From an uncultured virus (IMG/VR IMGVR_UViG_3300034279_000522) (lineage: Duplodnaviria > Heunggongvirae > Uroviricota > Caudoviricetes), in IMG/VR virus record IMGVR_UViG_3300034279_000522: 64,000 nt of DNA; one strand, given 5' to 3'. The translations under genes were made by a program, and so were the position numbers. Below the pieces are notes generated by a model. The model was not told where the DNA came from and ran no database searches. It saw only the letters and a program-made list of their open reading frames with translations. This document shows positions 1 to 64,000 of this stretch, piece after piece (within the stretch, counting starts at the first letter, position 1; each line of letters opens with the position of its first letter).

Positions 1-1091
1 CTCGGTTCGAATCTGCGACTGCTCTTGTAATCGATGCTATCGGTGAATTTGATACAGCATCAATCTGGAAATGTTCTGGTAGTAACCTTACAAAGAAATG
101 GTCAATGGATTATCCCAAGTCACTGGGGTTGTTCTATTCTGCTATGACAGACCGAGTTGGTCTTAAAGCAAACGAAGATGAATATATCTTAATGGGGATG
201 GTAGCATATGGTGATGCCGAAAAATATTATGACGAAGTTAGAAATCTTTGGGAATCTGAAAACCTTCATCGCGGATGTCGTTGGTGGCGTAATGATGACT
301 TTGATTTGGACCATTATAGTGTTGCCGCAGCAACGCAAAAAGTATACGAAGAAGAATTTGAAAAATTACTGATTCGTGCAAAGATGAAAGACACCTTACA
401 AGGAAATCTTGTTCTTATGGGTGGTTGTGCGCTAAACTGTAGTGCAAATCATATCGCGTTAAAGTATTTCAAGAATGTATGGGTCATGCCAAATCCTGGA
501 GATTCAGGGAGCAGTCTTGGTGCTATTGCTGCAAACAATCGCAGAAAATTAAACTGGCAAGGTCCATATCTCGGCGAGAATATCGAGGGGGAATATCCTG
601 TAGAAAATCTATTGACTTTTCTTAAAAAAGACGGTATAGTGGGTGTTGCAAATGGGCGAGCAGAATTTGGTCCACGTGCTTTGGGTAATCGGAGTTTGTT
701 GGCAGATCCAACCAGAATTGACATTAAGGACAGAGTAAATGCAATCAAACGCAGACAAAAGTTTAGACCATTCGCACCAGTCATCCTTGAGCAACATGCA
801 GCGGAGTATTTTGACATGCCAGTTGAAGTATCCCCTTACATGCAGTTTACTGCAAGATGTAAATTTCCTACAAAGTTCCCTGCTATCGTTCACGTTGATG
901 GCACATCTCGCGTCCAAACTGTAAACAAGCAACAGCATCCAGGATTGTTTGAATTGCTGACAAGATGGTATGAAGAAACAGGTTGTCCGATGTTACTTAA
1001 TACTAGTCTGAACATTAAAGGATTTCCAATGGTAAATGATGAAAAGGATGCTGCCATGTTCCAAAATATCTATAATGTGAAGGTCTTTTAA
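1..1091 (+). CDS. Carbamoyltransferase (CmcH/NodU family), 5' end outside the window
   Basis: Frame is open from position 3 (VIDAIGE motif) through ORF 105..1091; family motifs GGCALNC, PNPGDSG, EFGPRALGNRS, RPFAP, HVDGTSRVQTV, LLNTSLN. Confidence 0.9.
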   Translation, partial: RFESATALVIDAIGEFDTASIWKCSGSNLTKKWSMDYPKSLGLFYSAMTDRVGLKANEDEYILMGMVAYGDAEKYYDEVRNLWESENLHRGCRWWRNDDFDLDHYSVAAATQKVYEEEFEKLLIRAKMKDTLQGNLVLMGGCALNCSANHIALKYFKNVWVMPNPGDSGSSLGAIAANNRRKLNWQGPYLGENIEGEYPVENLLTFLKKDGIVGVANGRAEFGPRALGNRSLLADPTRIDIKDRVNAIKRRQKFRPFAPVILEQHAAEYFDMPVEVSPYMQFTARCKFPTKFPAIVHVDGTSRVQTVNKQQHPGLFELLTRWYEETGCPMLLNTSLNIKGFPMVNDEKDAAMFQNIYNVKVF

Positions 1092-1105
1092 GAATAAATA
1101 TTGTT

Positions 1106-1384
1106 ATGGGTAGAGTAGTTAATTTTCCAGATAGATTTCTATCGCATAGAAGGTATCGTATATCTTTATATACGGACTTTGAGGTAGAACTTGTTCTTGC
1201 TGCATTGAATACTTATCCAGAATGTGAAAAGAAATACAATGCAGATATATTAACTACCTTAGATCCAATTTTTGTCAGAAAAGCACTTGACTTTTCGATA
1301 GGAAACAGTATAATAAGTGATGTCGCTAAAGTTGCGATACAAAACATAATTAATAACATGGAAGAGATTCCATTTGACGAGTAA
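1106..1384 (+). CDS. Hypothetical protein (92 aa)
   Basis: Fills the gap between two genes; AATAAATA late-type box 5 nt upstream of the ATG. Confidence 0.7.
   Translation: MGRVVNFPDRFLSHRRYRISLYTDFEVELVLAALNTYPECEKKYNADILTTLDPIFVRKALDFSIGNSIISDVAKVAIQNIINNMEEIPFDE
1287..1314 (+). promoter_or_regulatory. Sigma70-type (early) promoter TTGACT-N16-TATAAT
   Basis: Near-consensus -35/-10 boxes upstream of the glycosylase gene; same CTTGACTT...AGTATAA context as at 3117 and 3825. Confidence 0.6.
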
Positions 1385-1390
1385 TACATT

Positions 1391-1930
1391 ATGAATATTT
1401 TTTATCTTGACAGCGATGTCACCAAGTGCGCAGAATACCATAACGACAAACATGTCGTAAAGATGATCCTCGAGTATGCCCAGTTACTATCAACTGCGCA
1501 CCGTGTTCTCGACGGCAAAGAATATATCGATGCTTCCTCTGGACGAAAGATCAAACGATGGCGGTTAGAAGATACTTCTCTTGAGGGGCAACTATACAAG
1601 GCGACACACATCAATCATCCGAGTGCTGTTTGGGTTCGCCAGTCTAACAACAATTATAACTGGCTTGTATGCCTATTCCAATCCCTCTTATCTGAATACA
1701 CTCACCGATATGGCAAGATCCATTCTTGTGACCGTCTAGTATATTGGTTACGTAAACCTCCTATTAATATTCCTATCGGTTATAAAACGCAACCTACTCC
1801 TGCGATGCCAGATGAATACAAAGTTCCTGACTCTATTCAGTCGTATCGTAACTATTATGTCGGCGCAAAAAAAACTATGGCAAAGTGGAAAAATCGCCCG
1901 ATTCCAGAGTGGTGGAGTGTCGCAGTTTAA
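1391..1930 (+). CDS. Pyrimidine-dimer DNA glycosylase / endonuclease V-like protein
   Basis: MNIFYLD...DKHVVKMILEYAQLLSTAH, YKATHINHPSAVW and PTPAMPDEY match the phage DenV-like family. Confidence 0.75.
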   Translation: MNIFYLDSDVTKCAEYHNDKHVVKMILEYAQLLSTAHRVLDGKEYIDASSGRKIKRWRLEDTSLEGQLYKATHINHPSAVWVRQSNNNYNWLVCLFQSLLSEYTHRYGKIHSCDRLVYWLRKPPINIPIGYKTQPTPAMPDEYKVPDSIQSYRNYYVGAKKTMAKWKNRPIPEWWSVAV

Positions 1931-1941
1931 TAAATACTTGT

Positions 1942-1998
1942 ATGGAACAAAAAAGAACTCCCATCCCAATTTCAGATTCCGATGTCCTCGGAAAATAA
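1942..1998 (+). CDS. Candidate 18-aa small protein MEQKRTPIPISDSDVLGK
   Basis: AATAAATA at 1929-1936, ATG 5 nt later, stop directly followed by an intrinsic terminator; below the ORF-track length cutoff. Confidence 0.35.
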   Translation: MEQKRTPIPISDSDVLGK

Positions 1999-1999
1999 A

Positions 2000-2027
2000 G
2001 GCGACTCCGTAGTGGAGTCGCCTTTTT
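2000..2027 (+). terminator. Intrinsic terminator
   Basis: GGCGACTCC-gtagt-GGAGTCGCC stem followed by TTTTT. Confidence 0.85.
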
Positions 2028-2061
2028 CGTATCAACCCTCTAGTTAAAATAAGGACTGCAA

Positions 2062-2820
2062 ATGTCGAGAAGAAAACAAAATAATCTACAACTCGTCGCC
2101 CCATCCGAAACTATCATTCAACAAGAGAGAAGTTCTAAGTGTAAAGTTTCATACAATGATTTGAAACAAATTTCCCCTCTAAATTTCAATCAAAGATCCT
2201 TCTTTGAAATTTATGATAAGCAAGCATCCGCAGTCCTACTACATGGTGTCGCTGGCACTGGTAAAACATTCATCGCTCTATATAAAGCATTAGAAGAAGT
2301 ATTAGATAGTTCCAGCAATTTCGAACGTCTCGTTATTGTGCGCTCAGCAGTTCCTTCGCGCGAGATCGGGCATCTTCCTGGAGACGAAAAAGAAAAGACA
2401 GAAGTTTACACTATGCCATATGTTGAAATCTGTGAAGATCTTTTCAATCATATTCAACCATTTGCTCGTCTACAAGAACAAAAAATGGTTCACTTCCTTA
2501 TCACATCATTCGTTCGTGGTATCACTCTAGACAACTCCATCGTAGTTGTCGATGAATGTCAGAATATGACAGATATGGAACTCAATTCTATCATGACTCG
2601 TATCGGTAAGAACTCAAAGGTCATTTTCTGCGGAGACTTCCGCCAAACTGACCTATATAAGAAGAACGATATGTCTGGGTTGCAGAAATTTATTGCAATT
2701 GCAGACATGATGCCTTCATTTAAAACTGTTGAGTTTACTGTAGACGATATCGTTCGATCAAAACTTGTAAAAGAATATATAATTGCTCGACTAGAATATG
2801 AAAGTCGTTACGCAGCATAG
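2062..2820 (+). CDS. phoH: PhoH-family ATPase
   Basis: Walker A GVAGTGKT, IGHLPGDEKEK, RGITL, VDECQN, IFCGDFRQTDL; AAGGA RBS. Confidence 0.95.
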   Translation: MSRRKQNNLQLVAPSETIIQQERSSKCKVSYNDLKQISPLNFNQRSFFEIYDKQASAVLLHGVAGTGKTFIALYKALEEVLDSSSNFERLVIVRSAVPSREIGHLPGDEKEKTEVYTMPYVEICEDLFNHIQPFARLQEQKMVHFLITSFVRGITLDNSIVVVDECQNMTDMELNSIMTRIGKNSKVIFCGDFRQTDLYKKNDMSGLQKFIAIADMMPSFKTVEFTVDDIVRSKLVKEYIIARLEYESRYAA

Positions 2821-2829
2821 GAGATAAAA

Positions 2830-3120
2830 ATGTCAACACTACTAGAAGATTTTCATGCATCACTCGGTGATGCATTTACGGGTCTGCCAATCCAACCAAA
2901 AAGTCTTGCACTACAGCGCCCATCTCAGTTACAAAATCAATTAGATGCATTAGATGCAGAAGATCCTGCTAATGCAGATTTTATTGCTCATCTAACCAGA
3001 GAAATTGACGATGCAAATGCGGTGATTGCAGCAGAAAATTATACCGAGGTTGAAGATCAGATGGCATATTATGGTTTTTATAATTTAAAATTAAAAGAAT
3101 TTATTGAAGAAATGGCTTGA
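2830..3120 (+). CDS. Hypothetical acidic protein (96 aa)
   Basis: Strong AGGAG RBS; fills the intergenic space. Confidence 0.75.
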   Translation: MSTLLEDFHASLGDAFTGLPIQPKSLALQRPSQLQNQLDALDAEDPANADFIAHLTREIDDANAVIAAENYTEVEDQMAYYGFYNLKLKEFIEEMA

Positions 3121-3145
3121 CTTTTCTATAAAATTATAGTATAAT
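3117..3145 (+). promoter_or_regulatory. Sigma70-type promoter TTGACT-N17-TATAAT, probably giving a leaderless mRNA
   Basis: Consensus boxes; ATG at 3151 lies 5 nt after the -10 box with no SD. Confidence 0.75.
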
Positions 3146-3150
3146 GAATT

Positions 3151-3828
3151 ATGTTTAAGACGATATATGACTATGAAGATTTCGCACAATCAACTACGAA
3201 CGAAGATGGTAGCAGAGTTTACGTTAATGCCTCTGGTGTAGCGTATCCTTCTGCTACCACTGTTCTCGGGGTTCTATCCAGAGATGGAATCGCTGCTTGG
3301 CGAAAACGTGTTGGTGAAGAAGAAGCGAATAAGATCTCGAACAAAGCATCAACTCGTGGAACTAAGATTCACTCATTAACTGAATCATATCTTAAGAACG
3401 AAGATTTAGAAGAAGCGTATACAACTACGAAAGCATCTCTACTTGACGTTGAGATGTTCAAGAAGTTCAAACCTGTTCTCGATCCGATTGGCGACATTCA
3501 CTGCCAAGAACTTGCGCTCTACAGCGACCACCTCCGTATGGCAGGTCGTGTCGACTGTATCGCCGATTATAACCGTCTCCGAGCAGTCATCGACTTCAAG
3601 ACATCTAGCAAACCCAAAAAGAAAGAACATATCAGTTCTTACTTTATGCAGACTGCAGCATATGCAATCATGTATGAGGAACGAACTGGGATTCCTGTTC
3701 CGTGGTTGGTAGTTCTTATTGCAGTCGAGGGTGATGAACCTCAGGTGTTTATCGAGAAGCGAGACAACTGGGTGAAAGAATTGCTTCGAACTCGTGATTA
3801 TTATGAAAATGGTTATTATTTGGCTTGA
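3151..3828 (+). CDS. PD-(D/E)XK-family exonuclease
   Basis: YPSATTVL, RGTKIH, AGRVDCIA, VIDFKTS, YFMQTAAYA motifs. Confidence 0.85.
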   Translation: MFKTIYDYEDFAQSTTNEDGSRVYVNASGVAYPSATTVLGVLSRDGIAAWRKRVGEEEANKISNKASTRGTKIHSLTESYLKNEDLEEAYTTTKASLLDVEMFKKFKPVLDPIGDIHCQELALYSDHLRMAGRVDCIADYNRLRAVIDFKTSSKPKKKEHISSYFMQTAAYAIMYEERTGIPVPWLVVLIAVEGDEPQVFIEKRDNWVKELLRTRDYYENGYYLA

Positions 3829-3855
3829 CTTCTGACCAAAACTATAGTATAAATA
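3825..3855 (+). promoter_or_regulatory. Overlapping sigma70-type (TTGACT-N17-TATAAA) and T4 late (TATAAATA) promoter for the tmRNA
   Basis: TTGACT at 3825-3830 and TATAAATA at 3848-3855. Confidence 0.7.
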
Positions 3856-3860
3856 ATATA

Positions 3861-4155
3861 TCAGTTGTTGACAGTTGACAATAAAAGCGGAAAGACGAGG
3901 GTTCGACTCCCTCCACCTCCACCATAGATACATCAAGGTCCGACCCGAAAGGGGTGCCTACTAAAGTGAGGGATGATGGTGTATCTATGATGGGGGTGAC
4001 CTTGGAATTCGATTTTCGTGTAATAGGAATACCGAGACTGATTGACTGGCAAAGCGCCACAAACTGTAAATGCAAACGATAACGTTGCCTTTGCTCTAGC
4101 TGCATAAGCTAGCATTGGGTTTTCGGCGGTTTCCCTCGAAACAGAATAAACCGCC
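3861..4155 (+). ncRNA. ssrA: Circularly permuted (two-piece) tmRNA, tag peptide ANDNVAFALAA
   Basis: T-arm GAGGG-TTCGACT-CCCTC plus CACCTCC-A-CCA ends at 3924 and precedes the 5' strand GGGGGTG at 3992 (G3:U70 Ala identity pair); intervening segment 3925-3991; tag ORF 4072-4107; helix GGCGGTTT/AAACCGCC at 4125-4155. Outer ends approximate. Confidence 0.93.
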
Positions 4156-4293
4156 AACCGTTCTAAATCAACGGTAAACAGAGACTATTGGGAGTCTTTA
4201 AACCCTAAATATAATGCACCTTTGAAAAAAAGTGCCCAGTGTAGGGAGTCACTGGTTAATCCTCTCTCCAGTTCAACAATCCAAGGAATAGAG

Positions 4294-4914
4294 ATGCCTT
4301 CCTTTAATAAGAAGACATTGAAAATTCTTTCTTCAATTTTAGTGGTAATTGTAATATATTGTGTATCATTGAGTTATGCAAAAGAAAGAATCGAAGACAC
4401 CGCAATGGAATACACTGTCGGTGGATATGAGAAAGTCGAAAGCGTAAAACGACAAAACCAAGAAATTTTACAAAAACAAGAAGAAATCATACAAAAAAAC
4501 GTTAAAAAAGAAAAACAAAAATACCTGTCACAAAATTCTGCAGCAATAACTTGTCTAGCAGATAACATCTACTACGAGGCAGGTAATGAACCCAGAAAGG
4601 GTAAAATCGCGGTTGCAGGTGTAACTTTAAATAGAGTTCGCAATCCAAAATATCCATCAAACGTTTGCTCTGTCGTTTATCAGAGAACAAGTAGGGTCTG
4701 TCAGTTCAGTTGGACGTGTATGCGTCGACCTGCCAAAGACCCAGTATTATATGCTGAAGCAAAAGATATTGCGAAAAAAGTATTGACTTCTGAGATCAAT
4801 ACGCGTATAGTAGTTAATAGTAACGTTCTATTCTACCATGCTGACTATGTTAGTCCAGGTTGGAAGTTACAGAGAGTTACTAAAATCGGTAGACATATTT
4901 TTTACGCAGGATAG
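4294..4914 (+). CDS. SleB-like cell wall hydrolase (Hydrolase_2) with N-terminal membrane anchor
   Basis: CLADNIYYEAGNE, VTLNRV, VCSVVYQ, CQFSW, FYHADYV, IGRHIFY; hydrophobic N-terminus; start set at ATG 4294 with AAGGA RBS. Confidence 0.9.
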   Translation: MPSFNKKTLKILSSILVVIVIYCVSLSYAKERIEDTAMEYTVGGYEKVESVKRQNQEILQKQEEIIQKNVKKEKQKYLSQNSAAITCLADNIYYEAGNEPRKGKIAVAGVTLNRVRNPKYPSNVCSVVYQRTSRVCQFSWTCMRRPAKDPVLYAEAKDIAKKVLTSEINTRIVVNSNVLFYHADYVSPGWKLQRVTKIGRHIFYAG

Positions 4915-4917
4915 ATT

Positions 4918-5181
4918 ATGACGGAAGAAATTCCAGTAACTGATGAATTTTTGATTACAAAGCAATTTAAGACAGCAGCAGAGTTTTCCATCTTTATTGA
5001 AAAACTTGCAAGAGACTCTAGATCACCCTGTATGGATATTCTCATTGACTATTGTGAGAAACGAAATATTGAGGTTAGTTCTGTTGCTGGTCTTATTAGT
5101 TCATCACTAAAAGAAAAAATTCGAGTCGAGGCACAACAACTCAACATGTTGAAAAACGATGATGGGATTCTGCCTCTCTGA
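4918..5181 (+). CDS. gp33: Late transcription co-activator gp33
   Basis: FSIFIEKL...MDILIDYCEKRNIE...LKEKIRVEA; gp33-gp59-gp32 synteny. Confidence 0.85.
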   Translation: MTEEIPVTDEFLITKQFKTAAEFSIFIEKLARDSRSPCMDILIDYCEKRNIEVSSVAGLISSSLKEKIRVEAQQLNMLKNDDGILPL

Positions 5182-5765
5182 TGGACTCTTATAAAGTTTA
5201 TCAATTGTATCTCTCGTTGAGATTACATTTCACTCGACCTGATTTTGATATCACCAAATCCCGTAAAGGGGTAAAGGTTTCCAGAGAAGCATTTCTGAAA
5301 CGTAAAGACTTATTTGCGTTGCGAAAGTTGGCAGAAACAAAAACAAAAACTGAAATCATTGATTTTCTAGTTGCTAATTTTGTTTCTGGGAATCAGTGGG
5401 GTGGTGTGTTTGATACAGAGGCGAATGATGTCTATGCAGAATGGCAAACACGCATGCAGAAATTGGGATATACTTTTAAACAGGATATCCAAACTCTTTA
5501 TGCAGACGGAGACCCATTCGAAGTAATTAATGGGCAACATCCTAAAGTATTAAAAATGTATCTTGGTAAAAAGATTTCTCTAGAATCTATTGCTATTTTG
5601 GCAAAAATAGGTATAATAGATAATACCGACTATAGTTCTTTATCGAATGATTTTATTTGGAATGACTTCGCGCATTTGGTAAAGAAATATAAACCCTTTG
5701 TCAAGATTGACAAAGATCACTACATCCGCCAACTAGAACAGGAGATTGGGACGGTGGTAAAATAA
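5181..5765 (+). CDS. gp59: Helicase loader gp59
   Basis: YLSLRLHFT..FD, FLKRKD, FLVANF, KKYKPF; synteny. Confidence 0.85.
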   Translation: MDSYKVYQLYLSLRLHFTRPDFDITKSRKGVKVSREAFLKRKDLFALRKLAETKTKTEIIDFLVANFVSGNQWGGVFDTEANDVYAEWQTRMQKLGYTFKQDIQTLYADGDPFEVINGQHPKVLKMYLGKKISLESIAILAKIGIIDNTDYSSLSNDFIWNDFAHLVKKYKPFVKIDKDHYIRQLEQEIGTVVK

Positions 5766-5767
5766 CT

Positions 5768-5932
5768 ATGGGTAAGTCTCGTAGAAGCGATTATGATGAC
5801 CGTGGTTCCGACCGCATTCGACATAATGACAAAGACGTAAATAAAATACGTAAAAGCAAAAATAATTTGTATAAATACTATACTAATCGGGATGAAGATC
5901 CTGATGAAGATTTATATTATGATACAAAATAA
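5768..5932 (+). CDS. Small charged hypothetical protein (54 aa, MGKSRRSDYDDRG...LYYDTK)
   Basis: ATG 2 nt after the gp59 stop, open to TAA at 5932; below the ORF-track cutoff; contains TATAAATA at 5870. Confidence 0.6.
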   Translation: MGKSRRSDYDDRGSDRIRHNDKDVNKIRKSKNNLYKYYTNRDEDPDEDLYYDTK

Positions 5933-5967
5933 ACCAAACATACAACGCAAACATAAGGACAATACAT

Positions 5968-6888
5968 ATGTCAAGTAATTCTCTATCCGAACTCCGCAAG
6001 CAACGCGGAAATTTTGACTCGCTCATGAAGGCAGTCGAGTCAATCGCAAACCCCACTACAGAAAAGCGTGGAGACGATGATCGTTTCTGGAAACCGACTG
6101 TCGATAAGGCAGGTAACGGTCAAGCAGTGCTTCGCTTCCTCCCTGCTCCTGCAGGTGAAGAACTTCCGTGGGTTCGCGTATGGGACCATGGTTTCCAAGG
6201 TCCAACTGGTAAGTGGTATATCGAAAACTCGCTTACTACTCTCAACAAACCAGATCCTGTTGGCGAACTGAATTCCGAACTGTGGAACTCAGGCGTCGAA
6301 GCGAACAAGGAAATTGCTCGCAAGCAGAAGCGTCGCCTCACTTACATCTCGAACGTCCTTGTTATTCGCGATCCCGCGAATCCAGAGAACGAAGGTAAGG
6401 TCTTCCTGTATAAGTACGGTAAGAAGATCTTCGATAAGATTAAGGACGTGATGCAACCTACGTTCGAAGATGAACAACCAGTCAATCCGTTCGATCTATG
6501 GGAAGGTGCTAACTTCAAGTTGCGCATTCGTCAGGTTGAAGGTTATCGTAACTACGATAAATCGGAATTTGATGGACCAACTCCTTTGTCTGATGACGAA
6601 GATAAGTTGGAGCAGATCTGGGGTAAGACCCATTCTCTCGCAGCGTTCCTCGATCCTTCAAACTTCAAGTCATATGACGAACTGAAGGCGAAGTTGAATG
6701 CAGTCCTTTCGGGTGGTGCTCGCGTAGCAACTGCCGAGAAGGTTAATCCGCTGGATGCTGAAGACGAACTGTTCGTTGAAACTAAGATGAAGTCTGCAAC
6801 TTCTACGGTGACCGATGATTCGCCGCCATGGAAGGAAGACAGTGACGATGACACGATGAGTTACTTCTCGAGTCTCGCTGACGACTAA
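5968..6888 (+). CDS. gp32: Single-stranded DNA-binding protein gp32
   Basis: DDRFWKPTVDKAGNGQAVLRFLP, HGFQGPTGKWYIENS, YRNYDKSEF, acidic C-terminal tail. Confidence 0.97.
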   Translation: MSSNSLSELRKQRGNFDSLMKAVESIANPTTEKRGDDDRFWKPTVDKAGNGQAVLRFLPAPAGEELPWVRVWDHGFQGPTGKWYIENSLTTLNKPDPVGELNSELWNSGVEANKEIARKQKRRLTYISNVLVIRDPANPENEGKVFLYKYGKKIFDKIKDVMQPTFEDEQPVNPFDLWEGANFKLRIRQVEGYRNYDKSEFDGPTPLSDDEDKLEQIWGKTHSLAAFLDPSNFKSYDELKAKLNAVLSGGARVATAEKVNPLDAEDELFVETKMKSATSTVTDDSPPWKEDSDDDTMSYFSSLADD

Positions 6889-6892
6889 AATG

Positions 6893-6923
6893 AAAAGGGG
6901 GACTTAATTGTCCCCCTTTTTTT
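6893..6923. terminator. Bidirectional intrinsic terminator between convergent operons
   Basis: AAAAGGGGGAC-ttaatt-GTCCCCCTTTTTTT. Confidence 0.9.
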
Positions 6924-9588
6924 ATCCGAAAGATCTTTTATTCTGGAACCTTTGCCAACTACTGTCTTCAGTTCTGACCGTATCCATCGGTAGAGATCCG
7001 CTACCATTATTTTGTTGCGGTGCAGCAGGTTGTTGAATTACAGTTGGTGGTGGAACATTAATAACTGGCGCAGTATCTTCTCTAGCACTATCTGTCATTT
7101 CTTTTAAATTCGCCGCAGCAGTATTATTCCCAGTTTCCAAATTGCTCTTGGTAATTTGATTAGTTTTAATTGAACCTGCTGTATTAGGTGTGAATAATTC
7201 TGGTCCATTTTCACCAACCAGATATGAACCCTTGGCAGATACTGGACCACCTTCTGCTCTCGCTCCGTCGACGGATTCAGTTGAACCCTCTGTTGAGTCT
7301 TCATTACCTGCTCTGGAAATATCTCTTGCTGCAAGACCAGCGTCAATTGCAAATGACGCAGCAGTTCCCGCTCCAGGAACAGTAGAGGCGACACCCGACG
7401 CTACTTCACCTGCAGCGCCAACGAAGTCTCCTTGTAGTGCACGCATGGCACCAAACCCAAGACCAGCAATTGCACCAATAATTGGAATCTTTTTCAGTAG
7501 AGATTTACCAACTGCCTTTGCGCCTATTTTAGCAGCACCCTTTGTAGCAATCTTGCCACCAACTTTAGACATTCCCTTTTCTGCGACCTTGCTGATAGCA
7601 CCTTTTGCTTTACTGAGCATGCCCATACCACTCTCAGCAATTTTACCAGCGGTGGCACCCTTTGCGGTGTTTTTGCCGATAAATTGAGATGCTTTATTAA
7701 ACATCCCTTTACCGCTTTCACTAACTCCCGCAATACGATCTCGCATCACTTTACCAATTCGAGACTGCTTAGCAGCACCAGCAAGAGGTCTACCATTCTT
7801 GTCTAATAATTGTTCTGCTCGTAAACCTCTGTTTTTAACAAGGTCAGTCGCCTTTGTTCTCAGAGTATTTGCAGTTCCCCTTACTCGATCAACAGCACCA
7901 TCTACTGCATTGGTGCCTCTCTCGAATACACCACCTGCTTTTGCACCAAAGTTGGAGAGACGACTAGAGTATCTTTGATTTTCTAGTTTTTTAAATAGAC
8001 CCTGACCGCCAGCTTTGAACCCAGCATACCCAGCAGCGATCCCGCCAAACAGAGATCCTCCACCTTCATCTTGCTCACCGTTACCAGTTGTAGGAGTTTC
8101 TGGTGTGACTCTAGTGTTTGCAGATTCTGTTCCGCCGATAACTACTTTCGGGGTAGATTGTTCTTTCGCTTCTACTGTTGCAGATGCCTTTTCGGCGTTT
8201 TGTTTATCAATATTTTCAGCACGTTTTTGGGCGTCTGCAGATGCTTGTTCTGCTTCTGCCTGTGCTATTTTGTTGCGAGTCATTACATCTTTTACGCTGG
8301 AACTTGGGTCTAACTGTTTTTTGCCAGAAGGTGCAACACCAGCACGTTTGAATAACTTATCTTTAATCTCTGTGATGAGTTGTTTGATTTCAGTTAAGAT
8401 AGATGCAACATCATTCTTATCTCCTACTACAACTCCACCTTTTGCAGATTGAATCTTTACCTTTGGTTGTATAGATTCTTTGTGTTTTGCTTCCAGAGTT
8501 TTATTAATCTCTTCCATTGAAACAGGTTTACCATCTTTTCTATACGAGAAATCTTTCTCGGAAGATGGTTTGATGCCTTGCTGCTCTAAAATCTTCTTTT
8601 GTTCTTCAGTAAGATTTACCATTTTATCTACAGATGTAAATTCTGCAACAGATTGACTTGCAGACTGATTCGTTTCTGTTGCGGTGTCATTTGACGAAGA
8701 CTGACTGGTCGTCGTTGACTTATTAACGTCATTGGCAGACTGATTGGTCGTCGTTGACTTATTAACGTCATTGGTTGACTGACTGGTCGTCGTTGAATTA
8801 TTATTGGTAGACTTATTGGTTTCTGTTTTGCTACCGATTGCCTCAGAAAACATTTTCTTTAAACGTTCTACTTCTGAAAGTCTTTCATTCGATTGATTGG
8901 TTTCATTACGAATTTCTTCGCGACGGGATTCTTGAGATTTGAATATGCTCCCAAGAACTCCGCTCTGCGGCGTCAATCCTTTCTTGAATCCGCCCATGAA
9001 TTCGCTGCCAGCGTTTTTGAAACCTTCTCTGAATCCTTTAGTTGGCGTGCCTTCTCTTCCAGGTTCTTTTGAGTTTCCAAACAATTCTTGTTTCAGACGA
9101 TTGACGAATGTGTCGTCTTTACCTTCTAGTGTTAATCCTTCTGCCTTGAAGCGTTCGCCTAGAGCTTGCTGTTGTAACTCTTTACCAATTTCACCAAGTT
9201 GTCCTGGACCACCACTTTCGCTTCTAGCAATCATTTTTGATGCAAGGTCATTGATGTCTTTGAGTGATTTCTTAAACTCGTCGACCGTCTTGAATTGCAA
9301 TTTTGTAATTGCATCCAACGTATCCTCCATGAGTTTCTTGTCTTGGGATTCCATTGTGCGGATTACATCAGATGTATTCCTTTCGATAGATTGAATAAAA
9401 CTATTTACCAATCTTGCAGATGCTTCCTTATCAGCAGGTCTATTCTTATTAAGATCTAGAACCTTGCGAACTTCAGAGAACAATTTGTCCTTTTCTTCAG
9501 ATTGCATTGGTTTTTCACCAGAACTCGAAGTGTTCTTGGCGGTTTCTATTACCCTCGCAAATCTTTCTGATGCGGACTTGGTTTCCAT
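6922..9588 (-). CDS. Putative tape measure / baseplate hub subunit (gp29-like)
   Basis: 888 aa, helical, with G/A/K-rich amphipathic segments, KKIPIIGAIAGLGFG hydrophobic stretch and RAEGGPV...YLVGENGPELF motif seen in phage tail-length proteins; directly after gp26/gp51. Confidence 0.65.
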   Translation of the reverse strand: METKSASERFARVIETAKNTSSSGEKPMQSEEKDKLFSEVRKVLDLNKNRPADKEASARLVNSFIQSIERNTSDVIRTMESQDKKLMEDTLDAITKLQFKTVDEFKKSLKDINDLASKMIARSESGGPGQLGEIGKELQQQALGERFKAEGLTLEGKDDTFVNRLKQELFGNSKEPGREGTPTKGFREGFKNAGSEFMGGFKKGLTPQSGVLGSIFKSQESRREEIRNETNQSNERLSEVERLKKMFSEAIGSKTETNKSTNNNSTTTSQSTNDVNKSTTTNQSANDVNKSTTTSQSSSNDTATETNQSASQSVAEFTSVDKMVNLTEEQKKILEQQGIKPSSEKDFSYRKDGKPVSMEEINKTLEAKHKESIQPKVKIQSAKGGVVVGDKNDVASILTEIKQLITEIKDKLFKRAGVAPSGKKQLDPSSSVKDVMTRNKIAQAEAEQASADAQKRAENIDKQNAEKASATVEAKEQSTPKVVIGGTESANTRVTPETPTTGNGEQDEGGGSLFGGIAAGYAGFKAGGQGLFKKLENQRYSSRLSNFGAKAGGVFERGTNAVDGAVDRVRGTANTLRTKATDLVKNRGLRAEQLLDKNGRPLAGAAKQSRIGKVMRDRIAGVSESGKGMFNKASQFIGKNTAKGATAGKIAESGMGMLSKAKGAISKVAEKGMSKVGGKIATKGAAKIGAKAVGKSLLKKIPIIGAIAGLGFGAMRALQGDFVGAAGEVASGVASTVPGAGTAASFAIDAGLAARDISRAGNEDSTEGSTESVDGARAEGGPVSAKGSYLVGENGPELFTPNTAGSIKTNQITKSNLETGNNTAAANLKEMTDSAREDTAPVINVPPPTVIQQPAAPQQNNGSGSLPMDTVRTEDSSWQRFQNKRSFG
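8699..8796 (-). repeat. 39-bp in-frame tandem repeat (about 2.5 copies, 13-aa unit like STTTSQSTNDVNK)
   Basis: gactgaYtggtcgtcgttgacttattaacgtcattgg at 8699 and 8738, partial copy at 8777. Confidence 0.9.
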
Positions 9589-9746
9589 TATTGTTGCTGC
9601 CTTTGCTTATCTGCTTTTTCTTTTAAGTGCATTGCCAATAAACCAACATAAACTTCCCTTTCCCAAGGAATCATATTTTCAAGTTCACTTAACGAATATT
9701 TATGTTCGTGCATTAAAATAAAGTTGGTCTTATAATGATTCCTCAT
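9588..9746 (-). CDS. gp51: gp51-like baseplate hub assembly protein (52 aa from ATG; frame open back to the gp26 end)
   Basis: Manual translation (ITLSHDN)MRNHYKTNFILMHEHKYSLSELENMIPWEREVYVGLL resembles the short gp51 of cyanophage-type T4 relatives; its stop overlaps the next ATG (TAATG). Confidence 0.85.
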   Translation of the reverse strand: MRNHYKTNFILMHEHKYSLSELENMIPWEREVYVGLLAMHLKEKADKQRQQQ

Positions 9747-9776
9747 GTTGTCATGAGAAAGGGTTATTCGAAAAAA
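9739..9776 (-). other. Candidate programmed -1 ribosomal frameshift signal
   Basis: Minus-strand T TTT TTC (9776-9770) in the gp26 frame, then 9 nt, then hairpin TTTCTCATG-acaa-CATGAGGAA (9760-9739). Confidence 0.65.
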
Positions 9777-10444
9777 CTTTCTACACCGTCGAGGAAAATT
9801 ACATTATTTGTTGAACAGTTCGAGCAATCGTACTCAATCTTATGTTCGACTCTGGGCATAGAAAGAAAGAATTCTGTAATCTTCTTAAACTGTGAAGAGG
9901 TTAGATTGTCAACAAATTGCTCTACGTCTTTTCGTTGAATATCTTTAGTTGTGAAGACTTCATCTGTAGTGTAGACACTATCGATGCAAGAAACTACTAA
10001 ATCATATGTTACGGAATCGCCTCCCATATCGATCGAAGTTGGATACCGCATAATAACCCCAAGACCGTTTCCGAAATCGATTTTATTTGTATGACCCTCG
10101 GTAATGGTGGGTTTAATTGTTGTCAAGTCAAGTTCCGCTGCAGTCTTATGACCGCACTCACCACATACCAAATTAAACTCGGTAATCTGACCAATAGATT
10201 CAGAGCGAAGTTTAATGAAGATATTTTGGAGTTCAAAGAACGGGAGATCTTTGCCTACCAATTTACCGAAACTACAAACGTCGACAATTTCTTGCATCAC
10301 GTTTAACATTTCAGATTGATCTTCAGATTCTGATGCCATGATCAGCAACTTTTCTTCTCTAACTAAGAATGGTCTGAATTTAACTCGCTCTTTACTTCCA
10401 ATCATTTCAACGTAAAACGTTGGTGTTTCCATAACAGGTAACAT
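9764..10444 (-). CDS. gp26: gp26-like baseplate hub protein
   Basis: VKFRPFLVREEKLL, FIKLRSESIG, two CxxC motifs, MRYP, FFLSMP, ends ESFFE; AGGAG RBS. Confidence 0.88.
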   Translation of the reverse strand: MLPVMETPTFYVEMIGSKERVKFRPFLVREEKLLIMASESEDQSEMLNVMQEIVDVCSFGKLVGKDLPFFELQNIFIKLRSESIGQITEFNLVCGECGHKTAAELDLTTIKPTITEGHTNKIDFGNGLGVIMRYPTSIDMGGDSVTYDLVVSCIDSVYTTDEVFTTKDIQRKDVEQFVDNLTSSQFKKITEFFLSMPRVEHKIEYDCSNCSTNNVIFLDGVESFFE

Positions 10445-10461
10445 AATATTCTCCTAATAAT

Positions 10462-11166
10462 TTATCCGAGGGGTTGCCCTCTGTCCGCATATGTATCGCC
10501 AGCCAGTCCACCAAGCACATTTTCCATTCTTGATCCGACATTTTGCTGCAGTCTCCAATTTCTAAATGTAAAGGTTATTGGCAGTCTAACGAATTGTGTA
10601 TTGGACCATGCTAATGAAACAGGTGCCATTGCTCTAGGCCATGCTTCTTCCATGATCCATGTTTGTGTTACTTGGTCGTTTTGATCCAGTGAATTTAAAA
10701 CGATTTGACACGTATAATCCTCATAATATCCAACATATCGTTTCTCAGGATTTACGATCTTGCGCATCCATGTGTCGAAGTATTTCTTTACTTTCCAGTC
10801 TTTATCACAAAGGAAAGTAAATGTTGCAGATTCGCCAGTATAGTCTAGAAAAGTTGCTCGATTCTCGACACGGTTATTATACTTGAATGGTTTTGAACCC
10901 ATCACTAATCCAGGAAAGATTGCTTCTTCGCACATTAGTGATGTATAAGCAGTGTTATTATTTTCGGGAGTGTTTTTCTGTCCCAGAAGAAATTCTGATG
11001 CTTCTGGAACTCCAGGAATATTTAGAAGTGCATTGGTAATGCTATTTTCCAAACCATTCATACATTTCGGTGTGCCGAGAATTACTTCGAATCTGTGTGA
11101 ACGTGCTAAGTCCTTTGCACCCACTTCTGCGAGAAATTCTTGTATCCCGTTGCCTGCCGCTGCCAT
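10462..11166 (-). CDS. Tail-tube-fold protein (gp54/gp19-like tube initiator)
   Basis: LARSHRFEV, YFDTWMRKI, EAWP...LAW...ITFTFRNW resembles the gp19 fold; located between gp2 and gp26. Confidence 0.7.
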   Translation of the reverse strand: MAAAGNGIQEFLAEVGAKDLARSHRFEVILGTPKCMNGLENSITNALLNIPGVPEASEFLLGQKNTPENNNTAYTSLMCEEAIFPGLVMGSKPFKYNNRVENRATFLDYTGESATFTFLCDKDWKVKKYFDTWMRKIVNPEKRYVGYYEDYTCQIVLNSLDQNDQVTQTWIMEEAWPRAMAPVSLAWSNTQFVRLPITFTFRNWRLQQNVGSRMENVLGGLAGDTYADRGQPLG

Positions 11167-11738
11167 TAGTATTTACTCCTCGAGTCTCTGAATACTTCTT
11201 CTTTTGTTTTTTTCTGGAATGCTTCAAGGGGTAAAAATATGGCACTTTTCCAGTCGATGGGATTTATCTTCATAAATCTTGATTGCACATGAGTTGTCAA
11301 ATAATGCTTGATGCAAGGTTTAACCTCATTTGCAGTGCTAATGCTCTGTAACATTTGATACGACATTTGAATTTTGGTAGTGGGACTAAATGTTTTTGAA
11401 TTTGTGTAATCAAGCAACTCGCCTAGAATCTTTCCTCTTACCAGATATGGTGCGTAGTGCAGATTGATACCATAAAACCCTCCAGGTGCTGGACCGAATG
11501 GCAGCACTAACGGGAAGGCATCATAGAATGGTAATTCGTTTTTCCATTTTGGATCGTAATAGTACATATACATCGAACCGATTTCGATGTTTGACTTTAG
11601 TTCTCCAATATCAGATTGCATTGCTGTATTCGGCGATAAACTCGCGCCGACTAATTTTTGAGCATTGCGCATATACCACCAGATAGACTTTTGTCCATCC
11701 CCAGCTTTAGCACGAAGGTTTTCGAAAGGATTTGCCAT
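11166..11738 (-). CDS. gp2: DNA end protector gp2
   Basis: MYMYYYDPKWKNELPFYDAFPLV, GINLHY, PCIKHYL. Confidence 0.9.
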   Translation of the reverse strand: MANPFENLRAKAGDGQKSIWWYMRNAQKLVGASLSPNTAMQSDIGELKSNIEIGSMYMYYYDPKWKNELPFYDAFPLVLPFGPAPGGFYGINLHYAPYLVRGKILGELLDYTNSKTFSPTTKIQMSYQMLQSISTANEVKPCIKHYLTTHVQSRFMKINPIDWKSAIFLPLEAFQKKTKEEVFRDSRSKY

Positions 11739-11743
11739 AATAA

Positions 11744-12187
11744 CTATTTATTCGTTATTCCCAATTCTTTTTCAGTTAATATCAGGAATTTCCATTTTCT
11801 ATCTAAACAGAATTCAGTTGCTGCTTTCCACTTTGCTTGATTCACACCCCAATTCATTACTTCTTGGAGAAACTGTTTTGTTCTTCGTTTTGGGATTTTG
11901 GGTTCCTGCGTAAACTTAGCAGGTTTAATTTCTATCAAGTAACGTTGATCATTGACTTTAATATAGAAGTCGACGAAGTATCTATGGACTCTTCCATCAA
12001 CAGGAGATCTATATGGTATTGCAAGTTCTTCTGAACCCCACTCCGAAACATTATCATTCGCATCACACCATTTCATAAACTTTAGTTCGTAACTAGAACG
12101 GAAGATGATGTTGCTCGGATCCCCGATATACTTATTGGGTTTCTGTATATTATATCTGCCTTTGAGTGAATCTTTTGAATAAACCAT
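11744..12187 (-). CDS. gp4: Head completion nuclease gp4 (TnsA-like)
   Basis: KYIGDPSNIIFRSSYELKFMKWCD, WGSEE, HRYFVDF, IEIKP, NQAKW; start set at the internal ATG 12187. Confidence 0.9.
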   Translation of the reverse strand: MVYSKDSLKGRYNIQKPNKYIGDPSNIIFRSSYELKFMKWCDANDNVSEWGSEELAIPYRSPVDGRVHRYFVDFYIKVNDQRYLIEIKPAKFTQEPKIPKRRTKQFLQEVMNWGVNQAKWKAATEFCLDRKWKFLILTEKELGITNK

Positions 12188-12225
12188 ATAAATATAAGAA
12201 AATACCAATCTAAGGGATATTTATT
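12187..12225. promoter_or_regulatory. Overlapping divergent T4-type late promoters
   Basis: TATAAATA on + at 12187-12194 (toward gp48) and AATAAATA on - at 12225-12218 (toward gp4). Confidence 0.6.
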
Positions 12226-12226
12226 C

Positions 12227-13339
12227 GTGTCGCAAATCAAATTTACGCCAAAAGATGATGCGAGAGAAGCGCACATTCAAAAATATGGAATCGATAGTGG
12301 CAGTGCGCTTCGGTATCCACTTGATGTAGAAACGCAATCCCCGCATTATGTTGTCTTTTATCCATTGGTAAGAGAAGGTTCTCGTCTTGGTGAATCGTTC
12401 AAGAACAATGGTGGACAGGTCTTTGATAAAAGTCAGCAAAATACACAACAACCAAAAAATGCCACTGCTCAAACTGCTGCTCTAGGTGCAGGTATTGGTG
12501 CTGGTCTTGGCATCGCAGAACAGTTGACTAATGGTGGCGGTAAAAATGCTGGTGGCGTTAGTCTTTTGGGTCGCCTTGGTAGCGTTGCAGCAAAAACTTT
12601 AGGTGGTGGACTTGTTGGTGGTGCCATCGGAGCATTGTCAGGTAATCAGGAACTATATACAGGTGCTGGTGCCATTGCTCTACAGATGCCTGAAAATAAA
12701 ATGTCTGCAGGATATCGAGCAACTTGGAAAGAAGGTGAAATGGGCACATTGCTCGGTGCGATCGGTGCTGGTAACCAGTCTCTCTTGGGTGCAATGAATC
12801 CACTAAGTACAGATAACATGAAACTGGCATTACGTTCAGGCGGTAAAATTTCTAAAGTTTTAAGCGACAATGCGCTTGATGTTAATAAAGTGCTAGAATC
12901 CACAACTAAAACTGTGACCAACCCATACAAAGAACAATTCTTCAAATCGATGAGTAATAGATCTTTTATATTCGAATATAATTTTGCCCCAAGAAGTGAA
13001 GCAGAAGCAAAGGCGATTTTTAATCGCACAACTGGCGGAAAGGGGGATAGTATGGGAATCATTCAAAAGTTTGCATATCATATGCATCCAGAACTCAAAG
13101 ACTCTGGATACTTCTTCAACTATCCTTCAGAATTTACCATTGTATATTATCATGCAGGAAAAGAAAACCAATTTGTTCGCAAAATTTCCACTTGCGTTCT
13201 TACTAATATGACAATAGATTATGGAAGTGATACTGGATTTACTACATTCGATAATGGTATGCCAACCCATGCGACTATGCGTCTAGAATTCTTAGAACTA
13301 GAACTAATGACTGCACAAAGAGTCAATCAAGGATATTAA
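12227..13339 (+). CDS. gp48: Baseplate tail-tube cap gp48
   Basis: LRYPLD, NPYKEQFF...RSFIFEYNFAPRS..EA, CVLTNMTIDY, LEFLELE; precedes gp53. Confidence 0.85.
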   Translation: MSQIKFTPKDDAREAHIQKYGIDSGSALRYPLDVETQSPHYVVFYPLVREGSRLGESFKNNGGQVFDKSQQNTQQPKNATAQTAALGAGIGAGLGIAEQLTNGGGKNAGGVSLLGRLGSVAAKTLGGGLVGGAIGALSGNQELYTGAGAIALQMPENKMSAGYRATWKEGEMGTLLGAIGAGNQSLLGAMNPLSTDNMKLALRSGGKISKVLSDNALDVNKVLESTTKTVTNPYKEQFFKSMSNRSFIFEYNFAPRSEAEAKAIFNRTTGGKGDSMGIIQKFAYHMHPELKDSGYFFNYPSEFTIVYYHAGKENQFVRKISTCVLTNMTIDYGSDTGFTTFDNGMPTHATMRLEFLELELMTAQRVNQGY

Positions 13340-13340
13340 G

Positions 13341-13871
13341 ATGTATTTTAGACAATTTCCAGTATTAAGAGGAAAGTTCGATGGCACCTATAAGGGCATC
13401 ACAGATATTTTTCTTCGTGTAGCACCAAAAACTCCTATTAAAAATGTGGACTTTTTAGAAACAACTTACATTGAAAATGGAGAAACTCCAGAATTGCTCG
13501 CATATAAAATGTATGGAAGAGAAGATTATCATTGGGTTCTACTACTGACAAACAATATCGTTGATGTTCGCGAAGAATGGCCAAGAAAAGATAAAGATCT
13601 TTATTCGTATTGCGTAGAAAAATACGGTGAGAATAATATATACCAAGCAGTGCATCATTACAGGACTACAGATATGCTTGCATCACAAGGTGTCCCACAA
13701 GGAATTATTGTTGATTATAATTCGGCAAAAGTTCTATCGGGTGAACATGAACCAGTTTCGAACTGGGACTATGAAGTCGAGTTAAATGAGCAGAAGCGAC
13801 AAATAAAGTATATTCCAAAGAATTTAATTGGTAAGTTTGTTTCGGAATTCCAAAGATTAATTAGAGTATAA
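13341..13871 (+). CDS. gp53: Baseplate wedge gp53
   Basis: MYFRQFP, GETPELLAYKMYG...YHWVLLLTN..EWP, VHHY, YEVELNE. Confidence 0.9.
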   Translation: MYFRQFPVLRGKFDGTYKGITDIFLRVAPKTPIKNVDFLETTYIENGETPELLAYKMYGREDYHWVLLLTNNIVDVREEWPRKDKDLYSYCVEKYGENNIYQAVHHYRTTDMLASQGVPQGIIVDYNSAKVLSGEHEPVSNWDYEVELNEQKRQIKYIPKNLIGKFVSEFQRLIRV

Positions 13872-13872
13872 T

Positions 13873-15819
13873 ATGTCGGATCCAAAATCAAAACAGTTAT
13901 CAAATCCAGGTGACGTTTCTTTTAAGACTGTTGAGATTCAAAGTGTCAACGGCGAGGTTCTTGACATCAAAAATTTTATTGTCGAACTTAACATCTATGA
14001 GGATATATTTTCCAATGCACTACAGGGTGTTCTGATTGTTGTAGACTCGAAAGAACTTCTTTCTGGATTACCTCTCGTTGGAGACGAACTTTTAAATCTT
14101 TGGGTCCAAACTCCATCTTTTGGTGATGAATATGGTGAAAGTATCAAAAAGACATTTTCAATTTATTCGATTAAGAATAGAATGTTGAATGCTGACCGTG
14201 AACAAATGTATGCATTATACTTCTGTTCCATGGAAGCAGTCAGTGATAATATTACTCAAGTAAGTAAAAAGTACGAGGGTACTACCGATGAAATCGCAGA
14301 TAAACTTTATACTGATTATCTAAAGCAAAAACGTTGCTTCGGTGGAATCGATAATAAAGATGAAACTCCGATGGTCATCGCAGATACTCCACACGAGGGT
14401 AAAATTGCATTCGTTGCAAATATGTGGTCACCATTCCGTTGCCTCAATTATGTAGCGCAAAGATCTATCGGTGCTAAACAAAAATCGCCGAGTTTCTTGT
14501 TCTATGAAACTACTAGACAATTCTATTTTACTTCTATTGACAATTTGATTAAGAGTCAATTAGACGATAGTTCTGTATTTGCTGAGTATGTATATTTACA
14601 AAAACCTGTCAACCCTGAAACAAATTTGACTGGGGGAATAACTTTTGATACTTCCAAACCAGGATTGGACAAAGGTTTCAACACTGTATCTGATATTCGT
14701 TTTAATGAACAAGTAGATATTCTAAAGTCGCAGGATCAAGGAAGATTCGCCAGCACTACAACAATTTTCGATATTATGATTAAAGAAGCGACAAACGCAC
14801 CACACGATTATTCATATTCATATCCTGATATTATTCATATGGAAAATTACCGTATTGAAAATGGTAAAGCAACATTTGATGAGAAATCAAAAGATAATAT
14901 GACATATCCTGCCAACGTAACTCGTTCAGCATTGTCTAAACGTTTCTTCCGTCCTGTGCATAGAAAAGTTCTTACTACTAGTGACGATGAATTACTAGAC
15001 TATGCACCAGATAAATGGTTGGGTATGAGACAAAGCGTTCTTGAAGATATTTCTGGATTGCGTATGCATATTACAGTTCCTGGAAGAACTGACGCTGAAG
15101 TTGGTAAGATTATCAACTTTAAATATCCCAAGGTCGGAGACAGTGCAGATAAATCAGATCCAAAAAACCATTGGGATCCCTTTCTTTCTGGTGTATGGAT
15201 GATTACCGCGATTCACCACAAGATGACTCCAGTAGCACATAATATGATTTTGGAAATTGCTAAGGATTCTTTCCATACGGCATTCCAAGCAATCACACGT
15301 GCACCCGCACCAACCCCACCAGCAGCAGATGATCCTGAAGTGCAGGCAGATCAGCAAAATGGTGTATCTCCGTCATCTCCTGGACCGATCAATAAAGCAG
15401 GTTGGACTCACCCAACTGGTGGTAAGGGTAGAATTACAAGTAAAACTGGACCAAGGCAAGCACCTACCTCTGGTGCATCTACAGGACATAAAGGGTATGA
15501 TATTGGAGCACCAAAGGGTACTCCAGTTTTCGCAGTCAAAGATGGTACAGTTATTAAAGCAGGTTGGCAAAATGCAGGTAAACACTATGGTGAAGGTTCT
15601 GGATATGGTTTACGTATTACCATTGATCATGGTGGAGGTTATACATCTGTATATGCCCATGCAAACGAGGGGTCTCTCAAGGTAAAAGTGGGAGATAAGG
15701 TAAAGGCAGGACAGCAAATTATGCAGGTCAACAATACTGGAAATTCTACAGGACATCACCTACACTTCGAGATTAATTTAAACGGTAAGTTCCAAGATCC
15801 TGGACCTTACATTTCGTGA
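13873..15819 (+). CDS. Baseplate hub protein (gp27-like) with C-terminal M23 peptidase
   Basis: N-terminal IYEDIF...LPLVGDE, FLFYET, VPGR...GKII..., LSGVWMITAIHH hub motifs; Pro-rich linker; M23 motifs HKGYD, YAH, STGHHLHFE. Confidence 0.75.
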   Translation: MSDPKSKQLSNPGDVSFKTVEIQSVNGEVLDIKNFIVELNIYEDIFSNALQGVLIVVDSKELLSGLPLVGDELLNLWVQTPSFGDEYGESIKKTFSIYSIKNRMLNADREQMYALYFCSMEAVSDNITQVSKKYEGTTDEIADKLYTDYLKQKRCFGGIDNKDETPMVIADTPHEGKIAFVANMWSPFRCLNYVAQRSIGAKQKSPSFLFYETTRQFYFTSIDNLIKSQLDDSSVFAEYVYLQKPVNPETNLTGGITFDTSKPGLDKGFNTVSDIRFNEQVDILKSQDQGRFASTTTIFDIMIKEATNAPHDYSYSYPDIIHMENYRIENGKATFDEKSKDNMTYPANVTRSALSKRFFRPVHRKVLTTSDDELLDYAPDKWLGMRQSVLEDISGLRMHITVPGRTDAEVGKIINFKYPKVGDSADKSDPKNHWDPFLSGVWMITAIHHKMTPVAHNMILEIAKDSFHTAFQAITRAPAPTPPAADDPEVQADQQNGVSPSSPGPINKAGWTHPTGGKGRITSKTGPRQAPTSGASTGHKGYDIGAPKGTPVFAVKDGTVIKAGWQNAGKHYGEGSGYGLRITIDHGGGYTSVYAHANEGSLKVKVGDKVKAGQQIMQVNNTGNSTGHHLHFEINLNGKFQDPGPYIS

Positions 15820-15826
15820 GATAAAA

Positions 15827-16930
15827 ATGGCAGATAATTTCTTTTCAAATAATGATTCAAACTTTTATTGGTTCTTCGGATGTGTTGAAGATCGTGGAGA
15901 TCCTATGCGTATTGGTCGCGTAAGATTGCGAATTCTTGGTTATCACACAGATGATAAAGAACAGTTACCAACCGACGATCTTCCTTGGGCGATGCCAATT
16001 ATGCCCGCAAATAGTGCCAGCACTTCTGGTATTGGTTGGTCCCCAACTGGTCCAGTAGAAGGTACTTGGGTGTGGGGATTCTTCATGGATGGCGCAGAAG
16101 GTCAGCAACCTGCTTTTGTTGGGACAATTAATGCTGTTCCTGCGAGCAATGGTAGCGGCGGTGGGGGTGACGGATCAGGTAACTCTCCTACCTCGGGAGG
16201 CAGTGATGGTAGTGGTAGTGGTAGTGGTAGTTCTAATAAAGTCGATCCTGCTGCTCTAGAAAAGTTAAAGAATTGCAACTGCAGCAGTTTTGCTAAAAAC
16301 ATTATGGCGCGTGGTAATAAATCAAATATTAATCAAATCATTAAAGCATGTCGAGCAGCAGGATATAGCAACAATGCAGTTGCTGCATTTCTGGCAATCG
16401 CTGGTGTAGAATCTGCGTTTAGTCCTATTGCCGAAAACACCAATTGGTCAGTCAAGACCATGCTGAAGAATTTCAGGAAAGTTCGTAATAGAGGTGAAGC
16501 ATTTGCTCGTCAGTTAAAGTCAGCAGGTCCAATTGCCATGGCAAACTTTATCTATGGTGATACCAGTAAGGGTCTTGGTAATGCCAATTGCAATACTATT
16601 ACCACCTCTCCACTGGATGGTTATAAATTCCGTGGACATTCTTTTGTGCAAATAACTGGTAAAGATGCATTTGCGAAGATTGGTAAGATAATTGGAGAGG
16701 ATCTAGTGTCCAATCCACAAAAAGTAAACTCCAGCGTCGAATTTAGTGCCAAGTGCTGCCTTGCATTTTATCAGTATAAAGGAGTAAAGACTTCTTCTCT
16801 TGTTGGTGATAATGCCATTGAAATTTTGATTAAACAAACTGGTCTTGATATTAATAAGAATCACCAACACAAACGAGAATTATATAAGTGCTTTATGGAA
16901 AACTTTACTAAGAACGGGAACTTTATCTGA
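15827..16930 (+). CDS. gp5: gp5 N-terminal OB-fold fused to a GH19-like muramidase
   Basis: WFFGCVEDRGDPMRIGRVRLRILGYH, LPWA, GTWVWGFFMDG; G/S linker; FLAIAGVES...EN, DGYKFRGHSFVQITGK. Confidence 0.85.
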   Translation: MADNFFSNNDSNFYWFFGCVEDRGDPMRIGRVRLRILGYHTDDKEQLPTDDLPWAMPIMPANSASTSGIGWSPTGPVEGTWVWGFFMDGAEGQQPAFVGTINAVPASNGSGGGGDGSGNSPTSGGSDGSGSGSGSSNKVDPAALEKLKNCNCSSFAKNIMARGNKSNINQIIKACRAAGYSNNAVAAFLAIAGVESAFSPIAENTNWSVKTMLKNFRKVRNRGEAFARQLKSAGPIAMANFIYGDTSKGLGNANCNTITTSPLDGYKFRGHSFVQITGKDAFAKIGKIIGEDLVSNPQKVNSSVEFSAKCCLAFYQYKGVKTSSLVGDNAIEILIKQTGLDINKNHQHKRELYKCFMENFTKNGNFI

Positions 16931-19900
16931 TGTTGGATGTTCTGCTCAACCAAGATTTATCTAAAATTTTAGATAATACTAAAATAAGCAAGGTTCTTTC
17001 TGCGACAGAAATTAAGCAATTGATGGGATCCATCGCGCATGATGTTGGCGGCGGTTCACATTCTACAATTTCAGATAGTGGTAAAGTCGGGGCATATGGT
17101 TTCAATCTCGAGGCCCTACAGACTGTTGGTGCAGTCGCGCCTAATGCTATCGAAAAAACATTAGAGAATATTAAAAAGAATATTCCTGACATTTCAATAC
17201 TGACAAAGAAAACTTGGATTAGAGAACAGTCATCTGATTCTCTCGCGAAGTTTGGTCTTGGTGGATTGATTGGTAAAAACCTCGGTAAAAACTTTGCGCT
17301 TGATGCTCTTAATAAATTGGGACTTCCGATTCCAACGAACATTGGTAATGTTGGTAATAATCTAAACTTTGCTGCTCTCGCTGATCCTAAAATCTGGACT
17401 GCGAAAATTGGCAGTGCAGCAGCGATTGCAAATACAGTTGTCAACCAAGCAAACGGTTCGGTAGGATCCGCAGTTTCTTCTGTTAAAAACACTCTTTCTA
17501 AGGAGGGGTCTGGTCTTACTACAAAGATTGCATTGACAACATCTGCCTCAGGATCGAATGAAGTATTAAGCACTACAAATAAAATGGTTAACACCATAAC
17601 AAAGACACTTACTTCTTCTGCGGTAAAATCTGCTACTGCATTAATTACTAATTCAGTCAAACTTCCATCTGCAACTAAGGTTGCATTTGAATTAGTTTCC
17701 AACCAAATTGATAGAAAAACATCTGCAGTAAATGAAGCAATTGATGTTTCTTTTGATCCATTCAGAATAGCACCTTCTGTTGAAAATTTAACGAATGCAG
17801 TCTCTGTAGTTACTTCTTTGGTTGATACACATGAAAAAGAAGTCACAGAAATTATCGATGATGCTCACATCGAGCAGATTACTAATCTTGGCGGCGGTGG
17901 TGGTGGATTTTTAAACGATCCATCTTCCCAAAACAATGCTATGGTTTCTTTGCTCGATAGAAATATCAAATCTCTTCTTTCTGCAAAGGCAATTACAGCG
18001 GATTCACCCAAAGATGTTATCATGGGAATGCTGTCTGTTGCTAATGGTCAGGGAATCGACACAGCGATTAAGTTCGCAAATGGATTGATTAAAACCAGTT
18101 CTAGTGGAAAAACTTCCATGGATTTCTTTGGGGTTGGGTTTTCGGCAAACAAATTATTAGACGATCTTCTACAAACAAAACCTGGATCACCAACAATCTC
18201 TGCACCCAACCCAGCAGAACTTGTTCAGGCAAAACCAACTGTGGCAAATCAACCCACAAACGAGGGACTTCGAGATACTGATCCGACAAAGGGATATAAA
18301 GATCCAAATAATGTCTATCCCAAGAAAGAATATCTCGAAGCAGGTAACGGTGATGTCAATGCACTCGCGGTTGGGAAAAATCCAGGAGAAACTAAAGCAC
18401 TACCACAGGATCAAACGATCCACGGTCAACATGATGCACAAAGGACAACTTCGAAACCTATTGCTGGTCGAACAGGCGAGTCTGTTTCTCAACCGAAGTC
18501 TGCCTTTGCTGCTGAGTATCCATACAACCATACCTACCAGAGTGAATCTGGTCACACTATGGAATTTGATGATACGCCGAATGCAGAACGTGTTTCTCTA
18601 AATCATAAATCAGGCACGTTCCAAGAAATGCGACCAGATGGTTCGCAGGTAAATAAAATTATTGGTGACGGTTATACGGTTATCGATCGCAATGGTGTTA
18701 TTACGATCGAAGGCAAGGCAAATGTTCACGTTGGTGGCAGTTGTAATATCTATGTAGCAAACAACTGTAATCTTACAGTCGGTGGTAATACGAATATCGA
18801 TACACACGGAAACGTTGACTGGAAAGTCGGTGGCAACATGAACCTTGCTGTCAAAGGAACCTTTGCTACTCGCGTCGATGGTGATTATTCAATGGATGTC
18901 AATGGTAATATTGACTCTGCCACTTCAGGTTCTTGGCGTCTTGGATCTGCGACAAGCGTGGACATTCTGTCCAACAACAAGATTAATATTGATGCTACCT
19001 CTGATATTAACATTAAGTCCGACGCGAAGGCGAATGTTTACGGCGCAGAGACAAACATCAAGGCATCTGGTAAGACAAATATCCAAGCAGGTTCAACGAT
19101 GAATGTTAAGGGTGGTGGTGCTACCAATGTTGATGGTGCAATCATTACAGTAAATCCTGGAAGCGCAGGTTCTGCGGTGACCGCATCGGATGGTACTCCT
19201 CCTGATATTACTATTGTTGCAGATCCAGTTTCACCGATGACTCCAAGTGAACCTGAATTTGTTGGAGGTGGCGGTGGTGTCTCTCCGGATGAAGCAAAGG
19301 GTATGGATTATGATGGCGAAGATGGTATTGCAGATAGCAACGCTGCAGGTATTGAGGATAGCGCGACTCCTGGAGAAGATGGATCAAGTAGTCCAGAAAG
19401 CGGAAAGGTCGCACCTACTGCATGTAATGTAACTAAGACTGGAACCAAACTCCCAGATATTAACATTTCAAATGGCGTAAATTATGGGATGAAAATCTCT
19501 GATAAATTTACCTTAAAAGATGTAATGGTCAAGGGTAAGTTGAGAGCGTATGGTGGATTCAGCAAAGCAGACATGATTGCAAACATGCGCTGTTTGGCAG
19601 TAAACTGCTTAGATCCAATCAGAACTAAGTTCCCTGGAATGTATTTCACATCAGGATTCCGAGATTATATTCCATCTGGAGGATCAACAACCTCGCAGCA
19701 TATGCTCGGGCAGGCAGTTGATATGAAATTCAACGGTATGAGTAAGGCGAAATATCATGACGAGATTGTGCAGTGGATTATCAAAAACGTTCCTTACGAT
19801 CAAGTTCTTCTAGAATATCTACCTTCGGGCGGACACTGGATTCATATCTCATTTAAACAATCTGGGAATCGATACCAACACTTTACCATGTATAATCACA

Positions 19901-19938
19901 AACGTGTTTCGGCAAATGGATCGTTTAAAAAATACTAA
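16930..19938 (+). CDS. gp5 C-terminal part (beta-helix spike) with C-terminal M15-type peptidase
   Basis: YPYNHTYQSESGHTMEFDDTPNAER...HKSGTFQEMRPDG and VxG 8-residue repeats; C-terminal TSGFR, SQHMLGQAVD, WIHIS. Confidence 0.8.
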   Translation: MLDVLLNQDLSKILDNTKISKVLSATEIKQLMGSIAHDVGGGSHSTISDSGKVGAYGFNLEALQTVGAVAPNAIEKTLENIKKNIPDISILTKKTWIREQSSDSLAKFGLGGLIGKNLGKNFALDALNKLGLPIPTNIGNVGNNLNFAALADPKIWTAKIGSAAAIANTVVNQANGSVGSAVSSVKNTLSKEGSGLTTKIALTTSASGSNEVLSTTNKMVNTITKTLTSSAVKSATALITNSVKLPSATKVAFELVSNQIDRKTSAVNEAIDVSFDPFRIAPSVENLTNAVSVVTSLVDTHEKEVTEIIDDAHIEQITNLGGGGGGFLNDPSSQNNAMVSLLDRNIKSLLSAKAITADSPKDVIMGMLSVANGQGIDTAIKFANGLIKTSSSGKTSMDFFGVGFSANKLLDDLLQTKPGSPTISAPNPAELVQAKPTVANQPTNEGLRDTDPTKGYKDPNNVYPKKEYLEAGNGDVNALAVGKNPGETKALPQDQTIHGQHDAQRTTSKPIAGRTGESVSQPKSAFAAEYPYNHTYQSESGHTMEFDDTPNAERVSLNHKSGTFQEMRPDGSQVNKIIGDGYTVIDRNGVITIEGKANVHVGGSCNIYVANNCNLTVGGNTNIDTHGNVDWKVGGNMNLAVKGTFATRVDGDYSMDVNGNIDSATSGSWRLGSATSVDILSNNKINIDATSDINIKSDAKANVYGAETNIKASGKTNIQAGSTMNVKGGGATNVDGAIITVNPGSAGSAVTASDGTPPDITIVADPVSPMTPSEPEFVGGGGGVSPDEAKGMDYDGEDGIADSNAAGIEDSATPGEDGSSSPESGKVAPTACNVTKTGTKLPDINISNGVNYGMKISDKFTLKDVMVKGKLRAYGGFSKADMIANMRCLAVNCLDPIRTKFPGMYFTSGFRDYIPSGGSTTSQHMLGQAVDMKFNGMSKAKYHDEIVQWIIKNVPYDQVLLEYLPSGGHWIHISFKQSGNRYQHFTMYNHKRVSANGSFKKY

Positions 19939-19958
19939 AAGGCATATAAATAAGTATT

Positions 19959-20348
19959 ATGAAGACAGTCAGAATATACAAAGATTTAGATCTTTCCTTT
20001 ACTCCGCATCCTGGAACGGGTGACTTGGGGATGAAGTTTGACATCAATTCAGTTAAGCAATCGCTTAGAATATTATTGTTGACTGCGAACGGTGAAAGAC
20101 CGTTTAACTATATTGTTGGTTCGCCGATTTATATGATGTTGTTTGAACCTATGGATCTCGTTACTGCAAACATGTTAGAGGCACAAATTACGCTTCTGAT
20201 CACTCAGTTCGAACCTAGATGTAAACTTGAATTGGTTGAGGTGTCACCAAATTTTGACCTTAATCAATATGACATAACCATCAGTTTCTATGTAGTCGGC
20301 AATCCCGAACCAATTACATATTCAACATTCTTAAAGAGAGCTCGCTAA
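19959..20348 (+). CDS. gp25: Baseplate wedge gp25
   Basis: YKDLDLSF, SVKQSL, GERPF, FEPR; TATAAATA at 19945. Confidence 0.92.
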   Translation: MKTVRIYKDLDLSFTPHPGTGDLGMKFDINSVKQSLRILLLTANGERPFNYIVGSPIYMMLFEPMDLVTANMLEAQITLLITQFEPRCKLELVEVSPNFDLNQYDITISFYVVGNPEPITYSTFLKRAR

Positions 20349-22265
20349 ATGGCAGAACTTAGAGTAACAGAACTTGATTTCCACGGAATCAAGCAAAACC
20401 TGAAAGAATATCTTGCTTCACAGGATGAATTTTCAGATTATAATTTCGAGGGATCTGCAATGTCAGTCCTACTCGATGTTCTTGCATATAATACGCACTA
20501 CAATGCTACTCTTGCACATCTTCTTGCTAATGAAATGTTCCTCGATAGTGCGTTAAAAAGATCTTCTGTTGTTTCTATTGCAAAGACAATGGGGTATTTA
20601 CCAAATTCTCAGACTTGTGCAAGAGCAGAAGTCTCATTAGAAGTAGTCGCACCAGCAAACTACGGTCCAGATTCTCTCACATTATCTAAAAACACTTCTT
20701 TTACTGCGACAGGAATTCCTTCTGACCTAGTACCAAGTGGTGTATACTCATTTAAACCTGATGACGATTATACTGTTACTGTATCAGATCAAAATGGATC
20801 GATAAAAACATTTACATTCGGGGATATTAAATTAATCGAAGGCAACAGAGTCGCAAATACATTCTTTGCAGATAGTACAACTCTGTCTGGACCATTTATC
20901 ATTCCAAACAAAAATGTAGATATTACTACGGTTACGGTTTCTGTTCAAACCCCAAGTGATGATATAACTACGTCTTTCAATTATTCAGATACATATCTTA
21001 ACATCGATAATAATAGTAATGTGTTTTGGATTGAGATGGGTTATGACGGTTTATACCAAATCGTATTTGGCGATAACATTTTAGGGAAGCAATTAGAATA
21101 CGGTGATATTATTACTGTTGAATATTTTGTTGGTTCTGCAGATGGCGCAAATAACTTATCCAATTTTTCTGTGAGTAATATCCTTACTGGATCGACAGAG
21201 ACTAAAACAGTAGAAGTCATTACACGTGCTTCTCGTGGTGCGCAAGCAGAGAGCATTGATAGTATTAAATTCAATGCACCAAAATTCAATACAACCAGAG
21301 ATCGTGCAGTAACCTCTGATGACTACGCAACTCTGATTAAGAGAAGATTCCCTGGAATTAATTCTATCAGTGTTTGGGGTGGAGAAATTAATGATCCGCC
21401 GATTTATGGTAGAGTGTTTATTTGTTTAGATCCAGTTGCTGGCACGGTTATCACAGAATCAGATAAGGATACAATCGCGCGAGATATTATCGCACCAAAG
21501 AGTGTAGTCTCGATCCAACCTGTTTTTGTTGATCCCGAATATACATTCATCAGTGTTAATTCGACAATTAAATATGATCAGAAGAAAACTTTCGAAACTT
21601 CATCCGAACTTGCTACTAGAGTTAGACAATCTGTAATCGATCACTTCGACCTTAATGTGAATAAACTTGCGCAAGATTTCTACTATTCAAAATTGAGTGC
21701 AGAAATCATGGATACTTCTAGTTCGATCATTACGAATAATATTGATCTTACTTTACATAAACGGTTCACTGGTGTAGTATCAAATCAAATTTCATTCAGA
21801 TTGGATCCAAATTTCGGACAACCTGTGCAACCAAATAGTTTGCGTTCTACGTATTTTAATACGTTGTTAAATAATACCTATTATGACGCATATATGGTTG
21901 ATGTTCCAGATCAATCTCCTCCAGATCCATTGGGAACTGGAACAATTTACCTGAAACAAATTGGCACTGATGTAGTTCTATCTTCTAGTTTCGGAACAAT
22001 AAATTACGGAACAGGCAAAATACTTATACCGACCTGCTATTTTATCTCTTTGTTGGGTGGTGCAAATGCATTTAGAATTTACGTCAAACCACAAAATGTC
22101 ACAGCAGATATTACAACTAAAATTTTAACAAGAACTCTCGAAGATTATACGGGAGCAATTATTCCTACGATTTCTAGAAATTCTCTGCTCAAATTAGATC
22201 AAGATAGTGCTGCTAATGTTGCTGCTAATATTACTACGGGTCTACAGGTAACGGTTACAACATAA
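20349..22265 (+). CDS. gp6: Baseplate wedge gp6
   Basis: ELDFHGIKQNLKEYL, DYNFEGS, LAYNTHYNA, NEMFLDSA, RAVTSDDY, WGGE. Confidence 0.95.
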   Translation: MAELRVTELDFHGIKQNLKEYLASQDEFSDYNFEGSAMSVLLDVLAYNTHYNATLAHLLANEMFLDSALKRSSVVSIAKTMGYLPNSQTCARAEVSLEVVAPANYGPDSLTLSKNTSFTATGIPSDLVPSGVYSFKPDDDYTVTVSDQNGSIKTFTFGDIKLIEGNRVANTFFADSTTLSGPFIIPNKNVDITTVTVSVQTPSDDITTSFNYSDTYLNIDNNSNVFWIEMGYDGLYQIVFGDNILGKQLEYGDIITVEYFVGSADGANNLSNFSVSNILTGSTETKTVEVITRASRGAQAESIDSIKFNAPKFNTTRDRAVTSDDYATLIKRRFPGINSISVWGGEINDPPIYGRVFICLDPVAGTVITESDKDTIARDIIAPKSVVSIQPVFVDPEYTFISVNSTIKYDQKKTFETSSELATRVRQSVIDHFDLNVNKLAQDFYYSKLSAEIMDTSSSIITNNIDLTLHKRFTGVVSNQISFRLDPNFGQPVQPNSLRSTYFNTLLNNTYYDAYMVDVPDQSPPDPLGTGTIYLKQIGTDVVLSSSFGTINYGTGKILIPTCYFISLLGGANAFRIYVKPQNVTADITTKILTRTLEDYTGAIIPTISRNSLLKLDQDSAANVAANITTGLQVTVTT

Positions 22266-25200
22266 TGAATCTTATTCCACCATCCAAGAAAGTTGTTACT
22301 GGATTTACCATAATCTCAGGCGGGAATAACTATGTCTCGCCAACTATTGAAATTGATGGTGGTGGTGGTATTGGCGCATCAGTAGAAGCAACTGTTGTTG
22401 GCGGTAAAATTACTGCATTGAATATTATCAATCAGGGATCTGGTTTCACTACTCCCCCTACTGTCACTATCGAAGATGATGAAGGGGAAGGTGCATCAAT
22501 AACTGCAATAATTGGCGATCCTCCATATAAGAATAAACTAGAGTTTCTCATTCAGGAGCAACTTCCCGAATTTGTTCAAAATGAATATACTGGATTCGTA
22601 ACCTTTCTAGAAGGTTATTATCGTTTTCTTGATCAATCAGGAGAAGTCAACAATTTTCTTTTGAGCGCAAAAGATTATTCTGATGTCGATACTACATTAG
22701 AAGCATTCATTGAGCAATTTAGATCGCAATATGCAGTAGACATTCCAAAAAATGTGCTTGTCAATCAACGCAGACTCGTAAAACTGATTCGCGATTTTTA
22801 TGAATCTAAGGGTGCAGAAGATTCAATCGAACTTCTGTTCAAGATCCTATATGATGAAACGGTAGAATTCTTTTACCCCTCGACGCACATCCTAAAAGCA
22901 TCAGATGGTGTTTGGATTGAAGATGTTATTATTAGAATAATCGAAGGTGATGATGACGTTGATCCATTTACCTTACAAGGTAAGATTTGTAATTTAGTTT
23001 ATTACGAAAATACTGGCGTTCAGATTTTTCCAAAGACAATCGAAACGACGGTAACTGGCGTAAAGAAACTAGCATACACTCTACCAGCAATTTACGAACT
23101 CAATGTATCACTTCCTAAGAATTCTCCTCTAAAAGTTCCAGGTGCAGGTGCAGTTGCAACACTCAACATAACTAGTGGAGTAATCACAAGTGTAACAGTC
23201 GTTTCTGGTGGATCAGGGTTTTATGCTGCCCCAGAAATAACTTTAACTGGCACAAACGGATCAGGTGCAGTTCTTCGTGCAAACATTGTAGATGGTGAAG
23301 TTGATACGATTGCTGTCATCCAAGGTGGATCTGGTTATATTGAAAATGATGATGAGAATGAAGAAGAAAGTATTGAAGTAGTCTTTTCTACAGACTCTAT
23401 TCGAACTCATATTCATCTGCCATCAGATCCCAATACGATTTATGGTTATGTTATCCGTCAATTATCTACAGTAGAAGTTATTTCCTGTGATGGTGATGGC
23501 GTCGATGACGATTGTGGATTTAGGGTCGGGCAGATTTATCAAATCGACGAGCAAAGTGTTGTCGGTCAATACGTAATAGATCCACCGATGTCTGCTGTCA
23601 CAGACACTCTCATCGATGCTATCGATGCAAATCCATTAGAGTATGGAACATATGATGCCGAAAGATTTGCTGATGGTATTAATGATCCATTCTTCAATAT
23701 TGGTGATGAATATATTAGGGTCAATCGCGATAACAGAGCATCGATTAGAATTTCATCCATTGATGAATCTGGATGCGTTACTGCTGTTACCATCTTCAAT
23801 ACAGGATTCGAGTTCGAGCAGGAACAATTCCAAACAACCATCATATCTCCAAATGGATGTGAAGCAGTTCTTGCATTTACCACTGGTGCCGTTCTCGTAA
23901 AGGCAGGTAGATTTAAAGATTCCCGTGGTATGTTGTCGAACATCAACAAACTACAAGACAATTATTATTACCAGAACTATTCCTACGTAATTAAATCTGG
24001 CGTGACCTCGAATACATGGTTACCAATAATTAATAAAACTGTGCATCCTGCTGGTATGGCGGTATTTGGTGAATTGCTCATCACACAGACAATCGATATG
24101 GTTGATTATATTGGTGTTCTAGAAATCCTAGTGCTCAATGAATTCTTTGGTGACATTACGGTGATCAATGACCAAACTAGATCTGTTGATTTTGAAAAGG
24201 TTCTATTAGATAATGTTGATGGGCGCAGATCTTACTATGCGATTCCCGACTATGTCCCAACTGAATATGCATCAGCAGATTCAGACTTACTAAAAGTGCA
24301 CTTCTATAAGGTTCTTTCTGATCTCACAAATCTGTCAGATTCAGTAGATTTACTTTACGACAAGGGACTCTATGATACCGAAGAAGATGCTACTTCTATG
24401 GTCGATTCTTTCGACCGTGTTGTTCAATATTTCAGAGAGTTTAACGATGTTGCAACACCAACCGATTCTTTCGATCGTGTCGTGCAATATTTTAGAGTGT
24501 TCGACGAAGGAACTTCTCTAAGCGATTCATTTGATCGTGTAGTTCAATATGTCAGACTTTTTAATGAAGAAATATCGTCGACCGATTCTTTCGATCGTGT
24601 CGTGCAATATGTCAGAGAGTTTGACGAAGAAACAACTCTGATCGATTCCTTCAGCAGAGTTGTTCAATATGTTAGACTATTTAATGATGCGTTCTATACC
24701 TCGCATACTACTGCAGTCGATTTTGGTAAAACTCTAATAGAAGATCCGCTTTGGGTTACTAGAGATTTCTGGGCAAATCCTGATTATAGTGGTACTGAAT
24801 TTGCATGGAATGCAGAGGAAACAATTGAAGTTGCGTTTGGTAAAAACGTTTCGGATTCTTATAGTTCATCCGATATCATTGATATAATTTCGTTTGGCAA
24901 AGTTATCACAGACACTGCAAGCATATCAATAGAGCGTCCAGGATTTGTAATCAATAAAGTATTGTCTGAAACAATTTTTGCATCAGATGCCAAATCTATC
25001 ACAACTGCACTCCCGACTTTGGCGGATTCATTTATTGTTTCTGAAGATTCTATCATTAGTAATCTTCTAACTAAAACAGAAATTGCAACAACTCTGGACT
25101 ACTATAATAAGGTTTTGCAAATCTCCAGTGCAGATGGCGCAGAAACCTCAGAAATTATTTTCATCGAAGACGAAATTCCGCATATTGATATGGTTGGAGT

Positions 25201-25339
25201 GAATGAGAGTTCAAGAATGATTATAAATAAAGGAATCGGGGACATGCTTGGCATAACTGATTCAGGAATTATTAACACTCAAGATTATGTCAACGGTGAT
25301 TTTGGTTCAGACTTTGTTGGTCAAGCCGTTTATTTTTAA
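22265..25339 (+). CDS. Baseplate wedge initiator (gp7-like) with C-terminal repeats
   Basis: QLPEFV, FYESKG..DSIELLFKILY, LKASDG, LQDNYYYQNYSYVIKS, VHPAG; located between gp6 and gp8. Confidence 0.7.
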   Translation: MNLIPPSKKVVTGFTIISGGNNYVSPTIEIDGGGGIGASVEATVVGGKITALNIINQGSGFTTPPTVTIEDDEGEGASITAIIGDPPYKNKLEFLIQEQLPEFVQNEYTGFVTFLEGYYRFLDQSGEVNNFLLSAKDYSDVDTTLEAFIEQFRSQYAVDIPKNVLVNQRRLVKLIRDFYESKGAEDSIELLFKILYDETVEFFYPSTHILKASDGVWIEDVIIRIIEGDDDVDPFTLQGKICNLVYYENTGVQIFPKTIETTVTGVKKLAYTLPAIYELNVSLPKNSPLKVPGAGAVATLNITSGVITSVTVVSGGSGFYAAPEITLTGTNGSGAVLRANIVDGEVDTIAVIQGGSGYIENDDENEEESIEVVFSTDSIRTHIHLPSDPNTIYGYVIRQLSTVEVISCDGDGVDDDCGFRVGQIYQIDEQSVVGQYVIDPPMSAVTDTLIDAIDANPLEYGTYDAERFADGINDPFFNIGDEYIRVNRDNRASIRISSIDESGCVTAVTIFNTGFEFEQEQFQTTIISPNGCEAVLAFTTGAVLVKAGRFKDSRGMLSNINKLQDNYYYQNYSYVIKSGVTSNTWLPIINKTVHPAGMAVFGELLITQTIDMVDYIGVLEILVLNEFFGDITVINDQTRSVDFEKVLLDNVDGRRSYYAIPDYVPTEYASADSDLLKVHFYKVLSDLTNLSDSVDLLYDKGLYDTEEDATSMVDSFDRVVQYFREFNDVATPTDSFDRVVQYFRVFDEGTSLSDSFDRVVQYVRLFNEEISSTDSFDRVVQYVREFDEETTLIDSFSRVVQYVRLFNDAFYTSHTTAVDFGKTLIEDPLWVTRDFWANPDYSGTEFAWNAEETIEVAFGKNVSDSYSSSDIIDIISFGKVITDTASISIERPGFVINKVLSETIFASDAKSITTALPTLADSFIVSEDSIISNLLTKTEIATTLDYYNKVLQISSADGAETSEIIFIEDEIPHIDMVGVNESSRMIINKGIGDMLGITDSGIINTQDYVNGDFGSDFVGQAVYF
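24404..24690 (+). repeat. Five in-frame 60-bp repeats encoding DSF(D/S)RVVQY(F/V)RxF
   Basis: Units start at 24404, 24464, 24524, 24584 and 24644. Confidence 0.9.
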
Positions 25340-25358
25340 CTAGAAGAAGGTAACTCAA

Positions 25359-25811
25359 ATGAATCTCAAAGAAAAAATCGCAGGTGCTACTGGTAAACTT
25401 CGCATCGTCGTTCAAGACGAAGTGACAGGCGAAATCAAGCACGATATCGAAACAACAAACCTTGTTGTTGATACAGGTCTTAACTATATCGCATCGCGTA
25501 TGGTCGGGACTTCAAAGAATGTTATGTCTCACATGGCAGTTGGTTCAGACGACACTGCTGCAGCGGCAGGTGATACCAACGTTGGATCGATTCTTGGTTC
25601 GCGCAAGGCGTTGACAAGTTCGACTGCAACTCTCAACGCTGTTGAATATGTTGCAACTTTCGCTGCAGGCGAAGGTACTGGTGCAGTTGTTGAGGCAGGA
25701 ATCTTCAATGCTTCAACATCAGGTGATATGCTTTGCCGCACCGTGTTTGATGTTATCAACAAGGGCGCATCAGACAGCATGACTATCACTTGGACGGTTA
25801 CTGTATCGTAA
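25359..25811 (+). CDS. Putative virion structural protein (150 aa)
   Basis: NLVVDTG..., MAVG, EAGIFNA..GDML.R.VF.VINK...ITWTVT pattern common in tail/baseplate proteins; TATAAATA at 25222. Confidence 0.65.
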   Translation: MNLKEKIAGATGKLRIVVQDEVTGEIKHDIETTNLVVDTGLNYIASRMVGTSKNVMSHMAVGSDDTAAAAGDTNVGSILGSRKALTSSTATLNAVEYVATFAAGEGTGAVVEAGIFNASTSGDMLCRTVFDVINKGASDSMTITWTVTVS

Positions 25812-25817
25812 TATAAC

Positions 25818-28076
25818 ATGCCACTTCTTCTAAGATCGCAAGGGCGACAAGAAATAGCAAGAAGCGTTTATCGTGACATTTACAACGAAAACGATTACTA
25901 CTATTTCTTTGTCTCCCGCACTCTCGAATGGGACGAGAACCCACCTCATGGTGAGGAAAACCCAGAGCAACCTGTTGACTCTGTGTCATACTCAAACACG
26001 TCTCATAGAAACACATTGTTTGTAAAAAGAATAAATGCAAATGATGCGGTCTTAATGGCACCAAGATATAATTGGACACTAGGTACAGTTTACGCTCAAT
26101 ATGATGATTTATATGGGCAAACTAATGCGAACGGAAGATTGATTGCACCAGATGGGGGTGCATCATCATTATCGACTGCTAGGTTCTATGTTATAACTGA
26201 TGAATATAACGTATATAAATGTATCAGTAATGGTAAAAGAGGTGATGCATCCTCTGATCTTCCATCTGCAAGCACAGTCAAACCTACAGGAACAGATACG
26301 AATGCGTTTGAAACATCAGACGGTTATATTTGGAAATTTATGTTTCGTGTCGAAGCAGGTGATGTCACCAAGTTTCTAACACCAACGCATATTCCAGTTC
26401 GTAAGATGTCTGGGTTTGGTGAACCACAATATGACGTAAACGGGTTTGTAGACAGAATTGATGTTACGTTCGGTGGTTCAGGATACTCATCTGCACCGTA
26501 TGTTCGTATTCAGGGCGACGGTAAATCTGCACCTGATGTAATCATCGACAGTACCACAGGACAAGATGCAGAAGCATTTGCTACTTGTGCTACAAATGGA
26601 GCAAATCAAGATATTGTTTCGCAAATCGTAGTAACGAATGGTGGATCGGGGTATAGATCTGCGCTCTCTAAAACCTTTGATGGATCCTCTACGGGTGATA
26701 TTTCACTCACGACCGACGAAATTAGTATCACTAGTCATGGGTTTACGAACCTTGATCTCGTCAAATATTCAAATGGCGGCGGAAATTCTATTGGTGGATT
26801 AACACACAATAGATCGTATTATGTAATTCGTATTGATGCAAATACAATTAAACTCGCCACTTCATATGATGATGCAGATACAGATGTTGCGATTGACTTT
26901 ACTTCATTCGGTATTGGCGATGCACATTCGCTAACATTCGAAGGAACTAAGGTGTATCTTGCAGGAGGTACTGGTACTGGAGCAACTGCTTCTGCAGTTA
27001 TCACGGGGGGTGTAATTACTGGAATTACTGTAACAAACGGTGGTTTAGGTTATACTGGTGCCAGAGCAACTGCTGCTTTGGGAACAGGTGCAACTGCTGG
27101 TAAAGTAGTTTCAGTCACAGTAACCGAACCTGGATCTGGATTCTCGTTTGCGAATATCAATTTCATTCCTGTCGCTGGTGATTCAATTACCGAAACTGCA
27201 GCTGCAGCTGCGGTGCTTGGATTTACTGAGGGTGGCACACCACAAGAAAATGTGGAGGCGGCCGCCATTCCTGGAACTATTGACAGAATAGTAATTCTCT
27301 CAAGTGGAAATAGTTACATCCAAGGGGATGCCTCTGTCTCTATTGTAGGTGATGGACAAGATGCGCAAGCAAGATTGACATTAACTAACGGCGAAGTTAC
27401 TGGCATTACTATTACAAATCCAGGATCTGGTTATAGTTTTGCTGAAATTTCTGTAGTTAATGCTTCTGAAAATTCTCCAGGAACTGGCGCAAGGTTCAGA
27501 GCAATTATCTCACCATATGGTGGACACGGGTCGAACCCACAGAAAGAGTTGTTTGCTAAGAGTTTATCGTTGACGGTTTCTCTTACCAATGAAACCTCTG
27601 ACACATTCCTAAACAACGACTTTAGACAATTAGGTATTGTAAAGAATCCTAGAATTTTCGGATCTTCTAGTAACTTTACTTCAAATACTGGCAATTGTTG
27701 TTATGTTGTCGTAATAAATAATCCTGAATTGGTAGATTATGATGATGTTATTGAGGGCGATGATGGAGGAAGATTCATTGTTGTCCAAAAAGAAGATAGT
27801 AATAATGATGGTGTCGTAGATAGAATTCACTTGTTGCCTATTATACCAAAACTTTATGTATCGACTCAGTTGACTAATGTGAATACAGAAGTGGCATTAG
27901 GATCTATTGTACCCGATTCCTTTAATATAGGTACAGTAGCAGAACCTATTCTTGTTGATTATCTGGAACCAGAAGTTGACAATAGAACTGGTGAAATCAT
28001 ATATCTAGATAATAGAGTTAAAATAATTAGAACATCTGATCAAGTCGAAAAAATCAGAGCATTGATCAATTTTTAA
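25818..28076 (+). CDS. gp8: Baseplate wedge gp8 with inserted domains
   Basis: PRYNWTLG, FYVITDEYNVYKCISN, DGYIWKFMF, GGHG, FRQLGIVKNP, GEIIYLDNR...DQVEKI. Confidence 0.85.
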   Translation: MPLLLRSQGRQEIARSVYRDIYNENDYYYFFVSRTLEWDENPPHGEENPEQPVDSVSYSNTSHRNTLFVKRINANDAVLMAPRYNWTLGTVYAQYDDLYGQTNANGRLIAPDGGASSLSTARFYVITDEYNVYKCISNGKRGDASSDLPSASTVKPTGTDTNAFETSDGYIWKFMFRVEAGDVTKFLTPTHIPVRKMSGFGEPQYDVNGFVDRIDVTFGGSGYSSAPYVRIQGDGKSAPDVIIDSTTGQDAEAFATCATNGANQDIVSQIVVTNGGSGYRSALSKTFDGSSTGDISLTTDEISITSHGFTNLDLVKYSNGGGNSIGGLTHNRSYYVIRIDANTIKLATSYDDADTDVAIDFTSFGIGDAHSLTFEGTKVYLAGGTGTGATASAVITGGVITGITVTNGGLGYTGARATAALGTGATAGKVVSVTVTEPGSGFSFANINFIPVAGDSITETAAAAAVLGFTEGGTPQENVEAAAIPGTIDRIVILSSGNSYIQGDASVSIVGDGQDAQARLTLTNGEVTGITITNPGSGYSFAEISVVNASENSPGTGARFRAIISPYGGHGSNPQKELFAKSLSLTVSLTNETSDTFLNNDFRQLGIVKNPRIFGSSSNFTSNTGNCCYVVVINNPELVDYDDVIEGDDGGRFIVVQKEDSNNDGVVDRIHLLPIIPKLYVSTQLTNVNTEVALGSIVPDSFNIGTVAEPILVDYLEPEVDNRTGEIIYLDNRVKIIRTSDQVEKIRALINF

Positions 28077-28091
28077 AAGAAGTAGGAAAAT

Positions 28092-31000
28092 ATGGCACTG
28101 AATTTAAATACATCTCCGTATTATGATGACTTTGATGAGGCGAACAAGTTTCATAGAATTCTCTTCAAACCTGGATATGCGGTTCAGGCTCGCGAACTTA
28201 CACAATTACAAACCATTCTCCAAAATCAAGTTAATAAGTTCGGCGACCATATTTTCAAGAATGGCGCGATCGTTTCAGGTTGCGACGTTCAGATTGATAA
28301 TGAATTATCATATGTAAAAATTGATGCAAATGCTGCTGGAAATGCACGACTGCCAGAATATATCGGTAGAACAGTCGAGGGCGGTAACAATCTTACAGCA
28401 GTAATCGTAGACGCAATTGAAGCAACAGCAACAGATCCAGGAACTCTTTACCTGAGATACACAAGCGGTGATGGTAGCACAAATGCTGTCCACTTCACTG
28501 GCGCAGAAACTCTTACAGTTTTGCCAACTCCAGACCCAGAGGATACAGACCCTCTAGCAGATGATATATTTACTGTTCAAGCACTTGAAGTTGATACTGA
28601 CGTATTGACAAATAACTATTGGGGTCGTGCCACTCGCATGACTGTCGGTGAAGGTATTCTTTATATCGACGGTAAATTTATTCTCCATAGTTCGCAGACA
28701 ATTTATCTTTCAAAGTATACTGGCAACCCAACTGGTAGTGTATGCGTTGGTGCAGATGAGCAAGTATTAGACACGGGAGACGGTGTAGTGGGCGAGACTC
28801 TTCTCGATCCAGCACAAGGCACATATAACTTTGCTGCTCCTGGCGCAGATAGATACTATGTATCGACTGACCTAATTTTCGTCAATATTGGGGATACAAT
28901 CCCAGACGGATATTATGAAGTTGCAACAGTTGTTTCTGGTGGTCTTAATAGAACACATACCTCTGACATCTATGCCAAACTTGGCGACAATCTAGCACGC
29001 AGAACATATGATGAATCAGGTAATTATACGACAAAGGCATTTCCTGTTCTTGTTCGCGAACATCTAAATGTTGGTGGCAATAACGGTCTTTATACCGAAG
29101 AACTTGGTGGTGATGAATTTCTTCTTGCAGTCGGTCTTGAAGCGGGTAAAGCATATGTTCGCGGTTATGAGTACGAAACTCGCCAGACAGAATATGCTAT
29201 TACTGAAAAGGGTATTGACACCGTACAGAAATATAGTGTTCCCATTAGTTCTGCTTATGGCAACTATGTTGTAGTAACAGACTATAAGGGTGTTCTGCCA
29301 CTAGATGGTTCTAAGATTTCTCTACGCACCGACCCGCAAAACGGCGTTTCTGGTTCACAGACAGCAGTTCAAGGTACTGAAATTGGTACTGCTCGTGTTC
29401 GTCACATTGAACATGTTGGACCTGATGCTCCAGGAACTGCAACTGCAGTGTATAACATCTACGTTTACGATGTTCAGATGACAGCAGGAGACTTCGCCGA
29501 CGTTAGTGGATTGTATTACTCGACCAGTGGAACCAACGATGGTTATGCTGACGTTGTTGAATCTGTATTGAAGTCATCACAATATAATAAACTACTCTAT
29601 AGAATGCCATCGCGTGCTACTAAGACAATCAAACCACCATTTCCTTCTGGTAGTTATGAAACATCGTTATATTATACTAAGGTATATGAAAATATTGATA
29701 TAACATCGGGTGTTGGTAGCATTACACTATCGGGCAATGAGTTCTTTATCCAAGATCAAAATGATGCGATTGAAACTTACATCAATAGAAATCTTTTGAT
29801 GGTTCGAGATACTGGTGGTGCAATTGTTGATCTAACAGTAGGCACAGTTGATGCACAGGATCCTTCTTCGCAAATTATTAGTTTTTCTGGACTTGGTTTC
29901 TCTGATACGGTTACAGTATATTCTACAGTCGAAGCAAACTTTGCTGCGCCTCTTAGGAAAACTCTGAACCGAGCGAGACATGTTGCGTTTGACCTTTCAC
30001 TAAAAATTCCTACTACTGGAGTAAATACTAGCACTGAAGTTATTACATATAATAATCACGGTCTGCAAACGAATGATAAAATCAAGTATAAAGCGAATGG
30101 CGGAACTCCGATCGGCGGACTTACTGATGGAACTGAATATTTCGCAATCAATCTTGGGACGAATACATTTTCGGTTTCTGCATCTTCGGGTGGTTCAGCA
30201 ATAAATCTTTCGGGTACAGGTAACAATAATCAATACTTCTTCAAGGTAGATGGCGCTGCGTCATTAAACTTGGGCGTTGCTGACGTATTCTCTGTTGATG
30301 CTGTTTACAGAGCACCAGTTGGAACCACTACACGTGCGGCCGCTGTAACAACAGGTACTGATATCACCTCGCAATATACGTTGGATAATGGTCAGCGTGA
30401 TAACACATACGAACTTGCTAAACTTATACAAGCAAATAATGCACCTTCCCTGGAAGGTTTTAATCTGATTGTCAAGTTTAGTTACTTTACTCATGTCACA
30501 TTGTCAACGAATGCTGGTTACTTCGCGGTCGACTCATATGATGTATTGGATAGTGCAGAACCTGATAGTGCCTTTATCAAGACATACGAGATTCCAATTT
30601 ATACTTCACCAACGACTGGTGAATCGTATGACCTACGCGACACGCTGGACTTCCGAGTAAGAATTACCGACTCAGTTACACCTGCTACATTTGCAACAAT
30701 CGAGTCAGTACCAGTCAATCCAGCAAATTCAACTGGAACAATATTTAAACCATTGGGATTGAGTAATCTTACTATTCCTCGTCCTGAGCAAGAAATTAAT
30801 ATCAACTACGAATATTACGTTGGTCGTAAAGACAAGATCGTAATGGATGACCATGGAGTGTTCAGCGCAGTTAGTGGAACTCCATCACTAACTCCTGTCG
30901 AACCACTTACTCCAGAAAACGCGATGTGTATTGCGATCGTTACAATTCCACCATATCCTTCGCTTGCTCCTAATGTTGCAAAGTCAACAGGGCGCAATGA

Positions 31001-34000
31001 ATATGGTGTAACTTTCCGCACCCTTGATAATCGACGCTATACAATGCGCGATATTGGTGCAATTGAACAACGTGTTTCTCGCCTAGAATATTATACTACT
31101 CTGACACTTCTCGAAAAAGCAACAGAGTCTCTGTTTATTCCGAGTGCCACAGATGAAATGTTGAATAGATTTAAACATGGTATTCTAGTAGATGCGTTTA
31201 CTGGACACAATGTAGGTAATCCAAAGGATCTCAACTATAGTTGCTCGATTGATGCAGTCAATCAAGAACTCCGTCCTTACTTTAATATCGAAAATGTTGA
31301 TCTAATTTTTGATTCTGCAAATTCTATTGGCGTAAAAAAGACAGGCGATCTTCTAACACTTCCATATAACTATGGTGTTCTTACTCAGAATAAATTTGCT
31401 TCGAAGTCTAGAAACTGCGTTGGAGAACTCCTATTCAATTACATTGGAGATATGACCCTAGATCCTCCAGTTGATAACTGGACAGATACTGCACAACTTC
31501 CTGACCTCGCAGTAAACTTTGACGGCAACTACGACAACTTTGCTGCCATGGCAAATGCATGGGGAACTCAATGGAATGACTGGCAGGACATCGTAACTGG
31601 TCGTTCGATTTCGACCGATACAACTACAACAGGTGGACAGACTCGCGTATCTGGTGACACTCTTTTCCAAGAGCAAATTCAGATCTCAACGACAACCACT
31701 ACGCAGCGTCAAACACGTCAAGGTGTGACTATGGGTGTTACTCCAGAAACTACGACGAGGGATCTTGGTAATCGCGTAACAAATGCTTCTATCATTCCAT
31801 ATATGAGAAGTGTAACAATTACAGTTAAAACTAAGAGATTAAAACCTCTGACAAGAATCTATCCATTCTTTGACGGTATTGATGTTACAGCACATTGTCG
31901 CCCACTATCAAGTGCTGCTCTAACTGCATCACCGACTGATCCAGCAGAATATTCTGCATATGCTATTGCTGGTCCAACGGGTGTTTATGGTGCTCCGTTG
32001 GTTACTGATGCCAATGGCGAACTTGCAATTCAGTTTAAAATTCCTGCTGGTACGTTTAGAACAGGAACCAAGAACTTTAGAGTTTGCGACGATGCATTTA
32101 ATAGATCACCATTCATTACAACTTCAGCGACAAATTCATTCTCCGCGAATGGTCTTTCGCAGGTGGTCGAGGGAACTGTTGTTTCTACGAGAGAGGCAAA
32201 AGTATCTTTCACTAATGTTAGTGATTCTCGTTCGGTGACTGAAAACAATACTACTGCAAATCGCATCGGCGAGAGAACAGTTGGAACAATTCAGAATACT
32301 ACAGTAAATAACACCTTTACGACTGTTAACAACACTACAAACGTTTCTAATGTTACTAACAATACAATAGAAGTTAATGAAACCAATGTTGTAAATACGG
32401 TGGTTAATAATATTACTCTAGTGGAAGAAATTACTAATATTACTAATAATCCCACTATTGTTGTTGAGAGAGAAGTTCCAGTTCCTCCAATTATACCGCC
32501 ACCACCTCCGCCTCCACCGCCACCTCCTCCTCCTGGGCCACCAGCAGAACCTGAGTTGGTAGAGTTTAATTTCGACGATAATGGGTTTCCAGATTTTGGA
32601 AATCTTGGGTTCTTTGGTATTGGCCCTTTCGGAGCATTAGATCCACTCGCACAAAGTTTCTTTGTTGATGGTATGCCATTTGGAACATTCGCAACTGGTC
32701 TGGATGTATACTTCAGAACTAAGGGAACTGCTCCAATTACTCTACAACTTCGTGAGATGGTTAACGGATTTCCATCAGAGAAGGTTCTTCCATTCGGCGA
32801 AGTTACTTTGAGTGCAGACGAGGTTGCTGTATCAACTGAGAATCTCGCAGGTGAAGTAACATCATTCGCAGAAACTCGCTTCACATTCCCATCACCAGTA
32901 TATCTGCAAAACAATACAGAATATTGTTTCGTTCTTCTACCTGCGGGTAACGATCCTGGATATACTGCATGGGTTTCGGAACTCGGTGAAAATGAAGTAG
33001 GTATTTCTGGTGTTTCTAAGAGAATTTCAGAACAACCAAATGTTGGTATGTTGTTCACTTCTGCAAACAATCGCACATGGAGCGAAAAGCAAGCAGAAGA
33101 TATGAAGTTTACTCTGTATCGCGCAGTCTTTGATACATCAGTTATCTCGACTGCCAAGTTCCAGAATTCTAACTATGACTATCTTGCACTTTCAGAGCAG
33201 ATGCTTCTTGTTTCTAATGATGCAGTGACCCCGACCAAGTTCACTGCTGGTGAAAAGGTTTATGTCGAGGGGCATAATTCTGATGCTGATGAACCAAAGT
33301 ATGGTTATGTTAAGCAATATGATCCGTTGTATAATGTTCTGAAGATTGTTGTGCAGGAAGGTGTATTTACTGCCGCAGATATAATCACAAACGGAACAAT
33401 CAAAACTACAGTTACTGAAGTTGAAAATAAACTGATCAACTCTATCCAGACTAATATCGGTTACATGGACTTCACGCCAACTACGGGTGTTTGGACTTAT
33501 GCCAAGACTGCAAGTGGAGCATCTAGTGCAGGATCTACATACGATCGTCTGACGTTTGGTGAAACAAATGACATCCTAACAGAAGCAGCAATTTTCTCAA
33601 AATCAAACGAGACTGCTGATCTTGGCGGTAATAAGTCAATGAATCTTCGGTTTGGTATGAAAACAATGACTGATACAGTTTCTCCTGTGATCGATCTTAG
33701 AAAGTGTTCATTGATTTGTATTTCTAACTTCATCAATTCAGATGATGGTAATAGAGATGAAGATACTAATGTTGGTACTGCAAGTTCTAAATATATTTCG
33801 CGCCGAGTTAATCTTGATGGTAACTCAGAAGATTTGAGGGTCTATCTGAGTAATTATCTACCAGCAGGAACTTCAGCAAGAATATATGCTAAGTTGCAGA
33901 ATGCATCAGACTCTAGAAACTTTGAAGATCTTGATTGGTTGGAACTAGAGACGAGCGTATCGCCACTAAGTTCTACTGCCGCTGCTGGATTTGTTGAGTA

Positions 34001-34184
34001 TGAATATAAAATACCAAAGGCAAATAAAGTTGACGAACTAGAAGATGAACCCTTCACATACACGTATTCGAATGCGACTTATACCAAATTTGACAAAATG
34101 GCGATTAAGATTGTCATGTTCTCTAACAACAGTTCTATTGTTCCTAAGTTTAAGGAACTGAGAGCAATCGCGCTGCAGGTATAA
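28092..34184 (+). CDS. Large virion structural protein (VrlC / DUF4815-like)
   Basis: NTSPYYDDFD...RILFKPGYAVQARELTQLQ, LARRTYDESGNY, GKAYVRGYE, RRYTMRDIG, DPLAQSF, LRAIAL. Confidence 0.8.
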   Translation: MALNLNTSPYYDDFDEANKFHRILFKPGYAVQARELTQLQTILQNQVNKFGDHIFKNGAIVSGCDVQIDNELSYVKIDANAAGNARLPEYIGRTVEGGNNLTAVIVDAIEATATDPGTLYLRYTSGDGSTNAVHFTGAETLTVLPTPDPEDTDPLADDIFTVQALEVDTDVLTNNYWGRATRMTVGEGILYIDGKFILHSSQTIYLSKYTGNPTGSVCVGADEQVLDTGDGVVGETLLDPAQGTYNFAAPGADRYYVSTDLIFVNIGDTIPDGYYEVATVVSGGLNRTHTSDIYAKLGDNLARRTYDESGNYTTKAFPVLVREHLNVGGNNGLYTEELGGDEFLLAVGLEAGKAYVRGYEYETRQTEYAITEKGIDTVQKYSVPISSAYGNYVVVTDYKGVLPLDGSKISLRTDPQNGVSGSQTAVQGTEIGTARVRHIEHVGPDAPGTATAVYNIYVYDVQMTAGDFADVSGLYYSTSGTNDGYADVVESVLKSSQYNKLLYRMPSRATKTIKPPFPSGSYETSLYYTKVYENIDITSGVGSITLSGNEFFIQDQNDAIETYINRNLLMVRDTGGAIVDLTVGTVDAQDPSSQIISFSGLGFSDTVTVYSTVEANFAAPLRKTLNRARHVAFDLSLKIPTTGVNTSTEVITYNNHGLQTNDKIKYKANGGTPIGGLTDGTEYFAINLGTNTFSVSASSGGSAINLSGTGNNNQYFFKVDGAASLNLGVADVFSVDAVYRAPVGTTTRAAAVTTGTDITSQYTLDNGQRDNTYELAKLIQANNAPSLEGFNLIVKFSYFTHVTLSTNAGYFAVDSYDVLDSAEPDSAFIKTYEIPIYTSPTTGESYDLRDTLDFRVRITDSVTPATFATIESVPVNPANSTGTIFKPLGLSNLTIPRPEQEININYEYYVGRKDKIVMDDHGVFSAVSGTPSLTPVEPLTPENAMCIAIVTIPPYPSLAPNVAKSTGRNEYGVTFRTLDNRRYTMRDIGAIEQRVSRLEYYTTLTLLEKATESLFIPSATDEMLNRFKHGILVDAFTGHNVGNPKDLNYSCSIDAVNQELRPYFNIENVDLIFDSANSIGVKKTGDLLTLPYNYGVLTQNKFASKSRNCVGELLFNYIGDMTLDPPVDNWTDTAQLPDLAVNFDGNYDNFAAMANAWGTQWNDWQDIVTGRSISTDTTTTGGQTRVSGDTLFQEQIQISTTTTTQRQTRQGVTMGVTPETTTRDLGNRVTNASIIPYMRSVTITVKTKRLKPLTRIYPFFDGIDVTAHCRPLSSAALTASPTDPAEYSAYAIAGPTGVYGAPLVTDANGELAIQFKIPAGTFRTGTKNFRVCDDAFNRSPFITTSATNSFSANGLSQVVEGTVVSTREAKVSFTNVSDSRSVTENNTTANRIGERTVGTIQNTTVNNTFTTVNNTTNVSNVTNNTIEVNETNVVNTVVNNITLVEEITNITNNPTIVVEREVPVPPIIPPPPPPPPPPPPPGPPAEPELVEFNFDDNGFPDFGNLGFFGIGPFGALDPLAQSFFVDGMPFGTFATGLDVYFRTKGTAPITLQLREMVNGFPSEKVLPFGEVTLSADEVAVSTENLAGEVTSFAETRFTFPSPVYLQNNTEYCFVLLPAGNDPGYTAWVSELGENEVGISGVSKRISEQPNVGMLFTSANNRTWSEKQAEDMKFTLYRAVFDTSVISTAKFQNSNYDYLALSEQMLLVSNDAVTPTKFTAGEKVYVEGHNSDADEPKYGYVKQYDPLYNVLKIVVQEGVFTAADIITNGTIKTTVTEVENKLINSIQTNIGYMDFTPTTGVWTYAKTASGASSAGSTYDRLTFGETNDILTEAAIFSKSNETADLGGNKSMNLRFGMKTMTDTVSPVIDLRKCSLICISNFINSDDGNRDEDTNVGTASSKYISRRVNLDGNSEDLRVYLSNYLPAGTSARIYAKLQNASDSRNFEDLDWLELETSVSPLSSTAAAGFVEYEYKIPKANKVDELEDEPFTYTYSNATYTKFDKMAIKIVMFSNNSSIVPKFKELRAIALQV

Positions 34185-34185
34185 T

Positions 34186-34413
34186 ATGGCAAAATTCGCA
34201 CTTCAAGATACGAATAAATACATTAGAGATGGAGACTCCAAAGCAATTGTCTCTACTGATAAACACGAATTAGCAGCATATAATGCACAACGTGAAAGAC
34301 TTAAACAAATGAAGTCATATGGAATTGAGATTAATGAATTAAAGAATGAGATGACGGAAATTAAATCTTTGTTAACACAAATTCTCAACAATCATGAAGG
34401 TAGGAAAGCATGA
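34186..34413 (+). CDS. Small coiled-coil hypothetical protein
   Basis: RD..SKAIV...EINELKNEMTEIKSLL; tightly coupled to both neighbours. Confidence 0.75.
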   Translation: MAKFALQDTNKYIRDGDSKAIVSTDKHELAAYNAQRERLKQMKSYGIEINELKNEMTEIKSLLTQILNNHEGRKA

Positions 34414-34892
34414 GCACAATTACACTGAGGTCCGCCAAGGGCGTACCTTTAACAAATAATGAGGTTGATGATAACTTTACCAACCTCAATGACGATAAGT
34501 ATCAATCTGGTGACAGTCCATCGTTCGAGAACCTGACACTAACTGGCGCATTTATCCCATCGGTAACTGCATCGGTTGCTGCAGCAGGAACCGATCAAGG
34601 CACTGCAACTGCGCTGACAAAAACAGTCAATATTGTCACCTCGGCAACAACAAACCAAGGGGTCAAACTCCCGACTGCTGCTGTAGGCGTTTCTGTTACT
34701 ATTATCAATACTACTGCGGTTACCATTAAGGTTTATCCAAGCACATCTGACGTCATTGACGAAGGAACTGTGAACGTTGCTGTTAATCTGGCACCATATA
34801 GTTCTGTTCAGTTAGTTGCACAGGATACGCAAGACTGGTATCGCATTACCAATCTTATTGTTTACGACACAAGTGGTAACAGGTTAAACTAA
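34410..34892 (+). CDS. Putative fibre/adaptor structural protein
   Basis: ITLRSAKGVPLTNNEVDDNF N-terminus typical of phage fibre anchors; ATGA overlap with upstream gene. Confidence 0.65.
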   Translation: MSTITLRSAKGVPLTNNEVDDNFTNLNDDKYQSGDSPSFENLTLTGAFIPSVTASVAAAGTDQGTATALTKTVNIVTSATTNQGVKLPTAAVGVSVTIINTTAVTIKVYPSTSDVIDEGTVNVAVNLAPYSSVQLVAQDTQDWYRITNLIVYDTSGNRLN

Positions 34893-34893
34893 A

Positions 34894-37800
34894 ATGAATC
34901 CTCTAAAGGTCAAAGCATCTACGACGCCAATTACGTCTGCTGTTTTCAGTGGTCTAGAACCTTTGACCAATGCAGAGGTTCAGAACTATATTGCCAATGT
35001 TATCACAACTAAGTTCGCGACGGATACAACTGGATCTGGCGCTGCTGAGATAAACATCACAACAGACAATTCGGGGACAGGAACTTCTATTGGAACGTTC
35101 GTTGATACGGATAGAACTGAAGCGACAGGAACACATCCTGCCACGGGTGACACAACTAGCACTACATACTATGTAAAGCAAGTAACTGCTCCTGCTTCTG
35201 AAAATGTTACTGCTCGTCCTGTTGCTTGGTTATCTGATGGCATTCGCCGAATGACAGATGGCGATTTAGATGGCGTTTTAGATACTGTAATCTCAGCGTT
35301 TGTTTCTGAGTCTGAGTATACTGCTGGTCAATATAGACTACAAGCAACTGCTCCGACAGGTGGAACTTGGCAAGCAAGATACACACTCACTGATGTTGCG
35401 AACGGCGGAAATACCACAACCTACCTGTGGCAAAAAACCGCTGCTTCGACAGCTGCCAACGATTCTCTTGCACCATTAAAAAGTAACGATGCCAACTCGT
35501 TGAAGATCATGACCGCTGCCGAAATTGAGCAGTTGGTTCCGAACTTCCGTAATCGCATTATCGATACTAATATCGGAACTTATAAACTCCAAGCGACTGC
35601 TCCAGGTGGCGGAACATGGGTTGAATTAGGAACCTCTACTACTGATACCAGAGAGCAAGTTTCTCCACAAAATTATGTTGGTAACTATACTGGTAATTAT
35701 TCCGGAAATTATGTAGGTCCACAATATACTGCATTCTTTACAAGTCCTGCATACTCCCGTGCGTTTACTGGTAACTATGGCGGAACTGCAACATATACAG
35801 GATTTTTCTCTGGTCCAGGAACAACGTATAGTGGATTCTTCACTGGATTTTTCACTGGTCCTGGATATAGTTCTCCATATAGTGGCGTGACATATTCACC
35901 TGCTGCATCCTATACTGGTAACTACGTAGGTCCAGCAAACTATTCTGGTACATATACTGGTCTTGAATTGGTTGGATATACTGGTTTCTATAGTGGAGGT
36001 CCATTCTATTCCACAACTGGTGGCACATATAGCACAAGTTATACTGGATATTATAGTAGTGCACCAACGTCAGGTCCAGCATATTCTGGGACATATACTG
36101 GTCCTGGACCTACGCGATTTGCTGTAGAATTCTACACTGGATTTTATACTGGATATTACTCAGGTCCATCTATAAACTATACTGGAACACCATATTCTAC
36201 TTCTGTTCCATATACTGGTTTTTATACTGGTCCAGCATTTTACTCTGGTCCAGGAGCATCATATACAGGGTATTTCCAATCACCAGCATATACTGGTTTC
36301 TATAGCAGTGGTAGCGCCAATTATACAGGGTTCTTCCAAGCACAAGCATATGCTGGTAACTACAGTGGTGGTGGTGGATCCTATACGGGGTATTTCCAAT
36401 CACCAGCATATACTGGTACCTATGTTGGAGGTGGCACCAATTATACTGGGTTATTTGTAGCTGACGTATTTGTTGGATACTACTCTGGTCCAGGAGCATC
36501 GTATACTGGTTATTATGATGGCGAAGGTCCACCAGAGCAAGATTTCTTTGGTCCAATTTTAACTCCATATGCGGGTAATTATACTGGTGCGCCTGTCACT
36601 CAGAATTATGCTGGATATTATACTGGTGCACCAACGACACTATACTATGAAGGTATAAGTCCTGGACCTCCAATCGCTCCAGGTGAACCTGGAGAACCAG
36701 TTCCTAATTACCGAGAAGAGTTTGGTCCAGGAATTTATGTTGGATATTATACTAGCACAGGTCCAGGAGTTTACACTGGTTATTATCTAGGAACAGTTCC
36801 AACCATTGTACCATATACTGGTTTCTATAGTGGTGGTGGAACAACCAACTATGCTGGTCCAGCATACCAAGCACAGATCCCCATTTTCGGCGGCAGCATG
36901 CCTGCATTCTACTTGGGGTATTTCAGCGGTGGTCCAGGAGCAACGTATACTGGATATTACAGTAGCACCTACACTGGTTTCTACAGTGGCGCAGGAACGA
37001 CGTATACTGGATACTATACGCTGCAATGGGATATTACTGGGTTCAACGGACTGCCAACAGGATCCATTCCTGCATTTTATAGCGGAACCTTCAGCGGTCC
37101 AGGTACACCCTATACAGGGTATTTCCAATCACCAGCATATACTGGTTTCTACACTGGCGCTCCTACCAATTATACTGGTACTGCATCATACACAGGATAC
37201 TATCTTGGTTCTGGTGGACCATCATTTATGGGTTCTATATATACTGGGTTCGGTGGAAATTTTGCTGCAGGTAATGAGCCAGGAGGGTCGTTTGCGGCGT
37301 TCTATAGTAGTGGTCCAGGAACTTCATATTCAGCAAACTACTCCAGTGCACCAGTTGCATATACTGGTGTATATAGTGGAACGTATAGTCAAAGTGTAGC
37401 ATACGCTGGACTAACAAATTATACTGGACCATCATATTCTGCGACAATTCCAGGATCGACATATACTGGATATTATACTGGTCCAACATATACCACACCA
37501 ACAGGTCCAGCATATGGTCAAACATATTCGGGTAACTACAATGGATTCGTTCCAGGAACTCCATACACTGGAAACTACTCTGGTTCTGCAACCTATACAG
37601 GTTTCTATAGTGGTGTAGGTGGTAGCAATTATACTGCGATTTTCATCAGTCCTGTATATTCAGCAACTTATAGTGGTAGCTTTACTGGCAATTTCTCTGG
37701 TACTGATAACTACACAGGAAACTTTATTGGACCTGCTACATATACTGGTAATTATACTGGTAATTTTACAAGTACGTATACCAATATATATAGTGGGAAC

Positions 37801-37908
37801 TTTACAGGAAACTACTCTGGTACATACTCTGGAACCTATTCAGGCGCGACTGTACTTTCTTCTAAGGATACCGTTTCAACCGTTAAACTTTGGATTAGGA
37901 CTGCATAA
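34894..37908 (+). CDS. Tyr/Gly/Thr-repeat putative fibre protein A (1004 aa)
   Basis: About 260-aa N-terminal domain paralogous to the next gene; [YF]xGx repeats 35671-37845; shared C-terminal KDTxSTVxLWxxTA. Confidence 0.8.
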   Translation: MNPLKVKASTTPITSAVFSGLEPLTNAEVQNYIANVITTKFATDTTGSGAAEINITTDNSGTGTSIGTFVDTDRTEATGTHPATGDTTSTTYYVKQVTAPASENVTARPVAWLSDGIRRMTDGDLDGVLDTVISAFVSESEYTAGQYRLQATAPTGGTWQARYTLTDVANGGNTTTYLWQKTAASTAANDSLAPLKSNDANSLKIMTAAEIEQLVPNFRNRIIDTNIGTYKLQATAPGGGTWVELGTSTTDTREQVSPQNYVGNYTGNYSGNYVGPQYTAFFTSPAYSRAFTGNYGGTATYTGFFSGPGTTYSGFFTGFFTGPGYSSPYSGVTYSPAASYTGNYVGPANYSGTYTGLELVGYTGFYSGGPFYSTTGGTYSTSYTGYYSSAPTSGPAYSGTYTGPGPTRFAVEFYTGFYTGYYSGPSINYTGTPYSTSVPYTGFYTGPAFYSGPGASYTGYFQSPAYTGFYSSGSANYTGFFQAQAYAGNYSGGGGSYTGYFQSPAYTGTYVGGGTNYTGLFVADVFVGYYSGPGASYTGYYDGEGPPEQDFFGPILTPYAGNYTGAPVTQNYAGYYTGAPTTLYYEGISPGPPIAPGEPGEPVPNYREEFGPGIYVGYYTSTGPGVYTGYYLGTVPTIVPYTGFYSGGGTTNYAGPAYQAQIPIFGGSMPAFYLGYFSGGPGATYTGYYSSTYTGFYSGAGTTYTGYYTLQWDITGFNGLPTGSIPAFYSGTFSGPGTPYTGYFQSPAYTGFYTGAPTNYTGTASYTGYYLGSGGPSFMGSIYTGFGGNFAAGNEPGGSFAAFYSSGPGTSYSANYSSAPVAYTGVYSGTYSQSVAYAGLTNYTGPSYSATIPGSTYTGYYTGPTYTTPTGPAYGQTYSGNYNGFVPGTPYTGNYSGSATYTGFYSGVGGSNYTAIFISPVYSATYSGSFTGNFSGTDNYTGNFIGPATYTGNYTGNFTSTYTNIYSGNFTGNYSGTYSGTYSGATVLSSKDTVSTVKLWIRTA

Positions 37909-37910
37909 CT

Positions 37911-40001
37911 ATGGTTCTTAGAATTAAATCTTCTGCGACACCTGTTTCCTCTGCAAATATGCAGGGGTTGCAGGCAATGTCTGTAGATGAAATTAAAAAT
38001 TATGTAGCAAATATCCTAACAGTTTCCTTTGGTGCGAATGCTGATGGTGCAGGTACGGGTGAAATCAATATCACTACAAATAATACTGGCACAGGAACTG
38101 CAATCGGAACCTTTGTTGATACAGATCGTCAAGAGGCGACAGGAACTCACCCAGCGACTGGTGCGATTGATACTGTAACATATTACGCAAAGCAGGTATC
38201 TGCCGCAGCGACTGAAAGTATTACCAATAGACCGATCAAATATTCTACCGACCGCATCAAAGAAATGTCTGATGCAGAAATTGATAGTGAATTACTTGAT
38301 TATGCTATTTCTGCGATGGTCGCTGAAAGTTCGTATACTGCTGGACAGTATCGTCTGCAAGCGACTGCCCCTAGCGGCGGAACTTGGGTTTCCCGTTATA
38401 CGCTGACTGATGTTGCAAACGGTGGAAATACTCTCACTTATCTTTGGCAGAAAACTGCGGCGACTAGCACACCAGATACAAGTCTTAAACCACTTAAACT
38501 GATCAATACCAAGGACATTAAAGAAATGTCTTCAGGTGAGATTCTACAGATGCTTCCAAGTTTCCGTAATAGAATTATTGATTCTGGTCTAGGAACATAC
38601 AAACTTCAATCTTCCACACCATCTGGTGGAACATGGGTCCAACTTGGTGACGCAACAACTGACACTAGAGAACAAATTTCTCCTAGTAACTATGTGGGTA
38701 ACTATGTCGGTAACTTCAGTGGCAACTATGCTGGTGGTTACGTAGGTCCAGCAAACTACTCTGGTGGATACTCTGGTACTTTTGCAAACAATTTCACTGG
38801 TGGTTACGTAGGTCCAGCAAACTACTCTGGAACTTATGCGGGTAACTTTTCTGGTACTTATTCAGGAACCTATGCAGGTACTGCTCCGTATTCTGGAACA
38901 TACTCACAAGGATTTAGTGGTAACTATGCTGGTGGATATGTTGGACCTGCGCCTTACTCTGGGTCATACTCACAAGGATTTAGTGGTAACTATGCTGGTG
39001 GATATGTAGGCACTGCGCCGTATTCTGGTTCATATTCTCGTGGATTCAGTGGTAACTATGCTGGCGGTTATATAGGCACTGCGCCATACTCTGGAACATA
39101 TTCAAATAACTTCAGTGGCACCTACCTAGGAACATATGCTGGTTCTAGAAACTATGCAGGATCCTACGCAGGTAACTTCTCAGGTAACTATGTTGGTTAC
39201 TATGCGGGATCGAGAAACTATGCAGGATCCTATGCCAGCAACTTTTCTGGTAATTATATTGGTGCTGGTTTTGCTACCGCATATGCAGGAACATATAATC
39301 CATTCTTTGGTGGATTCGTTGGTCCAGGATACACTGGTAACTACATATCGTATTTCTCCGGAACATTTTCTGGTAACTACTTAGGTTATTTCTCAGGTTC
39401 GAGAAACTATGCAGGCAACTATGCAGGAACATATAGCGGAAATTATGTGGGGTATTTCTCTGGATCTAGAAACTATGCTGCCAATTATGCTGGTAACTAT
39501 ACAGGTAACTACCTAGGAAACTTCACTGGTAACTATATTGGACCAGCAACCTATACTGGTTTCTATTCAGGTAACTATACTGGGTTCTTCTCAGGTAACT
39601 ATATTGGACCAGCAACCTATACTGGTTTCTATAGTGGAACATACACTGGTTTCTTTACTGGCAATTATATCGGAACTGCTACATATACTGGATTCTATTC
39701 AGGTACATATACTGGAAACTTTACTGGTAACTATATTGGTCCTGCAAACTATACAGGTAATTATACTGGATTTTACACGGGCAATTTTACAGGATTCTAT
39801 ACAGGAACTGCCACCTATACGGGAACATATCTAGGTAACTTTACTGGTAACTATACTGGATTCTATGCAGGAACTGCTACCTATACTGGTTTCTACAGCG
39901 GATCTTATTCGCAGTCGTTCTCAGGAACCTATTCTGGTGCGACCATTCAAGCGACCAAAGACACTATCTCAACAGTATATTTGTGGGTAAAAACTGCATA
40001 A
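37911..40001 (+). CDS. Tyr/Gly-repeat putative fibre protein B (696 aa)
   Basis: Paralogue of the upstream gene; regular 22-aa repeats 38688-39938. Confidence 0.8.
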   Translation: MVLRIKSSATPVSSANMQGLQAMSVDEIKNYVANILTVSFGANADGAGTGEINITTNNTGTGTAIGTFVDTDRQEATGTHPATGAIDTVTYYAKQVSAAATESITNRPIKYSTDRIKEMSDAEIDSELLDYAISAMVAESSYTAGQYRLQATAPSGGTWVSRYTLTDVANGGNTLTYLWQKTAATSTPDTSLKPLKLINTKDIKEMSSGEILQMLPSFRNRIIDSGLGTYKLQSSTPSGGTWVQLGDATTDTREQISPSNYVGNYVGNFSGNYAGGYVGPANYSGGYSGTFANNFTGGYVGPANYSGTYAGNFSGTYSGTYAGTAPYSGTYSQGFSGNYAGGYVGPAPYSGSYSQGFSGNYAGGYVGTAPYSGSYSRGFSGNYAGGYIGTAPYSGTYSNNFSGTYLGTYAGSRNYAGSYAGNFSGNYVGYYAGSRNYAGSYASNFSGNYIGAGFATAYAGTYNPFFGGFVGPGYTGNYISYFSGTFSGNYLGYFSGSRNYAGNYAGTYSGNYVGYFSGSRNYAANYAGNYTGNYLGNFTGNYIGPATYTGFYSGNYTGFFSGNYIGPATYTGFYSGTYTGFFTGNYIGTATYTGFYSGTYTGNFTGNYIGPANYTGNYTGFYTGNFTGFYTGTATYTGTYLGNFTGNYTGFYAGTATYTGFYSGSYSQSFSGTYSGATIQATKDTISTVYLWVKTA

Positions 40002-40006
40002 ATCTA

Positions 40007-40035
40007 TTGACTTTGTAGCAATTATTATATATACT
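40007..40035 (+). promoter_or_regulatory. Sigma70-type promoter TTGACT-N17-TATACT
   Basis: Near-consensus boxes upstream of the 40071-41893 operon. Confidence 0.6.
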
Positions 40036-40070
40036 GTTAACATGACTATTATTTCTAATGGAGAATTGAA

Positions 40071-40514
40071 TTGATTAATACCTCACCTGTAGTTACTCGC
40101 AAGATCGAAAATCCTTATTGGGCGAACAAAGAACGTCAGCATATTATCGCTGAGTTTTTCTATCCTGATACCAATAAGCGTGTTACTGCATCCATCATGA
40201 ATGATGGTACCAATCGTGACTACGAAGAAGTGATGCGTCTCTTCAGTATTGGGCAGATCGATGCCAATACTGATCGGCGCATGGAAGATCGCAACCAACA
40301 AATCAAACAAAATCTTGAACGCCAGAAGGTTGACAAGACTCGCATGCAGCAAGAACAGTTGTTCGCTGCTAAGTTGGATGCCTTCGAAATCGATGTAGTC
40401 AAGAACTCTAAGAATCGCGATCTAAAGTCTAAGATTCGCAAGTCTAAGACTTTCATGGAAGTCACTGCATATACAGTAATGCTACTGATGCAGGAAGAAA
40501 CGAATGCCGAATAA
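40071..40514 (+). CDS. Hypothetical protein (147 aa)
   Basis: TTG start after GGAG; overlaps the next gene; start uncertain. Confidence 0.7.
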   Translation: MINTSPVVTRKIENPYWANKERQHIIAEFFYPDTNKRVTASIMNDGTNRDYEEVMRLFSIGQIDANTDRRMEDRNQQIKQNLERQKVDKTRMQQEQLFAAKLDAFEIDVVKNSKNRDLKSKIRKSKTFMEVTAYTVMLLMQEETNAE

Positions 40515-41202
40515 TGGATTCTTATATGTTGCCACTCGCCGCAAAGGTTATTACAGGGCAGCAAGAAACTCTGCGATCTCATTAAAGGATTATTATCCTG
40601 ATGCGCATATTACATTCTTCACACACGAAGAATGGGTGCAACCATCCGACTATGAGATCTTCGATAACGTAGTAACCGAAAATGTTCCTCGCGATAAACG
40701 AGCAAAACTTTGGGCGCTCGATCAGACACCATACGACCTGACTGTTTATATGGACTGTGATACCGAAGTTGAACACGAAGATATTCAAAAGATCTTTGAG
40801 CAGATCCCAGACGACATAGACGTATTATTCACTGCGAATCGCCCATATAATGCAGCGCTGACTAAGTTATCTGAAACTGAAGAGATGACCGAACATTGCG
40901 GTATTTTCTTATACCGCAATAATCCTCAAACATTGAAGATGATGCGTGCTTGGTATGATGAATACTGGGAACAGAATAAACCTGATTGGGATCGTAAACA
41001 TTATCCTGCTGGGGCATTGGAATGGGACACATTTACAATGTGGAGGTTATTAAACTTGTTTGACTTTGGCGTCAAAACAGGCAGATTTCCCGACCCTGAT
41101 GCTCGATGGAACTTTGTTTCTGGATATAGAGAAGAAGAACTTCAGGGGCAACCAAGAGTGATCTATCACTATACAATCCCCACGGGTTTGCAAGATTTTT
41201 GA
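40504..41202 (+). CDS. GT-A fold glycosyltransferase-like protein
   Basis: GFLYVAT, SAISLK..YP, KLWAL..TPYDLTVYMDCD (DxD), RWNF, IYHY. Confidence 0.75.
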   Translation: MPNNGFLYVATRRKGYYRAARNSAISLKDYYPDAHITFFTHEEWVQPSDYEIFDNVVTENVPRDKRAKLWALDQTPYDLTVYMDCDTEVEHEDIQKIFEQIPDDIDVLFTANRPYNAALTKLSETEEMTEHCGIFLYRNNPQTLKMMRAWYDEYWEQNKPDWDRKHYPAGALEWDTFTMWRLLNLFDFGVKTGRFPDPDARWNFVSGYREEELQGQPRVIYHYTIPTGLQDF

Positions 41203-41215
41203 AGGTTATTAATTG

Positions 41216-41893
41216 ATGTTACAATTTACAAATTCAGTTTCCAAAGAACTAACTGACATTCTAGATCCATTCACAGAATGGTTCTTTGCTCAAAATGATC
41301 AACATCTTGTCCTCGGTCCACAAGAAATGCAAGATAAGCGTCGTGGTGGATTGACAGTCGACACTGCTACTGATGAGCAGTATATGAATCATATCGTCAA
41401 TAAGGGACACAATCACGTTGGATTTCCTGATGTTGCATGGTGCACTGACATGTCTCAGGCACATGGACAACCATGGTTCCCTTCTGAGTATGGCAGAAGG
41501 CAGCAAGAAACTAATAAAGAATTGATCAGTTATCTTGGCGCAAGAAATAATGCTGTGTTTACTTACTATCCCGAGAATGGTTTTATGGGATGGCACACCA
41601 ACTGGAATGCATCGGGATACAATATTCTGATCACATATAATGCAGAAGAAAATGGTGGGTTCTTCCGCTATTTGGATCCAGTCACAAAAGAAATCGTAAC
41701 TATGGTTGATCCTGTTGGTTGGTCATGCAAGGTTGGTCACTTTGGCGATCGCAGCGATCCAAACAAAATCGTATATCACTGTTGTGGTAATACTGCTAAG
41801 AGATTGACACTAGGATATGTTGTGCCGCATCTAGAAATTTGGCGGTCAATGATTGAAGATATCTCAGGTGAAGATGCTTCTCACTTTTCCTGA
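41216..41893 (+). CDS. 2OG-Fe(II) oxygenase-like / cupin-fold protein
   Basis: YYPENGFMGWHTN followed by distal YHC...RLTLG; HxN in place of canonical HxD. Confidence 0.5.
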   Translation: MLQFTNSVSKELTDILDPFTEWFFAQNDQHLVLGPQEMQDKRRGGLTVDTATDEQYMNHIVNKGHNHVGFPDVAWCTDMSQAHGQPWFPSEYGRRQQETNKELISYLGARNNAVFTYYPENGFMGWHTNWNASGYNILITYNAEENGGFFRYLDPVTKEIVTMVDPVGWSCKVGHFGDRSDPNKIVYHCCGNTAKRLTLGYVVPHLEIWRSMIEDISGEDASHFS

Positions 41894-42501
41894 GTACTTT
41901 TAACTTCACTATATTTTGTGAGTAGATCCTCTAGGATAGTCAACTGCTCGTGCATTTTTTCAATATCATCTAATAACTTAGGAACTGCAATTCTTGCTCG
42001 CTCGAGGATTGCAGTTTCATAGTTTTTAATTCCAACATTTGTAGCAGACTTAATTCGACGGTTTCTAAATAGTGTTTTAATTTTACTAATTAACGATGGA
42101 ATTTTTGGTGTCATGTTTAATTGAATCATGTGTTGATTGTTGCGCTGATCAGTTGCCTGTTGTCGCATCTTTACAATTTGTTCTTCTTTTGCTCTTTCCG
42201 CTGCTTCTTTTTCACGGGTAAGTCTTTGGTTTTCTTCGCGTAAATTTTGCAACTCAGCAGAAATTCTAGATTCCTCTTCTGCTTTCTTTCGCTGCAATTC
42301 TTCATATTTTTCTTGTGCGATTCTTTCCCTATCAAGTTCTTCTTGAGAAGGTTCAATAATTTCAACTTCGATAATTTCTTCTTGGAAATTTCCTTCGATC
42401 CATTCTTCTGCAACCACTTCCTCTGGTGGAGGTGGTGCTGATACTAAAGGTTCTGGAATATGATCTTGTGGTGGTGGTGCCACGACTCTTGCTCTACCCA
42501 T
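41881..42501 (-). CDS. Hypothetical coiled-coil protein with Pro-rich N-terminus
   Basis: 206-aa ORF ending the minus-strand operon. Confidence 0.7.
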   Translation of the reverse strand: MGRARVVAPPPQDHIPEPLVSAPPPPEEVVAEEWIEGNFQEEIIEVEIIEPSQEELDRERIAQEKYEELQRKKAEEESRISAELQNLREENQRLTREKEAAERAKEEQIVKMRQQATDQRNNQHMIQLNMTPKIPSLISKIKTLFRNRRIKSATNVGIKNYETAILERARIAVPKLLDDIEKMHEQLTILEDLLTKYSEVKSTQEK

Positions 42502-42502
42502 A

Positions 42503-43162
42503 TTATTTTTTCCCTATTACCATAAACCGATCGAACTCGACCTTACCATCCCAACTGTAATATGACTGCTTAATAGATCCCTCGTAGAAAACATCAGTAA
42601 CTCCAACATTCTCAATATGCTCTTCGAGTGTTGGAACGCAATTGATGCCATACATCTCTCTAAAAACATTTGACGATTGACAGGCAAAGATACAATCTGG
42701 ATTTGCTGTTGTCATTTTCTTTAGAGGATACATTGCCTCACACCCGATAGAAATTACTACATCTGTTTCTAATGCATTGATATCATGATATGCAAACGGA
42801 ATATCCCAATTGATGTGATTGAGTTCAATTCCTCTCTCGTTGTTATAGTAACGATTGAAAACCTTAGACAGTTCTAATGCATCTTTATCAATATCGATCA
42901 AGTTGAGTTTCTTGACATTTAGATTTTCGCAGAGAAGTGGAACTAAAGGAAATCCCAACCAAGAATTTAGAATCGTTATATTCAATGGATCAGGACCTCG
43001 AGTAAGTCTCTGTAAGTTTTCTACTAACCAAATGGCAGCATCCATTGTATTTGGATTCATAGATTTACGGAAATCGTCATGCTTATACGGCATTTCGTGG
43101 GCGATCTTATCTAATCCGTCGCCCCAGTTTCGGTAATTATTTAAGTAATTATAATTTAACAT
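42503..43162 (-). CDS. SAM-dependent methyltransferase-like (Rossmann-fold) protein
   Basis: ITILNSWLG (degenerate motif I), LIDID, DVVISIGCE; start set at ATG 43162. Confidence 0.5.
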   Translation of the reverse strand: MLNYNYLNNYRNWGDGLDKIAHEMPYKHDDFRKSMNPNTMDAAIWLVENLQRLTRGPDPLNITILNSWLGFPLVPLLCENLNVKKLNLIDIDKDALELSKVFNRYYNNERGIELNHINWDIPFAYHDINALETDVVISIGCEAMYPLKKMTTANPDCIFACQSSNVFREMYGINCVPTLEEHIENVGVTDVFYEGSIKQSYYSWDGKVEFDRFMVIGKK

Positions 43163-43832
43163 CTTGTGGTCTTTCCATTGAATCGTATAAACAAATAAGT
43201 GGTTCTTCGCGGAGGACTTGTTCCCGCACATCAATTGGCCACATGTATCCGTAGTTGTAACTATACACCCAACCATCTGGGAAAAAATTAATTTTTAATA
43301 GTTGTTCTCTCTTGTGCCCGAATAGATTATCAAGACCGCGATAATGAAAAAACATTTGATCAGGATAATCTGTGACAAACTTGGTAATCTTATTGACATC
43401 CAATCTATCGTTCCACCTCAACACGCTGGAATTTAGATCTGTATATGCACGAGGAATATCTTTTGTGTCTCGTTTCATTTTTCTCATGTCGTGCCAATGG
43501 GTGCGAACAAATGTCAGTCCATCTTCTGGGTCATGATCAACGATGCAATCAATATTGTTTTGAATTTCAATATCAAGATCCAGGAAAAGTTTTTCTCCAT
43601 ATTGGGGTACAACTCCTCGATCAAACAAATACAATTTGTTCCACCATTTTTCATAGTAGTTATCTTCGGGGAAGGGAATTACTATAACATCACGATGCAA
43701 TCCAATCGGATGTTCAGTCAAACAGTAAAAGTCGAAATCAGTTGTTATATGTTTTCTGCATTGTTCAAGAACACGATTAACATGTTCTGAATCATATTTG
43801 AACCCCCACTTAACTGTGTAAATACTAATCAT
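43149..43832 (-). CDS. Glycosyltransferase-like protein (KWGxKY paralogue 4)
   Basis: TVKWGFKY, FYCLTE, WWNKLYLF, FLDLD, NSSVLRW. Confidence 0.78.
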   Translation of the reverse strand: MISIYTVKWGFKYDSEHVNRVLEQCRKHITTDFDFYCLTEHPIGLHRDVIVIPFPEDNYYEKWWNKLYLFDRGVVPQYGEKLFLDLDIEIQNNIDCIVDHDPEDGLTFVRTHWHDMRKMKRDTKDIPRAYTDLNSSVLRWNDRLDVNKITKFVTDYPDQMFFHYRGLDNLFGHKREQLLKINFFPDGWVYSYNYGYMWPIDVREQVLREEPLICLYDSMERPQDVKL

Positions 43833-44650
43833 CAAATATTCCAATGCTCTAAAAGATCAGGGTCGACGAGCGACTCCTGTTTAACTTTGCCTCTGCTGTT
43901 ATCTTGAAATGGTAACAAGTCAACATTAAACACACAAAGGATACAGTCCTTTCTATATATGCCTACTTGCAAATCACCTTCGTGCCAGTTACGACCACGA
44001 TTGTATGAGTAAGCAAATGTGCTTGGGAAGTGTGCCCAAAGTGGAGTATCACTAAAGTCACCCCATCGCCAACTATGATAGTTGTCAGTTCCATCGGTGA
44101 ACGTGAACCAAATACGCTCTTGATGTTCTAGAACATCCTGCCAGATGCACTCTGTCTGATCATCTGACCAAACCATGCAACTACCATTAGTGTAAGCACC
44201 ATGCGCCAACTTAAAGTTTCGAGTCTTCATGGGTCGAGGGTCTTGCCACCACGAGCGTAACTTGGTAGGATTCTCTAGGTCATAAGTGATGATCGGCGAC
44301 AAATCATTTTGAATGATAACATCAAGGTCGAAAAAGACAAATCTTCCAGTGGGTTTATCGTCTGCGAAGTTATGTGTATTGAAGATGAACGTCTTTGGTC
44401 TGTCCCAACAACGTGCCATGCCGTATTTGAAATCCTCAGATCCAAACCAGTATTTCGGATGGATGTTGGGAATGTCTGGGAAGTCGATGACTTTAATTTC
44501 ATTATCAAAACCTTCGCTGTTATCTGTATAGCAATAGAAATGGAACTCAAAATTATCAGGGGTGTGCTTCTTTGCCATTCTATAAAGACGGTTGACAAAC
44601 TCAGCGGAATACTTTGTACCCCATTTACAGCAGACGTAATTAACTCTCAT
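43832..44650 (-). CDS. Glycosyltransferase-like protein (KWGxKY paralogue 3)
   Basis: CCKWGTKY, FYCYTD, FFDLD, NGSCMVW. Confidence 0.78.
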   Translation of the reverse strand: MRVNYVCCKWGTKYSAEFVNRLYRMAKKHTPDNFEFHFYCYTDNSEGFDNEIKVIDFPDIPNIHPKYWFGSEDFKYGMARCWDRPKTFIFNTHNFADDKPTGRFVFFDLDVIIQNDLSPIITYDLENPTKLRSWWQDPRPMKTRNFKLAHGAYTNGSCMVWSDDQTECIWQDVLEHQERIWFTFTDGTDNYHSWRWGDFSDTPLWAHFPSTFAYSYNRGRNWHEGDLQVGIYRKDCILCVFNVDLLPFQDNSRGKVKQESLVDPDLLEHWNI

Positions 44651-45399
44651 TTCCACAATCCAATAATATTTTCATCTTGGCAATCTACCAGTTCTATTTG
44701 CTCTTTGGCGGAAGGATGAGGAACATTATCTGTATTGAACAAGCAAATCTTAGCATCGGGTCGAAACTTAAATCTTTCAATGTCATCTGGATGATGCTTT
44801 CCTCGATTCCAAGAATAGATCCATCCACCTGGAATATCTTTCCAGAAGTCTCTCTGCCTCCAGTAATGATAATTATCGCTTCCCTTGAAGAAAGTTTTAA
44901 ATATCGATTCGGAATTCTCGATGGCATCGTTGTAGATATGTTCGCATGATTTACCAGGCCAAAGCATCATACTAGAGTTGAAAAAAGTTCCTCTGGTGTC
45001 AATAAACAGTCTGTCATGTTTCTGTGATTGTGGTTGCCAGCGGCATTGAATGATGCGAGGTTTCTGTGCAAGTTCCAGAACCTCAGTTATATCTTCTTGG
45101 ATTACTACGTCAAGGTCAAAATAACACCAGTTACCTACGTACCCTAACCAGTTGTGCGAATTAAATACTGAGAACTTTGCTCTGTCGAAACAGAAGGTTT
45201 CTTTGCCAAACCAATATTTCGGATGTAGGATACCATCATCAGGTATAGGTGCAGTATCGCAAATTAAACCATCGGCATCATCCGTATAACACGTGAATGT
45301 GAAAAGGTTGGTGTAGTTCTTCTTTACCATATTGTAAAGATTATTCACATATTTGGCGGGATACTTATCGCCCCACTTAATGCATACGAAGTTCATCAT
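44647..45399 (-). CDS. Glycosyltransferase-like protein (KWGxKY paralogue 2)
   Basis: CIKWGDKY..KYVNNL, FTCYTD, YFDLD, NSSMMLW. Confidence 0.78.
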   Translation of the reverse strand: MMNFVCIKWGDKYPAKYVNNLYNMVKKNYTNLFTFTCYTDDADGLICDTAPIPDDGILHPKYWFGKETFCFDRAKFSVFNSHNWLGYVGNWCYFDLDVVIQEDITEVLELAQKPRIIQCRWQPQSQKHDRLFIDTRGTFFNSSMMLWPGKSCEHIYNDAIENSESIFKTFFKGSDNYHYWRQRDFWKDIPGGWIYSWNRGKHHPDDIERFKFRPDAKICLFNTDNVPHPSAKEQIELVDCQDENIIGLWK

Positions 45400-46054
45400 A
45401 CTCTTTATCTGCTCCAGGAAACTGGTCTAATCCATTTAATAATGCTATTGTGTAACTTGGGCGATAGTAGAAAGATTTGTTATGGTCATCTATACCGTAA
45501 TAGTCTGCACCATAAACAAACGAATAAATCTCGCCTTTCGGAAAATAATTAAATCTAAAATCTTCGTGCCACAAGAACCTGTCGTCGCCAAAATACTTAA
45601 CCATAAAGTAATCTGGATCTGATTGAAAGTGCTCCCATATATGATGAACAGTCCCATCTTTCCACATCATTACGCTCGAGTTGTAATTACTTAAATACCG
45701 CATGCCATGAGTTTCTCCGACATAATCAGGAAACTCTATATTCTTCCAGTAAGTATACGCTATTGTTGGATAAATGTCAAGGTATTTCCACAGATGATCA
45801 ATATTTTTTTGAATACGAATATCTAGATCCAGATAAAGAACATCACCAAATCCTCGTTGACTAAACATCCAAACCTTATACCAGTGACCTTCTATATCAT
45901 CTGGCAACGGCCAAGGAACAACAATTGGATCCAATCCAGTCGGGTCGTCGGTAAAACATACGTATGTATATTTCCTGCCTGTATCTTTGACGATTCTATT
46001 CACATCATCGGCAGAATATTTTGTGCCATATTTAAGCATTATAATTGTTTTCAT
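45377..46054 (-). CDS. Glycosyltransferase-like protein (KWGxKY paralogue 1)
   Basis: LKYGTKY, VCFTDD, WYKVWMF, YLDLD, NSSVMMW, GDD; start set at ATG 46054 with GGAG RBS. Confidence 0.78.
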   Translation of the reverse strand: MKTIIMLKYGTKYSADDVNRIVKDTGRKYTYVCFTDDPTGLDPIVVPWPLPDDIEGHWYKVWMFSQRGFGDVLYLDLDIRIQKNIDHLWKYLDIYPTIAYTYWKNIEFPDYVGETHGMRYLSNYNSSVMMWKDGTVHHIWEHFQSDPDYFMVKYFGDDRFLWHEDFRFNYFPKGEIYSFVYGADYYGIDDHNKSFYYRPSYTIALLNGLDQFPGADKEYDELRMH

Positions 46055-46068
46055 CACAACTCCAAAAT

Positions 46069-46094
46069 TATAAATAGTGTCATAGTAATTTATA
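46069..46094. promoter_or_regulatory. Overlapping divergent late promoters
   Basis: TATAAATA on + at 46069-46076; variant TATAAATT on - at 46094-46087 pointing into the glycosyltransferase operon. Confidence 0.55.
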
Positions 46095-46104
46095 AGGGTT
46101 CCCG

Positions 46105-46434
46105 ATGGCACAAATTCAAAATATCTATATCGACCAAGGAACAACTTTTTCTTTGTCTCTTATGGTAAATGATCAGAACGGGGATCCGAAAGATCTTACT
46201 GATTATACTGCTGCAGCACAAATGCGCAAATCATATTATACTAATACTTCCGTTAGTTTTACTGCTGAAATTACTTTACCAGAAGATGGTGAAGTTACTA
46301 TTTCATTGACTGCTGTGCAAACATCAGCAATAAAAGCAGGGAGGTATGTGTATGATATTGAAATTACAGGCGAAGGCGAAACGCTACGAGTCCTAGAGGG
46401 TATCGTTGTAATCAATCCAGAGGTAACAAAATAA
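46105..46434 (+). CDS. Putative virion structural/adaptor protein
   Basis: NIYIDQGTTF, AAQMRKSY, GRYVYDIEI, RVLEG...PEVT pattern. Confidence 0.7.
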   Translation: MAQIQNIYIDQGTTFSLSLMVNDQNGDPKDLTDYTAAAQMRKSYYTNTSVSFTAEITLPEDGEVTISLTAVQTSAIKAGRYVYDIEITGEGETLRVLEGIVVINPEVTK

Positions 46435-46649
46435 TGGCACTAAAAGTTACAGTAGGAACTTCAAATACTATAAATACAAATATAGTAAGTAAAAGAACAT
46501 CAACCAAAATAGAAACGTTGGCAGATGTGGATGTAGACGGTATCCAAGATGGATACACTTTAATTTACAACACTGCTACTAACAAATGGGAAGCAGCAAA
46601 CCCTGCATCTGAAGTGGTATTAGATAATATAGACGGTGGAACGTATTAA
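46434..46649 (+). CDS. Small fibre-associated protein ending IDGGTY
   Basis: LADVD...DGYTLIYN..TNKW; TAATG coupling with upstream gene. Confidence 0.7.
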   Translation: MALKVTVGTSNTINTNIVSKRTSTKIETLADVDVDGIQDGYTLIYNTATNKWEAANPASEVVLDNIDGGTY

Positions 46650-46680
46650 CAACGAAGACAACCAAAAAGGAATAGTCTAA

Positions 46681-48372
46681 ATGTCAACAATTATTCAAAT
46701 TAAAAGAAGTTCAGGTGCAACTGCTCCAACAACAACTGCTCTCCTAGAAGGGGAAATGGCATATGCACAAGACGCAAGCAATAGCGGCGCAAGTGCAAAA
46801 CTATACATTGAATCAGTAGAAGGCGGAACTGCAGCAATTCATGCTGTCGGTGGTAAATATTTCACAGACAAGGTTGATGCTCGTCTTATCGACGCAACAT
46901 CATCAGTTGGTGGTAAAGCAACCTTTGCTGAAGGAACAGATAACGGTTCCAACAAAGTAACTCTAAAGGCACCAGATACTCTTGCCGCTGATCTTACTCT
47001 GATTCTTCCAACCGCAGACGGTACAAACGGTCAGATCCTTACCACAAACGGTTCAGGTCAACTCGCATTCTCGTCACCGGCTTCGTCCTCGTTCACACTA
47101 AGTGACAACCAAGGAACTCCTAATACAGATACCTTCACAACTGGCGGAACTCTGACTTTTGCTGGTTCAGCCGGTGTTAAGACAACAGTTTCAGACAACC
47201 AAGTTGCTATCGCTGCTGATATTACTGGTGCTACTGCTCTGACATCACTTGCTGATGCAGACGAATTCCTTGTTTATGATGCTTCGGCAACTGCAAACAA
47301 GAAGATTACTGCTGAAGATATTGGCGATTACATCTATGCTGCCGTTTCTGGCGACATTACAATCAGTGAATCAGGTGTTGCCTCGATTGCTGCCAACTCG
47401 GTTGCTCTTGGAACCGACACAACTGGTAACTATGTTGCTACTGTTGCTGGAACTGCAAACCAAGTTACTATCACAGGTTCAGGTTCTGAAGATGCTGGTG
47501 TAACTGTTGCTCTTACAGAAAACGTTACTCTTGTTGGTGACCTAACAGTTGGTGGTAACGACATTAAGGCAAATGGCGGAACTACTTCTATCACTCTTTC
47601 GGGTGCGGATGTTTCGGTTGCTGGTGACCTAACAGTTACTGGAAACGACATTAAGTCATCTTCTGCTACTGCTCTTACACTTGACGGTGCAAACGTTGCT
47701 GTTGCTGGCGATCTTACCGTAACTGGTAATGACATTAAGTCATCTTCTGCTACTGCCCTTACACTTGACGGTGCTAACGTTACTGTTGCTGGTGATCTAA
47801 CTGTTGGTGGTAATGACATTAAGGCATCTGACGGAACTACTGCTCTTACACTTTCGGGTGCTAACGTTACTGTTGCAGGAAACCTAACAGTTTCGGGAAC
47901 AACAACTACTGTTAACTCGACAACTCTAACTGTTACCGATCCTCTCGTATTCGTTGGTAACGACAACAATGCAACCGACGCAGTTGACATCGGTCTGTTC
48001 GGTATGTATGATACCAGCGGTTCGCTAGACCTTTACTCAGGTATCTTCCGCGATGCTTCGGACGGTAAGTGGAGACTCTTCAAGGATTCACAAGCTGCTC
48101 CAACCACAACTGTTAACACAGCGGCAACTGGTTACACCATTGCTACTCTTGTTGCTAACCTTGAAGGCGGAACTGTTTCGTCGCTTGCTTCAGCAATCAC
48201 TGTTCCAAACGGTGGTACTGGTGCGGCAACGTTTACTGCTAACGGTGTTATGTTCGGTAATGGTACTTCTGCGCTCGGAGTTACCGCTGCGGGAACTGCG
48301 GGTCAAGTTCTTCTATCTGGTGGTTCAGGTGCTGCTCCTTCGTTCGGTAATATCGACGGTGGAACATACTAA
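46681..48372 (+). CDS. Tail fibre-like protein (563 aa)
   Basis: IQIKRS...GEMAY N-terminus, LPTADGTNGQILTTNGSGQL, 28-29-aa GDLTVxGNDIK repeats, ends IDGGTY. Confidence 0.75.
   Translation: MSTIIQIKRSSGATAPTTTALLEGEMAYAQDASNSGASAKLYIESVEGGTAAIHAVGGKYFTDKVDARLIDATSSVGGKATFAEGTDNGSNKVTLKAPDTLAADLTLILPTADGTNGQILTTNGSGQLAFSSPASSSFTLSDNQGTPNTDTFTTGGTLTFAGSAGVKTTVSDNQVAIAADITGATALTSLADADEFLVYDASATANKKITAEDIGDYIYAAVSGDITISESGVASIAANSVALGTDTTGNYVATVAGTANQVTITGSGSEDAGVTVALTENVTLVGDLTVGGNDIKANGGTTSITLSGADVSVAGDLTVTGNDIKSSSATALTLDGANVAVAGDLTVTGNDIKSSSATALTLDGANVTVAGDLTVGGNDIKASDGTTALTLSGANVTVAGNLTVSGTTTTVNSTTLTVTDPLVFVGNDNNATDAVDIGLFGMYDTSGSLDLYSGIFRDASDGKWRLFKDSQAAPTTTVNTAATGYTIATLVANLEGGTVSSLASAITVPNGGTGAATFTANGVMFGNGTSALGVTAAGTAGQVLLSGGSGAAPSFGNIDGGTY
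47530..47900 (+). repeat. Four-plus 28-29-aa coding repeats (VAGDLTVxGNDIK...LTLxGAxV)
   Basis: Visible in both translation and DNA; ends approximate. Confidence 0.85.
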
Positions 48373-48386
48373 TAAATAGATAAGAA

Positions 48387-48409
48387 TGGGGTGGGACAAT
48401 CCCACCCCA
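48387..48409 (+). terminator. Strong hairpin (terminator or 5' stabiliser)
   Basis: TGGGGTGGGA-caa-TCCCACCCCA with only a weak U-tract; follows AATAAATA at 48371. Confidence 0.45.
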
Positions 48410-48427
48410 ACTTTGTGGAGATACATA

Positions 48428-48709
48428 ATGGACCAAACAAAATTTATTAACTCGTATATTGCCAATCTTGCAGAACGACTGAAGGCGTTAACACTTGATA
48501 ATATCATGCTGAGTACACAACTTACCATGGCAAATGAAACGGTAGCAGATCTTACGCAGAAAAATCAAATTCTGGAGCACGAAAAGAATCAACCAAAACC
48601 CAATGGGAATTATGTTGACCTTGAAGGCAGTTTGGCGTTTGGCACCTCTGAAGAGTATTCTATCGGGGAAGAGGATTTAGATGTCGACAATAGTACAGAT
48701 AAAGCGTAG
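48428..48709 (+). CDS. Small coiled-coil hypothetical protein
   Basis: GGAG RBS before ATG 48428. Confidence 0.7.
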   Translation: MDQTKFINSYIANLAERLKALTLDNIMLSTQLTMANETVADLTQKNQILEHEKNQPKPNGNYVDLEGSLAFGTSEEYSIGEEDLDVDNSTDKA

Positions 48710-49031
48710 TGAGACTCCTGGAGCAGCACCAACTGGTGTAGATCTAGCGATTGGCGAACTCGCTGTTAATTTAGTAGACAAGAAAATTTACTCTAAAAAG
48801 ACCGACGGAACAGTTGTTGGTCTCGGCGGAGTCGCAGTAAATGATGGTGGGGCGGATGCGGGGGTGACGACCATCTCTTTCGCGGACACCATCTTCGGGG
48901 ATTTCGTTGTTGATACCACAACAACTCCAGGTGTCGCGGTCGTTCGCCTAAATCAAAACGCAGATTTAGATTATGGTCTTATTACCGACAATGTTTTTGA
49001 GTACAACTCGATCGATTATGGGAGCATCTGA
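48681..49031 (+). CDS. Small fibre-module protein
   Basis: VQIKRSE...LAIGELAVNLVDKKIYSKKTDG; paralogue of 50619..50861. Confidence 0.7.
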   Translation: MSTIVQIKRSETPGAAPTGVDLAIGELAVNLVDKKIYSKKTDGTVVGLGGVAVNDGGADAGVTTISFADTIFGDFVVDTTTTPGVAVVRLNQNADLDYGLITDNVFEYNSIDYGSI

Positions 49032-49237
49032 TGGCAGCAAGAGTCAAACTGAGAAGAGGTACTTCCACCCAACACAATACCTTTACGGGCGCTGAAGCGG
49101 AGATTACCATAGACACTACAAACAATACGATAAGAGTGCATGATGGTTCGACTGCTGGTGGACATGAGTTGTTAAAGAACACTCTAGCAAATATCAAGGA
49201 CGGTGCCATTCTAGATGGTGGAACATATACTACCTAA
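49031..49237 (+). CDS. Stand-alone Mtd N-terminal-like domain protein (68 aa)
   Basis: LRRGTSTQHNTFTGAEAEITIDT...VHDGSTAGG. Confidence 0.7.
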   Translation: MAARVKLRRGTSTQHNTFTGAEAEITIDTTNNTIRVHDGSTAGGHELLKNTLANIKDGAILDGGTYTT

Positions 49238-49260
49238 ATAGGGTGGATTAGGAGATAAAA

Positions 49261-50616
49261 ATGGCAACGATTTTACAACTTAGAAGAGGAACTACCGTTC
49301 AGCACTCAACCTTTACGGGTGCTGTTGGTGAAGTCACTGTCGACACAACAAAAGATACTGTAGTTGTTCATGATGGTACCACTGCTGGTGGCAAACCTCT
49401 GGCAACTGAAGCATATGTTACTTCAGCAATTCAGACTAAAGATAACAGTGACGAAATCACAGAAGGTTCAACAAACCTCTACTTTACAACTACCAGAGCA
49501 AGAGATGCATTTAGCGCAAGCACAGGTATTAGTATTACTAGTGGCGCAATTTCATCCACCATTACTCAATATACAGATGCTCTTGCCCGTGGTGCTGTAT
49601 CTGTAACTGACTCTGGTGGTGATGGTTCACTAGCATATAACAGTTCGACGGGTGTAATTACTTATACTGGTCCAAGTGCAACAGATGTTCGCGCTCATAT
49701 CAGCGCTGGAACTGGTGTTACTATTACCAGCGGTCAAATTGCTATTGGTCAGGCAGTTGGGACTGCATCTAATGTTACTTTTAATGATGTCACGGTAAGC
49801 GGCAATCTAACTGTTTCTGGAACCACAACTACAGTAAATACCGAAACAATCAATCTTGCTGATAATATCATTACTTTAAATAGTAACGAAGCGGGAACTC
49901 CTTCACAAAATGCTGGTATCGAAGTCGAACGTGGTACTTCTACTAATGTTGCATTTCAGTGGAATGAAACCAGTGATGTCTGGGAATACACAGTAGATGG
50001 CACCAACTATATTCCAGTTGTTGGCACTACAGCAACGCAAACTCTTACAAACAAGACTCTAACAAGTCCTGTAATTGGTAGTATTGTTAACACTGGTACG
50101 CTGACTTTACCAACAAGCACGGATACACTGGTCGGACGTGCTACTACTGATACATTAACCAATAAAACAATCAGTGGTGCATCAAATACCCTATCGAATA
50201 TCGGCAATGCTTCTCTAACAAATAGCAAAGTCACAATTGGTTCGACAGATGTAAGTCTTGGCGGAACTGTAACAACCTTTGCTGGATTGACTTCGGTCAC
50301 TTCAACTGCATTCGTGGGCGCTCTCACAGGTAATGCGTCATCCGTAACTAACGGTGTCTATACTACTGATACTAGTTCAGTTACCAATACGATGCTTGCT
50401 GGTTCAATTGCTAATAATAAACTAGCAAACAGCGCAATCACTTTAGCAGGAACTGCAGTTTCTCTGGGTGGATCGTTTACCGCTACGAATATGCTTGATG
50501 CAATTAAAACCGTTGATGGTACTGGATCTGGTCTAGATGCGGATCTTCTTGACGGAAACTCAAGCGCATATTTCAGAATCAATATCTATGATGCAGCAGG
50601 AACTCTATTGAATTAA
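49261..50616 (+). CDS. Tail fibre protein with Mtd N-terminal-like domain
   Basis: LRRGTTVQHSTFTGAVGEVTVDT..VHDGTTAGG, EGSTNLYFT, QTLTNKT repeats, GSGLDADLLDG; AGGAG RBS. Confidence 0.78.
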   Translation: MATILQLRRGTTVQHSTFTGAVGEVTVDTTKDTVVVHDGTTAGGKPLATEAYVTSAIQTKDNSDEITEGSTNLYFTTTRARDAFSASTGISITSGAISSTITQYTDALARGAVSVTDSGGDGSLAYNSSTGVITYTGPSATDVRAHISAGTGVTITSGQIAIGQAVGTASNVTFNDVTVSGNLTVSGTTTTVNTETINLADNIITLNSNEAGTPSQNAGIEVERGTSTNVAFQWNETSDVWEYTVDGTNYIPVVGTTATQTLTNKTLTSPVIGSIVNTGTLTLPTSTDTLVGRATTDTLTNKTISGASNTLSNIGNASLTNSKVTIGSTDVSLGGTVTTFAGLTSVTSTAFVGALTGNASSVTNGVYTTDTSSVTNTMLAGSIANNKLANSAITLAGTAVSLGGSFTATNMLDAIKTVDGTGSGLDADLLDGNSSAYFRINIYDAAGTLLN

Positions 50617-50618
50617 TT

Positions 50619-50861
50619 ATGACAACAGTAATCCAACTCAAAAGAAGTGAAACTTCTAATGCAGTCCCCACCGCAGGACAAATTGCAGTCGGAGAACTTG
50701 CAGTAAACTTAGCAGACGGAACATTATATTCTAAAAAAACCGACGGAAGTATTATCGAAGTCGGTGGATATAATCCAGATTTCTTTACTATTCCAGGAAC
50801 AATCGATTTAGGCGATCTTGCAGGGGTAGATCCTACAGTGTATGACATGGGATCATTATAA
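50619..50861 (+). CDS. Small fibre-module protein
   Basis: IQLKRSE...IAVGELAVNLADGTLYSKKTDG. Confidence 0.7.
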   Translation: MTTVIQLKRSETSNAVPTAGQIAVGELAVNLADGTLYSKKTDGSIIEVGGYNPDFFTIPGTIDLGDLAGVDPTVYDMGSL

Positions 50862-50885
50862 ATAGTCCGAAATAGAGGATAACAA

Positions 50886-51854
50886 ATGACCATTTCATCC
50901 AGACAAGGACTAATTGATTACTGCCTTCGTAGACTTGGGTTTCCAGTAATTGAAATTAATGTCGACGAAGATCAAATAGAAGATCGTGTCGATGATGCAC
51001 TACAGTATTTTCAAGAATACCATTTCGATGGTGTTGAAAGAACTTATCTGAAGCATCAAATCACGGGCAACACTCTCAAATTTAGTGGACTAAGTTCTCC
51101 GTCATTTGAACTCGGCGAAAAAATCGTCGGGGAAACATCAGGTGCATCTTGTTATTTACTTTCGCTTAATGGAACTACTGCCACAACTGATACGACAAAG
51201 GGTGTATTCCAAGCAGGTGAAAATGTAACTGGTCTTACTTCAGGGTTCACTCGCGCACTTGCGACGACAAACTTCTATACTCCAGGTGATGTAGATAAAC
51301 AATATATTCCTATTCCAGACTCAGTAATTGGCATCATCAAGATGTTCAATTTCAATGCTCCTGGAGATGGTATGGAAAATCCAAATAACATGTTCAACTT
51401 GGTCTATCAATTTAGACTTAACGACATGTATAATCTTTTGGCAGCAGACCTTATCTACTATGCGCAAGTTAAAACAACTCTGCAAATGTATGACCAGATT
51501 TTTCCTGGACAGCGTTCGATTAGGTTCAACAGAAAAACAGATAAACTTTATATCGACGTAAATTGGAACGATACTTTCCAAGTCGGTGACCACATTATCG
51601 TCGAGTGTTATCGTATTCTAGATCCATCAGAATATACTAAAGTCTATAATGACATGTTCTTGAAAATGTATACCACTGCATTGATTAAACGTCAATGGGG
51701 TGAGAACATGAAGAAGTTCGGTGGAATCCAACTTCCAGGTGGTGTTGTTCTAAACGGTCAACAAGTCTATGACGAAGCAGTCGACGAGATTAAACAAATC
51801 GAAAACGAAATGCAACTCAAGTCGGAACTTCCTGTCGATTTTTATACAGGATAA
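50886..51854 (+). CDS. gp13: Neck protein gp13
   Basis: LIDYCLRRLGFPVIEINV, EYHFDG, KRQWGENMKKF..IQLPGG; TATAAATA at 50857. Confidence 0.93.
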   Translation: MTISSRQGLIDYCLRRLGFPVIEINVDEDQIEDRVDDALQYFQEYHFDGVERTYLKHQITGNTLKFSGLSSPSFELGEKIVGETSGASCYLLSLNGTTATTDTTKGVFQAGENVTGLTSGFTRALATTNFYTPGDVDKQYIPIPDSVIGIIKMFNFNAPGDGMENPNNMFNLVYQFRLNDMYNLLAADLIYYAQVKTTLQMYDQIFPGQRSIRFNRKTDKLYIDVNWNDTFQVGDHIIVECYRILDPSEYTKVYNDMFLKMYTTALIKRQWGENMKKFGGIQLPGGVVLNGQQVYDEAVDEIKQIENEMQLKSELPVDFYTG

Positions 51855-51857
51855 TAG

Positions 51858-52610
51858 ATGCCTACTAACTTCTACTTTCAATCTGGAAATACATCGGGAA
51901 CCACAAACGAACAACGTTTGGTGGAGGATCTTGTCATTGAAAGTTTGAAGATTTATGGTCACGATGTTTACTATCTTCCGAGAACTATTGCTAACCAAGA
52001 TCCAATTTTCGGCGAAGATCCTCTATCATATTTCAGTCAATTCTATCCTCTGGAAATGTATCTAGAGAATGTAGAAGGATTTGAGGGTGAGGGCGATCTG
52101 TTCACTAAGTTCGGATTTGAGTTTAGAGCATCTGCAAGTTTTGTAGTTTCTAAGAGACGTTGGGAAGAATCAGTCGCGAATAACGCCGAGAATCTACAAC
52201 TGACAACAAGACCGTCAGAAGGTGACATTCTATATTTTCCAAAGACCAAAACTTTCTTTGAAATCAAGTTTGTTGACTTTCTTAATCCGTTCTACCAACT
52301 AGGCAAGATTAACGTATTCAAACTGAAATGTGAAGTCTTCGAATATAGTTCTGAAAGATTTATTACTGGCAATCCAGAAATTGATGTTATCGACGATAAG
52401 TCACAGGACCAATATGCATACCAGTTCTTGTTGAATAGCGGATTTAATTTACTATTAAATTCTGGCGATTCGCTAATCTTGGGTGGTTACTCGGTGACTG
52501 ATATTGATCCTCTGGCAAATAATGAAGATTACGACAATATTGCATATGCTGATGGAATTCTGGACTTTACGTCTATCAATCCATTCGGCGAAGTTTTAGT
52601 GAGAAAGTAA
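51858..52610 (+). CDS. gp14: Neck protein gp14
   Basis: EQRLVEDLVIESLKIYG..VYYLPR, KFG, RPSEGDILYFP, PFYQLGK, NPFGE. Confidence 0.93.
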   Translation: MPTNFYFQSGNTSGTTNEQRLVEDLVIESLKIYGHDVYYLPRTIANQDPIFGEDPLSYFSQFYPLEMYLENVEGFEGEGDLFTKFGFEFRASASFVVSKRRWEESVANNAENLQLTTRPSEGDILYFPKTKTFFEIKFVDFLNPFYQLGKINVFKLKCEVFEYSSERFITGNPEIDVIDDKSQDQYAYQFLLNSGFNLLLNSGDSLILGGYSVTDIDPLANNEDYDNIAYADGILDFTSINPFGEVLVRK

Positions 52611-53384
52611 ATGTTCGCAGGTAAATTTTTCTATCACTCGCATATTCGCAAAGCGATTATTGCATTTGGTACTATCTTTAACAACCTAGTTGTGCAGCGC
52701 AAGAACTCTGCTGGTGAATTTGCACAGAGTCTTCGTGTTCCATTAGCATATTCCACCAAACAAAAATTCCTTGCTCGTATTGCCTCGGTTCCTACGACGG
52801 ATCCAGCAAGCACTGCAATTACACTACCAAGAATTGGGTTTGAAATCACTGGACTCAATTATAATCCGACCCGTAAGATTAACATACTTACCAAAAACGT
52901 TGCTGTTGGTGCAGGCGATGATACCAATAAATTGCGATCACAATTTACCAGCACTCCATACGATATGAATATTTCTCTTTTTATTTTTGCAAAGAACCAA
53001 GATGATGGTTTGCAAATTATTGAGCAGATCTTGCCATTCTTTAATCCAGATTTTTGTGTCACGATTAATGATATTCCAGAGATGGGAATCAAACGCGATT
53101 TGCAAATAACTCTGGAGGGTATCGATTATGAGGATCAATACGAGGGCGATTTTGCCCAAAGACAGTCTATCATTTGGACATTGAATTTCAAACTTGGATT
53201 GAATTTTTACGGTCCAGTCGAACTTCAAGGTATCATTAGAACTGCTATTGCAAATACATATGCAAATGATATAGTTGATATCAACAATGGACAAAAATAT
53301 ACAGTGACAACATCACCATCCGACGTAACACCTGAAATTGGTGCGTGGGACTATGTGGAGACATTCGATGAGTTCTTCGAATAA
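52611..53384 (+). CDS. gp15: Tail sheath stabiliser/terminator gp15
   Basis: IIAFGTIFN, VPLAY, LPRIGFE, QIIEQILPFFNP. Confidence 0.93.
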   Translation: MFAGKFFYHSHIRKAIIAFGTIFNNLVVQRKNSAGEFAQSLRVPLAYSTKQKFLARIASVPTTDPASTAITLPRIGFEITGLNYNPTRKINILTKNVAVGAGDDTNKLRSQFTSTPYDMNISLFIFAKNQDDGLQIIEQILPFFNPDFCVTINDIPEMGIKRDLQITLEGIDYEDQYEGDFAQRQSIIWTLNFKLGLNFYGPVELQGIIRTAIANTYANDIVDINNGQKYTVTTSPSDVTPEIGAWDYVETFDEFFE

Positions 53385-53823
53385 CTATGAAAAACTAGAT
53401 GAGATTTTTGGGACTAAGACTGAGCAAGTATCAACTGCAGTAGTTATCCCACCTGCTACCCCAATTCAAGTTCCAGTTGCGTATATACCAACGGGTGATG
53501 ATATTGAGGATGATTATCAAGTCGCAAGGCAGAAACTTAATACTCTTATCGACAAAAGTCAACAAGCACTTGACGGAATGTTAAACGTTGCACTTGCCAG
53601 CGACAGTCCTCGCGCCTATGAAGTTGTCGGACAATTGATAAAAACAACTGGCGATACTGCTAAGGATCTATTGGATCTTCAGGCAAGGAAAAAGAAATTG
53701 CGCGAACAGCAACCAGCAAAGGGTAATATTGAAACCCAGAATAATATTGTGTTTGCTGGTTCAACTGCGGATCTTTTGAAAGCATTGAAAGCAGAGAAGG
53801 CAAAAATAATTGATCATGACTGA
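53368..53823 (+). CDS. gp16: Terminase small subunit gp16
   Basis: DDYQVAR, SPRAYEVVGQLIK, NNIVFAGSTADL; start set at ATG 53368. Confidence 0.9.
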   Translation: MSSSNNYEKLDEIFGTKTEQVSTAVVIPPATPIQVPVAYIPTGDDIEDDYQVARQKLNTLIDKSQQALDGMLNVALASDSPRAYEVVGQLIKTTGDTAKDLLDLQARKKKLREQQPAKGNIETQNNIVFAGSTADLLKALKAEKAKIIDHD

Positions 53824-55435
53824 AGAAGAATCCTCGTATCACGGTAATATTAATTTAAAACCGATCGGGCATAAGCATAGTTTTACAATGGAGCAGTTGG
53901 CAGAACTCGAGTTGTGCCAAGAAGATCCCATTTATTTTATTGAGAACTATTGCCAGATCGTTACTCTCGATCACGGTCTTCAGTTATTCAAACTCTATGA
54001 TTGCCAGAAGCGAAAAGTCGCTCATATTCTGAACAATCGTAAAGCGATTCTTATGGAGGGTCGTCAGCAAGGTAAGACCATCACATCCGCTGCATGTATC
54101 CTCTGGTATACGCTTTTCCAAGAAGCCAAGACTGTCGCTATTATGGCGAACAAAACCTCTGCTGCCAGAGAAGTTATGTCTCGTTACCAAGGCATGTATG
54201 AGAACTTACCACTGTGGATGCAACAAGGCGTAAAAACTTGGAACAAGGGTGACATTGAATTAGAAAATGGATCGAAGGTATTTACTTCGGCGACAACTAC
54301 CAGCGGTATTCGTGGTAAGTCTGTTAACTGGTTGTATATCGACGAAGCAGCGATTATTCCAAACACTGTTGCTGAGCAGTTCTTCGCTTCAGTTTATCCT
54401 ACGATTTCTGCGGGTCAAACAACTAAGATCCTTCTGACCTCAACACCTCTGGGGTATAACCACTTCTGGAAATTCTGGAACGAAGCAGAAAAGGGCGCAA
54501 ATGGTTTTGTGCCTATGTTCATTCCATACACTGAAATTCCAGGGCGCGATGATGCATGGGCAGAAGAACAACTAAGACTTCTTGGTGAATTGAAATTCAA
54601 TCAGGAAGTTATGTGTAACTTCCTCGGATCAAGCAATACGCTTATTAATGCTAAGACTCTTGGTAATATGAGTTCTATCGATCCCGTCTATACTAAAGAT
54701 GGATTGGATATCTTCGAAGAACCTATGCCAGACCGAGCATATACGATGACGGTCGACACTGCCAGAGGTATCGGCGGAGACTACTCCACTGCAGTGGTTA
54801 TCGACGTTACTACAGTGCCATATAAGATGGTTGCGAAGTATCGAGACAACAAGATTGCTCCACTACTGTTTCCTAATATTATAAATAAAGTAGCGAGAGA
54901 TTATAATTCCGCACACGTATTGATTGAAGTTAATGATATTGGGCAGCAAGTCGCTGATATTTTACATAGCGACTTAGAATATGATAATATTCTTACCACT
55001 GCTCGAGATGCGAACAAACAATACCTGTCTCCTGGATTTGGCAGAACGACAACCTTTGGTGTCAAGATGTCAAAGCAGGTCAAAAGACAAGGTTGTTTTA
55101 CGTTTAAGTCGTTATTAGAAGAAATGAAGTTACAAATTTTTGATGCTGATACAATCAGCGAGTTGTCAACGTTTATTGAAAAGGCAGGATCGTATCAAGC
55201 AGACGAAGGTTATCATGACGACTTAGCAATGTGCCTAGTACTGTTCGGATGGTTAACCACAAACACATACTTTAAAGATTTGACAGACATAGATATTCGT
55301 GAGAAATTATATGCAAATCAAATGAGACAAATTGAAGAAGACCTTACCCCCTTTGGTGTTATTATTAGTGGTACTGAAGAAGAAGTTTTTATTGCTGGGG
55401 GTGATTATTGGAAAGTCGATACATCGTATCGATAA
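53810..55435 (+). CDS. gp17: Terminase large subunit gp17
   Basis: RQQGKT, LYIDEAA, TSTPLG, VDTARGIGGDYS, GYHDDLAM. Confidence 0.97.
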   Translation: MIMTEEESSYHGNINLKPIGHKHSFTMEQLAELELCQEDPIYFIENYCQIVTLDHGLQLFKLYDCQKRKVAHILNNRKAILMEGRQQGKTITSAACILWYTLFQEAKTVAIMANKTSAAREVMSRYQGMYENLPLWMQQGVKTWNKGDIELENGSKVFTSATTTSGIRGKSVNWLYIDEAAIIPNTVAEQFFASVYPTISAGQTTKILLTSTPLGYNHFWKFWNEAEKGANGFVPMFIPYTEIPGRDDAWAEEQLRLLGELKFNQEVMCNFLGSSNTLINAKTLGNMSSIDPVYTKDGLDIFEEPMPDRAYTMTVDTARGIGGDYSTAVVIDVTTVPYKMVAKYRDNKIAPLLFPNIINKVARDYNSAHVLIEVNDIGQQVADILHSDLEYDNILTTARDANKQYLSPGFGRTTTFGVKMSKQVKRQGCFTFKSLLEEMKLQIFDADTISELSTFIEKAGSYQADEGYHDDLAMCLVLFGWLTTNTYFKDLTDIDIREKLYANQMRQIEEDLTPFGVIISGTEEEVFIAGGDYWKVDTSYR

Positions 55436-55503
55436 ACACAAAATACATGAGTTATAAATAAAAGATAAAATGAAACTGATCATTTTAACATAAGGAGAAA
55501 AAC

Positions 55504-57192
55504 ATGGCTTTTCAGTTATCGCCTGGAGTCCTAGTTACCGAGCAAGACCTTACTAATGTAGTTCCAGCAGTTTCAACATCTGCTGGTGCATTCGTTGGCA
55601 ACTTCGCATGGGGACCAGCGCAAGAAATCGTTACTATTGGATCTGAAAACGAACTTGTAAGTAAGTTCGGTGGACCAAATAGCACTAATGCAGTAGACTT
55701 CTATTCTGCTGCAAACTTCCTAGCATATACTACCAACCTCAAACTCGTTCGTGCAGTCGGTTCGACCGCAAGAAACGCTGTTGGATGCGGTCAAACTGCA
55801 GTTCTCATTCCAAACCAAACCGTTTATGAAGATAGTTTCAGCGATGGTACTGAAACATATGAATTTGCTGCAAAGTATCCTGGAACAAAAGGTAACAGTC
55901 TGATTGTTTCAATCTGTGACTCAACTGGTTTCGACACATGGGATTATGCAGCGAATTTCTCTGGTGCGCCAGGAACTTCTGCCTATGCTGCTGCTAAGGG
56001 TGCATCTAAAGATGAAGTCCACGTAATCGTAGTCGATAATCTCGGGATGTTCACAGGAACTGCAGGAACAGTTCTTGAGAAGTTCCCATATTTGTCAGTT
56101 GCATCCGATGCAAAGGGCAATGACGGTGGAACACTCTACTATAAGAACGTAATCAACACACAATCAAAGTATGCTTGGTGGGGTAAACACCCAACTCAGG
56201 ATGATACTGAAGACCTTTCATGGGGTGCTGCTGCCAGCGCTGGTGTATATCAACCTATCGATACTGCGGGTGAACACACTTGCACGTTCACAGGTGGTGT
56301 TGATGCTGCCCCTGCTACTGGCGATCTTGAAGATGGTTACTCGTTGTTTACAGATAAAGAACTAGTAGATATCTCTCTTGTAATTACTGGCGGACACAGT
56401 GACGCTGTTTGCCAACATGCAATTGATACACTTTCACTTGGTCGTTTAGATTGCGTTACCTTTGTTTCTCCTCCTCTTGCCGCTGTCAAGAACAACTCAG
56501 GGGATGAAGCAGATGATATCGTCACATACTTCAAAGAAGATCTAAATCGTTTCAGTTCGTATGTTGTTGCTGACTCAGGTTGGAAGCGCCAATACGATCG
56601 TTACAATGACGTGTTTGTAAACGTTCCTTTGAACGCTGACATTGCTGGTCTTTGTGCACGTACTGACAATACCAATGATCCATGGTTCTCACCTGCTGGT
56701 CTAAATCGTGGTGCGATTAAGAATGTTGTTAAACTTCTTTGGTCTCCAAACCAAACAAATCGCGACGAATTGTATAAGAATGGTATCAACCCTGTTGCAA
56801 GTCTTGCAGGAAACGGTATTGTTCTCTATGGTGACAAGACACTTCTTGCTAAACCATCGGCATTCGATCGTATCAATGTTCGTCGTCTGTTCATCGTTCT
56901 TGAGAAGGCAATCTCGACTGCTGCTAAGTTCCAGTTGTTCGAATTCAACGATGTCTTTACTCGTGCACAGTTCAAGTCGATCGTAGAACCATTCCTCCGC
57001 GATGTTCGTGGTCGCCGTGGTATCTTTGACTTCCGTGTTGTGTGTGACGAATCAAATAACACTGGCGAAGTAATTGACCGTAACGAATTCGTTGCTGACA
57101 TCTTTATCAAACCAGCAAAATCGATTAACTTCATCAAATTGAATTTCGTCGCTACGAGAACTTCAATTTCGTTTGAAGAAGTCGGCGCATAA
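55504..57192 (+). CDS. gp18: Tail sheath gp18
   Basis: LSPGV, WFSPAG..RG, FDRINVRRLF, FEFND..TR; TATAAATA at 55453. Confidence 0.97.
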   Translation: MAFQLSPGVLVTEQDLTNVVPAVSTSAGAFVGNFAWGPAQEIVTIGSENELVSKFGGPNSTNAVDFYSAANFLAYTTNLKLVRAVGSTARNAVGCGQTAVLIPNQTVYEDSFSDGTETYEFAAKYPGTKGNSLIVSICDSTGFDTWDYAANFSGAPGTSAYAAAKGASKDEVHVIVVDNLGMFTGTAGTVLEKFPYLSVASDAKGNDGGTLYYKNVINTQSKYAWWGKHPTQDDTEDLSWGAAASAGVYQPIDTAGEHTCTFTGGVDAAPATGDLEDGYSLFTDKELVDISLVITGGHSDAVCQHAIDTLSLGRLDCVTFVSPPLAAVKNNSGDEADDIVTYFKEDLNRFSSYVVADSGWKRQYDRYNDVFVNVPLNADIAGLCARTDNTNDPWFSPAGLNRGAIKNVVKLLWSPNQTNRDELYKNGINPVASLAGNGIVLYGDKTLLAKPSAFDRINVRRLFIVLEKAISTAAKFQLFEFNDVFTRAQFKSIVEPFLRDVRGRRGIFDFRVVCDESNNTGEVIDRNEFVADIFIKPAKSINFIKLNFVATRTSISFEEVGA

Positions 57193-57225
57193 CCCTATAA
57201 ATAAGAAAGAAATGGAGATCTAATA

Positions 57226-57765
57226 ATGGATATTTCACAATTTAAGGGGTTACTTGGGGCTGGTGGTGCAAGACCTAACCAATTCCGCGTACTCCTAACC
57301 TTCCCTCAATTGGTTGGTGCAAACATCGGTGAGGCATCTTTGCTTGTTACGGGTGCTGCACTTCCTGCGTCTAACGTAAACCCAACTCTACTTCAGTATC
57401 GTGGTCGTGAAGTTAAACTCGCTGGTGAGCGTGTCTTCGATCCATGGACAATTACTATTGTAAACGATACAGAATTTAAACTTCGTCGTCCATTCGAAAG
57501 ATGGATGAATCTCATGAACAATCTGGTCACCAACAGAGGTGAAACTAGACCAAGCAGCTACCAAACAGAAATCACTGTGACGCATCTTGATCGCAACGAT
57601 GTTCCTCTTCAAACCTATGTACTTGCAGATGCATTCCCGATTAACATGTCGGAAATTGCTCTTCAGTATGGTCAGAACGATGTCGTTGAAGAGTTTACAG
57701 TAACATTCCAGTACCAGCACTATACCACTTTTGCTGGTGGTCGTCCTGAAGAAACTCTTGCGTAA
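57226..57765 (+). CDS. gp19: Tail tube gp19
   Basis: GGARPNQF, YRGREVKLAGERVFDPWTIT, EEFTVTF; TATAAATA at 57196. Confidence 0.95.
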   Translation: MDISQFKGLLGAGGARPNQFRVLLTFPQLVGANIGEASLLVTGAALPASNVNPTLLQYRGREVKLAGERVFDPWTITIVNDTEFKLRRPFERWMNLMNNLVTNRGETRPSSYQTEITVTHLDRNDVPLQTYVLADAFPINMSEIALQYGQNDVVEEFTVTFQYQHYTTFAGGRPEETLA

Positions 57766-57787
57766 TATTGAAAAGTAAAATTGAATA

Positions 57788-59302
57788 ATGGAAATTTTTG
57801 GTTATAAAGTTGAAAAATCCAAGGCGGCACCGACGGAAAAATCGTTTGTGCCGCCAACGGACGATGGCGGTTCCGATGTCATAAAGGCAGGTGGTTATTT
57901 TGGCACCTACCTTGACTTAGACGGAACCGCCAACACCGAGGCAGAACTTATTAAAAAGTATCGCGACATTGCCTTCATGGCAGATGTCGATTCTGCCATT
58001 GATGATATCGTGAATGATTCTATTTCAAACCTCGACGATGAACGTCCAGTTGAAATCAATCTTGATAATGTCAAACTATCTGACTCTATTAAGAAAAAGA
58101 TTCAACTAGAGTTTGAATCAGTTTTAGATCTATTAGAGTTTAATCTAAGAGCGCAAGACTATTATCGTCGTTGGTATATTGATGGTAGAATTTACTTTCA
58201 TAAAGTAATTGATACCGCAAAACCAAAAGAAGGTATTACTGATATTCGTTTTATCGATCCTCGTAAGATTAAAAAAGTCCGAGAGATCTTTAAAGAAAAA
58301 GATGAAAAATCAGGTGTTGAGTTCATCAAGAAGATCGAAGAATACTTTGTTTATAATGAACGTGGCATTGTCCTGGATAAAGCACAAACTGCTTCTCCTG
58401 GATCTGCTGCAACAATGAGGGTTACTAGGGATGCGATTTGTTATGTTCCTTCTGGTCTAAGTGATCAGGATAAGAACATCCCATTGTCGTATCTGCATAA
58501 AGCGATCCGTCCCGCCAATCAGTTGCGCATGATGGAAAACGCTGCAGTAATCTACAGAATTTCGAGAGCACCAGAACGTCGCGTATTCTATGTTGACGTT
58601 GGTAATCTCCCTAAGATTAAAGCGGAACAATACCTTGCTGGTATTATGAATCAGTATAGAAATAAACTGGTCTATGATGGTAACACTGGTGAAATCCGCG
58701 ACGATAAAAAGTTTATGTCAATGCTTGAAGATTTCTGGTTGCCTCGCCGCGAAGGTGGTAGAGGAACCCAGATTGAAACACTTCCAGGTGGTCAGAGTCT
58801 CGGCGAAATCGGTGACATCGACTACTTCCAGAAGAAACTATTTCAATCATTGAACGTTCCAATTTCAAGAATGCAACAGCAGTCTGGATTAAACTTCGGA
58901 CGTGCTGCTGAAATTAATCGCGATGAGTGGAAGTTTACTAAGTTTATTGCTAAACTTCGTCGTCGTTTCTCTCTTCTGTTCGACGATCTTCTTAAGACCC
59001 AGTTAATCCTCAAGGGTATCATTACCGAGGCAGACTGGAATCTGATTAAGAACAATATTGAATACAAGTATGCTACTGATGCATATTATACTGAGTCGAA
59101 AGAACAGCAAATTATACAATCTCGCGTTGAGATTCTTAATGGGATGGCAAATTATATCGGCACGTTATACAGCAAAGAATATGTCCAAAAGAATATTCTC
59201 AAACTAACTGATGACGATATTGCACAAATTGAATTAGATAATAAGGCGGATCCAGTTCAATTAGAACCTGCGATGCAACCGCCGCCAGAAGAAGGACAAT
59301 AA
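57788..59302 (+). CDS. gp20: Portal protein gp20
   Basis: WYIDGR, SYLHKAI, YRISRAPERRVFYVDVGNLP, MLEDFWLPRREGGRGT. Confidence 0.98.
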   Translation: MEIFGYKVEKSKAAPTEKSFVPPTDDGGSDVIKAGGYFGTYLDLDGTANTEAELIKKYRDIAFMADVDSAIDDIVNDSISNLDDERPVEINLDNVKLSDSIKKKIQLEFESVLDLLEFNLRAQDYYRRWYIDGRIYFHKVIDTAKPKEGITDIRFIDPRKIKKVREIFKEKDEKSGVEFIKKIEEYFVYNERGIVLDKAQTASPGSAATMRVTRDAICYVPSGLSDQDKNIPLSYLHKAIRPANQLRMMENAAVIYRISRAPERRVFYVDVGNLPKIKAEQYLAGIMNQYRNKLVYDGNTGEIRDDKKFMSMLEDFWLPRREGGRGTQIETLPGGQSLGEIGDIDYFQKKLFQSLNVPISRMQQQSGLNFGRAAEINRDEWKFTKFIAKLRRRFSLLFDDLLKTQLILKGIITEADWNLIKNNIEYKYATDAYYTESKEQQIIQSRVEILNGMANYIGTLYSKEYVQKNILKLTDDDIAQIELDNKADPVQLEPAMQPPPEEGQ

Positions 59303-59304
59303 TA

Positions 59305-59505
59305 ATGGACAATACTGAGGTTATTAAAAGTTTAATAAATAATATCGAAGCAGGTAATATGACTGATGCGAACGATGATTTCAGCGCTGCGTTAGATTTA
59401 AAACTTGCAGATATTCTTTCTGCTCGTCGCGAAGAAATGGCAAATGCTGTTTTTAATTCGAGCGAAGAAGTAGAAACAGAAGGGGATCCCGATGAAGACG
59501 TATAA
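59305..59505 (+). CDS. Small acidic prohead core protein (gp67-like)
   Basis: Position right after the portal; acidic and helical. Confidence 0.6.
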   Translation: MDNTEVIKSLINNIEAGNMTDANDDFSAALDLKLADILSARREEMANAVFNSSEEVETEGDPDEDV

Positions 59506-60583
59506 AGAATTGGTAGAAGGTATCAATGAAACTCTCTCTTTACTAGAGGAAGTCGAAGGTCTTCATGAAGATCTCGGTAAACATCTTGCGCATGCTGTTA
59601 AACATTTGGGTATTGCACAAATCGGCGATGTCGATCATCCAGAGAAGCACGAGAAAAAGTTCCACGACGCCGTAGAAAAAGTAAGACAGTCTCACGGAGA
59701 ACAAGCGGCGAAAGACTTTCACGCCCATGCTCATGATGAAGCCCATCACTTAACAGGATCTGGTCCTGGTGAACGAGGATCGCAGTTCCATAAACATATG
59801 TCAGACAGCGAAAAGAAATCATATACTAAGCATTTTAATAAACTTCTAGGCGAAGAAGTCGAAGGTATCCAAGAACTTTCAACGGATACGCTTAGAAAGT
59901 ATAGAACAAAAGCGAAAGATGATGCATACGATGCAGCTGATGTTGATGACGATCGTCGCCTTCGTAAACGTTCAATGGGTTCGTGGGATGCTGGTAAAAA
60001 GATTCTAAAGCGTGGCGATAAACTGCGAGCAGAAGAATTCGATTTCGATTTATTCGAATCAATTATGCTAGGCGAAGGCGATCTATCCATTCGCACTTTG
60101 TATAACAAATATGCAGATCATGCTCTGGGTTCTGGAGATAGTCCAGAACCCAAGAAAGCTGCTGCAGTCAAAAAAGCAATTACCAAGGTTCATGGTTCGA
60201 CTGTTATGGGTCATCTAGAAAAAGCCAAGAATGCTGCTGCTAAAAATGATCAAGATTCAGAAAGTCATCATTTCAACGCTGCTAGAAATGCAGCAAAAAC
60301 AGACACTATGAGTGCAACTGTTGGTAAGAATCGTTCTTCTATGCGAAAAGAAGAATTCGATCTTGATGAAAGTCGTATGAAAGATCTGGCGACGGATATG
60401 GAATCATTGTCGCATGCAGATTTTAAAAGAAAACATAGAAGAACAAAGCAAGAAATGCAAAGTTCTTTGAAATCTGAAGAACTAAAGGGTAATCAACATA
60501 AGATTGATGCCAATAAGAATGGTAAGGTTGACGGACACGATTTCAAGATCCTTCGTAATCAGAAAAAAGCAAGATACCAGTAA
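59492..60583 (+). CDS. Putative prohead core/internal protein, modular (363 aa)
   Basis: MKTYKEL N-terminus, repeated EEVEG/EEFD junctions, His/Lys-rich modules; between portal and protease. Confidence 0.6.
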   Translation: MKTYKELVEGINETLSLLEEVEGLHEDLGKHLAHAVKHLGIAQIGDVDHPEKHEKKFHDAVEKVRQSHGEQAAKDFHAHAHDEAHHLTGSGPGERGSQFHKHMSDSEKKSYTKHFNKLLGEEVEGIQELSTDTLRKYRTKAKDDAYDAADVDDDRRLRKRSMGSWDAGKKILKRGDKLRAEEFDFDLFESIMLGEGDLSIRTLYNKYADHALGSGDSPEPKKAAAVKKAITKVHGSTVMGHLEKAKNAAAKNDQDSESHHFNAARNAAKTDTMSATVGKNRSSMRKEEFDLDESRMKDLATDMESLSHADFKRKHRRTKQEMQSSLKSEELKGNQHKIDANKNGKVDGHDFKILRNQKKARYQ

Positions 60584-60593
60584 GGAATATTAG

Positions 60594-60971
60594 ATGGCAA
60601 CTAAGGCGGTTCTAAAACTAACACAGGTTCATGGTGTGGTGAAAGTGCGTGGCACGGGATCCGCTACCATCGCGCTTGCCACCGATCTGAAGAAGACTTC
60701 AGAAACTCAATCTTCACCAAAGGCGAACATTCGCACTCTTCATTGGGCGTGTGCAGTAGCAACCACTGCTACTATTGCGAGAGACGGGGAAGTTCTGTAC
60801 TATCTTTCAGGATCTGGTAAGATGGAATTCATGGGTTGGTCTGACAACGAAGAAAACGGTTCAGACATCGTCGTAGATTTCTCGTCAGGTACTGGTTCAG
60901 TAGTTCTAGAACTTGCTAAGGTTTCTGGATATGGTTCGCAGCAACATCAGGACCAAGGAGATTTAGGATAA
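60594..60971 (+). CDS. Hypothetical protein (125 aa) in the head module
   Basis: AAGGA RBS; TAATG coupling to gp21. Confidence 0.75.
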   Translation: MATKAVLKLTQVHGVVKVRGTGSATIALATDLKKTSETQSSPKANIRTLHWACAVATTATIARDGEVLYYLSGSGKMEFMGWSDNEENGSDIVVDFSSGTGSVVLELAKVSGYGSQQHQDQGDLG

Positions 60972-61627
60972 TGAAACTTATTACTGAAGTAAACGACAAC
61001 GTTCGTTATATCACTGAAGAAAAAGACGGTAAGAAATCCCTCTACATTGAAGGTGTTTTCCTACAATCAAATCTCAAGAATCGTAATGGACGTATGTATC
61101 CTGCTGAGATTATGGAAAAAGAAGTTGAGCGTTACATGTCTGAAGCAGTGAACAACAAGAGAGCATTCGGCGAACTTGGTCACCCAGACGGTCCTTCAAT
61201 TAACCTCGACCGTGTATCTCATATCGTTACCGAACTCTATAGAGATGGCGATAACTGGATGGGTAAAGCGAAGATCACTGATACTCCTATGGGTAATATT
61301 GCCCGTGGTTTGATTGAATCAGGTGGTCAACTTGGCGTTTCTTCAAGAGGACTTGGTACTCTGAAAGAGAATAGAGATGGGGTTCAGATCGTCCAAGACG
61401 ATTTCCATCTTGCAACCGCAGCAGATATTGTTGCGGATCCTTCTGCTCCTGATGCTTTCGTAAGAGGGATTATGGAAAATAAAGAATGGGTGATTGTTAA
61501 CGGTCTGTGGACTGAACAAGCAAATGATATGGCGAAAAAGGTCATCAAGAAGGCGAGCAAAAAGCAACTCGAAGAAGCAAAGATGGTAGTTTTTGAGAAT
61601 TTCCTCAATAGACTTGCTAGAATTTAA
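60971..61627 (+). CDS. gp21: Prohead protease gp21
   Basis: IEGVFLQ..KNRNGR.Y, GELGHP, GVSSRGLG, DIVADPSAPDAFV. Confidence 0.97.
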   Translation: MKLITEVNDNVRYITEEKDGKKSLYIEGVFLQSNLKNRNGRMYPAEIMEKEVERYMSEAVNNKRAFGELGHPDGPSINLDRVSHIVTELYRDGDNWMGKAKITDTPMGNIARGLIESGGQLGVSSRGLGTLKENRDGVQIVQDDFHLATAADIVADPSAPDAFVRGIMENKEWVIVNGLWTEQANDMAKKVIKKASKKQLEEAKMVVFENFLNRLARI

Positions 61628-61678
61628 AGTTTCTTTATTATAAATAAAAGACTAAGATCCGAAATTTAGGAGAAAAAA

Positions 61679-62890
61679 ATGACTGTAGAAAGAAAAATCA
61701 GAGAGTTGCTTGCTGGAAAGCAAGCGATTACTGAAGCTTCTGACGGTGATATGACCGCACCAAAGCAAGGTAGTTCGGTCACATCTTCATCAGAAAAGAT
61801 GGGTGCTTCGAATGGTAAAGATACCTCGAAAGCAGCTAAGTCGAACACATCGGGTGACCAAACTCAACCACGTCAAGGTTCTTCAGCAGACGCACCACAC
61901 CAAGACCGTGATGGTGATGCTGACGAAAACCAAGGCGCAAAGGTTGCAGTAAACGCTAAGGATACTTCCGACTCGTCAGGTCCTGCATCTGGTCCAGGTG
62001 ATGCACCAAACTTCACTACTGTTGCTGATCCAAGATCGGTTGTAAATCAACCATCTTCTAAGGGCAACGTTCATAAAGAAGAAGTTGAACCAGAAGACGA
62101 CGATCTGATTGAAGACGATATCGAAGACGAAGATGAAGACGAAGATGCTGAAGAAGATCTCGAAGAAGATTTCTCAGCAGAACTCGCAACTCTATTCGAC
62201 GGTAACGAAGATCTAACTGAAGAATTCCGTGGCAAGGCAGCATCGCTGTTTGAAGCAATGGTTTCTGCATCGGTCAACGTTAAAGCAGCAGCACTCGAAG
62301 AAGCACTTATCCAAGAAGCTGCTGCTCTTATGGAAGAATTTAAGGATGACCTCGTTGAAAAGGTTGATTCTTATCTAACTTATGTCGCTGAACAGTATAT
62401 TGCTGAAAACGAACTCGCTGTTGAGAACGGTCTCCGTTCAGACATCACTGAGTCGTTTATTGCAGGACTTAAGAATCTGTTTTCGGAACACTATATTGAG
62501 GTTCCTGAAGAGAAATATGATGTGCTTGGTGAAATGCAAGTCGAGATTGAAAACCTTCAAGCTCGTGTGGACCAAACTATGACTGCAAATGTAGAACTGC
62601 ATGCTGAAAATACTAAACTTCAAAGAGAGAGCGTACTTATCGCGGTTACTGAAAACCTCGCTAAGACCGATGCTGAGAAGTTTGTAAGTATTGTTGCTGA
62701 TGTAGAATTCGAGAACGCAGAAATTTTCGAAGAAAAGTTGAATGTCATTAGAGAAAATTATTTCCCTAAAGCACAACCTAACACGGAAGAAAAGATGACT
62801 GATGGTCTAGATGAAACTAATGCGTATGCTGGATCTCCTCTTATGGAGAAGTATACGAAGGTTCTAGACAAAATGTCATCTCAAATCTAA
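61679..62890 (+). CDS. gp22: Prohead scaffold gp22
   Basis: Acidic; FRGKAASLFEA, KVDSYLTYV, LKNLFSEHYIEVP, IRENYF; TATAAATA at 61639. Confidence 0.92.
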   Translation: MTVERKIRELLAGKQAITEASDGDMTAPKQGSSVTSSSEKMGASNGKDTSKAAKSNTSGDQTQPRQGSSADAPHQDRDGDADENQGAKVAVNAKDTSDSSGPASGPGDAPNFTTVADPRSVVNQPSSKGNVHKEEVEPEDDDLIEDDIEDEDEDEDAEEDLEEDFSAELATLFDGNEDLTEEFRGKAASLFEAMVSASVNVKAAALEEALIQEAAALMEEFKDDLVEKVDSYLTYVAEQYIAENELAVENGLRSDITESFIAGLKNLFSEHYIEVPEEKYDVLGEMQVEIENLQARVDQTMTANVELHAENTKLQRESVLIAVTENLAKTDAEKFVSIVADVEFENAEIFEEKLNVIRENYFPKAQPNTEEKMTDGLDETNAYAGSPLMEKYTKVLDKMSSQI

Positions 62891-62939
62891 ATAAATATAA
62901 ATAATAAGTTGAAATAAAAAACCCTACAAGGAGAAAAAA

Positions 62940-64000
62940 ATGTTTCTTTCAGAATCTCTACAAAAGAAGTGGGAGCCTGTCCTAAACCATGATGGTATGG
63001 GACAAATCAAGGATTCCTACAAGCGTGCAGTTACTGCAGTTGTTCTCGAAAACCAACAAAAGGCTCTTCAAGAAGAAAAGACTGCGTTGTTCGAAACTCC
63101 AGCAAACGCTACAGGCTCTGGCATCGATAACTACGATCCAATTCTAATCTCGCTCGTTCGTCGTGCGCTGCCTAACTTGATGGCATATGACGTTGCTGGC
63201 GTTCAACCAATGACTGGACCAGTTGGTCTTATCTTCGCAATGAAGTCACGCTACAGCACACAATCTGGCACTGAAGCACTCTTCAACGAAGCAGATACTG
63301 ACTTCGCTGGTACAGGAACTCACGCTGGTTCAAACCCAGTTGATGGTTCTTACACCACAGGTACTGGTATTGCTACTGCTGACGCTGAAGCACTTGGTGA
63401 ATCAGGCGGAACTGACTTCAATGAGATGGCATTCAGCATCGAGAAGACAACTGTAACTGCTAAGACACGTGCTCTTAAAGCAGAATACACAGTAGAACTT
63501 GCTCAGGATCTCAAGGCAATTCACGGTCTTGACGCTGAGTCAGAACTCTCGAACATCCTTTCACAAGAAATTCTTGCTGAAATCAACCGCGAAGTTATCC
63601 GTACGATCTATAAGGTTGCTAAGCCAGGTGCTGCTTCGACAGCAACTGCTGGTACTTTCGATCTTGACGTTGACTCAAACGGTCGTTGGTCGGTTGAGCG
63701 TTTCAAGGGTCTTCTGTTCAACATCGAACGTGATGCTAACGTAATCGCTCAAGACACTCGTCGCGGTAAGGGTAACTTCATCATCTGTTCGTCAGACGTT
63801 GCTGCTGCTCTTGCAATGGCAGGTATGCTTGACACAGGTGGTGCACTTAACGGTTCGCCAACTCTGAACGTTGATGACACAGGTAATACTTTTGCTGGTG
63901 TTCTTAACGGTCGTTACAAGGTATACGTTGATCCATATTCAGCAAACCAAGGTGCTGCATCGCAGTTCTATGTTGTTGGTTATAAGGGTGCGAATGCTTA
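62940..64000 (+). CDS. gp23: Major capsid protein gp23 (runs off the window end)
   Basis: Manual translation MFLSESLQKKWEPVL...DPILISLVRRALPNLMAYDVAGVQPMTGPVGLIFAM; AGGAG RBS; TATAAATA at 62896. Confidence 0.97.
   Translation, partial: MFLSESLQKKWEPVLNHDGMGQIKDSYKRAVTAVVLENQQKALQEEKTALFETPANATGSGIDNYDPILISLVRRALPNLMAYDVAGVQPMTGPVGLIFAMKSRYSTQSGTEALFNEADTDFAGTGTHAGSNPVDGSYTTGTGIATADAEALGESGGTDFNEMAFSIEKTTVTAKTRALKAEYTVELAQDLKAIHGLDAESELSNILSQEILAEINREVIRTIYKVAKPGAASTATAGTFDLDVDSNGRWSVERFKGLLFNIERDANVIAQDTRRGKGNFIICSSDVAAALAMAGMLDTGGALNGSPTLNVDDTGNTFAGVLNGRYKVYVDPYSANQGAASQFYVVGYKGANA

What the first reader, a model, noticed from the sequence alone, without database searches (positions are those of the whole stretch)
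9588..10444. Candidate programmed -1 frameshift fusing gp26 to gp51: a lambda G/GT-like arrangement in a T4-like phage
Seen in sequence: gp26 ends AGT TTT TTC GAA TAA, so a canonical X XXY YYZ slippery heptamer (T TTT TTC) sits one codon before the stop. A -1 slip reads CGA ATA ACC CTT TCT CAT GAC AAC ATG..., exactly the gp51 frame, giving a ~285-aa fusion. A 9-bp hairpin (TTTCTCATG-acaa-CATGAGGAA) starts 9 nt downstream and buries the first gp51 ATG, which has no Shine-Dalgarno. gp51-like sequence (LSHDN) appears to extend upstream of that ATG. Gene order is tube-fold gene, gp26, gp51, putative tape measure. Established: long-tailed phages such as lambda place a frameshifted G/GT chaperone pair between the tail tube and tape measure genes. 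Inference: gp26 and gp26-gp51 are the G/GT equivalents here. I am not aware of this being described for T4-like phages but could not check the literature.
Basis: partly seen in the sequence, partly recalled or inferred. Interest (0 to 1): 0.85.

Follow-up and report, generated by a model that had tools for sequence, protein, structure and literature searches.

The report
Frameshift in T4-like tail chaperone gene
One tail-assembly gene (gp26) of this uncultured freshwater T4-like phage very probably makes a short and a long protein because some ribosomes slip back one base on a strictly conserved TTTTTTC, but a 2022 paper appears to have described this for T4-like phages, so it is a well-supported new example, not a new principle.

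Summary
On the minus strand gp26 (10444..9764, PF12322) ends AGT TTT TTC GAA TAA. The in-phase heptamer lies at 9776..9770. The 52-codon "gp51" ORF (9746..9588) is in the -1 frame, and a slip gives a 285-aa protein.

Comparative evidence supports a programmed -1 frameshift:
- 142 of 167 related loci with a complete gp26 3' end keep NNT TTT TTY 0-1 codons before the stop, with the tail in the -1 frame.
- 17 of 17 lineage representatives keep it, two of them at 54-56% GC.
- Coding conservation runs upstream of any start codon. One relative's tail ORF has no ATG/GTG/TTG at all.
- T-even gp51 (249 aa) is itself a gp26-like domain plus this tail. It aligns without a gap at the junction with the predicted fusion.

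The gp26 N-terminal domain's best structural matches include the HK97 tail assembly chaperone (modest Z). The 9-bp hairpin exists in the window but is not conserved.

The idea is not new. Passages citing Vladimirov, Gautam & Davidson (Virology 2022; not held, unread) describe poly-T frameshift signals in T4-like chaperone genes and T4's two-gene solution. This scan has also noted the same thing in at least 8 other genomes.

Verdict: real, first reading supported, a new member of a known kind.

The parts
9764..10444 (-). gp26, the short chaperone form (TAC-N equivalent), 226 aa
   Evidence: ORF. PF12322 T4_baseplate, E 1.9e-55, 188.4 bits against a cut-off of 24.5. phrog_150 baseplate hub, E 8.5e-57. 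AF2 model pLDDT 88.2.
9770..9776 (-). In-phase slippery heptamer T TTT TTC (codons AGT TTT TTC)
   Evidence: Sequence. In-phase T TTT TTY is kept in 142 of 167 related loci with a complete gp26 3' end and in 17 of 17 lineage representatives.
9764..9766 (-). gp26 stop codon TAA, one codon after the heptamer
   Evidence: In the 142 loci with the heptamer, the stop follows after 1 codon (122 loci) or 0 codons (20 loci).
9588..9770 (-). -1 frame extension read after the slip: 60 codons from CGA at 9770..9768, stop at 9590..9588. This is the C-terminal tail of the long form.
   Evidence: The tail matches phrog_634 (E 2.2e-22) and positions 242-282 of phrog_150. It aligns with the C-terminus of T-even gp51.
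9588..9746 (-). The 52-codon ORF that gene callers take as a separate 'gp51'. Its ATG has no SD.
   Evidence: At this position relatives have TTG or CTT. Called starts of 150 homologues scatter over more than 40 codons.
9739..9760 (-). 9-bp hairpin, 9 nt after the heptamer. Present in the window but not conserved.
   Evidence: Fold, z -2.58. 0 compensatory pairs in 14 distinct relatives. One pair is broken in 9 of 14, and another is present only in the window.
6922..9588 (-). 888-aa tape-measure-like gene (gp29 position). Its ATG overlaps the stop of the -1 frame tail (TAATG).
   Evidence: Residues about 738-874 match annotated tape measure proteins of 4 GenBank phage records (Serratia BUCT805, Roseobacter CRP-6, two records of Pseudoalteromonas C7), among 13 matching records, at 37-68% identity over 4-11% of the query. 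No Pfam or NCBIfam hit.
10462..11166 (-). Tube-fold gene directly upstream of gp26 (gp54-like, my reading); not the gp19-like tube gene beside the sheath
   Evidence: phrog_45 tail tube, E 8.5e-32. PF23849, 22.8 bits, below the cut-off of 27. The clearer gp19-like match is at 57226..57765.
6893..6920 (-). Terminator-like hairpin (11 pairs plus a T run) that closes the gp26 / tail / tape-measure unit

Best explanation
gp26 is the tail (hub) assembly chaperone gene of this T4-like phage, and it encodes two proteins.

Most ribosomes stop at TAA 9766..9764 and make the 226-aa short form. A minority slip back one base while two tRNA-Phe sit on U UUU UUC (9776..9770). They then read CGA and 59 more codons, and make a 285-aa long form that carries the short form plus a 60-residue tail.

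The pair corresponds to lambda gpG/gpGT and to T4 gp26/gp51. T4 encodes the short and long forms as two separate genes.

Shown here: the sequence features, their conservation and the homology.

Inferred:
- that slippage is ribosomal;
- that the nearby stop codon, and in many lineages an SD-like GGAG about 5-15 nt upstream, help it;
- that the short domain coats the tape-measure protein while the tail recruits a tube or hub partner.
For: 1. Heptamer and frame are conserved. 61 of 61 IMG/VR relatives with a complete gp26 3' end, down to 30% identity, have the T run and the tail in the -1 frame. Over all 176 loci held, 167 have a complete 3' end. Of these, 142 have an in-phase T TTT TTY 0-1 codons before the stop and an HMM hit to the tail in the -1 frame. 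Many loci are near-duplicates: searches printed 35 and 44 distinct junctions. The cultured phages that keep it are S-CREM1, P-RSM6, Pseudomonas Milchi, Stenotrophomonas BUCT608, Desulfovibrio 7757, Variovorax V45v66 and Acinetobacter nACB2.

2. Synonymous choice. 17 of 17 lineage representatives use NNT TTT TTY. The summed log10 probability under local codon usage is -9.66, though the lineages are not fully independent. The two loci at 54-56% GC have P(TTT|Phe) of about 0.2. T-even gp26, which has no tail downstream, uses TTC TTT in 3 of 3 loci.

3. No own start.
- The Desulfovibrio phage tail ORF (57 codons) has no ATG/GTG/TTG.
- In L054 the first start is codon 20, inside the conserved part.
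- Among the candidate starts listed (up to five per lineage, 17 lineages), an SD-like motif was flagged before 4, in 3 lineages.
- In 150 database homologues the called starts scatter: 15 as here, 63 lie 2-12 aa upstream, 43 lie more than 12 aa upstream, and 29 are truncated.

4. Collinearity with T4. RB32 gp51 (249 aa) matches PF12322 over residues 1-201 (E 4.2e-55). It also matches phrog_150 over 3-248 and phrog_634 over 147-246. The in-silico -1 products of 14 lineages align with three T-even gp51 proteins with no gap at the junction. The profile E-values are 4e-16 to 3e-13. BLASTP of the window fusion against IT22 gp51 gives 4e-12 over residues 22-281.

5. Position. The gene lies directly upstream of a tape-measure-like gene and downstream of a tube-fold gene.

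6. Fold. Of 48,161 PDB representatives, ranks 1-3 for residues 1-94 are 3fgx_B (Z 7.5), 2ob9_B, the HK97 tail assembly chaperone (Z 6.8, rmsd 3.8, 83 aligned), and 3klu_A, YqbN (Z 6.5).

7. Literature. T4 gp26 and gp51 are listed as hub assembly chaperones, and gp51 is absent from the particle (PMC3004832, passages). Passages citing the 2022 paper were read.
Against: - No protein, ribosome or reporter data exist for this phage.
- The window does have an ATG 20 nt after the stop, so some free 52-aa product cannot be excluded.
- The hairpin shows no covariation, and changes in relatives break its pairs. Other clades fold differently or hardly at all. There is therefore no conserved downstream stimulator.
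- Phe-Phe is conserved at the protein level even in T-even gp26. Part of the T run is thus explained by the protein, and the phase of the run is confounded with it.
- 25 of 167 loci lack a canonical heptamer. These are 3 Tevenvirinae (two-gene arrangement), Vibrio phage D504 (an ATG overlaps the stop), and 21 Kuttervirus-like loci with GAR ATT TTC ATY TAA.
- The structural Z scores are under 8, which the tool says can reflect a common arrangement. Foldseek found nothing at E <= 0.001.
[quoted passage not shown] I read this, through PMC10885494, as T4's two genes, but I could not check it.
Confidence: 0.8

Rival explanations
1. Transcriptional slippage. RNA polymerase adds one extra U on the T6 run, so a minority of mRNAs encode the fusion in one frame. 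The protein would be identical to the frameshift product.
For: The site is a homopolymer run. One inserted U gives the same ..SFF R.. junction (my reading of the sequence). Earlier notes of this scan report U9 runs at this spot in other lineages (e1-5404900 and e1-5341704; not checked by me). [quoted passage not shown]
Against: - The run here is only 6 T (7 in some clades). From general knowledge (recalled), efficient polymerase stuttering needs longer runs.
- The stop codon lies 0-1 codons after the run in 142 of 142 loci. That matters for a paused ribosome and not for a polymerase.
- Two RNA-library contigs bridge the junction without an indel. This is weak, because contigs drop rare variants and the libraries may hold DNA.
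Confidence: 0.1
2. There is no fusion. The 52-aa gp51 is a separate small protein started at ATG 9746 by reinitiation after gp26 terminates 20 nt upstream.
For: An ATG is present in the window. GenBank records annotate such small 'baseplate hub assembly catalyst' genes. In Vibrio phage D504 an ATG overlaps the gp26 stop.
Against: - There is no SD, and the ATG sits in a hairpin arm.
- The ATG is TTG or CTT in relatives, and the Desulfovibrio phage has no start codon at all.
- Residues upstream of the ATG are conserved in the -1 frame back to the heptamer.
- T-even gp51 carries the tail fused to a gp26-like domain.
Confidence: 0.07
3. Coincidence. The T run is only the codons of a conserved Phe-Phe, and the -1 frame relation is the usual result of short gene overlaps.
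For: Phe-Phe is nearly invariant in the family (F225 invariant over A1; F224 and F225 invariant in A2). TAATG and ATGA overlaps also give a -1 relation (D504, BUCT608).
Against: The codon choice is NNT TTT TTY in 17 of 17 lineages, against TTC TTT in 3 of 3 T-even gp26 genes. In most clades the tail begins 20-29 nt after the stop, not at an overlap. Only 3 of 45 Phe-Phe pairs in the window are in the slippery form.
Confidence: 0.03

Closest known systems
Tail assembly chaperones of T4-like phages, TAC-N / TAC-NC (Vladimirov, Gautam & Davidson, Virology 2022, 566:9-15; known to me only by title and two citing passages)
   Same: A short and a long chaperone form share an N-terminus. The poly-T -1 frameshift signal lies at the 3' end of the short gene. 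T4 carries one short gene and one long gene that equals short plus downstream part. My own tests reproduce this.
   Different: This is an unannotated instance in an uncultured freshwater phage whose gp26 is at most 34% identical to any GenBank phage. I cannot say which phages, signals or experiments the paper covers.
Phage T4 gp26 (208 aa) and gp51 (249 aa), hub assembly chaperones (PMC3004832, Table 2 passage)
   Same: Same family: PF12322, phrog_150 and phrog_634. The predicted 285-aa product is collinear with gp51.
   Different: In T-even phages the two forms are separate, divergently transcribed genes: 26-25 one way and 51-27-28-29 the other. Their gp26 has non-slippery TTC TTT. Here one locus makes both forms by recoding.
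Lambda gpG/gpGT and the conserved -1 frameshift of tail assembly chaperone genes (Xu, Hendrix & Duda 2004; seen only in reference lists, content recalled)
   Same: Position just before the tape measure gene. A -1 ORF without its own start. An in-phase slippery heptamer near the end of the short ORF. An N-terminal domain whose best structural matches include the HK97 TAC.
   Different: No sequence similarity was found to solved TACs. gp26 is larger and carries a four-Cys zinc-ribbon-like part: C94 and C97, and C208 and C211 (sequence; zinc-finger matches). The heptamer is U UUU UUC, not lambda's G GGA AAG (recalled). The adjacent tube-fold gene is, on my reading, an initiator-type paralogue rather than the gp19-like tube gene.

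Membership tests
Frameshifted tail assembly chaperone pair (lambda G/GT type) | Gene lies immediately upstream of the tape measure gene and downstream of a tube(-fold) gene | tested here: met
   The order is 11166..10462 tube fold, 10444..9764 gp26, 9770..9588 tail, 9588..6922 tape-measure-like. The tube-fold neighbour is not the gp19-like tube gene at 57226..57765.
Frameshifted tail assembly chaperone pair (lambda G/GT type) | Downstream ORF in the -1 frame, overlapping the end of the first, without a conserved start codon or SD | tested here: met
   The -1 ORF is open over 9803..9588. No SD precedes the window ATG. Starts are absent or variable in relatives.
Frameshifted tail assembly chaperone pair (lambda G/GT type) | In-phase X XXY YYZ slippery heptamer in the overlap, conserved among relatives | tested here: met
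   T TTT TTC at 9776..9770. Kept in 142 of 167 loci and 17 of 17 lineage representatives.
Frameshifted tail assembly chaperone pair (lambda G/GT type) | N-terminal domain with the fold of solved tail assembly chaperones | tested here: inconclusive
   VIA-align wide search: 2ob9_B, the HK97 TAC, ranks 2 of 48,161 (Z 6.8, 83 residues aligned). 3klu_A YqbN ranks 3, and 3d8l_A, phage p2 ORF12, has Z 3.2. This is supportive, but all Z are under 8. Foldseek found nothing, and the sequence profile found nothing.
Frameshifted tail assembly chaperone pair (lambda G/GT type) | Two proteins actually made, in a fixed low ratio of long to short | not testable with these tools
   This needs protein or reporter data. 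The RNA contigs only show that the junction is present in RNA libraries.
Frameshifted tail assembly chaperone pair (lambda G/GT type) | Short domain binds the tape measure protein, and the extension binds the tube protein | not testable with these tools
   No binding data are available. This step is inferred by analogy only.
T4 gp26/gp51 family (PF12322 T4_baseplate; phrog_150, phrog_634) | Match to PF12322 above the gathering score | tested here: met
   188.4 bits against a cut-off of 24.5, over residues 13-226.
T4 gp26/gp51 family (PF12322 T4_baseplate; phrog_150, phrog_634) | C-terminal tail homologous to the C-terminus of T4-type gp51 | tested here: met
   The 52-aa ORF matches phrog_634 over 65-116/121 (E 2.2e-22) and phrog_150 over 242-282/282. 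It aligns with RB32, IT22 and WSPA gp51.
T4 gp26/gp51 family (PF12322 T4_baseplate; phrog_150, phrog_634) | Short and long forms encoded by two separate genes (the T-even arrangement) | tested here: not met
   There is one locus in the window, and the long form needs recoding. Separate genes occur only in the 3 Tevenvirinae loci examined.

The most novel reading that the evidence does not exclude
The long form is not made by ribosomal slippage alone. One possibility is that RNA polymerase stutters on the T run and adds one U. Another is that the ribosomal slip is driven by an unusual stimulator set, namely the stop codon 0-1 codons downstream plus an SD-like GGAG embedded in the conserved L-E-G codons, with no downstream RNA structure. 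The frameshift would be the ancestral state of all T4-like phages, and the T-even two-gene layout a later duplication.
Probability: 0.15. Interest if true: 0.45.

Novelty: new member of a known kind. Interest (0 to 1): 0.27.

Why it matters
Three consequences follow.

- **Annotation.** In the records I read, the tail is called as a free-standing "baseplate hub assembly catalyst", as a hypothetical protein, or not at all. None of the 12 records annotates a joined product.
- **Biology.** This places T4-like phages inside the general rule that long-tailed phages make a short and a long tail chaperone from one N-terminus. It also explains why T4 gp51 resembles gp26.
- **Limits.** It does not open a new question. 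The principle appears to be in print since 2022, and this scan has met it repeatedly.

Tried and rejected
- **Complex prediction** of the 52-aa tail with the gp19-like tube protein: no verdict (score 0.00, mark 0.32, partner fold uncertain). This says nothing either way.
- **Foldseek against PDB** for the gp26 model: no match at E <= 0.001.
- **Profile of 19 gp26/gp51 sequences against PDB sequences:** only two chance-level hits at E 0.15-0.2.
- **NCBIfam:** nothing useful for gp26, the tail, the tape-measure-like protein or the tube-fold protein.
- **Rfam over 9400..10000:** two sub-threshold matches on the + strand, and none on the gene strand.
- **RNA-library contigs** (4 runs). Two contigs, X15 at 9556..9876 and X18 at 9627..9805, bridge the junction with no indel. 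Contigs cannot show a rare U7 transcript, and the libraries may contain DNA, so this does not decide between ribosomal and transcriptional slippage. Parts without cover mean nothing.
I used single proteins instead.
- **The hairpin as a conserved stimulator:** rejected.
- **SD-like motif upstream of the heptamer.** A strict motif occurs in 10 of 21 lineage representatives, against a background of 8%. A loose motif occurs in 16 of 21, against 14%. The window has only GGTG. This is confounded by the conserved L-E-G residues, so I keep it as a suggestion only.
- **In-frame natural fusions** are rare. None of the 120 best gp26 homologues listed, of 187 with E <= 1e-5, is longer than 245 aa. One 192-aa fragment, P0173, reads through in frame.
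- **Literature searches** 7, 13, 34, 35, 36 and 79 found no open paper that describes the gp26/gp51 frameshift directly. Two searches led to the citing papers.


Full report
**What is there**

The finding lies on the minus strand of a T4-like structural module. PHROG matches in the window name the following:
- a single-strand DNA binding protein;
- a helicase loader;
- baseplate wedge and hub proteins;
- the sheath (55504..57192);
- the tube (57226..57765);
- the portal, the prohead protease and the scaffold.

The local gene order, in the direction of transcription, is as follows:
- a DNA end protector (11738..11166);
- a tube-fold protein (11166..10462; phrog_45; PF23849 below its cut-off);
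- gp26 (10444..9764, 226 aa; PF12322, 188.4 bits against a cut-off of 24.5);
- a 52-codon ORF (9746..9588; phrog_634 "baseplate hub assembly catalyst");
- an 888-aa protein (9588..6922).

The C-terminal motif region of the 888-aa protein matches annotated tape measure proteins. A strong terminator-like hairpin follows it at 6920..6893. The DNA is held by lake-water metagenome runs. The nearest GenBank phages are Kyanoviridae, at no more than 34% gp26 identity.

**Observation check**

- gp26 ends AGT TTT TTC GAA TAA. The heptamer T TTT TTC (9776..9770) is in the X XXY YYZ phase.
- The -1 frame is open from 9803 to 9588. A slip therefore gives 225 + 60 = 285 residues.
- The hairpin at 9760..9739 is real in this sequence: 9 pairs, z -2.58 for the 86-nt region, and 2 of 200 shuffles as good. 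It holds the ATG of the small ORF.
- No SD-like motif precedes that ATG.
- T6Y runs are rarer in the window than in shuffles, 27 against 59 +/- 11.
- Of 45 Phe-Phe dipeptides in 61 mechanical ORFs, only 3 are in the slippery form. The gp26 one is the only one at a gene's 3' end.

**Conservation**

- A first scan of IMG/VR gave 65 loci. All 61 with a complete gp26 3' end have the T run and a tail homologue in the -1 frame, 20-29 nt after the stop, down to 30% gp26 identity.
- Twelve GenBank phages chosen for spread were read. Seven non-T-even phages keep NNT TTT TTY and the -1 tail: two cyanophages, and phages of Pseudomonas, Stenotrophomonas, Desulfovibrio, Variovorax and Acinetobacter.
- Two more scans added 99 loci.
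- Over all 176 loci, 175 have a gp26 match and 8 lack the 3' end. Of the remaining 167, 142 have the in-phase heptamer 0-1 codons before the stop and an HMM hit to the tail in the -1 frame.
- Many loci are near-duplicates. Searches printed 35 and 44 distinct junctions.
- In 17 lineage representatives the choice NNT TTT TTY is universal. The summed log10 probability under each locus's own codon usage is -9.66. The lineages are not fully independent, so this is a rough figure. Two loci at 54-56% GC have TTT as about 0.2 of Phe codons.

**No start of its own**

- At the position of the window's ATG, close relatives have TTG and the L054 clade has CTT.
- In L054 the first ATG/GTG/TTG is codon 20 of the tail, inside its conserved part.
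- The Desulfovibrio phage tail ORF has no such codon in 57 codons.
- A library-wide search found 762 representatives of the tail at E <= 0.001. In the best 150, the called N-termini scatter: 15 as here, 63 lie 2-12 residues upstream, 43 lie more than 12 upstream and so overlap gp26, and 29 are truncated.
- The residues between the heptamer and the ATG are conserved in the -1 frame (for example R-I/V-T/A-L-S/M-H-D).

**The T4 link**

In three Tevenvirinae, gene 26 is followed by gene 25. Gene 51 lies on the other strand, ahead of genes 27 and 28, and of 29 in RB32.

RB32 gp51 (249 aa) matches the gp26 family model PF12322 over residues 1-201 (E 4.2e-55). It matches phrog_150 end to end, and phrog_634 over residues 147-246. 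T4-type gp51 is therefore a gp26-like domain plus the tail.

The in-silico -1 products of 14 lineages align with three T-even gp51 proteins without a gap at the junction. The profile E-values are 4e-16 to 3e-13. T-even gp26 keeps Phe-Phe but encodes it as TTC TTT in 3 of 3 loci. I infer that the frameshift and the two-gene layout are alternative ways to make the same pair.

**Chaperone nature**

- The AF2 model of gp26 is confident (pLDDT 88.2).
- Foldseek found nothing.
- The exhaustive aligner ranks three chains first for residues 1-94 out of 48,161: an uncharacterised Bacillus protein (Z 7.5), the HK97 tail assembly chaperone 2ob9 (Z 6.8, rmsd 3.8, 83 residues) and YqbN (Z 6.5). Phage p2 ORF12 appears at Z 3.2.
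- These Z values are modest, so I call the fold test supportive but inconclusive.
- The rest of gp26 carries two Cys pairs and matches small zinc-ribbon proteins weakly.
- The T4 literature lists gp26 and gp51 as hub assembly chaperones and says gp51 is not in the particle (PMC3004832, passages).

**Mechanism**

Most likely, two tRNA-Phe re-pair from UUU-UUC to UUU-UUU one base back. The stop codon that follows at once may slow the ribosome; this is inferred.

The hairpin is not a conserved stimulator. In 14 distinct relatives there is no compensatory change, one central pair is broken in 9 of 14, and one pair exists only in the window. Other clades fold differently.

An SD-like motif lies 3-18 nt upstream in 10 (strict) or 16 (loose) of 21 lineage representatives, against backgrounds of 8% and 14%. 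It coincides with conserved L-E-G codons, and the window has only GGTG.

Transcriptional slippage would give the same protein. I rate it at 0.1 because the run is short and the stop is always adjacent. The RNA contigs cannot decide.

**Exceptions**

Of the 167 loci, 25 lack a canonical heptamer:
- the 3 Tevenvirinae;
- Vibrio phage D504, where an ATG overlaps the stop;
- 21 Kuttervirus-like loci with a conserved GAR ATT TTC ATY TAA and an open, conserved -1 frame.

**Prior art**

Eight accepted literature searches were run.

[quoted passage not shown] It cites Vladimirov, Gautam & Davidson 2022.
- PMC10885494 (passages) says, citing the same paper, that some T4-like phages carry one short gene and one longer fused gene instead of frameshifting.
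- The paper itself is not held. I saw its title only.

This scan has also noted the same arrangement in at least 8 other genomes, and one of those notes cites the same paper. I looked at these notes after my own analysis, and they agree with it.

**Verdict**

It is a new, unannotated member of a known kind. Interest is low to moderate.

Noticed in passing
L075 and L157-L176 (Kuttervirus-like, Ackermannviridae): None of these 21 loci has a canonical heptamer. All keep GAR ATT TTC ATY TAA. The -1 frame stays open and conserved from ..F-H-L-(I/M)-F-E.. onward. In the Salmonella phage SS9 record, about 500 nt after gp26 carry no annotated gene. This may be a non-canonical A AUU UUC slip site.
   Followed up: partly
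L071 (Vibrio phage D504), gp26 stop at 3224-3226: There is no slippery heptamer (CTT TTC AAG TAA). The tail-like ORF starts with an ATG that overlaps the stop (TAATG), and the record annotates only a fragment of it. This may be a lineage that uses coupled reinitiation instead of recoding.
   Followed up: no
L073 (Desulfovibrio phage 7757), after the gp26 stop at 3212-3214: The 57-codon tail ORF contains no ATG, GTG or TTG, so it cannot be started in the ordinary way. The record has no annotation.
   Followed up: partly
window 9586..9590 (minus strand): The ATG of the 888-aa tape-measure-like gene overlaps the stop of the -1 frame tail (TAATG). Its translation may therefore be coupled to ribosomes in the shifted frame as well as to its own weak AAGG.
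   Followed up: no
window 9764..10444 (gp26 residues 94-97 and 208-211): Two Cys pairs (C-G-E-C and C-S-N-C) are brought together in the model like a zinc ribbon. C94 is invariant or nearly so in the two alignments. Two database homologues are named 'Zn finger protein HypA/HybF' by their source. Solved tail chaperones are not known to me to have this (recalled).
   Followed up: partly
P0173 (192-aa database protein): This is a gp26 C-terminal fragment that runs in frame through ..CFF into a tail sequence. It is either a natural in-frame fusion or a homopolymer sequencing error.
   Followed up: no
whole window: T6Y runs are depleted on both strands: 27 found against 59 +/- 11 in shuffles, and every one of the 100 shuffles had at least 27.
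   Followed up: partly
window 8628..8771 region of the 888-aa gene (residues about 245-310): The tape-measure-like protein has a low-complexity Ser/Thr/Asn-rich stretch with a repeated N-D-V-N-K-S-T-T-T unit.
   Followed up: no
window 34410..46144: In this block, ten of the twelve large ORFs scanned have no PHROG match at E <= 1e-5. Six of the twelve lie on the minus strand. The two that match resemble glycosyltransferases weakly. The block sits between the baseplate and neck modules.
   Followed up: no
window 28092..34184: A 2030-aa protein matches phrog_358 (unknown function) with E = 0 (1205.9 bits).
   Followed up: no

What the first reader, a model, noticed from the sequence alone, without database searches (positions are those of the whole stretch)
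37911..40001. Mirror-symmetric [Y/F]-x-G-x repeat protein: a possible out-and-back hairpin fibre
Seen: the repeat region (38688-39938) is built from ~22-aa units, mostly five [YF]xGx tetrads plus a 3-residue kink. The kinks run PAN, PAN, TAP, PAP, TAP, TAP, SRN, SRN, then a unique central segment AGFATAYAGTYNPFFGGFVGPG (39264-39329), then SRN, SRN, PAT, PAT, TAT, PAN, TAT, TAT. That is 8 kinks per side, with the SRN pairs mirrored about the centre and arms of about 192 and 203 aa. The outbound arm favours YSG/YAG and the return arm YTG. The array sits between an N-terminal domain and a short C-terminal cap, both conserved in the paralogue. Inference: the chain runs out, turns at a tip and returns in register so the C-terminus rejoins the base domain. 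I cannot assign this architecture to a known fold.
Basis: partly seen in the sequence, partly recalled or inferred. Interest (0 to 1): 0.8.

Follow-up and report, generated by a model that had tools for sequence, protein, structure and literature searches.

The report
Fold-back tyrosine-glycine hairpin phage fibre
A tail-region gene of an uncultured freshwater T4-like phage encodes a protein whose chain very probably runs about 208 residues out from a small three-lobed base, turns, and runs back paired with itself, a way of building a thin virus fibre that I found in no paper, family library or solved structure.

Summary
ORF 37911-40001 (696 aa) carries a 417-aa array of [YF]xGx tetrads with a 22-aa period. 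It has eight 2-residue kinks on each side of a unique centre.

The out-and-back reading is strongly supported by comparison, not by a solved or confident 3-D model.
- The C-terminal cap (…YLWVKTA) is the counterpart of the second hairpin strand of base module 2 (…YLWQKTA). So the array is an insertion in the hairpin loop of module 3.
- The register fixed by that homology alone (i pairs with 937-i) puts 86 aromatic residues opposite glycines along both arms. It is also the best of 401 registers scanned.
- The homology-predicted register is exactly the best one in 53 of 99 relatives, and within 4 in 79.
- Arms are equal to within 2 residues in 65 of 77 distinct relatives (chance about 1).
- A strain with 256 of 260 identical base residues has arms 73 and 74 residues longer.

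The base resembles MABP beta-prisms (Z 7.4-5.6, borderline). No Pfam, PHROG, NCBIfam or PDB sequence match exists.

Still open: oligomeric state (the trimer job never ran), straight versus folded ribbon, presence in virions, and function.

This scan had already reported the same design on other DNA (39 notes, at least 32 genomes).

The parts
37911..40001 (+). Whole gene, 696 aa plus stop (fibre B, protein P0001)
   Evidence: Intact ORF. Identical copies lie on three IMG/VR contigs, L001-L003, and on record G001.
37911..38210 (+). Base module 1 (aa 1-100): strand-strand-helix-strand-hairpin
   Evidence: The secondary structure of relatives shows three like modules. Local alignment of module 1 to module 3 scores 46.
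38211..38468 (+). Base module 2 (aa 101-186). It ends in the short hairpin …GGTWVSRYTLTDVANGGNTLTYLWQKTA, which sets the reference register.
   Evidence: In the P0033 model, DSSP strands 158-170 and 172-183 form this hairpin.
38469..38687 (+). Base module 3, first part (aa 187-259), up to …GGTWVQLGDATTDTREQISPS. This is the outgoing strand of the hairpin that carries the array.
   Evidence: Module 2 against module 3 gives a local score of 88 with shared IKEMS..EI and PSGGTWV.
38688..39293 (+). Outbound arm (aa 260-461): 39 [YF]xGx tetrads and 8 kinks (AN, AN, AP x4, RN x2)
39294..39329 (+). Tip, YNPFFGGFVGPG (aa 462-473). In the predicted register the turn is at G468/F469.
   Evidence: The consensus [FY]xG[TN]Y[TN][LRP][FY][YF]GG[FY][VA]G[GP] is kept in 77 distinct relatives. 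The same motif forms nearly the whole hairpin in 287-296-aa family members.
39330..39938 (+). Return arm (aa 474-676): 43 tetrads and 8 kinks (RN x2, AT x3, AN, AT x2)
39939..39998 (+). C-terminal cap ATIQATKDTISTVYLWVKTA (aa 677-696). It is the returning strand of the module-3 hairpin.
   Evidence: YLWVKTA matches the end of module 2, YLWQKTA. The equivalent cap in the P0033 model has pLDDT 94.
34894..37908 (+). Paralogue (fibre A, 1004 aa, P0002). It has the same base and cap, an irregular 725-aa Tyr/Gly/Pro array, and a different tip motif, PPIAPGEPGE.
   Evidence: Its arms are 331 and 384 residues about the motif, and no single register fits.
28092..34892 (+). Tightly packed upstream genes of the same block: a 2030-aa protein (phrog_358), a 75-aa virion structural protein (phrog_473) and a 160-aa protein
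   Evidence: The gene order is conserved in related loci. Gaps or overlaps between these genes are 0-4 nt.

Best explanation
The protein is a fibre of a T4-like phage, built as one giant fold-back beta-hairpin.

Anatomy:
- About 260 N-terminal residues form a three-lobed, beta-prism-like base made of three tandem modules.
- The beta-hairpin of the third module has been lengthened by 417 residues.
- The chain runs out for about 208 residues, turns at G468/F469 inside the aromatic tip YNPFFGGFVGPG, and runs back antiparallel and in register. Residue i lies opposite residue 937-i.
- The last 20 residues complete the base.

How the ribbon is held together: on one face, every Tyr/Phe of one strand lies opposite a Gly of the other. 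This is the cross-strand pairing known as aromatic rescue of glycine. It gives a continuous aromatic ladder.

The kinks: every 22 residues, both strands carry a 2-residue insert at about the same level ([PT]-A-[NPT] opposite [PT]-A-[TN], with Ala opposite Ala). Each insert shifts the Tyr/Gly lattice by half a period.

Length: it is set by the number of units and evolves by matching gains and losses in both arms. If the ribbon is straight it would reach about 70 nm. That figure assumes the textbook rise of about 0.33-0.34 nm per residue, which I recall rather than computed.

My inferences, not shown:
- The conserved base docks on the baseplate or neck.
- The conserved aromatic tip, flanked by the only arginines of the array, touches the host envelope.
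- Arm length tunes reach.

Oligomeric state is open. I put about 45% on one free-standing ribbon per chain, about 40% on a bundle of ribbons (a trimer, for example), and the rest on something else.
For: Context:
- The gene lies between baseplate wedge genes and neck, sheath, tube and portal genes.
- The gene order giant protein, phrog_473 protein, 160-aa protein, fibre A, fibre B, then three small genes is conserved in the related loci that reach far enough.

Insertion in a hairpin:
- The cap equals the second strand of module 2.
- Family members of 287-296 aa have only a tip-like hairpin of roughly 15-20 residues at that place.

Register:
- With S = 937, taken only from the module-2 hairpin, 86 aromatic:Gly pairs appear. 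A register shifted by 4 gives 63, and one of the wrong parity gives 14.
- S = 937 is also the best of 401 registers scanned.
- For the 416-aa relative, S = 658 gives 29 pairs and aligns PAP with TAT.
- For the 843-aa near-identical strain, S = 1084 gives 117 pairs.
- Across 99 relatives that could be anchored, the best register equals the predicted one in 53 and lies within 4 in 79.

Balance of the arms:
- 75 of 103 proteins have exactly equal arms and 86 are within 2.
- 65 of 77 distinct sequences are within 2, against a chance mean of 0.96.
- A second tip class (PPLAPGEPGD) is central within 9 residues in 14 of 16 proteins.
- In most of the other 38, an irregular tip straddles the midpoint, judged by eye.

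Paired change:
- L004-L018 have 256 of 260 identical base residues and arms longer by 73 and 74 residues.
- 10 independent sister pairs show equal non-zero changes in both arms.
- The number of kinks is equal in both arms in 64 of 77.
- 5 of 6 position-4 glycines of the N arm face a C-arm aromatic. Shifted registers give 0-3.

Models:
- The 329-aa relative is modelled as one long hairpin, with strands 231-270 and 277-327, mean pLDDT 89.9 and pTM 0.79.

Precedent:
- The MPEG1 MABP domain has an inserted hyper-extended hairpin with a hydrophobic tip that binds lipid (PMC7593815, passages read).
- Cross-strand aromatic rescue of Gly is described in PMC7583600, which cites Merkel and Regan 1998 (passages read).
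Against: - No confident 3-D model of the array exists. In the 416-aa relative the array has block-mean pLDDT 30-55, and the ESM Atlas model of this protein has pLDDT 0.43.
- I had no coordinates, so I saw no contact map.
- Seven of 18 changed sister pairs are unbalanced, for example by one 22-residue unit in a single arm. 12 of 77 distinct sequences are off by more than 2.
- Two relatives lack a centre. P0010 has its tip deleted between SRN units. P0078 has a 60-aa array. Both come from short contigs and could be assembly collapses.
- The paralogue P0002 fits no single register.
- A family-wide test for covariation on the second face found nothing: G:aromatic 12 observed against 7.3 expected, the same as in shifted controls.
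- No cultured relative, virion proteome or micrograph is available.
- The RNA-library evidence is only 151-218-nt contigs that may be DNA carry-over.
- A two-stranded ribbon 70 nm long has no solved precedent as far as I know. Tail fibres are typically trimers (abstract of PMC12143355, search listing).
Confidence: 0.72

Rival explanations
1. The hairpins of three chains wrap around a common axis and form a six-stranded antiparallel needle like the tip of the T4 long tail fibre protein gp37. The tyrosine/glycine face is buried in the core in place of gp37's metal sites. This keeps the fold-back and changes only the quaternary structure.
For: - gp37 has a six-stranded antiparallel needle made of three chains (PMC9659904, which cites Bartual et al. 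2010, passage read).
- Tail fibres are typically trimeric (abstract of PMC12143355, search listing).
- One face of the ribbon is a continuous aromatic stripe that would be better buried.
- The low monomer pLDDT of the array is what an obligate oligomer often gives.
Against: - The base is a single-chain pseudo-threefold prism, like monomeric MABP domains.
- The array has no histidine, and a profile of the family finds no PDB chain at E up to 10 except one at 1.5 that is unrelated.
- Subfamilies carry Pro at tetrad position 4 every 8 residues in both arms (P0040, P0042). That disfavours continuous hydrogen bonding between ribbon edges in a closed barrel (my inference).
- In P0001 the second face also carries aromatic:Gly pairs.
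Confidence: 0.3
2. The paired ribbon does not stay straight. It folds at the 22-residue kinks into a compact accordion-like beta-sandwich or curved sheet, so the protein is a knob or plate and not a long fibre.
For: - Kinks occur at the same level in both strands and contain Pro, Gly and Asn.
- In the low-confidence model of the 416-aa relative, the strands break at the kinks. The array aligns weakly to small curved sheets such as Sm folds and porins, Z 3-4.5.
Against: - Some subfamilies have no kinks at all over 115-135 residues per arm: P0040, P0042, P0053, P0064.
- Others have irregular kink spacings of 6, 14 and 10 residues. Neither pattern can give equal layers.
- Array length varies continuously from about 16 to more than 700 residues. 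That suits a shaft better than a packed domain.
- The model concerned has pLDDT 30-55 in the array.
Confidence: 0.12
3. The array is a parallel beta-solenoid or an intrinsically disordered, low-complexity Tyr/Gly region. The symmetry would then be a by-product of tandem duplication.
For: - Composition is extreme: G 97, Y 76, T 48, S 45, N 42 of 417, with no D, E, K, H, C, M or W.
- The DNA shows only direct repeats.
- 4 of 43 family members give weak hits to the Pfam Gly-zipper_YMGG model, best E 2.9e-4.
Against: Tandem duplication gives translational order, not mirrored order. It cannot explain any of the following:
- Arms equal within 2 residues in 65 of 77.
- Mirrored kink positions.
- Matching changes in both arms between near-identical strains.
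- A register, predicted from a different module, that aligns 86 aromatic:Gly pairs.
Confidence: 0.03
4. The fold-back hairpin is real but the protein is not a host-binding tail fibre. It could be a head or neck decoration, a whisker-like sensor, or an assembly scaffold.
For: - The T4 genome region between gp8 and gp13 also holds the whisker gene wac. I recall this and did not test it.
- The tip is conserved across many phages, which is unusual for a receptor-binding site under host pressure.
- No receptor-binding domain family is detected.
Against: - The neighbouring genes are baseplate and virion structural genes.
- Two paralogues with different tips, and very fast length variation between strains, are typical of host-range determinants (my inference).
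- A separate gene with an Mtd_N domain at 49261-50616 shows that the phage has other fibre-like genes, so roles may be shared.
Confidence: 0.15

Closest known systems
Needle domain of the T4 long tail fibre tip protein gp37 (Bartual et al. 2010, as described in PMC9659904, passage read; PDB code 2XGF recalled)
   Same: The chain runs out to a distal tip and back antiparallel, so both ends of the shaft segment sit at the proximal end. It is a thin beta shaft of a T4-like phage fibre.
   Different: - gp37's needle is described as six-stranded and made of three chains.
- As I recall, it is held by His-coordinated iron and is only tens of residues per strand.
- Here there is no His at all and no sequence match to any PDB chain.
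- The shaft here is a [YF]xGx repeat with aromatic:Gly pairing, arms run from 39 to 277 residues in this data set, and the oligomeric state is unknown.
MABP (MVB12-associated beta-prism) domains, especially the MPEG1/perforin-2 P2 domain with its inserted hyper-extended beta-hairpin (PMC7593815, passages read)
   Same: - A pseudo-threefold beta-prism-like base, with one hairpin greatly lengthened and ending in a hydrophobic tip with basic residues nearby.
- The top four structural matches of the base model are all of this kind: 8b6v_A Z 7.4 (rmsd 4.1, 124 aligned), 2qp2_A Z 7.1, 3tow_A Z 6.2 and 6sb1_A Z 5.6. The next unrelated chain scores 3.1.
   Different: - Z is below the level (about 8) at which the tool's own notes call a match safe.
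- There is no Pfam hit.
- Each module here contains a helix.
- As I recall, the MPEG1 hairpin is tens of residues long. It has no repeat.
- The MPEG1 domain belongs to a pore-forming immune protein, not a virion.
[quoted passage not shown]
   Same: Cross-strand pairing of an aromatic side chain with Gly stabilises antiparallel strands. Here it is used at every second residue of both strands.
   Different: Those are single pairs or 12-16-residue peptides. Here there are 86 consecutive pairs in one natural protein.
Glycine-rich motifs of T-even gp38 adhesins (PMC3157838, search listing only; polyglycine-II sandwich recalled)
   Same: A glycine-rich repeat in the distal fibre proteins of T4-type phages.
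   Different: Those motifs have a period of three and form polyglycine-II helices (recalled). Here the period is four with alternating faces, which fits beta-strands. No sequence similarity was detected.

Membership tests
T4 gp37 needle/collar (long tail fibre tip) | Detectable sequence similarity to gp37 C-terminal region | tested here: not met
   A profile of 64 family members searched against all PDB chain sequences gave one unrelated hit at E 1.5. Pfam, PHROG and NCBIfam gave no hit.
T4 gp37 needle/collar (long tail fibre tip) | His-x-His metal-binding motifs along the needle (recalled feature) | tested here: not met
   The 417-aa array contains no histidine.
T4 gp37 needle/collar (long tail fibre tip) | Chain runs out and back antiparallel | tested here: met
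   Shown by comparative evidence only: balanced arms, mirrored kinks and the predicted register.
T4 gp37 needle/collar (long tail fibre tip) | Homotrimer forming a six-stranded needle | not tested
MABP / beta-prism domains | Three-sheet pseudo-threefold prism fold | tested here: inconclusive
   Three tandem modules are seen in the sequence and in the models. VIA-align gives Z 7.4, 7.1, 6.2 and 5.6 to four MABP-type domains, with the next unrelated chain at 3.1. These values are below the tool's safe level of about 8. Foldseek found nothing at E up to 0.001.
MABP / beta-prism domains | Match to the Pfam sequence model of the family | tested here: not met
   No MABP model appears among the Pfam hits of P0001, P0002 or the 43 members of alignment A2 at E up to 0.1.
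Pfam Gly-zipper_YMGG (PF13441) | Score above the curated cut-off on most members | tested here: not met
   Only 4 of 43 members hit, best E 2.9e-4. P0001 has no hit. One relative, P0084, carries it in precomputed tables. I take this to be a match of composition.
Annotated phage tail fibre families (PHROGs) | Match to any PHROG | tested here: not met
   0 families for P0001 and P0002 at E up to 0.01.

The most novel reading that the evidence does not exclude
Each chain forms a free-standing, single-chain, two-stranded beta-ribbon up to about 70 nm long here, and longer in relatives. It would be stabilised only by a continuous aromatic-over-glycine zipper and rooted in a beta-prism base. It would need no trimerisation, metal or chaperone-built core. 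Its length would be adjusted in evolution by matching unit gains in both strands. That would be a new structural principle for a virus fibre and a natural, length-programmable beta-hairpin rod.
Probability: 0.4. Interest if true: 0.9.

Novelty: new variant of a known kind. Interest (0 to 1): 0.78.

Why it matters
- If the reading holds, phages have a way of making long thin fibres that differs from the trimeric coiled, beta-helical or collagen-like shafts in textbooks. One chain folds back on itself and is zipped by Tyr/Phe over Gly.
- The family is large. There are 566 representatives at E up to 0.001 among 50%-identity clusters. It is entirely unannotated and sits in the host-recognition block of abundant aquatic T4-like phages.
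- Near-identical strains differ by 73-74 residues per arm, which would be about 24 nm. Fibre length may therefore be a fast-evolving trait in phage-host contact.
- The simple pairing rule (aromatic opposite Gly, kink opposite kink, register fixed by the base) makes the idea directly testable. It would also be useful as a design rule for beta-hairpin rods of set length.

Tried and rejected
- **Trimer prediction.** The job was 3 copies of residues 236-416 of the 416-aa relative, with alignment A1. I handed it in. It was never accepted, so nothing can be said on the oligomer.
- **Foldseek.** A search of the PDB with the P0033 model and of BFVD with the P0138 model gave no match at E up to 0.001.
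- **Weak structural matches.** VIA-align matched the low-confidence array to Sm folds and porins at Z 3-4.5. I discarded these because that part of the model is unreliable.
- **ESM Atlas** showed only unnamed viral clusters.
- **Phage collection.** tblastn of P0001 found one record, Phage C48C1, with 27% identity inside a 3348-aa hypothetical protein. Megablast of 14 kb around the gene found nothing.
- **Neighbouring genes.** NCBIfam, Pfam and PDB sequence searches gave nothing usable.
- **Second-face covariation.** No signal across the family.
- **Extension of the position-4 Gly/Phe count.** The extension to L004 and L021 stopped with a script error after the P0001 rows, and I did not repeat it.
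- **P0002.** No single register fits it.
- **Expression.** Four RNA libraries hold 151-218-nt contigs, several with 0-2 differences from parts of the gene. The shares are small (0.07-0.10) and DNA carry-over cannot be excluded, so I count this neither as expression nor as habitat evidence.
- **Own assembly.** It is not held. The nearest record, G001, is a 30-kb fragment with the same two genes.
- **Literature.** Searches for a description of this family found nothing relevant. The terms were tail fiber/tyrosine/glycine-rich/myovirus/marine, fold-back/beta-hairpin/tail fiber/phage/tyrosine and Tyr-Gly/repeat/bacteriophage/structural protein. Papers outside the held library were not searched.
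Full report
**What is there**

The ORF 37911..40001 (+) is intact and encodes 696 aa. It follows, two bases on, a 1004-aa paralogue at 34894..37908 that shares its first 260 residues or so and its last 20.

Tandem Repeats Finder reports 66- and 132-nt periods over 38864-39859.
- Units are five [YF]xGx tetrads plus two extra residues.
- The kinks run AN, AN, AP x4, RN x2, then a unique centre, then RN x2, AT x3, AN, AT x2.
- The centre is …AGFATAYAGTYNPFFGGFVGPG…

The arm-specific composition also holds. Position 2 is mostly S, A or V going out and mostly T coming back. Position 4 is Gly six times in the outbound arm and never in the return arm. It is Phe nine times in the return arm and never in the outbound arm.

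The 417-aa array is G 97, Y 76, T 48, S 45, N 42, A 35, F 34, P 12, V 9, I 7, R 5, L 4 and Q 3. It has no D, E, K, H, C, M or W. At the DNA level there are only diverged direct repeats (60-78% identity) and no inverted repeat. The SRN units on both sides of the centre belong to one direct-repeat family.

**Context**

The window is a piece of a T4-like myovirus.
- Upstream lie homologues of baseplate hub, tube-cap and wedge proteins.
- Downstream lie neck, sheath-stabiliser, terminase, sheath, tube, portal and scaffold genes.
- The portal protein is about 51% identical to those of Synechococcus phage Syn19 and Pelagibacter phage HTVC008M.
- The gene sits in a tightly packed run: a 2030-aa protein (phrog_358), a 75-aa virion structural protein (phrog_473), a 160-aa protein, fibre A, fibre B.
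- This order, followed by three small genes, is conserved in the IMG/VR loci that reach far enough. More distant loci show a single match to the base domain.

**No known family**

P0001 and P0002 hit nothing in Pfam, PHROGs or NCBIfam. A profile of 64 relatives finds no solved structure by sequence. The phage collection holds one distant relative only.

Yet the family is large. There are 608 proteins at E up to 0.001 among the 8000 candidates scored. There are 566 representatives of 50%-identity clusters, 123 of them at E up to 1e-30. Where sources give a name, it is 'hypothetical protein' in all but one case (one 'ribosomal protein L29'). Contigs reach 175 kb.

**The base and the place of the array**

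Models of two relatives show three tandem modules of about 85 residues, each strand-strand-helix-strand-hairpin.
- For the 416-aa relative, pLDDT is above 90 for most of the base.
- For the 329-aa relative, mean pLDDT is 89.9 and pTM 0.79.

In P0001, module 2 ends …PSGGTWVSRYTLTDVANGGNTLTYLWQKTA. Module 3 reads …PSGGTWVQLGDATTDTREQISPS, then the array, then …TIQATKDTISTVYLWVKTA. The cap is therefore the returning strand of the module-3 hairpin, and the array is an insertion in its loop.

Natural minimal forms exist. Members of 287-296 aa have only a hairpin of roughly 15-20 residues there, made of a tip-like motif such as YNVFFAGFAGPTFAG or GYFYGG.

The best structural matches of the base are four MABP-type beta-prism domains: 8b6v_A Z 7.4, 2qp2_A 7.1, 3tow_A 6.2 and 6sb1_A 5.6. 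The next unrelated chain scores 3.1 (the same four lead). These Z values are borderline by the tool's own notes, and Foldseek found nothing. I call the base MABP-like, not a member.

**Test 1: balanced arms**

- Among 268 proteins on hand, 69 had a cap and a single class-1 tip motif. The rest were dropped: 127 without a recognisable cap (many truncated), 18 without repeats, 53 without that motif and 1 with two motifs.
- In these 69, the arms ranged from 39 to 211 residues with r = 0.96. The difference fell in a 6-residue window in 55.
- I then set zero by physical reasoning, so that the register at the tip equals the register at the base. On that scale 75 of 103 proteins (session proteins plus IMG/VR translations) have exactly equal arms and 86 are within 2.
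- Among 77 distinct sequences, 65 are within 2. Random placement of the tip gives a mean of 0.96 and a maximum of 5 in 2000 trials.
- An independent set of 54 IMG/VR loci gave 52 parsable proteins with arms of 63-282. In 45 of them the difference took one of two adjacent values.
- A second tip class, P[PD]LAPGEPG[DE], typical of the fibre-A paralogues, lies within 9 residues of the centre in 14 of 16. P0002 itself is off by 53.
- In most of the remaining 38 proteins, judged by eye, an irregular segment straddles the exact midpoint. The clear exceptions are P0010 (tip deleted between SRN units, 3.2-kb contig) and P0078 (60-aa array).

**Test 2: paired change**

- Loci L004-L018 encode an 843-aa protein with 256 of 260 identical base residues and an identical cap. 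Its arms are 73 and 74 residues longer than here.
- Over 68 pairs with at least 95% identical bases and different N arms, the change in the C arm equals that in the N arm within 1 residue in 84% (r = 0.988, changes from -168 to +98).
- I built a tree from the base domain alone, with the array and cap left out. Of its 23 sister pairs, 18 differ in arm length.
- In 11 of these 18 the change is equal within 1. Ten are non-zero: 8/8, 10/10, 12/12, 16/16, 20/20, 22/22 three times, 24/24 and 30/30.
- In the other 7 it is unequal: 22/0 twice, 8/0, 0/5, 0/6, 36/58 and 26/45.
- So balance is the rule, but one-unit imbalances exist or are assembled.

**Test 3: mirrored kinks**

In 40 distinct kink patterns with 186 N-arm kinks, 85% have a C-arm kink within 4 residues of the mirror distance from the GG turn. 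In 500 random slides the mean was 47% and the maximum 66%. Irregular spacings are mirrored too, for example 11, 37, 55, 81 against 12, 38, 56, 82. The number of kinks is equal in both arms in 64 of 77.

**Test 4: a register predicted from elsewhere**

In the model of the 416-aa relative, the module-2 hairpin pairs residue 158 with 183 (strands 158-170 and 172-183). Transferring that pairing by homology to module 3 and the cap fixes the sum S of partner positions without looking at the array.
- For the 416-aa relative, S = 658. In that register all aromatic residues of either arm lie opposite Gly (29 pairs). Kink PAP lies opposite TAT, and TAP opposite PAT, with Ala facing Ala.
- For P0001, S = 937 gives 86 aromatic:Gly pairs along the whole length. 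S = 941 gives 63 and S = 938 gives 14. The turn is then G468/F469 within FFGGFV.
- S = 937 is the best of 401 registers scanned.
- For the 843-aa strain, S = 1084 gives 117 pairs.
- Over 99 relatives with both anchors, the best of 401 registers equals the predicted one in 53 and lies within 4 in 79 (169 of 268 were dropped: 157 without a cap, 9 without an anchor, 3 too short).
- In P0001, 5 of the 6 position-4 glycines of the outbound arm face a return-arm aromatic, against 0-3 in shifted registers. The units are copies, so this is a weak addition.
- A family-wide test on that face showed nothing.

**What the models add**

The 329-aa relative is modelled as one continuous hairpin: strands 231-256 and 259-270, a turn, then 277-289 and 292-327. 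The hairpin blocks have pLDDT 59-82. In the 416-aa relative the array has pLDDT 30-55, while the cap, docked on the base, has 94. I had no coordinates and therefore no contact maps.

**Most likely mechanism**

Shown: the anatomy, the insertion point, the balance, the mirrored kinks and the pairing rule.

Inferred:
- A two-stranded antiparallel ribbon about 208 residues per strand, roughly 70 nm if straight (rise per residue recalled from textbooks).
- On one face, Tyr/Phe of each strand covers Gly of the other. This is aromatic rescue (PMC7583600, passages read).
- The other face is Ser, Thr, Asn and Ala.
- The 2-residue inserts at matching levels shift the Tyr/Gly lattice by half a period.

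The tip motif is conserved in 77 distinct sequences and is the core of the minimal hairpins. All five arginines of the array lie in its distal half (residues 377, 413, 435, 498 and 520).

By analogy with the MPEG1 MABP hairpin, I propose that the base anchors the fibre to the virion and the tip touches the host envelope. In MPEG1 the hydrophobic tip and nearby basic residues bind lipid (PMC7593815, passages read). The tip could instead merely nucleate folding.

Arm length would set reach. The two paralogues with different tips would give two specificities.

**What stays open**

- Oligomeric state. The trimer prediction could not be run.
- Whether the ribbon is straight.
- Whether the protein is in virions.
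- The host. Small contigs in four RNA libraries match parts of the gene, several with 0-2 differences, but they prove neither transcription nor habitat.

**Comparison and novelty**

- The out-and-back principle exists in the T4 gp37 needle, which is six-stranded and made of three chains (PMC9659904, passage read).
- An extended hairpin from a beta-prism exists in MPEG1.
- Neither is a repeat, neither is length-variable, and neither shares sequence with this family.
- Three literature searches found no description of it.
- This scan, however, has reported the same design before on other DNA. Eight look-alikes were found by sequence, and 39 notes in at least 32 genomes by words. Those are unchecked AI notes, and the tests above are my own.

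I rate it a new variant of a known kind (a phage fibre with a fold-back shaft). There is a substantial chance that the shaft is a new structural principle.

Noticed in passing
window 3821-4198 (+): The phage carries a permuted, alphaproteobacterial-type tmRNA gene. ARAGORN calls a permuted tmRNA with tag peptide ANDNVAFALAA. Rfam tmRNA_permuted scores 89.3 bits (gathering score 47) and alpha_tmRNA scores 61.4 bits. This may hint at an alphaproteobacterial host.
   Followed up: partly
window 49261-50616 (+): A 451-aa ORF has an N-terminal Mtd_N domain (major tropism determinant N-terminal domain, E 3.7e-14). It is another fibre-like gene in the same phage.
   Followed up: no
window 28092-34184 (+): A 2030-aa protein (phrog_358, no known function) lies directly upstream. 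It contains a long proline run (…PPIIPPPPPPPPPPPPGPP…) and an Asn/Thr/Val-rich low-complexity stretch. It is conserved next to the fibre genes in related loci.
   Followed up: partly
window 15827-16930 and 16930-19938 (+): The gp5-like baseplate hub/lysozyme appears as two adjacent ORFs. The 367-aa ORF matches the first part of phrog_430 and the 1002-aa ORF matches its later part.
   Followed up: no
window 43149-43844 and 43832-44656 (-), within the run 42503-46144: Several minus-strand ORFs of 230-275 aa have no family match. Two of them begin alike (…KWG.KY..E.VNR…), so they may be paralogues.
   Followed up: no
proteins P0160, P0186, P0220; P0174, P0232 (relatives): The same base and cap carry arrays with other repeat chemistries: aromatic-x-Arg-x tetrads such as FARTFSANYSRSFARVY, and YYQYAxY units. 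The fold-back design seems not to depend on Gly in all branches.
   Followed up: no
proteins P0010 (507 aa) and P0078 (415 aa), relatives: These variants lack the central tip. P0010 looks like P0014 with the segment between two SRN units removed. Both come from short contigs (3.2 and 8.0 kb), so they may be recombinants or assembly collapses.
   Followed up: partly
window 34410-34892 (+): The 160-aa protein just upstream of fibre A begins …TLRSAKGVPLTNNEVDDNFTNLN…. This resembles N-terminal motifs I recall from other phage fibre proteins. It has no family or PDB match.
   Followed up: partly
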